IMG/VR virus record: IMGVR_UViG_3300044611_002008
Span: 62,001 to 99,836 of that record
DNA: 37,836 bases
Reading direction: 5' to 3' (one strand)
From: an uncultured virus (IMG/VR IMGVR_UViG_3300044611_002008)
Taxonomy: Duplodnaviria > Heunggongvirae > Uroviricota > Caudoviricetes
In this document: positions 1-37,836 of the stretch, in pieces
How positions within the stretch are numbered: the stretch's first letter is position 1
Layout of the letters: each line of letters begins with the position of its first letter
Notes under the pieces: generated by a model
Database searches by the model: none
Told to the model about the DNA's origin: nothing
The model's input: only the letters and a program-made list of their open reading frames with translations
Position numbers and translations under genes: made by a program

Positions 1-540
1 TTGGACACCGCTGTTCCAACCCGTACTCCCACCCCTACCCCAACCAACACTACCACACCAACCCCAACAACCACGATCACCCCAACAGTCACCAACTCGC
101 CGTCTGTGACGCCAACAGTGACGCCGACAATATCGATAACACCATCCAAAACACCAACTAGGACGCCTACTCCTACCAGAACAAATACTCCTACTGTGTC
201 TATAACTCCTTCATTTACCCCATCGAGCACAGTAACTCCAACCAATACTCCGACAAATACTCCTACTGCTTCGGTTACAGTTACTCCTTCGATTACCCCA
301 TCTAACACCACCACTCACACCCCTCCACCTACGCCTGGTCTTACAAGTACTCCAACCCCAACAGTTACTCCAACTATATCCTTAACTCCCACCCAAACTA
401 TCACCCCTAGTATTACTGCTACTAATACCGTTACGCCCACCCAGACGCCTACGTCATCGGTCACCCCTACTATTTCACAAACACCAGAACCAACACCAAC
501 GACCACCCCTACGCCAACACTCACTCCGACAATGACTCCT
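1..540 (+). repeat. Pro/Thr (mucin-like) low-complexity coding repeat
   Basis: (TP/TPT/SVT)n in the translation; codons vary, so not a perfect DNA tandem repeat. Confidence 0.95.
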
Positions 541-873
541 TTATATACTAGGCCTAGTTTTGCGGTTACTTTTGATCAAATTAATTTTTCAGGTAAGTGC
601 GATACCGGTATATTAATATCCGCTAATGTCTCTGGTGTACCAAATACCGTTTATAACTATAGCTTTAATGTAGAATCTATTGGTAATAATAACAATATTA
701 ATAATATTTTTATTGAGCCAAGAACCGGCCAATTTGCAATGTCCAATAACAATAATAAAATTTTTACTTACGTTTATACACTAGAAAAAATAGGCTCTTT
801 TGTAGTTAGTTGTAGTGTTTCAGATAGCACAAGCACAGCACAAAGTTTGACAACAATTGCTTGTCAAAGTTAA
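1..873 (+). CDS. 5'-truncated Pro/Thr-rich putative virion fibre protein with one C-terminal Cys-bracketed module
   Basis: Frame open from the window edge; about 180 aa of TPT repeats, then a module (PSFAVTF...KC...[10 protein letters not shown]...EPRTGQF...IACQS) resembling those of downstream genes. Confidence 0.8.
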
Positions 874-892
874 TTCAAAAAGAAACTATATT

Positions 893-947
893 GTGTATAA
901 TAGTTTAGAATCTTTTATTTTGAAGGAGATTTTGGTATATTTATAAT
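893..947 (+). promoter_or_regulatory. Candidate phage promoter motif(s): GTGTATAA (893-900) and GGTATATTTATAAT (934-947)
   Basis: A similar (G)GTGTAT motif recurs before other + strand genes (9583, 10811). Confidence 0.4.
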
Positions 948-961
948 GATTTTAGGAATAT

Positions 962-1777
962 ATGGCTAATTTATTTATTAAATTCCCCAGCACACAACAA
1001 GAGCCCCCGATGCCAGAAACAGTAAATACCTCACCTTCGCTGTCTGTTAAGTTTGATTTTTCTCATTATGGTATAGAGGGAAATTCTAAAACTATTACTT
1101 TGCCAAATGCCCAATGTCTTAAGGGCTCCTTTATCGTTGTAGCGGAGGCTTCTAACTTAATACCGGGTAGACAATATACTATATTATTTGAATTATTGAA
1201 CCCGTCATCTACTCGACAGGTGTTTGACCCGGCAGCTATAACGATCTTTGCTTCGACACCAACGCAAAAATTTACCACGGTAGCTAACGTAGATCCACAG
1301 TATAATTATATTTTAAAAGCAACCATTAATCAGACAGATACTGGTATAGCTGCCTCTGATATGGTAGCCGCTAGCTGTGCTTCTATTCCAGCGGTACCTA
1401 CACCAACCCCAACCGCTAGGCCTGTCACTGCATCTATGCCTCGTGTAAACTTTGATGCTGGTCCGGTCATGATGGTAAATCCTCCCAATAGGTGCAGAGA
1501 ACAACTCAACATTATTTGCACCATATCAAATGCCCGTATCGGAACTACATATAAATACGACTTTGTTTGTCTTACTAGCGATGCGGCGCCACTATTGTCA
1601 CCGGCTACCGGCTTTGTGACCGCAGGCTTCTCCGAACAAAACATAAATACCGTAGTGACCGTTAATCCATCCAAAGGCAATATGGTTAGTTTACAGGTTA
1701 GAGTATTTGATGCTAAATATCCTGATATAATACTAGATGAAGATATATTACTAATTCAATGCTATGGGTGCGAATAA
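962..1777 (+). CDS. Putative virion protein with two Cys-bracketed modules and a short PT linker
   Basis: TAGGA RBS; modules contain SNLIPGRQY and SNARIGTTYKYDF...SPATG...EQNINT...EDILLIQCYGC. Confidence 0.85.
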   Translation: MANLFIKFPSTQQEPPMPETVNTSPSLSVKFDFSHYGIEGNSKTITLPNAQCLKGSFIVVAEASNLIPGRQYTILFELLNPSSTRQVFDPAAITIFASTPTQKFTTVANVDPQYNYILKATINQTDTGIAASDMVAASCASIPAVPTPTPTARPVTASMPRVNFDAGPVMMVNPPNRCREQLNIICTISNARIGTTYKYDFVCLTSDAAPLLSPATGFVTAGFSEQNINTVVTVNPSKGNMVSLQVRVFDAKYPDIILDEDILLIQCYGCE

Positions 1778-3342
1778 TGAGTAATTTAATTGTAAAATTT
1801 GCAGAAAAAAATATTTTAGTGAATAACGAAGGATGTTGTTCTACCGGAGTATCTAGCATAGTTACCGTATCGGGTATGATACCCGGACATAAATATTATT
1901 GCGAACTATCTTCTATATCTAGAGGCTCTATTGTTTTTGCTCAAAACAATTTCTATGTTATGACACAGTCTCTAAATCAGCCTATGAATATACCAATAGG
2001 ATTTTCTTTAGAGGGGTCTAGATCTTATATTATTAAATTCAAAATTACGGACCTTGATTATAGAAAAGACGCAAAGTATTGGCTGCCTAATCGCAATGAA
2101 TGGTATAAGAGCGCTTATTATAATGCAGATACAGAAGAATATTCTCAATACGCAACTATGAGCAATAATAATCCTGTTGCAGTAACCAGTAATACTTCTG
2201 GCGACGGTTCTGCTGGGGCATCGGGCAATTTTGCGAATTTTGGAAATACAGCCGATTGGAATGGTCAAGACGGCAATTTGACTACCGTTGGTACCAATGG
2301 CGGGCCGAGTTATTATGGTACCTATGATCAAAATGGAAATATTAATGAATGGCTTGATGATATATCGACCTCTCTTAAACCATATACTGGTGGTTCTTGG
2401 AATAGTCCGATCTCTGAACTTGGACAAATAGTTGAAAACAAACCGGTTTTTGAGTCTAGTTCTTTAGGACTTCGTATTGCTGCCGAGGTTAATCAAACCC
2501 TTAGTATTGATACATCTACTTTTTCCATGGTATCAGGATCTTTTCTAGGCATGAACGATGCGGATGATAATGGGATAGGCTCTGTTCCGCATTCTTTTTA
2601 TATGAAAAAGCATCCGGTAACTAATAATGAATATATGGTATTTTTAAATTCCGTCGCTGCGAAATCTGATAGATATGGCTTATACAATAGTAAAATGACC
2701 ACAGACCCTAGAGGCGGCATTACTAGATCATCGAATACTAATCAAACATTTAGCTATACTTGTAAGCCCAATATGGAAAATAAGCCAGTGAATTTTGTGA
2801 GCTGGTTAGATGGAGCAAGATATTGCAACTGGTTATATAATACCTCTATTGATCCCAATAGTGTTGAGACGGAGAAGGGGTCGTATGAAATGCCCGCTGA
2901 TGCTACTAATGTGCCGTATGTGGGCTTCAATTATGGTGAAGATATTCTTACGGTAGAGTGCGGCAGACCATCTGCGCCAGACGTTGAATTTGTTACGGAT
3001 TCCAAAGAACTTATGAAGAGTTGTGGTCAGTATAAGAGTGTGGTTGCTTCGATTAAAAATGCTAAAATTGGTAGATCATATTCTTATCTATTTTCTACTC
3101 CTGATGATTATTTTGCTAATATATCGCCTAAAAGCGGAACGATAATAGCTGGTAATAATATTCAAAATATTAATACAGTATTTAGTTATAGTGGGTCTCT
3201 TAAGAAAATTAGCTTGAAGCTAGAGGTAACAGATTTATTAGATAATATAAAAACAGATACAATCTTGTTTTTTGATTGCGATACGTGTTTTCCGACTCCT
3301 ACGCCCACCCCGACCCCAACACCTACGCCAACTAATATATAA
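1777..3342 (+). CDS. Putative virion adhesin: module with an inserted circularly permuted FGE-sulfatase (SUMF1/CLec-fold) domain, a second module and a PT tail
   Basis: Start moved to ATG 1777 (TAATG coupling; MSNLIVKF parallels upstream MANLFIKF). FGE motifs: LPNRNEWYKSAYY, SYYGTYDQNGNINEW, GGSW, GLRIA, HPVTNNEY, PVNFVSWLDGARYCNWL. Confidence 0.85.
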   Translation: MSNLIVKFAEKNILVNNEGCCSTGVSSIVTVSGMIPGHKYYCELSSISRGSIVFAQNNFYVMTQSLNQPMNIPIGFSLEGSRSYIIKFKITDLDYRKDAKYWLPNRNEWYKSAYYNADTEEYSQYATMSNNNPVAVTSNTSGDGSAGASGNFANFGNTADWNGQDGNLTTVGTNGGPSYYGTYDQNGNINEWLDDISTSLKPYTGGSWNSPISELGQIVENKPVFESSSLGLRIAAEVNQTLSIDTSTFSMVSGSFLGMNDADDNGIGSVPHSFYMKKHPVTNNEYMVFLNSVAAKSDRYGLYNSKMTTDPRGGITRSSNTNQTFSYTCKPNMENKPVNFVSWLDGARYCNWLYNTSIDPNSVETEKGSYEMPADATNVPYVGFNYGEDILTVECGRPSAPDVEFVTDSKELMKSCGQYKSVVASIKNAKIGRSYSYLFSTPDDYFANISPKSGTIIAGNNIQNINTVFSYSGSLKKISLKLEVTDLLDNIKTDTILFFDCDTCFPTPTPTPTPTPTPTNI

Positions 3343-3357
3343 GAAGAAGGTTTCGTA

Positions 3358-6300
3358 ATGAGTAGCGTTAAAATTAGTTTCGGTAATAAAATAGTACTTA
3401 AAGCTGATACTCCGAGCTGTTGCTCTGTAGGACTCTCTATACCTATTTTGCTTGAGAATCTAATTCCTTATGATACATACACAGTAGAATATAGCTCCAT
3501 AGGTCCCGGCTCAGCCTCGTTCGCTAGTGCGTCAACCGAGATAATAGCCTCCGCATCATCAGAATCTATAGACAATATAGTATATTTAGAAGGTTCCGAA
3601 AGCTTTGTTATCAAAGCCCGCGTAACTATTAACGATAATGGTGTTATTAAGACCCTATCAGAAGATATATTGGGTATAGATTGTGGAGGACTACCACCAG
3701 CTAAGCCTTCTCCAACTCCAACCTCAACCGTAACCAAGACTCCAACGCAAACACCCACTAAGACCCCAACAAATACTCCAACTGGTACACAGGTTCCTAA
3801 TACACCCACACCAACCCCTACCACAAGTGTTACAGCATCAGTCACGCCAACAATTACTGTAACATCATCAAACACCCCTACTCCTACTCCTACAGCGTCT
3901 GTTACGCCCACTATTAGTGTTACTCCTTCTGTAACACCCAGTATAACCCCAACACTTACTCCATCGCCAACCAGAGGCTTGCCCAAAATCAGCATTAGGC
4001 TCGGTAATGACTCTGAATCTTGCGGCTCGGATGATCTAGTTATATATACCACTATCAGTGGACTATTACCAAATACTACATATAAATATGCTTTAAATTT
4101 ACCGGCTGGGCTAGAAGGGGTTCCTAATTTTGGCACTATCAATAGCTCTTCATCAGGATTCGCCACCTGTAAGAATTATTTGATCTATCAGAGTCAATTA
4201 TCTAATAAAGTATGTGGCTTAACAAATTATCCTTTAATATATAGTGTTTATCTAACAGACAATACGCTGCTTAGAACATACGCTATTAATCTTACATGCG
4301 ATTCCACAGATTGTCATTGTCCTAATTTCACAATCTCTGGCACCATACCGGTGATAGACGGACCCTCTGTAACACCCACGCCCACCAGAGAAGCCCTATC
4401 TATTCCAGGGGTAGGAGACTTGGGTTCTTTACCTAGATTCCTGTGTCCATCTATAATTACTAAGAAAAAATTAAGCGGTAATAAATTCGTTGTGGATTTA
4501 CTATCTACGAACAATTATGAGATTAATTTAACATATAGTTTTTATGGATCCCCAGAAAAGCTGTCTCTCTATGATCTTGATGGTACAGAATTATACAATA
4601 GTGGATATATTGGTACTGTAGATAAAGACGATAATAATGAGTATTTATTTTGTGCGGGTATAGATCGCAAAAATCATACCTATGGTACATATGACACTAT
4701 TAAAATACCTAATAGGGGATCGAGATATATTGTTTGTATCTTGGAGTCTGCGTGTGACGAAAGCACAGAATGGAAGATTTCGTTCTCTTGTGCTCCGGTA
4801 CCAACACCTACTCCCACCTCTACAGTAAAACCATGTCCACCTTGTCCATCGTCAACCCCAGCACCTACCACTACGCCCACTAGCGACACTGGCTGTTCAT
4901 ATAGATTTAATAATTTTGTTGATTCTGATGCCAGAAAAGAGAAGAAGTTTGCTGTAGCCTGTAGCGATGTAACAGATACGGATCTTACTAGTCCAATTTC
5001 TATAGATAAGCCAATTGATGCAGCTATAGTTGCTAATACCTTATTATTAGCGGGATCGTCGATCTGTGTTGGTGTTCCGTATACCAATGTAGCAAGTAAA
5101 ATATCTTTATCTAAGATTAAAAATAACGGTTTAGATATTTCGTTCGGAGTATCCGGGTCCACAACCCATTCCTTTAAAAACGATATCGGCGCTCAAGTTA
5201 GTGTGAACGCTAAGAAAATTCTACCTCAAGGCGGTAAGTTTCTGGTTGTTAGCTATACCAGTGGTAGCGCTGTGATATCAAGACATTTTGCTTCAACAGG
5301 TTCTATAGACACGACCTTTGGAAACAGAGGCTTTTTAGAGATATCTGCTATCGAAGACACAAAAATAGTAGGAATAGGGGACGCTTTAATAGTAAATAAT
5401 AATATTATATTGTTCTTAGAAACTTATGATATAGTTAATAAAAAATATACATATAGCGCAGCTAGTATTTCTGGTGCTGGTCGAATCAATACTTCGTTTG
5501 GTACCGGAGGCATTGTGAACATAGACGCCGGATCGGTTTCTACTCAGTATCAGATTAAAAGGGCTGCTGTAATAGATCAAAAATTATTAGTTGTTGCACA
5601 AAATAAAAACGAAACAGGATCTTCGGTTGTTGTCGTGTCCCGCATAAATCTGAATGGTTCTGTTGATACTAGTTTCTATAATAATGGTACTCTTAAGATC
5701 CAACCCTCTGATCTGATTGTCGACCCCTTGATAAAAACAGAGCCGATGCTCAAAACATGTCTCATAAATAATGAAGGCATATACTTAGCAATAACATATG
5801 CTGATAGTAATATGGTTGGAGTATGCAAATACAAATATCAAAATGGTAAAGACGGATCTTGGAAACTTGCGATACCACAGCCGTATAGCGGAGCAGTAAC
5901 GGTTTTACCAGAATATGATGCGTCAATGTTTGTAGAAGATGGTCAATCATGGTATGTTGGTTATAATATAGCTTACAACGAATATACTATCTCAGACACG
6001 GAATTCAATAGCCCAATTCCGAGAAAGGGACCCGTTACACTTAGAACCGTTGCTGATACTATTAGTCGTAATCAAATACCTTATAGTTTAGATCCAGAAC
6101 CAATGCAGAGAGAAGTCCTACAAGATATATCGGATGTCACAGCATCATACGCCCGTAAATCTTATAGATTCGTTATAGCCAAATACAATTTATCATCTGG
6201 TAATACGACTCCTGTACTTTTGGGCGGTACAGAGACCGATCTATTCGGAAACCAGAGAAAGAATAGGCTTAGTGCTCAAAATATACAGTCTGAGACCATT

Positions 6301-6891
6301 TCTGCGCTAGTAGTCTATAATAATAAGCTGTATATAGTTGGCTTTGGGGGTAACGACTATAACTATTCTTTCAGAGTCGCTAGAAGATCCAAAGACACGT
6401 CTGGAGAATTTACTGTTGCTGATACTACATTCGGTAATAATGGTTATATAGAATCAGATTTTGATTATCTATGTAATTACGATATAGAAAACATAGAACC
6501 TCCCATGTTTGAGGATAATCCCTGTGAAATATTCCCAACACCAACACCAACCCAGTCGTCTATCCCCGCTTCTGTAACCGTCTCATCCACCGAGTATGGC
6601 TGTTCAGGGGGTGCTCCGAGAATTACACTGAATTGGTTAACTAATAAGGCCTCTTCTGTCGCTCAAGAATATATAGCAAGAATTATTGTACAAGGAACCT
6701 CGCCAATCACCACAGTATCTGCTTCTGCTTTAACGATTCCGGCTCAGACATTATCTGGATCTATTAATATATCGTTAGCAAATGCCGCTAATTTTAATAA
6801 TCAGATTTGTCAAATACAAATCTTAAAAACAGACTCTCTAGATATTTTATATAACAATGCTTTGGTCTTAAACATACCATCGTGTAATTAA
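3358..6891 (+). CDS. Large putative tail fibre/adhesin with Cys-bracketed modules, PT linkers and a delta-60 repeat beta-propeller
   Basis: 1177 aa; repeats [40 protein letters not shown] and ADTTFGNNG match the delta-60 signature G-x-x-D-x-[ST]-F-G. Confidence 0.8.
3700..3975 (+). repeat. Pro/Thr linker repeat
   Basis: About 90 aa of TPT/SVTPT repeats. Confidence 0.9.
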
Positions 6892-6904
6892 GGAATGATT
6901 AATA

Positions 6905-9043
6905 ATGGCTACACTTCAATTTCAACAAGATATATGGAACTTTTGTGATCTAGAGAGCTGTTTGGAAACATATACTCTCCCTATTATATGCACAGAGCTG
7001 GCTACTAATCAATACTATACGCTAAGCTATGAGGTTGTTGCTGTACAATATTTTGATAATGTCATAGGAGAGATACGTTTTCCAGAAGACGATAATAGAT
7101 TCTTTAGCGCCTCGTCACAAAGTATTAGGCGCGAACCCTCCGTGCTTTTAATAGGTGTAAAAACAGCTATTATTAAAGCTTATCTAAAAAACGATTCTGG
7201 ACAAGCGTTAGCTCATAATACCACTTTGGTACGATGCACAAAATGTCATGACAAATATAGGTCAGATTTTAGTGTTAAATTAATATTAGACGATATCAAT
7301 AAGTCGGGAGATAAGCTGCTACCAAACTGTGATCTCCCAATCAATCTTGTAGCGGTTGCAGAAAATTTAGTACCTGGCCGCAAATACAGATATTCTTTTA
7401 GTTCTGCGCCTAGTACTGGTGTTCATTTTTCAAACGCTTCGGGTGAACTATTCGCTAGTAGTGAAACTGAGCAAAATTTTAACACATTAGTATCCATAAT
7501 TTCAGCCAATACGTCTCCTGTGTTTTATATTAGTTTTAATTTAACAGATTTATCCACCAACGTGTCTAAAAGAACGCCTCTATATGTATTTAGCTGTGGT
7601 AATACTTGTGGAGTTTTGCCAGAATCAATAGATATCAATTTAGATACAGAGACTGTAGATAATGCTTTATCAAGCTCTAGAGTATTTACTATATCATTCA
7701 AAGATATACAAAATAGTAACGATATAGATCTTTCGGATGCGGCATTAACAATATCTAATGTCAGATACAACGGAGTATTGCAACAAAATCGTTTATTGAA
7801 TATTCAAAAAATCAACAAATCTTCTGTTGGTATTAATCTATTAGATAATTCACCTATCCTAAGTCATAATCATAATATTACTTTTTACCTAAAAGTTATT
7901 AAACCGGGCTTCATGCATACTGGACAAAATCTTGTATTAGCAGACAAATCCAATAGAACCATCGAAATAAACCTATTAAACAATAGCGGTATGCCCACAT
8001 CTGTGTCACACGCAACAGTTACGACTACCACTAACAATATTGGAGAAATTACTAATTCAGTCGTACTAACTTGCGAGCCCACACAACTAAAACCGGAAAC
8101 ATGTGATATTATCGTACCAAGTGGAACTGTGTTGAGATCAAAAACTGGTACGGTTTTGAACGGAGATATAACTTTTAGAGCTATTCACTTCGGAGTATCT
8201 GATGAAAAGGCTTTAAAAATATTTCCTGGCGGATTCAATGTGTCTAATTATTTAGATAATAATTATAACTTGGTATCAGATAATGCGGTATTTTATACTT
8301 ATGCCCTTTTCTCTATAGAAGCCACGGATCAATTCGGTAATGTCGCTTATACTATGTCTAAGTCAGCTACCGTAACACTAGAGCTCAATAGTCAAATACA
8401 ATCAAATACTATTCCGCTATGGTCTATGGACACAGATATTGGTATATGGACACAAGAAAATCCAGTAACTTATGATAATGGTTTAGTAGATATGCCTATT
8501 AACAGATTATCTGTGTGGAATTTAGGCATTAAATCAACAGATGTATGCACCACACTATCTTTACCATTTCCGTCCACAGTCTTAACTAATTATTTAGAAG
8601 AGATAGACGAGACTGGTCTATATATTAAGAAAACCCCTTTCTTAGCTGGAGATGGTAGTGGGGTTAATATAATAAAAAGTAATCCAGGACAAAGATCTAT
8701 AAATATCGTTCGATTTGCTAAAAAATATGGAAATCTAACTAATTCTAGCACATTCTCTTTTTATCTAACAAGAGAAAATGCAATCGCAAATACTAATAGC
8801 ATAGGATCCATAAGTTATACAAATTATACTTCCGGTACTACCAAGTGCGAATGCGGAACCATGGATTGCACAGATAATACCGTAACTCCTACTCCAACAC
8901 CGACAATAACAGTCACTAGTAGTATTACGCCCACGATAACCAGAACCTCTACCCCCACTCCTACTAGTACTAGTACATCTACCCCGACTCCAACACCAAC
9001 AATGACACAAACACCACTGCCTCTTGGGGTGTCATCTAACTAA
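6905..9043 (+). CDS. Putative virion protein: two Cys-bracketed modules, a CILP/ZU5-like beta domain and a C-terminal PT tail
   Basis: AAGGA RBS; module motif ENLVPGRKYRYSF...ASGELFA...EQNFNT; later FPGG...IPLWSMDTDIGIWTQE...RLSVWNL, a pattern recalled from bacterial surface proteins. Confidence 0.75.
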   Translation: MATLQFQQDIWNFCDLESCLETYTLPIICTELATNQYYTLSYEVVAVQYFDNVIGEIRFPEDDNRFFSASSQSIRREPSVLLIGVKTAIIKAYLKNDSGQALAHNTTLVRCTKCHDKYRSDFSVKLILDDINKSGDKLLPNCDLPINLVAVAENLVPGRKYRYSFSSAPSTGVHFSNASGELFASSETEQNFNTLVSIISANTSPVFYISFNLTDLSTNVSKRTPLYVFSCGNTCGVLPESIDINLDTETVDNALSSSRVFTISFKDIQNSNDIDLSDAALTISNVRYNGVLQQNRLLNIQKINKSSVGINLLDNSPILSHNHNITFYLKVIKPGFMHTGQNLVLADKSNRTIEINLLNNSGMPTSVSHATVTTTTNNIGEITNSVVLTCEPTQLKPETCDIIVPSGTVLRSKTGTVLNGDITFRAIHFGVSDEKALKIFPGGFNVSNYLDNNYNLVSDNAVFYTYALFSIEATDQFGNVAYTMSKSATVTLELNSQIQSNTIPLWSMDTDIGIWTQENPVTYDNGLVDMPINRLSVWNLGIKSTDVCTTLSLPFPSTVLTNYLEEIDETGLYIKKTPFLAGDGSGVNIIKSNPGQRSINIVRFAKKYGNLTNSSTFSFYLTRENAIANTNSIGSISYTNYTSGTTKCECGTMDCTDNTVTPTPTPTITVTSSITPTITRTSTPTPTSTSTSTPTPTPTMTQTPLPLGVSSN

Positions 9044-9063
9044 GATAATATAGGAAATTTAAT

Positions 9064-9591
9064 ATGTCTCAAAAAAATTACATGTTACTTAAAGCTATTT
9101 TAACAGATGGTAACTATACATCTGAGGATTTAATGATGGTAGAGTGCCTAGAAAACCCTGCCACTCCTGGACCTACGCCTTCTGTGTCGAGATCTCCAAC
9201 CCCGACCCCTACTCTTACTCCTAATATGACGCCTAACCCCACTCCAACAGTAACTCCCTCTATGCAAGTGGATCCAGAGATAGTGCTCAATCTTGCAAAT
9301 AATTGGACATATAGATACAACAATCTACTAATTATTAGAGTTATCCCTGCTAATTCATCATCTAATATATCCGTATTGGTACCCGTTTTACCTTCTGCTT
9401 TACTTCCTCAGCCCGGCCAGCCTGCGCCAATACCATCTTCTGCTAGCCTCTTTGTTGGAGGAAATAAAGTTGGAGATTTATCTTTTATCGGGCCGTACTT
9501 TGGTAAAAGTATTAAATTAACACTAAATGGTTCACAATATATTGGCACAATAAATATAGGTCAAATTATTTTAACTAATACCGGTGTATAA
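9064..9591 (+). CDS. Small putative virion protein starting with the last two strands of the shared module, then a PT linker and an unknown beta domain
   Basis: TAGGA RBS; N-terminus NYMLLKAILTDGNYTSEDLMMVEC matches module C-termini such as FVIKARVT...SEDILGIDC. Confidence 0.8.
   Translation: MSQKNYMLLKAILTDGNYTSEDLMMVECLENPATPGPTPSVSRSPTPTPTLTPNMTPNPTPTVTPSMQVDPEIVLNLANNWTYRYNNLLIIRVIPANSSSNISVLVPVLPSALLPQPGQPAPIPSSASLFVGGNKVGDLSFIGPYFGKSIKLTLNGSQYIGTINIGQIILTNTGV
9583..9591 (+). promoter_or_regulatory. Candidate phage promoter motif GGTGTATAA
   Basis: Overlaps the upstream stop codon, about 50 nt before ATG 9638; recurs at 893 and 10811. Confidence 0.45.
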
Positions 9592-9637
9592 CTAAATATA
9601 TCGCATAGATACAAAGAGTAATAATAAGAGGCAAAAC

Positions 9638-10729
9638 ATGTTGATTACTAATGAGTTTATAATAGAAAGATATTTAGGTAGTGAACCTTTGCCACTATTA
9701 TCAGCTCCCGCTGGATTAGAACCTAGTTTATTATTACAATATAATAATTTTATTAGCAACATATATACAATATATGGTAGTCAAGAAGAGAATGGTATAA
9801 TTCCAGTTTTTTTTAAAAATATAGACGGATCTCCTGGTTCCAGTAGTAGTTTAACCGAGCTTAAAAGCGGACAAGAGTACTATTTTATTTCTAAAAATTC
9901 CGCATCTTTTCCATATGTTATTCCAGCTATCGGCGGCACCATTTCTAATCCTTTGCCACCAGAAAAATGTGCCACATTATCTCCATGCTGTCCAACCGTT
10001 TCGTTCCCTAATAATTCTGTTTCTTTATCTGGTTCTGGAAATATCTATGCGGATATATCAGCTAATACAAGTGGGTTAATCCCCGGTAGACAATATTCAT
10101 ACTCTTATAGTTCATTAGCCTCCAATTGGCCCAGCACAATCACTCCGTTATCTGGAACATTTATTCCATCGACTTCTGGAGATTCTATAACTAATATATT
10201 TAATTTTGCTCCAACTACTGGTAATTACTCTGGCTATTTTCCTTATAAGTTGGATATCTATCCAGATAAAGATTTTAGTCAAAAAAATATATATTCTATA
10301 TTAGAATTAAGGGTAACAGGTCCAGATAATCTGGGCTGTCCGGTTATGTCGGATACTATTATGGTAAAATGCAATCAATGCATACCTCCAAAATGCGCAG
10401 TTAAAAAACCAAAACCAGTTTTTGTTGGAGGTCCCAAGCTGTCTGTTGGGGGCAACTGCTGTGCAGTAGGTGTGCCATTAGCGGTGAATATTTCCGGAGC
10501 AGAGCCTGGGAGATCCTATAATTTTGGTTTTGAGAGTTGGCCATCGGATATCAGTGTATCGCCAGCTAGTGGAATTTCTGGATTTGGAGACGGTAATGGT
10601 AAGATAGCGTGTTTAGTAGATATGGCGGGACAAACAAAAGCTATAGTAAAGTGCGTTATAGAAGATCCAGAATCGAATGAGCATCTTGTGGACTTTATTT
10701 CTATACAGTGCTCCTACAATTGTCCGTAA
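9638..10729 (+). CDS. Putative virion protein: unique N-terminal domain plus two Cys-bracketed modules
   Basis: GAGG RBS; SGLIPGRQYSYSY...TPLSGTF...SDTIMVKCNQC and SGAEPGRSYNF...SPASG...DFISIQCSYNC. Confidence 0.85.
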   Translation: MLITNEFIIERYLGSEPLPLLSAPAGLEPSLLLQYNNFISNIYTIYGSQEENGIIPVFFKNIDGSPGSSSSLTELKSGQEYYFISKNSASFPYVIPAIGGTISNPLPPEKCATLSPCCPTVSFPNNSVSLSGSGNIYADISANTSGLIPGRQYSYSYSSLASNWPSTITPLSGTFIPSTSGDSITNIFNFAPTTGNYSGYFPYKLDIYPDKDFSQKNIYSILELRVTGPDNLGCPVMSDTIMVKCNQCIPPKCAVKKPKPVFVGGPKLSVGGNCCAVGVPLAVNISGAEPGRSYNFGFESWPSDISVSPASGISGFGDGNGKIACLVDMAGQTKAIVKCVIEDPESNEHLVDFISIQCSYNCP

Positions 10730-10810
10730 TTATTCTGTATAATAAAAATCGCGCTCTTTAAGTTTAGCTATAAATAGCCGATTTACGCTTAAAAATAAAT
10801 ATCTATAATA

Positions 10811-10820
10811 GGTGTATTAT
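10811..10820 (+). promoter_or_regulatory. Candidate phage promoter motif GGTGTATTAT
   Basis: About 50 nt before ATG 10863; same motif as 9583. Confidence 0.45.
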
Positions 10821-10862
10821 CTTATTAGATACCTTACACGAATCCATAGGAACTTAGTTTTT

Positions 10863-11507
10863 ATGTCAACTACCGAACCTGGGTCAGAACTTATTTCTCA
10901 ACCCACTCCAACTCCAACAATTACTCCAACGGCTACTAATAAGCCGTGTATCAAGCCACCCAGAATATCATTTGATAATGGTAGTAAAACATCATTGACT
11001 GGAACAGAATGCTGCTGCCCGGACAGCATCATATTGAAGTGCGAGCATCTTCATCCTGGGAAAAAATATACAGCTAAAATCGTTAGCATGGGTCCAGCAA
11101 AATCTAGAATATTTCCCAATTCCATATCCTTTGTAGCCTCACAAAGAACTCAGGAGTTAGAGTTTTTTAGTCAATTTGTATGCGATGATAATAACATCAG
11201 ACCTCTTAAAAATGCTGCATATATTTTACAAATTAATAATGCTAATAATTTAGATATGTCAAGACTCGATATCGGATTATTAGATGTTAAGTATGGAAAT
11301 ACCACTATCGGCAGTAATAAATATAATTTATTTATAGATACAAATAGTCGTAAGATATTTGTGGAATTTGATAATGCTTTAATTCCGTCATCCACAAACC
11401 CTATTACTTTTATGCTTTCTATAGATGGAGATGGTATTGTTGTATTGCCTAGAAATATTATTTTGGACACTGTTGGTATAGTACAAGAGTCTATTGCTTT
11501 GTCTTAA
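10863..11507 (+). CDS. Putative virion protein: PT stretch, C-terminally incomplete module, then a domain paralogous to the middle of the 6905 protein
   Basis: Start moved from GTG 10812 to ATG 10863 (TAGGA upstream); PRISFD...ECCC...EHLHPGKKY...FPNSISFVAS. Confidence 0.8.
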   Translation: MSTTEPGSELISQPTPTPTITPTATNKPCIKPPRISFDNGSKTSLTGTECCCPDSIILKCEHLHPGKKYTAKIVSMGPAKSRIFPNSISFVASQRTQELEFFSQFVCDDNNIRPLKNAAYILQINNANNLDMSRLDIGLLDVKYGNTTIGSNKYNLFIDTNSRKIFVEFDNALIPSSTNPITFMLSIDGDGIVVLPRNIILDTVGIVQESIALS

Positions 11508-11609
11508 CTATATCATATAATGATTAATAAAAAAAGAATATGATACTACAGGAGTATCTTTAATTATATATAATTTGTAATATTGCAAATAATATAACAG
11601 GATAATAAT

Positions 11610-13511
11610 ATGCCGCCATTCTTCCCTCCTCCGCCCAATCCACCAGGAACATCGACTAAATCTTCTGTTGCTATACTATATAACGGCTCGGGACTACACA
11701 GTATAGTGGGACCAACGCCTTTTATGTCTATAGATAGAACTATTAATAGGGACAATGCTGGTGTGCCAACTAGCATGATTACTTCTATCAATCTCGATGG
11801 GAAAATCGTTAAAACCACAGGGTCTCAGTCTGGTATATCGGCTGTTTATAAAGCCATAAATGATCTTAAAGATCTTTTTACTAAATGCGAGCAAGGGGTT
11901 TTGGAGGTCCAGTGCAATGGTACGAACCTAGCTGAGTTTTCAGGGGTTAGAGTTTCAAATTTTAAGGCAGATAAATCAAGCGACAATTGGGTATTTACAG
12001 CAGATTATTCTATAGGCTTAGAAATAGTAGAATCTGCTATTAGCGGAGAGCCACCGGTATCGAACACTTCTGATAGTTGGTCTATAGAGCCTATAGAGGA
12101 TTATATCTATATGACCTGGGATTCCGGAGTACAAAAGAAGCCAGAAGGATCCGAAAATACTAGGATAGGCTCTTTAGGCGGTAGTAATTTTAAATTTACT
12201 AATATGCCCCAGTATAGAGTTTCGCATAGGGTGTCCGCTGCTGGCCTACAATCGTCTGGTAATTCTTCAAGCAGCACTCCTGGTAACAATAATACTTCTT
12301 GTCCTGCTGGTAAAGCAGGTGAGATGAGTAAGGCCTATTTGAATGCTAAAAAGTGGGTGGAACAAAGACTGGCCTGGCCTTTTCAAGGTAGCGGGGCCTA
12401 TATTGCTGGCGGAGGCGCTGGTGGCGGGTCTACTACATTACCTTTTGGTTCTTCGATATCTCTCTTCAACCATGTTAGATCTATTAATTTTAGTCTCACA
12501 GAAGGTTCTTATGAGGTTAATGATAATTGGCTAGCTTTTAATAGTGGGGTGCGATATATAGAAGATTTTTCGATAGAGTCGTCTACTAGTGATAATTATA
12601 CGACTACCGTTAGGGTTCAGGGTACAGTTAGGGGTCTAGAAACAGAAACCACTGGGATATTACGTACTGGCTTAGCTCCTGATAATAGTGGTTTAATAGG
12701 ATTAGACTTCGCTAAGGAAACCGCTAATGGTCCACTAACGAGCTCAGGAGGATCAACTAGTTCTCCTTCGTCAGCTACTCCGCCCGCAACAACGGGAAAT
12801 ATAAAGGCATTCAAATACCAAAATGCCCTAGACGGATGGCTTGATGATATTAAGCCAACTCTTTACACAAGGGCCTGCTCTATAGTCAACAGCAGAGAGA
12901 GAACACAGACTTATGTAAACCCTGCTGCCTCCAACCCTCCTGTGGCACCAATCAACCCCATTTTTGCTAAACAAACTTTGCTTAATGTTATTCCGGTATC
13001 CACCACAGAAGGACATAGTTTATTAAATGGTACCATTTCTTACTCTTATGAGTTTAATAATAAGCAAAATGCTATCAGCGGGACTTTGTCGCAAAATATC
13101 TCTATTACCGATGATGGACCAGCTGATGTAATAGCAGAGACTTTCGTTGTTGGCAGACAATTAGGTCCAATCATACAGAAGATGGGGAAATCTTCTGCTA
13201 GAAAAAGCGTTAGTGTGGAAGTGGTGGTCGTACCACCTTCTAGTATAAGTGAGTTTTTACAAGTTAACTCAAGTTGTCCCTTATATACTGGTGGCTATAT
13301 ATATCAGACTATCGATACTATTATAAGCGGTTTACAGCCTTTCGGGGCGCAGGTTACTCCCATATGGCCCCAAAGCAGAGGAGCAATACCGGGGAATGTT
13401 TTTTTGAATAGCGATAATAGAACTTGGAATCCTACAGAAGGAAGATATAGCAGGAGCGTTTCCTGGACATATCAAACGTGTCAAGCCACAGATAACTGGA
13501 TGAATCATTAA
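11610..13511 (+). CDS. Hypothetical virion structural protein (possible distal tail/tail-tube-fold protein)
   Basis: 633 aa, AGGA RBS, alternating beta-strand pattern, directly upstream of a hub-like giant gene; function inferred from context only. Confidence 0.6.
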   Translation: MPPFFPPPPNPPGTSTKSSVAILYNGSGLHSIVGPTPFMSIDRTINRDNAGVPTSMITSINLDGKIVKTTGSQSGISAVYKAINDLKDLFTKCEQGVLEVQCNGTNLAEFSGVRVSNFKADKSSDNWVFTADYSIGLEIVESAISGEPPVSNTSDSWSIEPIEDYIYMTWDSGVQKKPEGSENTRIGSLGGSNFKFTNMPQYRVSHRVSAAGLQSSGNSSSSTPGNNNTSCPAGKAGEMSKAYLNAKKWVEQRLAWPFQGSGAYIAGGGAGGGSTTLPFGSSISLFNHVRSINFSLTEGSYEVNDNWLAFNSGVRYIEDFSIESSTSDNYTTTVRVQGTVRGLETETTGILRTGLAPDNSGLIGLDFAKETANGPLTSSGGSTSSPSSATPPATTGNIKAFKYQNALDGWLDDIKPTLYTRACSIVNSRERTQTYVNPAASNPPVAPINPIFAKQTLLNVIPVSTTEGHSLLNGTISYSYEFNNKQNAISGTLSQNISITDDGPADVIAETFVVGRQLGPIIQKMGKSSARKSVSVEVVVVPPSSISEFLQVNSSCPLYTGGYIYQTIDTIISGLQPFGAQVTPIWPQSRGAIPGNVFLNSDNRTWNPTEGRYSRSVSWTYQTCQATDNWMNH

Positions 13512-13516
13512 AAATT

Positions 13517-16500
13517 ATGCTATCAGTACCATGTTCAACAGAGGGTCCGCAGCCCAAGCCAATAGCTCAAACACTGTTTTTAGGAGCAAGTGTTAGTAGT
13601 TTTAATGCTAATATGGGTTGGGGCGGTCAGCCATCTACGGTTTCGATTACTCTAGTGGAAGACAAGGGGTGTGAAGGAATACCTCAAATAACATCGACCA
13701 CTAGTTACGAACCCAATCATTATTATACCTGCACCGGCGACAACTGCTATATTGATGAAAGAGGTAATGCTTTTAACGCTTATAGTACTCCAAAGCCAAA
13801 AGAAAAATTGATTCCTGGAAAAGTTTACTATAAATTCGACGAGCAGCATGGTTTTGCGTCGGAGTACCTTAGAACAGGAGATCCCGGTTTTTTTGGAACC
13901 GCTACCACTTTAGGGGCTGCTGGCGATCCGCCCGTACCAGTTAGTTATGATATAATAGGTACGCCTGTTTATTTTAAGATGCAGGATTTTGCATTTGCGG
14001 GTCTGGTTCAATCATGGGAACGAGAGGTTAGTAGCGGAGGCGCGACTTATAGAGTGTCTATAGAAGGACCAGATAATATACTAAATAATAGTTGGATTAT
14101 TATAGGAGATTATTCTGGTGCAGTATTTACAAAAGCTCAAAGCTCCACTGTTCTATACGGAGGACCAGTAAATTCATCAACTAATGATATGTCGGGCCTA
14201 GGTACTTTGAGCCAAGGGGCCATACCAAACGTTTTTAATGTGTACGGCTTTTTAGAATCTTGTGGAGTAGATAACTTCGGAGCTGCTAAAATTAATGATA
14301 ATGGATTGAAAGCTAAAGATATCAAAGACGCTTTGTTGGTATTAACATCATCGTATCGCAGTGATGACGGGCTCGATCAACTGGATCAATTGAATAAAAA
14401 TAGATTTTCTCCATTTGGCAGAATACTGGTGAAGTCGATACAAAAAGAATCTGATCTTTCAAGAATATCGACGATAAATAGTTACGGGGTTATACCTCCG
14501 TTCCCGGACCGTAATGGACAATTGAGATGTCAATGTGTTTTAGATTTAGATGAACTTCCAGATGTGCCAGATGATTTTAGGATTTCTGGATCGGTAATTA
14601 GTATTATGGATTTTGTTCGACAGATTACCGATGAGGCAGGATATGATTTTTATTGGGAAATGATTCCGATAATGGCATTTGATAATAGTACACAGGTTAT
14701 TAGTGTTATTAAGCTGCATACAGTATCTAGAAGATTTCAGCCGGCGACACATATGATTAAAGATACCATAGCCGCCTATGAGGCCAATGGTATACCCATA
14801 TCAACTGGTAGTCTCGGAAAAGAAAATAATCCCAGTAATATTAGAAGCTTATTATTTGGTCCACCGATACAAAGACTATATCAGACCAAGAGCTATAGAT
14901 TAGCATACACACAATCTAATTATATATTCGATAGTGTGTTAAATCAGTTCGTTAACTATCATGCTTTACCAGGTAACCTTTTAGGTAAAATAAGATTTCC
15001 AACAGGATATTCTCAAAGAAATCCATATGTTTCTGAAACAATGAATGGCTCAGAAAATCATAGTTTATTAAATATGTCTGAGGAGATTAGGCCAACCGGT
15101 CAAAGATTTAATAGCGACGATACTGCATACGATGACCCTTGGGGTAGTACAAATACTATTAAGCACGGTAATTATGGTCCAACAGAGAATATCAATCCGT
15201 CGCCAGCGGGATCGCAGACCAGACCGGCTAGATTCATACCGCTATATGAAGATGTAATTTGTCCATTTTTTGGATATCAAAACGAAGAAAATATTGAGAT
15301 GTCAACGGGATCGGATAGTAATGTATTTCGTAGAATTAGGCCAGTATGGTTTGATACGTGGACCGGTCAGATTATTGTGGCTATGTATGTTTCCGAACTA
15401 CCTATTACTAGTGTGCCTCTACGATCTTTGTTTACCGCAGGATCTTTTTTTTCCATAGGAGAATCAGAGATTCGCGCTGCTATGTCAGGACCCGAAGCTT
15501 ATCTTATATACTGTTTAGAAAAAATCTTTAAACCAGATTTATTCTTAATGCTCTTAGCGGCGTATAAAACAGCTGGTAGTCCTATTTCGGAAACTTTTGG
15601 ATCATGGCAACAACAGGCTAATGCTGCTGGATCTACTGGCATACCCGATGAACCTCGTCCTGATCAACCGGATTTAGCGGGCTCTAGCTTTGATGTATTT
15701 TTACATCCTAATTTTTTAAGAGATTTTGATATCTTGACTAGTTTTGTAGCTAATCTTGGACAAAAATATTATGGTAAAAAATATATGGTTAGAATGCCGG
15801 GGGTCAGAGCTTATAAAGATCAGCAGTATTTTGATATAACTGCTCCGGCCAACTCTTCCCCATTTTTTGTATACCAAGGTAGCGGCAAGATTTTCTATAA
15901 TTACGAACCGTGTTCTGAAGCATGGGAAGAGCCTCAAAATTATATAGACGATACTATTGCGGTTGGTTCATCGGATTATTTTACTTTGGCTAATGATAAT
16001 GCTTGTATTCCTCCTATTGTGGGGTATAATGCTTCTGACAATTTTGATAGAACACGATTCTTTTTGAGCACTTTACCGAATATCAATGCCTTCATAGGTG
16101 CTTTGGGTAGAAATGCCGGAGATAAGGACGGCAAATTGCATCAGGATCTTTTGGTTCAGTGGCAGGCTGCCAAGGCAGGCGGAATAAATCGACCATTAAG
16201 CGACTTTACGCTTCCTAGTTTAGATATTTCCAGCCTGTCTGCTTCGGAATACATAGTGAAACCAGTGGCTGCTCATCCCGACGCGTTTGGCAATACGTTG
16301 CCAGAAGCAGTATGTAAAAAACTCTATGTTAAAACAACCTCAGAAGAGGGTTTTGCGTTTTTATATCCTGAAACCATGAGAGGGCCGAGAGTAATAATAG
16401 ACGCTCCTGGTATTCAGTTAGCATCTAGCAGCTTATCTTATGAAACAGATCCATCGTCTACAATAATAGCAAATGTGTCAATTGAAGACCTAGGCATATA

Positions 16501-19480
16501 TTACAAGGCGACACAAGAAAATGGTGGGACTATAGACGTCCCCTTTGTAAAATATATGCTAAGTTATTGTGCCCCAATATTTAACGGAGCTTTTTTAAGA
16601 GGCAATCCTCATAATATATCATCTCTTTATCCTTCCTTACAGCCAAAGGCTGCTCATCCCTTTTTTGCGGCTATACCTGTTAAATCCAAGATTTTTTCCT
16701 ATGGACCATGGACGAATTATCCTTATTTGATAAGAGAAGAAATTTTTCCAACACATAATGTGTCAGCCGCGTCCAATGGGGTAGAAAACCTAATCGGAGG
16801 AGTCAAAGTAGAATATGATCAGGATTTAGCGCCATGGAATTATGGCAATATGTCTTTGTTAGATAGGGTAGCTGTCAAAAAAATACAAGCCATGGCTAAT
16901 TATCAGCCAGTAGGAGAAATGGGCAGTATACAAACTCCTGGTTTACCGATATTCGGTATTGGATCAAGGTTTATCAGCAGGACCGCTCAAACTTATGGTA
17001 GTCTTCCAACGAGCCAGACTATTCATAATAATGTTCTATATACTAGATCGTCTAGTAGTACCGCAGTATATACTGATGAAAAAGCATCAGGATCACCGTT
17101 ACCGGAAATCGTATCTAGAATGTTTGGTGGTAATATAGTAAATCCTCCAAATCCAACAACACAAACCTCCTTAACTTATAATTTATTGACTTTGACGGCG
17201 CCGGACGAACAATTAGCCCCCATCATCACTAGTATTAGTATTAGTTTTGGTAGAGACATCACCACAACATATGGATTTAGAACACATACTAGAAAACTGG
17301 CTCTTTTTAACAAAGCTGATACTGACAGAACCAAAGAGTTCGCTCTACAAAATATAAAAAGAAATAAACAAATAGCTAATACATATAATAGCTCATTAAA
17401 AACCATTAATGAACAAAAAGATAATATACGTAAAGGCATAGGGTCTGGTAAAGGATATGCTAATCAAGCTAATTTGTCTCAAAAGCGCAAAAAGTTTTAT
17501 GATTGGAGTCCCAGCGTATTATTTATAGGAGGCAGCGTTCCTTTTATACATAATCAGTTTATACGAGAAATACAAGAATCATCTAATGAAACAGCATCCG
17601 ATGCTAGGCAGAATGATGAGAATAAACCGGGTAAACCAACGGTTCCAGAAAACGGTATCTCTTTGAGATACGGCGCTGATCCAGGTGACGATGCCACAAA
17701 AGCAGCTAAATTTAATGATGACGCAAAAACAATAGCCACTCTTTATGAAACACATAGACGTAAAACTTTTGTGGGAACATATACTCCCGCGGACGCCAAA
17801 ACAGAGTTGGGCCATGAATATGCGTCCAAATCTGTGATGAGCGTAGATGGTTTGTTTTCTCCAGTTTCTTTCTATCCTACTTGGGCCGGGTCAACATCCC
17901 ATATGTCTGTTTACAATCCGGAACAGTGTCCTTTCTGTAACGGGGATCAAAAGTTAAATGTTAACATTTATAATTATAAAACCAGAGAATCCTCACAGGC
18001 CAATTTCAAATGCCAACATTGTGGCGTTCAGTCCGTACCCAAAGGTAGCTCAAAAACACAGCTTAAAAAATCTGCGGAGTCTTTACCTCCGTATATTGTT
18101 GCTAGTGGAACAGATATTTCTTCGCTATTATCTTTGAATGAGTCCTCATCAACAACACAATCGTCTAGTGATAGCGATTCATCTAGCTCGTCAGGTTCGG
18201 AAGAGGGTGTGGAAATACCTATTAATCTTTTTAGCTTACAGCCTATTGTGGTTCCATACGGTCTTTTCCGTAATCCTAATGCTTCCGTAGAATCTAGATG
18301 TAGACACAGTATTCAGGTGGTGGGTAGAGGCGCTGAACCACCCAAAAATGATATGGGTTTTAATATTAATAGTAATTTAGGAGACTATTATTTAACTAAT
18401 GGAAATAAGCAAAAGCCGAACGAGCAGGGTCAGGGACACAATATAGATTTTTATGAGTATGACATAGCTGGTAATCCCAACAGACTAATGAATCATAGAT
18501 TTTTTGGTTTACGTGGACCTATAACTTTGCATGGCTGGGGATACGATACGGAAGGCTATCCGGTACCCAATGCTGCTGATGAGCCCGTTGAATTTGATTC
18601 TAATGGACGGCCCAAGAGATTCTTGGTCACAATTACGAGAACCGCTAAAACTTATGCTCAGCTAGAAGAAGGTGATGTATTTGAGTTTCCGGTTGATAAT
18701 ACAGCAAATAAATATATAAAAAGATCTAAGCCTATAGTTGTTAATGATAATGGTGCTTTTAGAGAAATTACAGACGAAGATAATGTCACGCTATATGAAA
18801 CAGAAAACGATCCCGATAATCCTGGATTATTTGAGGCCGGTGCCAATCAGACCCTGGGAGACATTATAGGCATCGGATGGTCTGTGGAAAACGGAAAATG
18901 GATCAAGAAAAAAAGCAACAAGTTTTATAAAGACTGGGCCGAAAGATCCGATCTATGGCCTGTTGGACCGATAGATTTGAGATGGGATGAAAATCGTAGA
19001 GTTTGGAGTGTTTCTACATCCGATGTGAGTACAACTTATAAATTTGTTTATGTTACTCTAGAAGAAGATCTAATAAAAGACGATTATACCGATACTACTT
19101 ATGTGGCAAGAGCATTCTTAGACGATGTAGAATATTCCGCAGAGCCATTACAGCAAAACTATAGAAGATTAGTATTTGTTCAAGACAAAGCGGGTTATAC
19201 CGCCCCAAGAGGAGCCAAGCTACTATGTCGTTATGATTCCAATACGGGATTTTATGAGCCGATTACTAAGCCGTCTTATATTGTTTACGGTATTATTAAT
19301 AGTGGAAATCAAGCCACCCTTGAAATGAGTTATGTACAAGGAAAACGCAGAGGAGAAAATAATCCTACAATGTTGACCAATTTTGACAATCCATTTGGAT
19401 TTAGAACAATTGTGGGCAATAAGGGTATGTTTAATTTTACGGCCGGAAGATGGATACTGAGCGCCACTAAGGAGTCTTAG
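13517..19480 (+). CDS. Very large putative baseplate hub/tail-tip protein with an internal zinc ribbon
   Basis: 1987 aa; N-terminal pattern (STVSITLVED...IGTPVYF...FAGLVQSW...YRVSIEGPDNIL) resembles hub/Tal N-terminal barrels; CPFC...CQHC at 17927-18022. Confidence 0.6.
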   Translation: MLSVPCSTEGPQPKPIAQTLFLGASVSSFNANMGWGGQPSTVSITLVEDKGCEGIPQITSTTSYEPNHYYTCTGDNCYIDERGNAFNAYSTPKPKEKLIPGKVYYKFDEQHGFASEYLRTGDPGFFGTATTLGAAGDPPVPVSYDIIGTPVYFKMQDFAFAGLVQSWEREVSSGGATYRVSIEGPDNILNNSWIIIGDYSGAVFTKAQSSTVLYGGPVNSSTNDMSGLGTLSQGAIPNVFNVYGFLESCGVDNFGAAKINDNGLKAKDIKDALLVLTSSYRSDDGLDQLDQLNKNRFSPFGRILVKSIQKESDLSRISTINSYGVIPPFPDRNGQLRCQCVLDLDELPDVPDDFRISGSVISIMDFVRQITDEAGYDFYWEMIPIMAFDNSTQVISVIKLHTVSRRFQPATHMIKDTIAAYEANGIPISTGSLGKENNPSNIRSLLFGPPIQRLYQTKSYRLAYTQSNYIFDSVLNQFVNYHALPGNLLGKIRFPTGYSQRNPYVSETMNGSENHSLLNMSEEIRPTGQRFNSDDTAYDDPWGSTNTIKHGNYGPTENINPSPAGSQTRPARFIPLYEDVICPFFGYQNEENIEMSTGSDSNVFRRIRPVWFDTWTGQIIVAMYVSELPITSVPLRSLFTAGSFFSIGESEIRAAMSGPEAYLIYCLEKIFKPDLFLMLLAAYKTAGSPISETFGSWQQQANAAGSTGIPDEPRPDQPDLAGSSFDVFLHPNFLRDFDILTSFVANLGQKYYGKKYMVRMPGVRAYKDQQYFDITAPANSSPFFVYQGSGKIFYNYEPCSEAWEEPQNYIDDTIAVGSSDYFTLANDNACIPPIVGYNASDNFDRTRFFLSTLPNINAFIGALGRNAGDKDGKLHQDLLVQWQAAKAGGINRPLSDFTLPSLDISSLSASEYIVKPVAAHPDAFGNTLPEAVCKKLYVKTTSEEGFAFLYPETMRGPRVIIDAPGIQLASSSLSYETDPSSTIIANVSIEDLGIYYKATQENGGTIDVPFVKYMLSYCAPIFNGAFLRGNPHNISSLYPSLQPKAAHPFFAAIPVKSKIFSYGPWTNYPYLIREEIFPTHNVSAASNGVENLIGGVKVEYDQDLAPWNYGNMSLLDRVAVKKIQAMANYQPVGEMGSIQTPGLPIFGIGSRFISRTAQTYGSLPTSQTIHNNVLYTRSSSSTAVYTDEKASGSPLPEIVSRMFGGNIVNPPNPTTQTSLTYNLLTLTAPDEQLAPIITSISISFGRDITTTYGFRTHTRKLALFNKADTDRTKEFALQNIKRNKQIANTYNSSLKTINEQKDNIRKGIGSGKGYANQANLSQKRKKFYDWSPSVLFIGGSVPFIHNQFIREIQESSNETASDARQNDENKPGKPTVPENGISLRYGADPGDDATKAAKFNDDAKTIATLYETHRRKTFVGTYTPADAKTELGHEYASKSVMSVDGLFSPVSFYPTWAGSTSHMSVYNPEQCPFCNGDQKLNVNIYNYKTRESSQANFKCQHCGVQSVPKGSSKTQLKKSAESLPPYIVASGTDISSLLSLNESSSTTQSSSDSDSSSSSGSEEGVEIPINLFSLQPIVVPYGLFRNPNASVESRCRHSIQVVGRGAEPPKNDMGFNINSNLGDYYLTNGNKQKPNEQGQGHNIDFYEYDIAGNPNRLMNHRFFGLRGPITLHGWGYDTEGYPVPNAADEPVEFDSNGRPKRFLVTITRTAKTYAQLEEGDVFEFPVDNTANKYIKRSKPIVVNDNGAFREITDEDNVTLYETENDPDNPGLFEAGANQTLGDIIGIGWSVENGKWIKKKSNKFYKDWAERSDLWPVGPIDLRWDENRRVWSVSTSDVSTTYKFVYVTLEEDLIKDDYTDTTYVARAFLDDVEYSAEPLQQNYRRLVFVQDKAGYTAPRGAKLLCRYDSNTGFYEPITKPSYIVYGIINSGNQATLEMSYVQGKRRGENNPTMLTNFDNPFGFRTIVGNKGMFNFTAGRWILSATKES

Positions 19481-19482
19481 TT

Positions 19483-22400
19483 ATGTATAAAGACGATAAA
19501 ATTAATCAGTGTACCATATATAATAGCGCCTTTATAGACGATATATTACCATACACATTAGGCTTAAATAGTGACGATCAGCTATCTTTAAAGTTTAATA
19601 ATAATGTAGTATCTAATGTAGATTTCAAAATTAATCAACTAAGAGAGCTAATTACTCAGAGCAAAAACTTATTGGGGGTATCGGATCCAGAATTATTAAA
19701 AGATGTCTGGATTCCTATTTTTATAACTAACGATAATTACGTACAAAATAAAGAAATCAAAAGATATGGCACCAATAAAAAGAAAATTTTTGGTATAGAA
19801 GACTTTATTAGTTTTCGTGGAGAATATAAAAATTGGATCATTAATAATGCTAATACTAAATTAAGTTCTGATTGGTACACCCACTCTAACGACATTTCAT
19901 ATAATATAGATTATAGTATAATGTGTTGGTATAGATTAGAGTCTAATAATATTTATTCAACACATGTTTCTATTAAAAATATACCAAATGGATATCCTGT
20001 GGTTTGCAATCAGGCATTGTCTTATACGGATAATGGTCGCTCCGTAAACATATCCACAAATGACATCCTGATTAAAAAGAACGACTCCACCCTGCTCTTG
20101 CCGCATAAAGATAATAGTATTATTGGATCTAGTACAGAAATTAGTAGTAGTGCTAATATGACCTTTAATTCTGAACAATCTGTTTTTAATTTATCTAAAG
20201 TTGAAGACCTCGCAACTCTTAATCCCTTATTTAAAGTACATACTGAAACAATTATGGGTTTAACGACTGACGGCCAGAGGTCCAATGATAGATTATGGAT
20301 AGCAGACGGAGAGGCTTACTCTTACTCTTTGAATAAAAGACGACAAAAAGAGGATTTTTCCTCTGGTATCTGCACCCACACTTATCTTAGCCCCTCATTG
20401 TTTTATAAGGCTAATAGCATATATCACAGATTAACAGCCGCCCAAATAAAACTAGCTAATGGAAGCTCATTACCTAAAGATAAAGCCAAGGCCTTGCGTA
20501 AATTATCTTATTTTTTGGCCACGGCACCAACAATTGATCGAGTATCACTAGATCTTTTGTATCATCCAGAAATACAGCAGCTACTATCCACTTTTTTAAA
20601 TACCGATATAGCCGCTAATTTAACCATGACAACAGTGGATATAAATAAAGAAATAACGCTATTTGCTAAATTACTGTATCAAATTATGGTAAGATATAAA
20701 AACCTTAGTAGTAACGCCACCTTTGTCGGTTCACTATCTTCTTCATTAGTTACATCAAAAAAAGATTTATTCAAACGAATCATTAACAAGTATCCTGCTC
20801 ATCTTAGGATAACCTCAGATACTAATGTTTCATATAAACATCTAATGCCAGATGGCCCCAATTTTAGTTGCAGAAGATTATGGAGGTCTTTTTGCGATAA
20901 AACTTTAAGACACAATAATTTTGAAGACCTAGGCCCAGATCAAACATGGAGACTTATTTTATATAATAATGAAAAAATAGAATGTCAAGGACTAGAACTA
21001 GAAACTAATTTTACAAGAAATACCAGTGAAATCTTATTAGATAATACCGGATCTAATGCAGTAGATGCTCCGGAACAAGAACTAAATAATAAGTTATTAC
21101 CTTTAGCAGATATTACCAGGTCTCCACTTGGCGCCGTATATAACGTAGGAGGACCTGGAGATTTTGGTACTTCTCCCGCACTTGACCTTGGACCCTCTAT
21201 CAAAATAACATTATCAGATGATGATCTGCGTTGGGACTTTACGCAGTCGCCCCCGGCTATAGTTACTGAAAAATCATTTTTCGTAGGGGGTGTTGATCAA
21301 ACACAAAATTTTACTAATTATAGAAATAGAGCTTTTTGGGAACAGGTCGAAGGTCCTGATTGTTTAAGGTTTAGTAATTGTGCTATAGACCCTAATATTA
21401 AGGGAAAATGCGCATATACAATCAAACAAAAAACAACAACAGACGAAATGCCGAAAATTTGGATTCGCAGCACAGGAAAATATGTTGTTAGAATGACCAT
21501 GTTCTCTCCTTTCGATACGCAAACTGACACACTAACTATTTATGTTGCTAATAGTGCTGGTGAGTACGAGCCAGGAAAAATTGTTCCCAGCGAAGCCATA
21601 GATATATCTAGCCGTATTGATGAATTTCCAGCCAATCTTCCAGTAGGCGCAGATTCTGAAAACACTATTCCAAACGACATACTAAAAACAATGTGTTGTA
21701 ACTTGAGTCAGTTTGCTCTTGGTAAACAAGGTTTGTTTTGGCCATTAAAATCAGATTCTTATGCTATAGTCCCATTAGCCCCTAACGTGATAGGTACCAC
21801 AGGAGACTTTAGTGTGCCTGGTATGGTAAAGCTTCAAGATACTGGGCCTTATTTTGGGGTTAAAAAAAATAACTCCATAAATAATAAACCGTTAACGTTT
21901 ACTATCAAACCTAACAATACCATAATATATATAGACAATATGATATTAGAGCATATAAGAGACGGATCTGATAAATATACTAATTGTAATTCTTTGTTAA
22001 TAGATCTTTTATATGCTTCTCCGACCAAATTAGGAAGTAGGCCTACAGGAACTTCCGGATACTATCGAAGACGAAGAGGGCTGGCTCGTACTTTGAATAG
22101 GTTTTTTGCTAGGCACGAAACCCCTACTGTGGCCCCATCTGGAGATATTATTGTTAATTTTGATGATCCTCGCACCTCCATGAAGTTTGCGCCCCCAGTT
22201 AAGGCATATGGGGGATATGATCAAAAGGTCGTCAATAGTCTGGGTATTACTATCCCGTATCATCCGGCTCCAAGCGGTACGATGCCGGTATTGCTAACTA
22301 AGCATAATTTTGAAACACCCGATAATATCTTATGTCATAAAAAATATTTAAATATTAACAGCTCGGGAGATATTATTTTTAGTAAAGGAACTTTCCATCC

Positions 22401-25400
22401 TCGTTTAGGATGGATACCTTCACCGAATTCTCAGGATACAGCCCTGTCGTCTTTGGCCAACGACAGTCTGTATCAGCAGCATAAAAATAAAAATTCTGTA
22501 TTAAAATGGAAGATGGATAAAAAAAATACATTCGTTTTTAAAGGCCTAGGTATATATGGTTTAAAAGCTTCTTATTATCACGACAAGCAACTTGCTCCTA
22601 GTTATAAAAGATCAGCTATCTATATTACAAACAGAAGCGGGGTTCCTTATAGCGATTATACTGGTCATGATAATAATCTTGGATATAGAAGTTCGAGCGA
22701 TGCTTACGAATATATGTCTGATGAGTACCATGTAGATATTTTAAATGCTGGCTTAGCAGATATGACTTGTGATATTACTAATAACGCAGTGGTTTATGGG
22801 ATCGATAGGCCGGATATAGATTCGTTAACGATTAGGGATATTGAAGTTAGAATTAATAACTTAAACTATCCAAATATTAAACATATGGTAGTTTGGCTAG
22901 AAGCTTCGAATGCCGCGTGGTCTGGAATCAATAATACCACAGATATACTTGATAATCCAAATCAGATAGATATATCCACAGTAGGATCACAATTTGCCGA
23001 TTTAGCAGCGTACAGGACGGCATTGATTAATATGAACGCTAATCCTGATCCTAGTACCAGGCGACTATATTTATTAAACAGAGACTATATTGAAGACTAT
23101 ACTTATAATTATAGTATAACATTTTCGGATAATACTTCTTTGGATATGGGTGGTAATCCTAATAAAATCAACAGTGAAGTTTTATTTAAGAATAATCAAA
23201 CATATACTCAAAACCACAAGATTAAGCCCACGCTCACTCCTAATGGGTACGACGATGCTGCGTGTTCGATATATAGGTCTTCAATGGTTAAGAACGGACT
23301 TATTCCCAAAGAAGCCTGCCTGCATAAATTTAATGGCTTACCACTCAAAGACACAACGTTTGCGCTTTATGTAGGAATATGGGACTATGAAGACAATTTT
23401 ATTGTAAGAGATATGAATCCATGGAATGCTACTTTGCTGGGTATGAAAGGGGTCACAGATAAAGTAAAACCAGGTATATTAAGCAATGCCTTGTGTTCTT
23501 GGGATCTCATAATACATACAGATAAGACTACTAGATCAGAGCCAACTGATCCCATTGGTCTATTTGATCGTAAAAATCAAGACCCAACTTTTACCAACGG
23601 CAGCAGTTTTATAGCAAATTTCAAGGACCGCAAACATCTTATTCCACAAGTAAATTTAAATGCTCCATATAATTATCTTGATAATTCGAATTTTTGTGCT
23701 TATAAAGAACCAGAATTAACCACGGCTACGAGATTTAATATGGTGGAATTCCCCACCTGGGCAATATTACAGATTATAACAGCCATGACGCCAGTCTATG
23801 GTGGTGGCGGTTCGGTTTTTACTGGAGATCCTAGTACTGGGTATGGTGCTATTTATGATTTTTTTGCTCAAAATAGAGCCTCTAATCTTACAGAAATACA
23901 ACAACGTAAAACACAAGTAGGAAGATATTCTAGACGACCATTTGGGGCCTCAGACAAAGCGCTCGTGGCGATTAGTAACGACGGTAATGTTTGGTATAAA
24001 ACAGAACTACCTATTTTTAGATACGACAACTGCCATACTCTGCAAAATAATCAGTATTCATATATTAAGCTCAAAAAAAATAATATACCTTTTTTATCTC
24101 ATTTTGATTTTCAGTTCTTCGCAGAATCTGACGCAGAGTTTTTACCTAGCGCCTCCGACTGGGCCGACAGCCTATTCAAGCACAAGTATATTGTTGATAA
24201 TGCGGTGGTTGGGTTTAGTGGAGGCTTTACCTCTACAGATTTAATAGGGAATAAGTCTGTTATAAAGATCTATGGCCCAAGGGCGTATTATCTTTTTGAC
24301 ACTAATGATACCATTAGTATTTCTAGTCCCACGACAACAGACGCAAACAGAATGGTTAATAGAACAATAGCTTCTAAAGCTTTAATATCTATTAACAATA
24401 AAGAATACACGGTATTTAAACTCAATACTAACATAAATGATGCATCGTATTTTACTAAACCAGAAGACAATCAAGACACCTTGATCATTTTTAAAAATGA
24501 CTATACTACGATAGGGGGTGCAACTCCTATCAATATATGGGGCTTAGAGAAATCTCAGACACCAAGAAAAACACCAGATAGACACTTTAGCGCATTTGGA
24601 GAGGGCTCATATGGTAGAGGAGTAGAGAATATTAGGGAAAATACTTTGTCTTATTTATTCGATCAGAATCATATAGAACCTATTTATGAAAATATTAATC
24701 ATAAACATAAATTTTTATTTAGATTTGATTCTATAAAAGTCAATAATTTAGATATCAATTTAGAAAATATTGCGTCTCCTACACGCAATAACACTATAAG
24801 GGGCTTTCCTTGGTCAATAGATACTGAACAAAGAGGATTACTTAAGCAGTATGTTTTACTGGGTAAACCGTCACCACAACTACTGCAACAGATAGATAAC
24901 CTGAAAAAACAGAAAGAGACCGCTAGAAAAAACATTACAGACGAAGACGCTTTAAAAGCAAGATTACACGCTATTGATGCTTCTATACCAGTGTCGCAAG
25001 TTGAAATAATGTTTATTCCAGATCTTAAAGCATATATCTCTTTTCTAGAGCCAGATTTGGAAGATTGCGACCCGTGCTTAAAAGATAGTGCGGAAAAACT
25101 TTTAAAAATTAAAGAGGAGCAAATAGCTCCATTTTACAAATTTAACACCTCTTATGCCTTTATAGATCTAAGACTAGATAGATTTAAAAGTAGTTCGGAA
25201 GTACCGGATACTGGAACCATATCTATAGCTAATGATTTTATTTTTAATCAGCCTCAAAATAAGCTAGATGCGAATACAATTAATACTATAAATACTAGAA
25301 TAGCTTTTTTAACAACTAAATCTCAAGCGTTTGAAAATAGACTCAATATAGCAAAAGAGGAGGATTCTTTTCCTACAAATATAACACTAACCGAACTAAA

Positions 25401-26517
25401 AGCGCTATCTATTCCTGATTTGGGGTCATATCTGGCTTTATTGTCTAGTGAAGATGAGCCGACTAGTTGCTTGACCCCAAATTATGTAGAAGAAGATTGT
25501 CGTATAGGGTTTACTTCCAGACTAATACAAAAAAGACACGAAGAGCTACAAACATTGACTAGGTTGAGAGATACCAATAATCTTTATACCGAGGGAATAT
25601 TACCGGTAATACAAAGGTCTGTGACGACTGGTGCCGATGGAGAATTAACCGAACAAATTTCTTATAATACAGATTATTTTTGGGTGCATATAGACCCAGA
25701 TCAAAAGTGTTCACTAGCAACAGATATGACAACTAAAATTATGAAAGAAGTAAAATATAATTGTATACCTAATAGCGCAAATATTAATGGAGTAGGTATA
25801 TTAGGAAAAGAAAATCAACAAGTATGCCCGGAAACCGCTTCTATAACTGGCGGGGACGAGGATGTAAGCTCTGAAGGCCCTGGTAAAACTATATACTCCT
25901 TAACTGGTGGCAGAAGCAGGGATTTGGCTGCGGCACCAGGGGTATCAAGCTGGCAAGAGATACAAATTGGTAGCACGGATATTACATTTACAGAAAGATA
26001 TATGTGGCTCAATGGCGGAGAGGGAGATTCCTCTCATTTAGATACATTGGTTGCTATTTTCGAGAAATACGATATACCCAGCAACGCTAGAAAACCAAGA
26101 ACAGAGGTTCGTCTTGGCGACGTTATAGACGTTAATAATGCAGATAATATTAAAATTAGATTTATACGTATTCCTAGAAAATATAAAGAATATGATCAGC
26201 ATTATGATAGATATCAGCCTAATTGGTTAGGACAATTAGGTAAAACCACGCCCGGCAGAGGATTGGGAGGAGAAACGCAGTGGGGGTTTGATTGCTGGGT
26301 ATGTTTAGATAAAAATACTGGTAGATATGTTAACCCACCAGATGGATACAAAATGCAGAATGAAATGATTTATAGGGCATTTTTTGGTAGCGTAGACGGA
26401 GTAGAAAACAAGAATAGTATTATGACAGAAACCAAGGAGCCTTGGGAGTGGATTCCATATGAATATGATGCCACAGATCCTCCGCAGGCCCCGGCTTCGC
26501 CACCAGCAAATGGTTAA
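19483..26517 (+). CDS. Giant putative virion protein with PKD-like and proprotein-convertase P-domain-like regions
   Basis: 2344 aa, AAGGAG RBS; WEQVEGP...GKYVVRMT...DTLTIYV (PKD-like); IRDIEVRIN...ITFSD...LHKFNG...LCSWDLII (P-domain-like). Confidence 0.65.
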   Translation: MYKDDKINQCTIYNSAFIDDILPYTLGLNSDDQLSLKFNNNVVSNVDFKINQLRELITQSKNLLGVSDPELLKDVWIPIFITNDNYVQNKEIKRYGTNKKKIFGIEDFISFRGEYKNWIINNANTKLSSDWYTHSNDISYNIDYSIMCWYRLESNNIYSTHVSIKNIPNGYPVVCNQALSYTDNGRSVNISTNDILIKKNDSTLLLPHKDNSIIGSSTEISSSANMTFNSEQSVFNLSKVEDLATLNPLFKVHTETIMGLTTDGQRSNDRLWIADGEAYSYSLNKRRQKEDFSSGICTHTYLSPSLFYKANSIYHRLTAAQIKLANGSSLPKDKAKALRKLSYFLATAPTIDRVSLDLLYHPEIQQLLSTFLNTDIAANLTMTTVDINKEITLFAKLLYQIMVRYKNLSSNATFVGSLSSSLVTSKKDLFKRIINKYPAHLRITSDTNVSYKHLMPDGPNFSCRRLWRSFCDKTLRHNNFEDLGPDQTWRLILYNNEKIECQGLELETNFTRNTSEILLDNTGSNAVDAPEQELNNKLLPLADITRSPLGAVYNVGGPGDFGTSPALDLGPSIKITLSDDDLRWDFTQSPPAIVTEKSFFVGGVDQTQNFTNYRNRAFWEQVEGPDCLRFSNCAIDPNIKGKCAYTIKQKTTTDEMPKIWIRSTGKYVVRMTMFSPFDTQTDTLTIYVANSAGEYEPGKIVPSEAIDISSRIDEFPANLPVGADSENTIPNDILKTMCCNLSQFALGKQGLFWPLKSDSYAIVPLAPNVIGTTGDFSVPGMVKLQDTGPYFGVKKNNSINNKPLTFTIKPNNTIIYIDNMILEHIRDGSDKYTNCNSLLIDLLYASPTKLGSRPTGTSGYYRRRRGLARTLNRFFARHETPTVAPSGDIIVNFDDPRTSMKFAPPVKAYGGYDQKVVNSLGITIPYHPAPSGTMPVLLTKHNFETPDNILCHKKYLNINSSGDIIFSKGTFHPRLGWIPSPNSQDTALSSLANDSLYQQHKNKNSVLKWKMDKKNTFVFKGLGIYGLKASYYHDKQLAPSYKRSAIYITNRSGVPYSDYTGHDNNLGYRSSSDAYEYMSDEYHVDILNAGLADMTCDITNNAVVYGIDRPDIDSLTIRDIEVRINNLNYPNIKHMVVWLEASNAAWSGINNTTDILDNPNQIDISTVGSQFADLAAYRTALINMNANPDPSTRRLYLLNRDYIEDYTYNYSITFSDNTSLDMGGNPNKINSEVLFKNNQTYTQNHKIKPTLTPNGYDDAACSIYRSSMVKNGLIPKEACLHKFNGLPLKDTTFALYVGIWDYEDNFIVRDMNPWNATLLGMKGVTDKVKPGILSNALCSWDLIIHTDKTTRSEPTDPIGLFDRKNQDPTFTNGSSFIANFKDRKHLIPQVNLNAPYNYLDNSNFCAYKEPELTTATRFNMVEFPTWAILQIITAMTPVYGGGGSVFTGDPSTGYGAIYDFFAQNRASNLTEIQQRKTQVGRYSRRPFGASDKALVAISNDGNVWYKTELPIFRYDNCHTLQNNQYSYIKLKKNNIPFLSHFDFQFFAESDAEFLPSASDWADSLFKHKYIVDNAVVGFSGGFTSTDLIGNKSVIKIYGPRAYYLFDTNDTISISSPTTTDANRMVNRTIASKALISINNKEYTVFKLNTNINDASYFTKPEDNQDTLIIFKNDYTTIGGATPINIWGLEKSQTPRKTPDRHFSAFGEGSYGRGVENIRENTLSYLFDQNHIEPIYENINHKHKFLFRFDSIKVNNLDINLENIASPTRNNTIRGFPWSIDTEQRGLLKQYVLLGKPSPQLLQQIDNLKKQKETARKNITDEDALKARLHAIDASIPVSQVEIMFIPDLKAYISFLEPDLEDCDPCLKDSAEKLLKIKEEQIAPFYKFNTSYAFIDLRLDRFKSSSEVPDTGTISIANDFIFNQPQNKLDANTINTINTRIAFLTTKSQAFENRLNIAKEEDSFPTNITLTELKALSIPDLGSYLALLSSEDEPTSCLTPNYVEEDCRIGFTSRLIQKRHEELQTLTRLRDTNNLYTEGILPVIQRSVTTGADGELTEQISYNTDYFWVHIDPDQKCSLATDMTTKIMKEVKYNCIPNSANINGVGILGKENQQVCPETASITGGDEDVSSEGPGKTIYSLTGGRSRDLAAAPGVSSWQEIQIGSTDITFTERYMWLNGGEGDSSHLDTLVAIFEKYDIPSNARKPRTEVRLGDVIDVNNADNIKIRFIRIPRKYKEYDQHYDRYQPNWLGQLGKTTPGRGLGGETQWGFDCWVCLDKNTGRYVNPPDGYKMQNEMIYRAFFGSVDGVENKNSIMTETKEPWEWIPYEYDATDPPQAPASPPANG

Positions 26518-26529
26518 ATTTCAATAAAA

Positions 26530-26868
26530 CTATTTTTTAGTTTTTTGAGACTCTTCTTTTTGGTATTTGTGCCACCCCTTATTTGGCAACCAATTGCCGT
26601 CATCATCTTTTCTTTTGGGAAATAGGGTGCCTCCCTTTTTGTGCTGTCCGAATGCTAGAATTGCTCCACAATCAGCACATCTTAATTCATAGTAATCGTT
26701 GCCTTCCACAGAACGTACTATGAATCTTAGGTTGGTGCTTTGACACAAGCCGCACTTCTCTTCCGAAAAGATTTCTTGTATCAGTGCTAGCTCTTTGAAG
26801 ATTTCTTTTTGTCCCGCTCCCTCAAGCTCGAACTGTAGTTTATCGCTTGCTTTATATATAACTTTCAT
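26530..26868 (-). CDS. Zinc-ribbon hypothetical protein
   Basis: CGLC...CADC; start moved to ATG 26868, 1 nt after the upstream stop. Confidence 0.8.
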   Translation of the reverse strand: MKVIYKASDKLQFELEGAGQKEIFKELALIQEIFSEEKCGLCQSTNLRFIVRSVEGNDYYELRCADCGAILAFGQHKKGGTLFPKRKDDDGNWLPNKGWHKYQKEESQKTKK

Positions 26869-26869
26869 A

Positions 26870-27610
26870 TTATTCTTTCCATGTTGTAGCATAGCCGAAT
26901 AGGTCTTGTGTGATCAAGGATATATCCTGCTGATACTTTGATAACATTCTAATTAATTTAACAGCATCTTCGTGAGGCATATCATAGACATTATCGTATT
27001 TTATGCCATTTGACTCTAATACTTTTGATACGTTTATATTAAGCCTTTGGGCCATAACGTCAACAAAATTAATTTGATTATTTGTTATTTTTGAAACAGT
27101 ATTACTATCGGGATGATCCTCTATTTCTTGAGCTAATTCTTCAGCTGCTACCACCTTTCTTAATCTTAGGGCTCTTCTAAGCGCCCTACCTTCTGCCCTG
27201 GTTTCGGCTACGGCCACAGGATGATTACGGTAGATCTTGTCGCAATTGCCCCAATAAACGTCTGCGGCGCCGTCTACACAGACAGTATTTAAATCTGGCT
27301 TGTCCTGGTGGCCAGGATTTAAAACGTATGTTAGAGAGTGTACCACGGTAGCCCTTTTCTCATTGTCTGGACTCGGGGATTGTACCACCTGTGTATTAGA
27401 AGATATTATTTTACAGCTCATCGCTTCTTCAAATACTCTACGTAATCCGTCGGTGGTAGGGTTGCCGCTTATTTTTTCATCATCAGACAAAAGGCCTAAT
27501 ACATATTCGGTCCATTCCAGATCTCCTATGGATGGTTTTTTGACCACATTTTCTTGGACAGCGGTTTTTTCTTCTGTATGAACAGAGTCGTTTTTTTTAT
27601 TCTTACTCAT
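26870..27610 (-). CDS. Putative Rad52/Sak-like single-strand annealing protein
   Basis: AVAETRAEGRALRRAL helix motif and C-terminal ITNNQINF...EDAVKLIRML motif, typical of phage SSAP-like proteins; same operon as ssb. Confidence 0.55.
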   Translation of the reverse strand: MSKNKKNDSVHTEEKTAVQENVVKKPSIGDLEWTEYVLGLLSDDEKISGNPTTDGLRRVFEEAMSCKIISSNTQVVQSPSPDNEKRATVVHSLTYVLNPGHQDKPDLNTVCVDGAADVYWGNCDKIYRNHPVAVAETRAEGRALRRALRLRKVVAAEELAQEIEDHPDSNTVSKITNNQINFVDVMAQRLNINVSKVLESNGIKYDNVYDMPHEDAVKLIRMLSKYQQDISLITQDLFGYATTWKE

Positions 27611-28415
27611 GAGTGTCCTTTATTGCTATAATTCTATCTTCTATACTTGGAAATTTGTTATCAATACTTTTTAAGATTTTTTCTAAAGCCTCGCACACAA
27701 GATTGGCTCTAGTTTTTGAAAAATCTTTGGTTTGCTTTATCCTAATTAATACGTATCCTTTTCCTATTAGGAGTCCTTCTTTTTTTTGATCGTATTTTAT
27801 ATTTTTAGCCAAAGTTTCTTCGCCCCAAACCGGTTGAAAATGAGAAGGGCCGTCAACCTCTATTGCTGTGTTCATAGTAGGTAGAAAAAGATCGATCTGC
27901 AACTTTGTGTTTGACAAAACTTGTTCTTTGTGAAAATCAACACGCCAGCCTTTACCAATAAGATATTCTAAAATATGGTTTTCTAATTTGGAACCCCTCT
28001 TACTAGACAACCTAACTGCCTCATTAGCTTTTTTAATCATATTGCTTTTTTTGTCATCAGATAAGTTTTCCCACTGGTCTTTTTTTTGTTTGATAATTTT
28101 TTGTTTAGATATATCGTCCATTCCTTCCCAAGACTTTATTAGACCCATTCCTATTTTTGACTTAGTTGTTTCTGATCTAGATGTTCCTAGGGTTGGGTGT
28201 TTATGCTTACCTGTCTGTAATGCGTTTTGTTGAGCGGCAGATTTATCTCTAATTTTAATACCTAGTTTTTTTGCATCTCTACGCACCTTATTTGCGTATG
28301 TACCTAATTGTTCCGCAACATCAGCAAAGCTTTTTTGTTTTTTGATATATAAATCAGTTATTAGCTTTTTTTTATCGCTGTCCGATAAAGAACTATAAGA
28401 TTTTGCATAACTCAT
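27603..28415 (-). CDS. Vsr/DUF559-like endonuclease with N-terminal HTH and NUMOD3-like motif (putative freestanding homing endonuclease)
   Basis: SFADVAEQLGTYANKVRR (HTH); RSETTKSKIG (NUMOD3-like); SKLE...IDLFLP...AIEVDGPSH...DQKK...GYVLIRI. Confidence 0.8.
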   Translation of the reverse strand: MSYAKSYSSLSDSDKKKLITDLYIKKQKSFADVAEQLGTYANKVRRDAKKLGIKIRDKSAAQQNALQTGKHKHPTLGTSRSETTKSKIGMGLIKSWEGMDDISKQKIIKQKKDQWENLSDDKKSNMIKKANEAVRLSSKRGSKLENHILEYLIGKGWRVDFHKEQVLSNTKLQIDLFLPTMNTAIEVDGPSHFQPVWGEETLAKNIKYDQKKEGLLIGKGYVLIRIKQTKDFSKTRANLVCEALEKILKSIDNKFPSIEDRIIAIKDTHE

Positions 28416-28848
28416 TTGGATTAAGATCTCCTAATACTGCGGTTGGATTTTTCCATATATTACTATATATAGTAGCTATGTCCGGGGTTTGTGCTATAAT
28501 TTTTACCCTATCATTTTCTAGTAGTTCAGACCAAAAACTAAATTTTGTAGAGGTATCGGTCATCCACGGAATATTTTGCGCATAATAATATATATTTTTA
28601 GCGCAATATGAGGACACTGATATCATTAAACCTACTATGTCAAAAACAAATAAATCTCCTCGAAAAAATTTCGCTTGATTTATATGTAATACTGGAATAT
28701 TTTTTGTGTCTATATTATTATAGCTATTAAATATTAGAATATTTAAATCTGGTCGCACGTTCATAAGATGACGCAATGATTCTATTATTTCCTCGGATTG
28801 ACGACCATCTAAATGTAATAATACAAAACCTATTATATTTTTATTCAT
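28393..28848 (-). CDS. Hypothetical protein, possibly a degenerate GT-B N-terminal Rossmann domain
   Basis: 151 aa, ATGA-coupled; alpha/beta pattern ending KIIAQTPDIATIY, like the GT4 'iiavS' strand-helix. Confidence 0.55.
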   Translation of the reverse strand: MNKNIIGFVLLHLDGRQSEEIIESLRHLMNVRPDLNILIFNSYNNIDTKNIPVLHINQAKFFRGDLFVFDIVGLMISVSSYCAKNIYYYAQNIPWMTDTSTKFSFWSELLENDRVKIIAQTPDIATIYSNIWKNPTAVLGDLNPNELCKIL

Positions 28849-29561
28849 AGTAAAAACTCTATAAATTTAGAGATATCGGCACCACCTTTATATAGATTTT
28901 TATCAATAGGTTGCATATTTTTATGGTCTAAGACCGTAATTCCACATGCAATCGCCTCATATATATAACTGTCATTTATATTAAGAAAATACTTATAAGT
29001 TTGTAATATATTAGCTTTTTCATGTTCTGATATTATTCCAACATTATATGTATTTGCTATATCGGGGTTATCAAATAGTCTAATCATGGTTTCTTTTTTA
29101 GAGTCAGAAAGCATAAGATATTTTGTTAGATTAAACGGAATCTCTGATACTTCCCCAAGAAAACCGGCCATGATATTGCTTCTAGGAGTATTGGATGATC
29201 TATCAAAGAATATGTGGTTATTTATATATTTTTGAATATTCACGCATCCAGGATTATCTGTCTCCTGATTCAATAGATGGGTGACCTTATTATTGATTTG
29301 CTCTACTAATACGAGGTCTGCATTATGATGGTATAGAAAAATTTTTATCTTGTCAGATTCAGCGTACTCCTCTATAAACATCATAACAGTGTCGTCTATA
29401 GTTTTTGTGTCTATAATATAGTTTGGAATACCACTATAAGGATATTTAAAAATATTGTCATTGCTTATCGCAAAATGCGATTCAATCTTACAAAGCTTAA
29501 GATTCTCTATAAATCTATACTTTAATTGCGAACTATCTATACAAAAATAACATTTTTTCAT
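28845..29561 (-). CDS. Divergent glycosyltransferase-like (GT-B) protein
   Basis: EKANILQTYKYFL...YEAIACGITVL resembles the GT4 EAmAcG motif; ATGA-coupled. Confidence 0.6.
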   Translation of the reverse strand: MKKCYFCIDSSQLKYRFIENLKLCKIESHFAISNDNIFKYPYSGIPNYIIDTKTIDDTVMMFIEEYAESDKIKIFLYHHNADLVLVEQINNKVTHLLNQETDNPGCVNIQKYINNHIFFDRSSNTPRSNIMAGFLGEVSEIPFNLTKYLMLSDSKKETMIRLFDNPDIANTYNVGIISEHEKANILQTYKYFLNINDSYIYEAIACGITVLDHKNMQPIDKNLYKGGADISKFIEFLL

Positions 29562-30238
29562 ATTGAGGAAAATCTTTTTGCCTTAAGAATGTCTTTATGT
29601 GACCCTACTTTAAATATATTTTTTTTGTCTATTACATTAGTGGAAAACTCTATATTTTGATCTATTAGTTTGTTGATAAGTTCAAAAAGATACAGTTGCC
29701 CAAAAACATTTTTATTTAAAAGCCGCATATTGTCGATACTCTTTTCATCTAAGAATACGCATTCTGACCAAGTGTGTGGTAGGTCATAGAAGATATATTT
29801 GGCCGCTTGTGTACCAAGACTTCCTAAACTAAAGTTTTCTTTTTGATTATTCAGATAATATAAGGTTGATTTATCACTGGTTTTTATTTTTGGATACTCT
29901 TTAAAAAGTATGCCGCTACCAACAATAAATAAGTTTTTAATGTCTGATAAATACTGTATTGCTGTTAATATAGCATGAGTTTGATTAGATTTAGCATAGT
30001 ATGGGTCAACGATAGAAGTGACGGATTTATGTTTATTATTTAGATATTTTCTTACCTTTTCGTTTTCGAACCCTGTTAATACGCTAATTCTAGCGTGCTT
30101 AAATTGTGACTTAGCTTTGGATAGCTGATAGTCTAGCACAGACATATTGTTATTCAGTGATAGCAGACATTTTGGCCCTATAGATTTCATACCCTTAGTA
30201 ATCTCAGAAGCTAAAAATAAAATATTTACATCACTCAT
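29558..30238 (-). CDS. Nucleotidyltransferase-like protein (LicC/NTP_transferase fold) with degenerate glycine loop
   Basis: ILFLASEITKGMKSIGPKCLL...VLDYQL...VLTGFENEKV versus canonical ILAAGxGxR...PKxLL. Confidence 0.7.
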   Translation of the reverse strand: MSDVNILFLASEITKGMKSIGPKCLLSLNNNMSVLDYQLSKAKSQFKHARISVLTGFENEKVRKYLNNKHKSVTSIVDPYYAKSNQTHAILTAIQYLSDIKNLFIVGSGILFKEYPKIKTSDKSTLYYLNNQKENFSLGSLGTQAAKYIFYDLPHTWSECVFLDEKSIDNMRLLNKNVFGQLYLFELINKLIDQNIEFSTNVIDKKNIFKVGSHKDILKAKRFSSI

Positions 30239-30986
30239 AATATACTACTCTGGGATTTTCATACTTATTGACAGCTTTTTCTAAAGAAGCATATCCATCT
30301 TTTATAAAAACATAGTATTCAAAAGGTAAGAATAGTCCATAAATATCTTTTATAGTCATTGAGTTATGGGTAATAAAATCGCAATCTGGTTGGTAAATAT
30401 GTAGAATCTCTTTAATAGAAGATATAGACTTATTAAGATCTGGTATATTGTCTATTTTCCAAATCCAAAAATATTGGGTATTATTCCTTCTCATATTTGT
30501 ATCTAATATCATATTGAGCACTTGGCCTATTTCGCCCTTCTCAAATATGCAGTGTATCTTATATCCATATTTTCTATTGGCATCGGATTCTATAAGGTCT
30601 ATATACTTCTTAGCATCTTCATCATTATCGACAATAATAGATAGGTATCCAGGACAGCCATCTTCTGTGTTTATTTTATTAATAAGAGAGTTATCGAAAG
30701 AGACTCCTCTAGCGTCAACAACCAGATAATATCGTAATTTAAGTCTCTCTAGTAGTTTATTTTTAAGGTCCATACCCTTGATATGTTCTTGATTGCTGTC
30801 ATAAGCAGATTTAGAGAAACCATATCGACACAAATAGTTATTTATTTTGTAATACCCGTGTTCTATGCTAATGTCTTTTTCTTTTATGTTTTTTATCTTA
30901 TCCACAATACCGAATTCGCATTTTGGCTCGTGGTCTTGTGCAGCGGGCGACGAAAAAATACAGTTTTTGCAGTTGGTGTCTTTCAT
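30231..30986 (-). CDS. Hypothetical protein with N-terminal Cys cluster and a possible degenerate GT-A-like domain
   Basis: CKNC...C...C N-terminus; alpha/beta body with LSIIVDN; fold assignment is weak. Confidence 0.55.
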   Translation of the reverse strand: MKDTNCKNCIFSSPAAQDHEPKCEFGIVDKIKNIKEKDISIEHGYYKINNYLCRYGFSKSAYDSNQEHIKGMDLKNKLLERLKLRYYLVVDARGVSFDNSLINKINTEDGCPGYLSIIVDNDEDAKKYIDLIESDANRKYGYKIHCIFEKGEIGQVLNMILDTNMRRNNTQYFWIWKIDNIPDLNKSISSIKEILHIYQPDCDFITHNSMTIKDIYGLFLPFEYYVFIKDGYASLEKAVNKYENPRVVYYE

Positions 30987-30987
30987 G

Positions 30988-31401
30988 TTAAACGGCTATT
31001 CTTTCTATAGTTATGTTTAATATAAATTGTTCTTTGTTGATATTTTTAAGCGTAATATCTGTATTGCTTTTTAATACTGATATAAAATATGAGATATCAA
31101 AGCTGAATCCTTTATTATCCTCTATGATATTAAGGAATTCTGTTTCCTCTACAGCCCCAGATAAATAGTGTTTAGCCAAATCTTTCATATCTAATATGTT
31201 AAAAGACAGTACTCCATTTAAACAAAGCTTTTTGGATAGTTTTAGTATAGTTTCGTATACGGACTCATCGATATTCATGAGAACGCCTGGAGATTGTATT
31301 TCTATCTCTTGAGCATAATAATTGGGTATCTGCGCGCTTTGCTCTATGGTTATGGAGTTGGTATCGTTTGGTACGTGTGATATTATAAATGATTTGATCA
31401 T
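30988..31401 (-). CDS. Hypothetical protein, possible class I methyltransferase remnant
   Basis: KLSKKLCLNGVLSFNILDMKDLAKHY resembles the 'rvLkpgG.l.i.vPD' segment; no GxG motif. Confidence 0.5.
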   Translation of the reverse strand: MIKSFIISHVPNDTNSITIEQSAQIPNYYAQEIEIQSPGVLMNIDESVYETILKLSKKLCLNGVLSFNILDMKDLAKHYLSGAVEETEFLNIIEDNKGFSFDISYFISVLKSNTDITLKNINKEQFILNITIERIAV

Positions 31402-32171
31402 AAAATGAATGGTGTTGATACGACGTGATTAATATGAGACATTAAGCGATCCACAAACTTATCAAAATTATACAAGTTATCGAATTCATTCATGTTGTCT
31501 TCGCGAGCATGCTCTGAATAAATAAGATCATGTATTTTATTGTCTTCTATAAGTCTGAGATATTTGTTTTTAGCGAACTGATTCTTGAAGGTTATTGGTA
31601 GGCAGCCGGCTCGATAGCCCGCTAAAAGATCTATCTTATTGGTGTTATTTAATAAGACCTTATACTGACTTAAGAAACCATATATCTCTTGTATATCTCT
31701 ATTATAAAAGATTTTTGGGTCTATAGCATCATATTTAATATTCTGAGAATCCAAGAACCTAATTATCATTTCTGTGTGATAAGGATCCTTATCTCTGATG
31801 TATAATAATGTTTTATTTTGAATAGACAATGGCTTTATTGGTTTTGGTAGACCATAAGAGTCATCCGCTAAATTAAATTGGTATACATGCTCACAATTTT
31901 CTGATTCGTCTTCGATTTCTGAGATACGTAGATTAACAATATTAGTATGAAAATATTTAGCGATTTCATTTTCTTTTCCACTATATGCGTTATCGTACAA
32001 CAGTACGCATGAAGCCCCGCACGTAATGTCTGATTCATATAGAGTTAGAGTCATGCCCGGTATTGAGCCGAGTATGCTGTCCATTACAGAGCCATGGGGA
32101 TAGTATACTATCCTATGATTTTTTGTGCCTTTGATGGCGGTTCTTGCTATATTAGATAGTTTATAGTTCAT
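31398..32171 (-). CDS. Divergent glycosyltransferase-like (GT-B) protein
   Basis: EIYGFLSQYKVLLN...LLAGYRAGCLPIT...YNFDKFVDRL resembles a GT4 C-terminal domain that lacks the Glu. Confidence 0.55.
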   Translation of the reverse strand: MNYKLSNIARTAIKGTKNHRIVYYPHGSVMDSILGSIPGMTLTLYESDITCGASCVLLYDNAYSGKENEIAKYFHTNIVNLRISEIEDESENCEHVYQFNLADDSYGLPKPIKPLSIQNKTLLYIRDKDPYHTEMIIRFLDSQNIKYDAIDPKIFYNRDIQEIYGFLSQYKVLLNNTNKIDLLAGYRAGCLPITFKNQFAKNKYLRLIEDNKIHDLIYSEHAREDNMNEFDNLYNFDKFVDRLMSHINHVVSTPFIL

Positions 32172-33148
32172 ATAATAGCACTCTTAATCAATTTAGATAA
32201 ATTTATGATAGATATACTTCGTCTTTTCATTTGATATGAATATGAAGCCAATTCGGTTTTCATAGGAACCGCTATATCTGAGTAATCATCAAGACTTATA
32301 ACTGTATTTCCGCATAGTCTAGCATAAGTTTCTTGCAAGTATAGAGTATTTTTTTCATTTAGAGATAAATATATATCACAAGATTTATGTGCTGCTATTA
32401 TTTCTGATTCTGTAAATTGTTTAAAAATAAAAATTTCTTTTCCATATTCTGTTGGAAGGCCAAATTCTGAACGCATATTTTTAATATTGTTTTCTAATAG
32501 CTCTATATTAGGAGCATTATAATAATCTAAAAAGAATACGCAAACAGCTCCAAACGGACGTTCAGATATGCTAGAGTATAAAGAAAAAATTATTTTTTTG
32601 ATAATGCCCTCATCTTCATCAAAATTACCTATAAAATACAGTTTCTTTGTATGATGATAGTTATCGAAAACGTACTTATTATTAGTATAATTAATCAAAT
32701 TATTCTTATCTACCCCTGTGTCTAATATAGATATTTTATCGGCTAGATCGGGACAATAAGTTGTTATGGTGGAAGCCTCTTTTTTTGATTGGACCACTAT
32801 ATTATCAAAGAAACGTAAAATATCTAGAGAACTGGATGATATTCCAAAATCTTCTATATTTTCTATTATTGGAAATACATGATGTTGAGAAGCTACGTCA
32901 GGCATATATTGTATGTGTTCTAACGGCAGATGCTGTACACATATATCGTATTGATTTTGTGCTATACTTGTTTTTTCAGTAATAAATTCTATTTTTTTCG
33001 GTAAAATTCTGTGCAATGATGATAGATATACTGGTCTAGATACCACATCCTCAGTACCATATCGCTTAGCCAACTGGCTAATATACAATCTAGATACCTG
33101 TCCCAGAGTATCGGTATTTCTATAAGGACCTATAAATAAAATACTCAT
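32168..33148 (-). CDS. GT4-family glycosyltransferase-like protein with degenerate catalytic motif
   Basis: MSILFIGPYR...GQVSRLY, FDNIVVQS, LYFIGNF, EIIAAHKSCDIYLSL...ARLCGNTVIS. Confidence 0.7.
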   Translation of the reverse strand: MSILFIGPYRNTDTLGQVSRLYISQLAKRYGTEDVVSRPVYLSSLHRILPKKIEFITEKTSIAQNQYDICVQHLPLEHIQYMPDVASQHHVFPIIENIEDFGISSSSLDILRFFDNIVVQSKKEASTITTYCPDLADKISILDTGVDKNNLINYTNNKYVFDNYHHTKKLYFIGNFDEDEGIIKKIIFSLYSSISERPFGAVCVFFLDYYNAPNIELLENNIKNMRSEFGLPTEYGKEIFIFKQFTESEIIAAHKSCDIYLSLNEKNTLYLQETYARLCGNTVISLDDYSDIAVPMKTELASYSYQMKRRSISIINLSKLIKSAII

Positions 33149-34818
33149 GGATTATTTGCGCCTACTATAAAGTCTTCATTTATTGGTGAGTTCTGTGCTC
33201 TTGCTCGCTCAGCCATATTGTGGTTATTTATTTTGTTTTGTATAGCGGCCAGTGCATTTGTAATAGAGTATTTCTCAAGCGTAATGCCTTGCTGAGTAAA
33301 GCCATAATCAGCATAGAATAACATATCTAGGGTGTTCATATTACATAAAAACTTTAAGTCTTTTAGATATTTAGAGCACACCAGAGTTAAAGTATTTAAG
33401 TTATGAGACTTATCAATATTTTGCTCCATAATATTCTGAGGTATTGGCTCTAAATACAGTGGTGGACTATCCCATTGTTTTTTGGCACAATTATCTGGAT
33501 TTAGTGAACTAAGATAGTGTTCCCATTTTTTGTATATATCATCCCAATCGAAATGTTTTTCTACTAACTCCCTAGTTCTCCTCCTAATTTGTATCATCTC
33601 GTTGTCTGTATAGTTCAAATACTTATGAATAATCTGTAGCAGCTGCGCGTTGTCTGGATATACCCTAAAGGCTTTAGTCTCCAACTCTTTAAATTTTTTA
33701 CGCACTCTAATCGGGTCTGCTTCAAGCTTCTTGACAATATCCTTCATAGCACTATAGTCAACAGTAGCAATCGGCGTACCGCATGCGGCCCCTTCTACTT
33801 GAGGCATTCCAAAACCTTCGCAAATAGCATATTGTATATACAAATCAAAAAGATTATAAATTTCTGAAAGTTTCGCGCTAGTTGGTGCGTCTGTAACTGA
33901 TGGCATAGACATAGAACGACTGGAGCATTTTGGACATTTAATAGTTGCCCCAGAAAATACAGAAGCCTTGACATGATGACATTGTTTACAGAAGTATGAG
34001 AATAATATCTTGGAAAAAATATTATTTTCTTTTAGCAGCGAGGGGATGTCCCACCCGGCATCAGGATAACTGGTATGTAGCCATAAAAAACACTTATCTT
34101 TTTTTGCGTGATTACTTATATTAAGTTCGTTAATCAGTTTTTTAAACGATACTATTAGTTCCGGAATAAGTTTGCGCTTTTGATTACGCATGACTGATCC
34201 AATTAAAAACGTATCAGATAAACCGTACTCTGTTTTAAGCTGCTGTCTTTTAGTATCGTCAAAACTTTGAAATAGATTTATATCTACTCCAGGAGACACG
34301 GTATTTATATAATTGATATGATTGTTGCTTTGATAGGCGAGTACTTTGGCGCCCCAATCGGAATAGGTGAATACGGCATCAGCAGAAGCGTATGTTTCGA
34401 TCCATGGCTCTTGCTGAGGATAAGAATCAACAGTTGGCATTACGACCCAATGGTAAAAATCCCTTAAAGGACTAATAGACTGATAATAATTCATCCAATA
34501 GTCACGTACATCTATCACCACATTTGGACGAAAATCCAGAAGCACCTTTTCAAATCGCCACCTGCCGAATTGGTTTTCCGTTGTCTTATTGTACTCTGTG
34601 TATCTAGGATCATTTGAACTAACGGCGTTTGCATAGTATTTCCATTTTATACTACCTCTTCTTGGATCATCCGTTAGTCCATAAGAAGCAAATTCTGCAA
34701 TCTCAAATTTATTTGAGTCATACAGTCTTTGCAGTAGTTCTTTGGTATAGTTTGCAAACCCGGTATTTAAAAAACTCGCTTCTGAACAAACTAGGATTTT
34801 GAGTTTTGTATTAGTCAT
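33145..34818 (-). CDS. Glycosyltransferase family 4 (GT-B) with inserted zinc ribbon
   Basis: TGFANY, PGVDINLF, RNQKRK, YNLFDLYIQYAICEGFGMPQVEGAACGTP (intact EX7E); CKQC...CPKC insert. Start moved to ATG 34818 because ATG 34848 runs into a terminator-like hairpin. Confidence 0.9.
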   Translation of the reverse strand: MTNTKLKILVCSEASFLNTGFANYTKELLQRLYDSNKFEIAEFASYGLTDDPRRGSIKWKYYANAVSSNDPRYTEYNKTTENQFGRWRFEKVLLDFRPNVVIDVRDYWMNYYQSISPLRDFYHWVVMPTVDSYPQQEPWIETYASADAVFTYSDWGAKVLAYQSNNHINYINTVSPGVDINLFQSFDDTKRQQLKTEYGLSDTFLIGSVMRNQKRKLIPELIVSFKKLINELNISNHAKKDKCFLWLHTSYPDAGWDIPSLLKENNIFSKILFSYFCKQCHHVKASVFSGATIKCPKCSSRSMSMPSVTDAPTSAKLSEIYNLFDLYIQYAICEGFGMPQVEGAACGTPIATVDYSAMKDIVKKLEADPIRVRKKFKELETKAFRVYPDNAQLLQIIHKYLNYTDNEMIQIRRRTRELVEKHFDWDDIYKKWEHYLSSLNPDNCAKKQWDSPPLYLEPIPQNIMEQNIDKSHNLNTLTLVCSKYLKDLKFLCNMNTLDMLFYADYGFTQQGITLEKYSITNALAAIQNKINNHNMAERARAQNSPINEDFIVGANNP

Positions 34819-34846
34819 AATAAACTTAGAGGGGCTTTCGCCCCTC
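34819..34846 (-). terminator. Intrinsic terminator-like hairpin after ssb
   Basis: Minus strand GAGGGGC-GAAA-GCCCCTC followed by TAAGTTTATT; 7 bp GC-rich stem, GNRA loop, weak U-tract. Confidence 0.7.
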
Positions 34847-34881
34847 ATAGTTCTCTAGTTCCGCTAATGATTGTTCTGTCC

Positions 34882-35259
34882 TTAGAAAGCAACAACTTCT
34901 TCTGTTGACTGATCCTTTGAAGCGGATCTAGATAGCTTTGTGATTTTTGAAAAATTATTGACTCTTACCTTCAGAGTGCTATGCTTAACGCCATCCTTTT
35001 CCCAAGAATCATTTCTTAGAGATCCTTCGATCATTACCAGATCACCCTTCTTGAAAGAAGTTCCGATAATCTCTGCGCCAGAGTCCCAAGCTTCACAATT
35101 GATAAAAGAAGTAATCTTGTCCTTTGTGCCGTTTGCCTTTGTGTATTCGCGTGATACCGCAACGGTAAAATTAACGACAGAAGTTTGCTTGTCGCCCGAA
35201 CCAACCATGCGCACCTCTGGATCACGAGCTAGATTACCCTTAAGAATCGTAATATTCAT
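34882..35259 (-). CDS. ssb: Single-stranded DNA-binding protein
   Basis: MNITILKGNLARDPEVR...NFTVAVSR...FINCEAW...KKGDLVMIEGSLRNDSWEKDG; AAGGAG RBS; short acidic tail ending EEVVAF. Confidence 0.97.
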   Translation of the reverse strand: MNITILKGNLARDPEVRMVGSGDKQTSVVNFTVAVSREYTKANGTKDKITSFINCEAWDSGAEIIGTSFKKGDLVMIEGSLRNDSWEKDGVKHSTLKVRVNNFSKITKLSRSASKDQSTEEVVAF

Positions 35260-35289
35260 TTAAGTTCTCCTTGTTTATTTAAACCAATC

Positions 35290-35306
35290 GTGAGCCAACC
35301 GCTCAC
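35290..35306 (-). promoter_or_regulatory. Inverted repeat at the 5' end of the predicted ssb transcript
   Basis: GTGAGC-GGTTG-GCTCAC, starting about 6 nt after the -10 box. Confidence 0.55.
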
Positions 35307-35312
35307 AACACT

Positions 35313-35340
35313 ATAGTAGGGAAGACCCCGGCGATGTCAA
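35313..35340 (-). promoter_or_regulatory. Sigma70-type promoter for ssb
   Basis: TTGACA (35340-35335), 16 bp spacer, TACTAT (35318-35313); the -35 box overlaps the dnaE stop codon. Confidence 0.75.
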
Positions 35341-36968
35341 GACGACGGCATAAAACATTTCTCTACGATCAAGCCGTCCATCTCTTTGTTTTTAGAGCCT
35401 ATAAATATTAGTATATTATTAACAAATAGATGGTGTTTGTATTCTAGATATTTTTCTGGAAAAAATATAATAGAGTCTATGGAGCCATATTGATCCGATA
35501 TGCTTATAAAAGCCATTTCTTGTCCTGGGTTCTTACCTTTTTTTGTTTTGACTATATGGATATTATCTATTTCTCCAGCAATGATAATATTTTTGGTTAA
35601 GCCTTTATTATTATGGAAATCCTTACAGTCTGTATTAGTCATAGCCATATCATATGAATCTAGTTTGGAACAGCTTATAGCCGTGCCTAGTAGTGTTTCT
35701 TCGGTGTCAGATAACCATTCTATTTTATCTATCAAAGAATATGGAGGATGGTCTAAAGTTTCCAGAATATTATTAATTACTTCTTTTCTTTTTTGTGTGA
35801 GTTTAGGCTTTTGTAGTAGTTGCAGGACGGACTTATTCAGAGACAAATTTTTCGACCCATCGACTGAGCTTATCAAAAAATCGATCTCTTTTTGTGTAAG
35901 TCTTGAGATAAGTTCATATTGTAAAATCATCTCTGTTCTGTTGATCTTAAGATAATCAAAAGCCCCTGATGATATCATATTTTTAGCTGCCAAAGAATTG
36001 ATATTAGGGAGTACCTGTAATAGGATATATGCCCAGGACATAGACCCTAGATCTTTTCCGTGACATAGGGCGGTAATCTTTTCATATACCGAATCTCCAA
36101 GGCCCTTTATATTTGTTAAACCAAAATAGATAACTTTATTCTTGAGATAGAATAGTTTAGACATATCTCTAAAGTCCGGTACTCTAATATCTATATTCAT
36201 TTGATTGGCATTTTTTACCAATTCTTTGATTTCTTGTTTCGGATCAACTTTGTCTTTTGCATATCTGAGATAAGAAGCAAAAAATATTCTAGGAAAATGA
36301 GCCTTGGCAAAAGCCGATAAGTAAGCATTTATAGCGTAACTAACGCTATGAGACTTATTAAAAGAGTATCTTTGGCTTTTTTCGATCCATCCGAAAATTT
36401 CTTCGGCTTCTGATTCTGTCACTATTTTTTTAGTCTTACATCCTTCTATGAACTTGGTTTTCAGTTTAGCCATTTCCTCTGGCTTTTTCTTTCCAATGGC
36501 TTTTCTGAGAACGTCAGCTTCCTGCAAATCGAACCCAGCTATCTCTTGAGATATTTGCATCGCCTGTTCTTGATATATCATCTCCCCATAGGTTTCTTTG
36601 AGTATATGCTCTAAACTAGGATGAAAATAATCTATAGATTCTGATCCATTTTTCTTGTCTATATAGTGATTACTAACGCTCTTGCCATCTCTTAAGGCTT
36701 CCAGACAACCAGGGCGCAATATCGCTATCAAAGCAGATAGCTGTTCAATATTATTGGGTTTCAATTTTTTTGCCATAGATTGGCCAAGCCTAGACTCTAA
36801 CTGAAAGCATCCTTTTGTATTGCCAGAGCCTATTAATTCCCAAGTTCTATTACAAGCAAGATCTATGTTATCAATATATGGAGAAAAATTAATACGAGGT
36901 ATTGACTCCCCATCGTGTTTATCCAATGGAAATTTACATCCACAATCAAACGTATAGTATTCTGACAT
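35337..36968 (-). CDS. dnaE: DNA polymerase III alpha subunit, C-terminal half only (fingers, HhH, OB); split DnaE
   Basis: GNTKGCFQLES, ALIAILRPG, ILKETYGEMIYQEQAMQI, ADVLRKAIGKKK, YSFNKSHSVSYA, IYFGLTNIKGLG, MAFISISDQYGSID; PHP and palm motifs absent. Confidence 0.93.
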   Translation of the reverse strand: MSEYYTFDCGCKFPLDKHDGESIPRINFSPYIDNIDLACNRTWELIGSGNTKGCFQLESRLGQSMAKKLKPNNIEQLSALIAILRPGCLEALRDGKSVSNHYIDKKNGSESIDYFHPSLEHILKETYGEMIYQEQAMQISQEIAGFDLQEADVLRKAIGKKKPEEMAKLKTKFIEGCKTKKIVTESEAEEIFGWIEKSQRYSFNKSHSVSYAINAYLSAFAKAHFPRIFFASYLRYAKDKVDPKQEIKELVKNANQMNIDIRVPDFRDMSKLFYLKNKVIYFGLTNIKGLGDSVYEKITALCHGKDLGSMSWAYILLQVLPNINSLAAKNMISSGAFDYLKINRTEMILQYELISRLTQKEIDFLISSVDGSKNLSLNKSVLQLLQKPKLTQKRKEVINNILETLDHPPYSLIDKIEWLSDTEETLLGTAISCSKLDSYDMAMTNTDCKDFHNNKGLTKNIIIAGEIDNIHIVKTKKGKNPGQEMAFISISDQYGSIDSIIFFPEKYLEYKHHLFVNNILIFIGSKNKEMDGLIVEKCFMPSS

Positions 36969-36990
36969 ATAACCTATTTATGATTAGTCC

Positions 36991-37689
36991 TTACTCGGAG
37001 ATCGCAAAAGAGTCTCTGAATTTGATTTTCCTAGCAAGATTTCTATGTAGCTTCAAAAACCTTAAAAGCAGTTCTGCTGTATCCATAACGTCTTTTAGAG
37101 CATCGTGGGCGCCTTCTTTTGGGATTCCAAAATAATCTCTTACAGAATCTAGGGTATAGTTTTTAAGATCTCCATTATTTTCAAACCATAAAAACATCAT
37201 ATGCATCAAGTCTATAGTATCTCTAGGATAGAATAGGCTTGTGGTTCCTTCCTTGGTTACATTCTTATACTTTTTACTTAATCTATCTACGATCTTTAAA
37301 TCGAATCTATGTATATTATATCCACATGCAATTGGAGCGCTGAAAAAAGATTTTCTTTCAGATCTGCTGTGATACATATCTAGATAGGACACAAACATTT
37401 GCCACCCAGATTCTTGCTTTTGATAAGCATGCCATTCTTTTAAGATTTGCTCCTTAGAAGAACTCTTAACCTTAGCATGAAAATCTAAAACATCAGAATC
37501 CGCATAGGAATACGTCGGGTTCTCTTCTATTGCTTCTGGCTTTAATGTACAATTAAATTGAGAGTCTTTAATAATCTCTAACTTAATCGGATCTATCATT
37601 ACGGCTGCAATCTGAACAGGGCTGCATCGCGATGGATCAGCCCCGTCAGTTTCCATATCAAACACGCATAATTTTTGAAAATTAACCAT
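36991..37689 (-). CDS. DEDDh 3'-5' exonuclease (DnaQ/epsilon-like)
   Basis: ExoI VFDMETDG, ExoII GYNIHRFD, ExoIII HDALKD. Confidence 0.92.
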   Translation of the reverse strand: MVNFQKLCVFDMETDGADPSRCSPVQIAAVMIDPIKLEIIKDSQFNCTLKPEAIEENPTYSYADSDVLDFHAKVKSSSKEQILKEWHAYQKQESGWQMFVSYLDMYHSRSERKSFFSAPIACGYNIHRFDLKIVDRLSKKYKNVTKEGTTSLFYPRDTIDLMHMMFLWFENNGDLKNYTLDSVRDYFGIPKEGAHDALKDVMDTAELLLRFLKLHRNLARKIKFRDSFAISE

Positions 37690-37836
37690 TTAACTCTTCT
37701 ACAGTGGTATTAGGTGGTACAAACTGATTTGACCCATCGGCCAAATTGACGCAGTTTACCACTCGACAGCAACTTACTCTAACGTCCTCAATTCTCCTAT
37801 ATTCTGTACCATTGACAGAAAATTTGACACCAACAG
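37682..37836 (-). CDS. 3' end of a small hypothetical protein (truncated by window edge; absent from the ORF track)
   Basis: Manual translation ...VGVKFSVNGTEYRRIEDVRVSCCRVVNCVNLADGSNQFVPPNTTVEELNG*; overlaps the exonuclease start by 8 nt. Confidence 0.7.
   Translation of the reverse strand, partial: VGVKFSVNGTEYRRIEDVRVSCCRVVNCVNLADGSNQFVPPNTTVEELNG

Follow-up and report, generated by a model that had tools for sequence, protein, structure and literature searches.

In chaperone-usher pili, the acceptor lacks one strand, which is supplied by a single donor strand. Donor-strand complementation is described, in the available part of one recent account, for chaperone-usher and type V pili as well as for archaeal cannulae (bioRxiv 10.1101/2024.12.30.630787). 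A phage tail provides another case: in Tuc2009, a 25-residue hairpin of BppU completes the sheet of the C-terminal sandwich of BppA (PDB 5E7T; PMC4742702), and in the extracts of that paper at hand this attaches an accessory module, the joint being treated as one composite titin-like domain. In the chain-like fibre of Pseudomonas phage A1002, separate tail proteins are joined by beta-sheet contacts, as far as the available text goes (PMC13730344). What, then, is to be made of a phage module whose strands are shared out between two genes, in reversed order and with an intact gene between them?

The DNA considered here (hereafter the window) is a stretch of 37,836 nucleotides, bases 62001-99836 of a 99.8-kb uncultured virus record (IMG/VR IMGVR_UViG_3300044611_002008). 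Judged from the ORF list, the genes upstream of this region include a tape-measure-like gene of 3702 aa together with genes resembling those for terminase, portal and capsid. Phage replication genes are found downstream of the tail region. At least half of the window's sampled words occur in 8 public runs, all of them labelled lake water or freshwater, and four of the eight are possible sources. The window covers a lake phage's tail region, in which an Ig-like module occurs many times. Module-built genes with Pro/Thr linkers occupy the interval between the tape-measure-like gene and a conserved anchor gene (genes and proteins are named here by their first position; the anchor is 11610). Since the anchor comes directly after the tape-measure-like gene in distant relatives, it is probably a tail-tip hub protein. 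It has no sequence match in the PDB, its Atlas matches are unnamed viral clusters only, and neither it nor the acceptor-type protein described below matches the GenBank phage collection. Proteins 9064, 9638 and 10863 and the anchor match no family in Pfam or PHROGs. Further along, on the minus strand, a run of genes at 26530-34848 includes a glycosyltransferase and an HNH-like endonuclease; these genes possibly serve surface or DNA glycosylation and, speculatively, could act on the Pro/Thr linkers. The same strand carries, at 35337-37689, a DNA polymerase III alpha-like fragment (finger, HhH and OB domains) and a separate exonuclease gene, and the polymerase is apparently encoded as separate pieces.

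The module is about 110 residues long, with 14 profile matches in 8 proteins of the virus record. In its complete form (3358, aa 1-114) it is predicted, with a mean pLDDT of 90 from a 49-row alignment, to be a two-sheet, seven-stranded Ig-like sandwich (strands A-G). The best structural matches of this model are domains of complement C4 and C3 (Z 10.6 and 10.4, rmsd 3.0 and 3.3 Å, 103 aligned residues), which cover its whole length at about 10% identity; the common fold implies no function. No Pfam family matches the module at the curated cut-off, and Foldseek returned nothing from PDB or BFVD with an E of 0.001 or lower. The loop between strands E and F is where the split copy is cut, and complete modules tolerate 30-residue insertions at this very place. 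Within 1759-3342, an FGE-sulfatase-like domain (about 300 aa, Pfam E 2e-12) is inserted between F and G of module 1, and the displaced G strand resembles that of the orphan hairpin of 9064.

The split itself is plain from the open reading frames (Table 1). Proteins 9064 (9064-9591, 175 aa) and 10863 (10863-11507, 214 aa from its ATG) are intact ORFs, an in-frame GTG lies at 10812 upstream of the second ATG, and the intact gene 9638-10729 sits between the two. An earlier, sequence-only reading had described one module divided between these genes in reversed order; the ORFs, the intact middle gene and the motifs before the start codons are all as it described them. Its exclusion of a frameshift also holds, no other frame at either site encoding the missing strands. 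It had assigned to 10863 the first 75% or so of a module, to 11190: the module is indeed partial, but the share is nearer 70% and ends near 11180. Nor is the split an assembly artefact, since the DNA of the region is 100% identical in two other IMG/VR contigs and a contig from run X5 covers 6800-12200 with 39 substitutions and zero indels. In that X5 strain, 29 of the 39 substitutions fall within 7309-8503 (1.2 kb of the 6905 gene), possibly a recombined patch; the parts coding for the hairpin and for A-E have none.

Table 1. Features of the split module, its surroundings and the related cut sites
Feature	Position	Strand	Basis or remark
Complete module, reference fold	3358..3699	+	structure prediction
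Upstream gene: two complete modules, domain X copy, further domains, Pro/Thr tail	6905..9043	+	profile, pairwise comparison
AGGA, RBS-like motif	9052..9055	+	sequence; 8 nt before 9064 ATG
Orphan F-G beta-hairpin (aa 1-28), ending in family-invariant Cys28; putative donor (plug)	9064..9147	+	profile, model
Pro/Thr-rich linker after hairpin	9148..9270	+	sequence; in 17/17 family matches
Domain Y, small, C-terminal (~105 aa)	9271..9591	+	no Pfam/PHROG match
Intervening intact gene, two complete modules (aa 116-250, 266-363)	9638..10729	+	profile; 53% identical to G002 orthologue
AGGA motif	10848-10851	+	sequence; 11 nt before 10863 ATG
Short Pro/Thr stretch, N-terminal part of acceptor protein	10863..10949	+	sequence
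Strands A-E (aa 30-106), conserved Cys50 and Cys52; putative acceptor (socket)	10950..11180	+	profile
Domain X, fused in place of strands F-G; homologous to 6905 domain	11181..11507	+	pairwise E 9e-4
Anchor gene, conserved, always directly after A-E gene	11610..13511	+	locus comparison; no family match
Distance between A-E and hairpin	G000 1.8 kb; G002 8.9 kb; G006 19 kb (complete); G010 21.5 kb; G001 31.6 kb
Cuts between A and B	L058:5352-9342, L061:468-6733, L011:409, L012:211, L013:3481-6215		only in phages without the E/F pair
Cuts between F and G, Ig_3	L020:4646/4650, L021:7252, L023:3788/3793, L065:6183/6187

The acceptor half belongs to a conserved family. Protein 10863 matches the iterated profile of the complete module at positions 3-83 of 116 only (E 2.3e-9), and its A-E part matches the profile of 17 free-standing A-E proteins with E 1.5e-18. 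These proteins, 78-82 aa long, form 17 clusters with 18 invariant columns and an invariant CxCP motif. In the relatives the A-E protein has its stop codon right after strand E, and in every locus seen its gene lies immediately 5' of the anchor gene, which is the position of 10863. Predicted alone, the A-E half reaches a pLDDT of 69 from an 18-row alignment, to be read against 90 for the complete module with the reservation that the alignments differ. The Atlas look-up of 10863 gave a low-confidence model without a usable match.

The donor half is the N-terminal hairpin of 9064. When 407 distinct ORF N-termini were ranked by an F-G profile made from 49 complete modules only, five orphan hairpins came out at ranks 1, 2, 3, 4 and 8. 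A hairpin profile found 17 clusters among 1.84 billion representatives, all 17 starting within the first 6 residues, although this profile includes the start and the linker and so favours N-terminal matches. After the hairpin, all 17 continue with Pro/Thr and then with various heads; 9064 shares domain Y with the hairpin proteins of phages G006 and G010, other members carrying different heads. Three of the 17 hairpins are of the window's type, with a shorter loop devoid of the loop Cys. Inspection of the sequences found no A-E half in hairpin proteins and no hairpin in A-E proteins. With the G010 hairpin as query, a word-based search returned that hairpin alone, and a scan of viral contigs with the hairpin alignment confirmed the window virus only, hence providing no test for hairpin-only genomes. 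With 17 A-E clusters and 17 N-terminal hairpin clusters, relatives keep the split, where the sequence-only reading had asked whether they might have a fused gene instead.

It is probable that 9064 and 10863 form a heterodimer by fold complementation. The cut in the E-F loop would make a socket (A-E) and a plug (F-G): the N-terminal hairpin of 9064 would slot into the incomplete five-stranded Ig-like sandwich of 10863, where F would pair with C and G with A; this would rebuild one module resembling the dozen or so complete modules of the same gene cluster. A complex model was made from the window's A-E half (18-row alignment) and its own hairpin (5-row alignment). It scores 0.65, above the tool's mark, the best of three controls reaching 0.01; the mark is attained by 116 of 157 solved complexes and by 2 of 215 mismatched pairs, counts that are only rough here because the alignments are our own. 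The earlier reading had named the lack of a confident predicted complex as an outcome against its proposal, and the model does not deliver that outcome. The runs agree in at least 92% of contacts, with a partner pLDDT of at least 69. The closest contacts are between aa 9-14 of 9064 and aa 69-74 of 10863, and between aa 20-22 and aa 35/37, the modelled F strand running antiparallel to C and the G strand lying next to A, which is the arrangement of an Ig fold. The two parts of a divided fold are apt to pass because they resemble solved Ig folds, so that the model speaks for pieces that fit rather than for binding.

Cys50 of 10863 and Cys28 of 9064 are each invariant in their own family and both lie within the listed interface, although the model output lists no Cys-Cys pair. 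An interchain disulfide between them is consistent with the data and may lock the joint after release of the virion. The invariant Cys52 is not among the interface residues listed, and no partner is evident for the loop Cys that most hairpins carry. The plug would bear, on a flexible Pro/Thr linker, a head that can be exchanged, such as domain Y, and the joint most likely ties this head to a tail-tip appendage, where the rebuilt module would sit among other modules. We infer this location from the position of the genes between the tape-measure-like and anchor genes. Binding of the two halves and an adhesive role are likewise inferred. The socket is bare in most relatives and carries domain X in the window's lineage; there, as the cut frees the end of strand E for this second cargo, the joint would be a branch point. 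The pair would be a closed heterodimer, not a polymer.

Could both halves be functional without pairing only, or at all, with each other? The A-E half might self-associate or borrow strands from another tail protein, and the hairpin might dock on another module, for instance module 1 of 1759, whose G strand is the only other hairpin-profile match in the window virus (E 0.011-0.017). The controls of the complex model, being unrelated proteins, are silent on partner specificity. This reading is nonetheless improbable: A-E and F-G are exact complements, the 1759-type insertion is found in the window virus only, and the two halves are present or absent together. Both occur in five distinct phages, G000 (the same virus as G027), G001, G002, G006 and G010, the hairpin gene always lying upstream of the A-E gene. 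Neither occurs in nine others that have the module cluster and the anchor (G003, G004, G008, L013, G012, G015, G016, G017 and G020, among which G003 begins inside the cluster and L013 is seen as a locus only). None of these 14 assessable viruses is discordant. The count excludes duplicates (G013, G014, G018, G019, L014) and leaves out G005, G007, G009 and L022, in which A-E is present and the contig ends before the place of the hairpin, together with the likewise A-E-positive L023/L054 and the cut contigs G011 and G028. Both halves are also missing from G021-G026, six more distantly related records that have no module cluster. In a quick anchor tree with open forks, the positives are found in scattered places and the nine negatives belong to about four lineages, and therefore the 14 viruses do not represent 14 independent events; the pattern suggests that the halves are lost jointly, in a number of events that cannot be counted on such a tree. 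The window virus is the most divergent of the five, with 32-41% identity in A-E and 25-39% in F-G to the other four phages, compared with 42-58% and 39-53% among these. A 46-aa ORF before the anchor in G020 (L070:9792-9932), considered as an A-E relic, was rejected, 202 of 500 shuffles reaching its score.

Protein 10863 could instead complete its sandwich with its own downstream strands, the N-terminus of 9064 being unrelated. The sequence after strand E does look beta-strand-like, and the window's hairpin is the weakest of the five, its 7.4 bits against complete modules (rank 8) being not significant alone. Its assignment to F-G follows from its clear homology to the other four, better-ranked hairpins, members of one conserved N-terminal family, and the earlier identification of the start of 9064 as the missing piece is sound on these grounds. 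What lies downstream of strand E in 10863 is domain X, which in the 6905 protein comes after a complete module; the strands in question are therefore not F and G of the module. As the relatives moreover end after strand E, self-completion of 10863, which the earlier reading had named as one outcome fatal to its proposal, is very improbable. A search for longer or fused A-E forms gave 6 matches among 7999 scored candidates, 3 of them true and 3 spurious surface proteins. The true ones, P0019-P0021 (64% identity), consist of A-E, domain X and the rest of a 6905-like protein, P0019 matching 6905 with E 1e-21. No F-G was found in cis in these three by inspection. The search is weak evidence that fused forms are absent; against prokaryote genomes, P0019 had only one weak, unrelated match. 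The N-terminal side of the three proteins resembles 10863, and their C-terminal side, down to the same tail, resembles 6905. This combination suggests that the window's 6905 and 10863 genes arose by duplication or reshuffling of one gene.

It is scarcely credible that the two pieces are leftovers of genes shuffled in a region rich in repeats. Pro/Thr repeats similar at the DNA level flank both pieces and could promote recombination, and the bodies attached to the hairpin vary; against this, the pieces have precise conserved ends and a fixed gene position, and the A-E half is under purifying selection. For the 15 pairs among six loci (the window's gene excluded), its dN/dS could be computed in 8 and ranges over 0.06-0.31, silent sites being near saturation; among the other pairs, 6 are saturated at silent sites and 1 is identical. 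The decay that the earlier reading had considered is not what such values describe. It is just as hard to believe that DNA rearrangement, RNA splicing or protein splicing rejoins the halves ahead of folding; in favour of this nothing was found, and against it stand the reverse gene order, the spacing of 1.8-32 kb, separate start and stop codons, A-E orthologues that end at strand E, no intein family (Pfam) in 9064 or 10863, no repeat pair at the A-E end and the hairpin start, and no joint between these two points in the contigs of 4 DNA runs. Apparent joints in DNA contigs lie in Pro/Thr repeats with sides of 20-30 nt, and were taken as cross-matches.

Fold complementation between 9064 and 10863 may not be the only joint of this type. 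In phages without the pair cut between E and F, some proteins start exactly at strand B and lack 21-22 positions of the model. Wherever the gene upstream of such a protein ends in a module (7 of 7 cases), it carries a tail of 10-17 residues resembling, by eye, strand A of tandem junctions, the seven cases representing about three lineages. An eighth strand-B starter follows a gene that does not end in a module, and for a ninth no predecessor is in view. For comparison, among 13 intact starts preceded by a module-ending gene, 11 tails measure 0-2 residues, one is a Pro/Thr tail and one is ambiguous. Three further proteins (L006:14014, L058:9366, L061:6767) lack 15-19 positions, that is strand A, with no donor tail upstream; the A/B reading leaves them unexplained, and either a six-stranded form or another donor would account for them. 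At four loci, adjacent genes divide a domain from a second Ig family (Pfam Ig_3) between F and G: the Ig_3-type repeat ends after F, and the next gene opens with a G-strand-like segment. By eye, an Ig repeat is also apparently cut after strand B (L021:3241/3245; G005 10354/10401): the upstream protein ends with an A-B-like part and a Pro/Thr tail, and the next one starts at a Trp-bearing C strand.

With these further cut sites, split joints may chain the whole cluster. The earlier suggestion that the split may reveal how the whole family is linked is in line with the additional cuts, the three strand-A-less proteins without a donor tail being left unexplained. Only tentatively, and with more doubt than belief, can the general picture be drawn of a large, branched tail appendage assembled out of individually produced proteins by a chaperone-free plug-and-socket grammar. 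In it, the module would be cut between E and F or A and B, and the second Ig family between F and G and between B and C; the 30-residue F-G hairpin would be a portable, disulfide-lockable tag for recombinational swaps of host-binding heads, received by a 79-residue socket protein. If the 9064-10863 joint is real, it would explain how some ten unannotated tail genes come together in a single structure, and how heads that vary can be attached with no fusion of genes. It would also offer a naturally split domain, 79 + 30 residues in size and possibly locked covalently, as a potential protein tag, and "truncated" Ig fragments at the ends of phage proteins may then be joints, not debris.

How does this compare with the systems described so far? 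Reconstitution in trans, as put forward in the sequence-only reading, is supported by conservation, co-occurrence and the model; the likeness to chaperone-usher pili that it drew is less apt than that to BppU-BppA. As in pili and cannulae, in the part of the account available, a terminal segment of a second chain would complete, in trans, an Ig-like fold that is incomplete by itself. Contrary to the chaperone-usher case, however, two strands (F and G) are missing and would be supplied as a hairpin; pilins carry both donor and acceptor and polymerise, whereas the two parts are here on different proteins, predicting a closed heterodimer. No chaperone or usher family was found by Pfam or PHROGs among 25 window proteins. 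Tuc2009 is the closer parallel because here, as there, two strands would be donated, and neither half can polymerise. In A1002, according to the extracts available, fibre dimers augment a sheet on the rope protein, which is not completion of a split domain. Our literature searches found no paper on the module family; the same searches missed the Tuc2009 paper, and their silence is weak evidence.

The principle is already known from Tuc2009 and from pili, and as Tuc2009 uses it in a phage tail, the present finding is not categorically new. In both phages, judging from the available part of the Tuc2009 description, a terminal hairpin of one tail protein completes, or here would complete, the incomplete beta-sandwich of another. 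No convincing sequence link was found, the module profile matching 5e7t_B with E 0.039 over 35 residues and the A-E profile matching neither BppU nor BppA. In that same description, the Tuc2009 hairpin is C-terminal, as is the domain of the carbohydrate-binding protein that accepts it. Here, by contrast, the hairpin is N-terminal on the cargo protein (17/17), and the acceptor is usually a free-standing 79-aa protein, or else N-terminal, encoded downstream at up to 32 kb. The module moreover belongs to a repeated, Cys-bearing family of which complete copies stand beside the split one. The differences from Tuc2009 thus lie in the polarity, in a small protein dedicated to the socket, in how far apart and in what order the genes lie, and in the Cys pattern.
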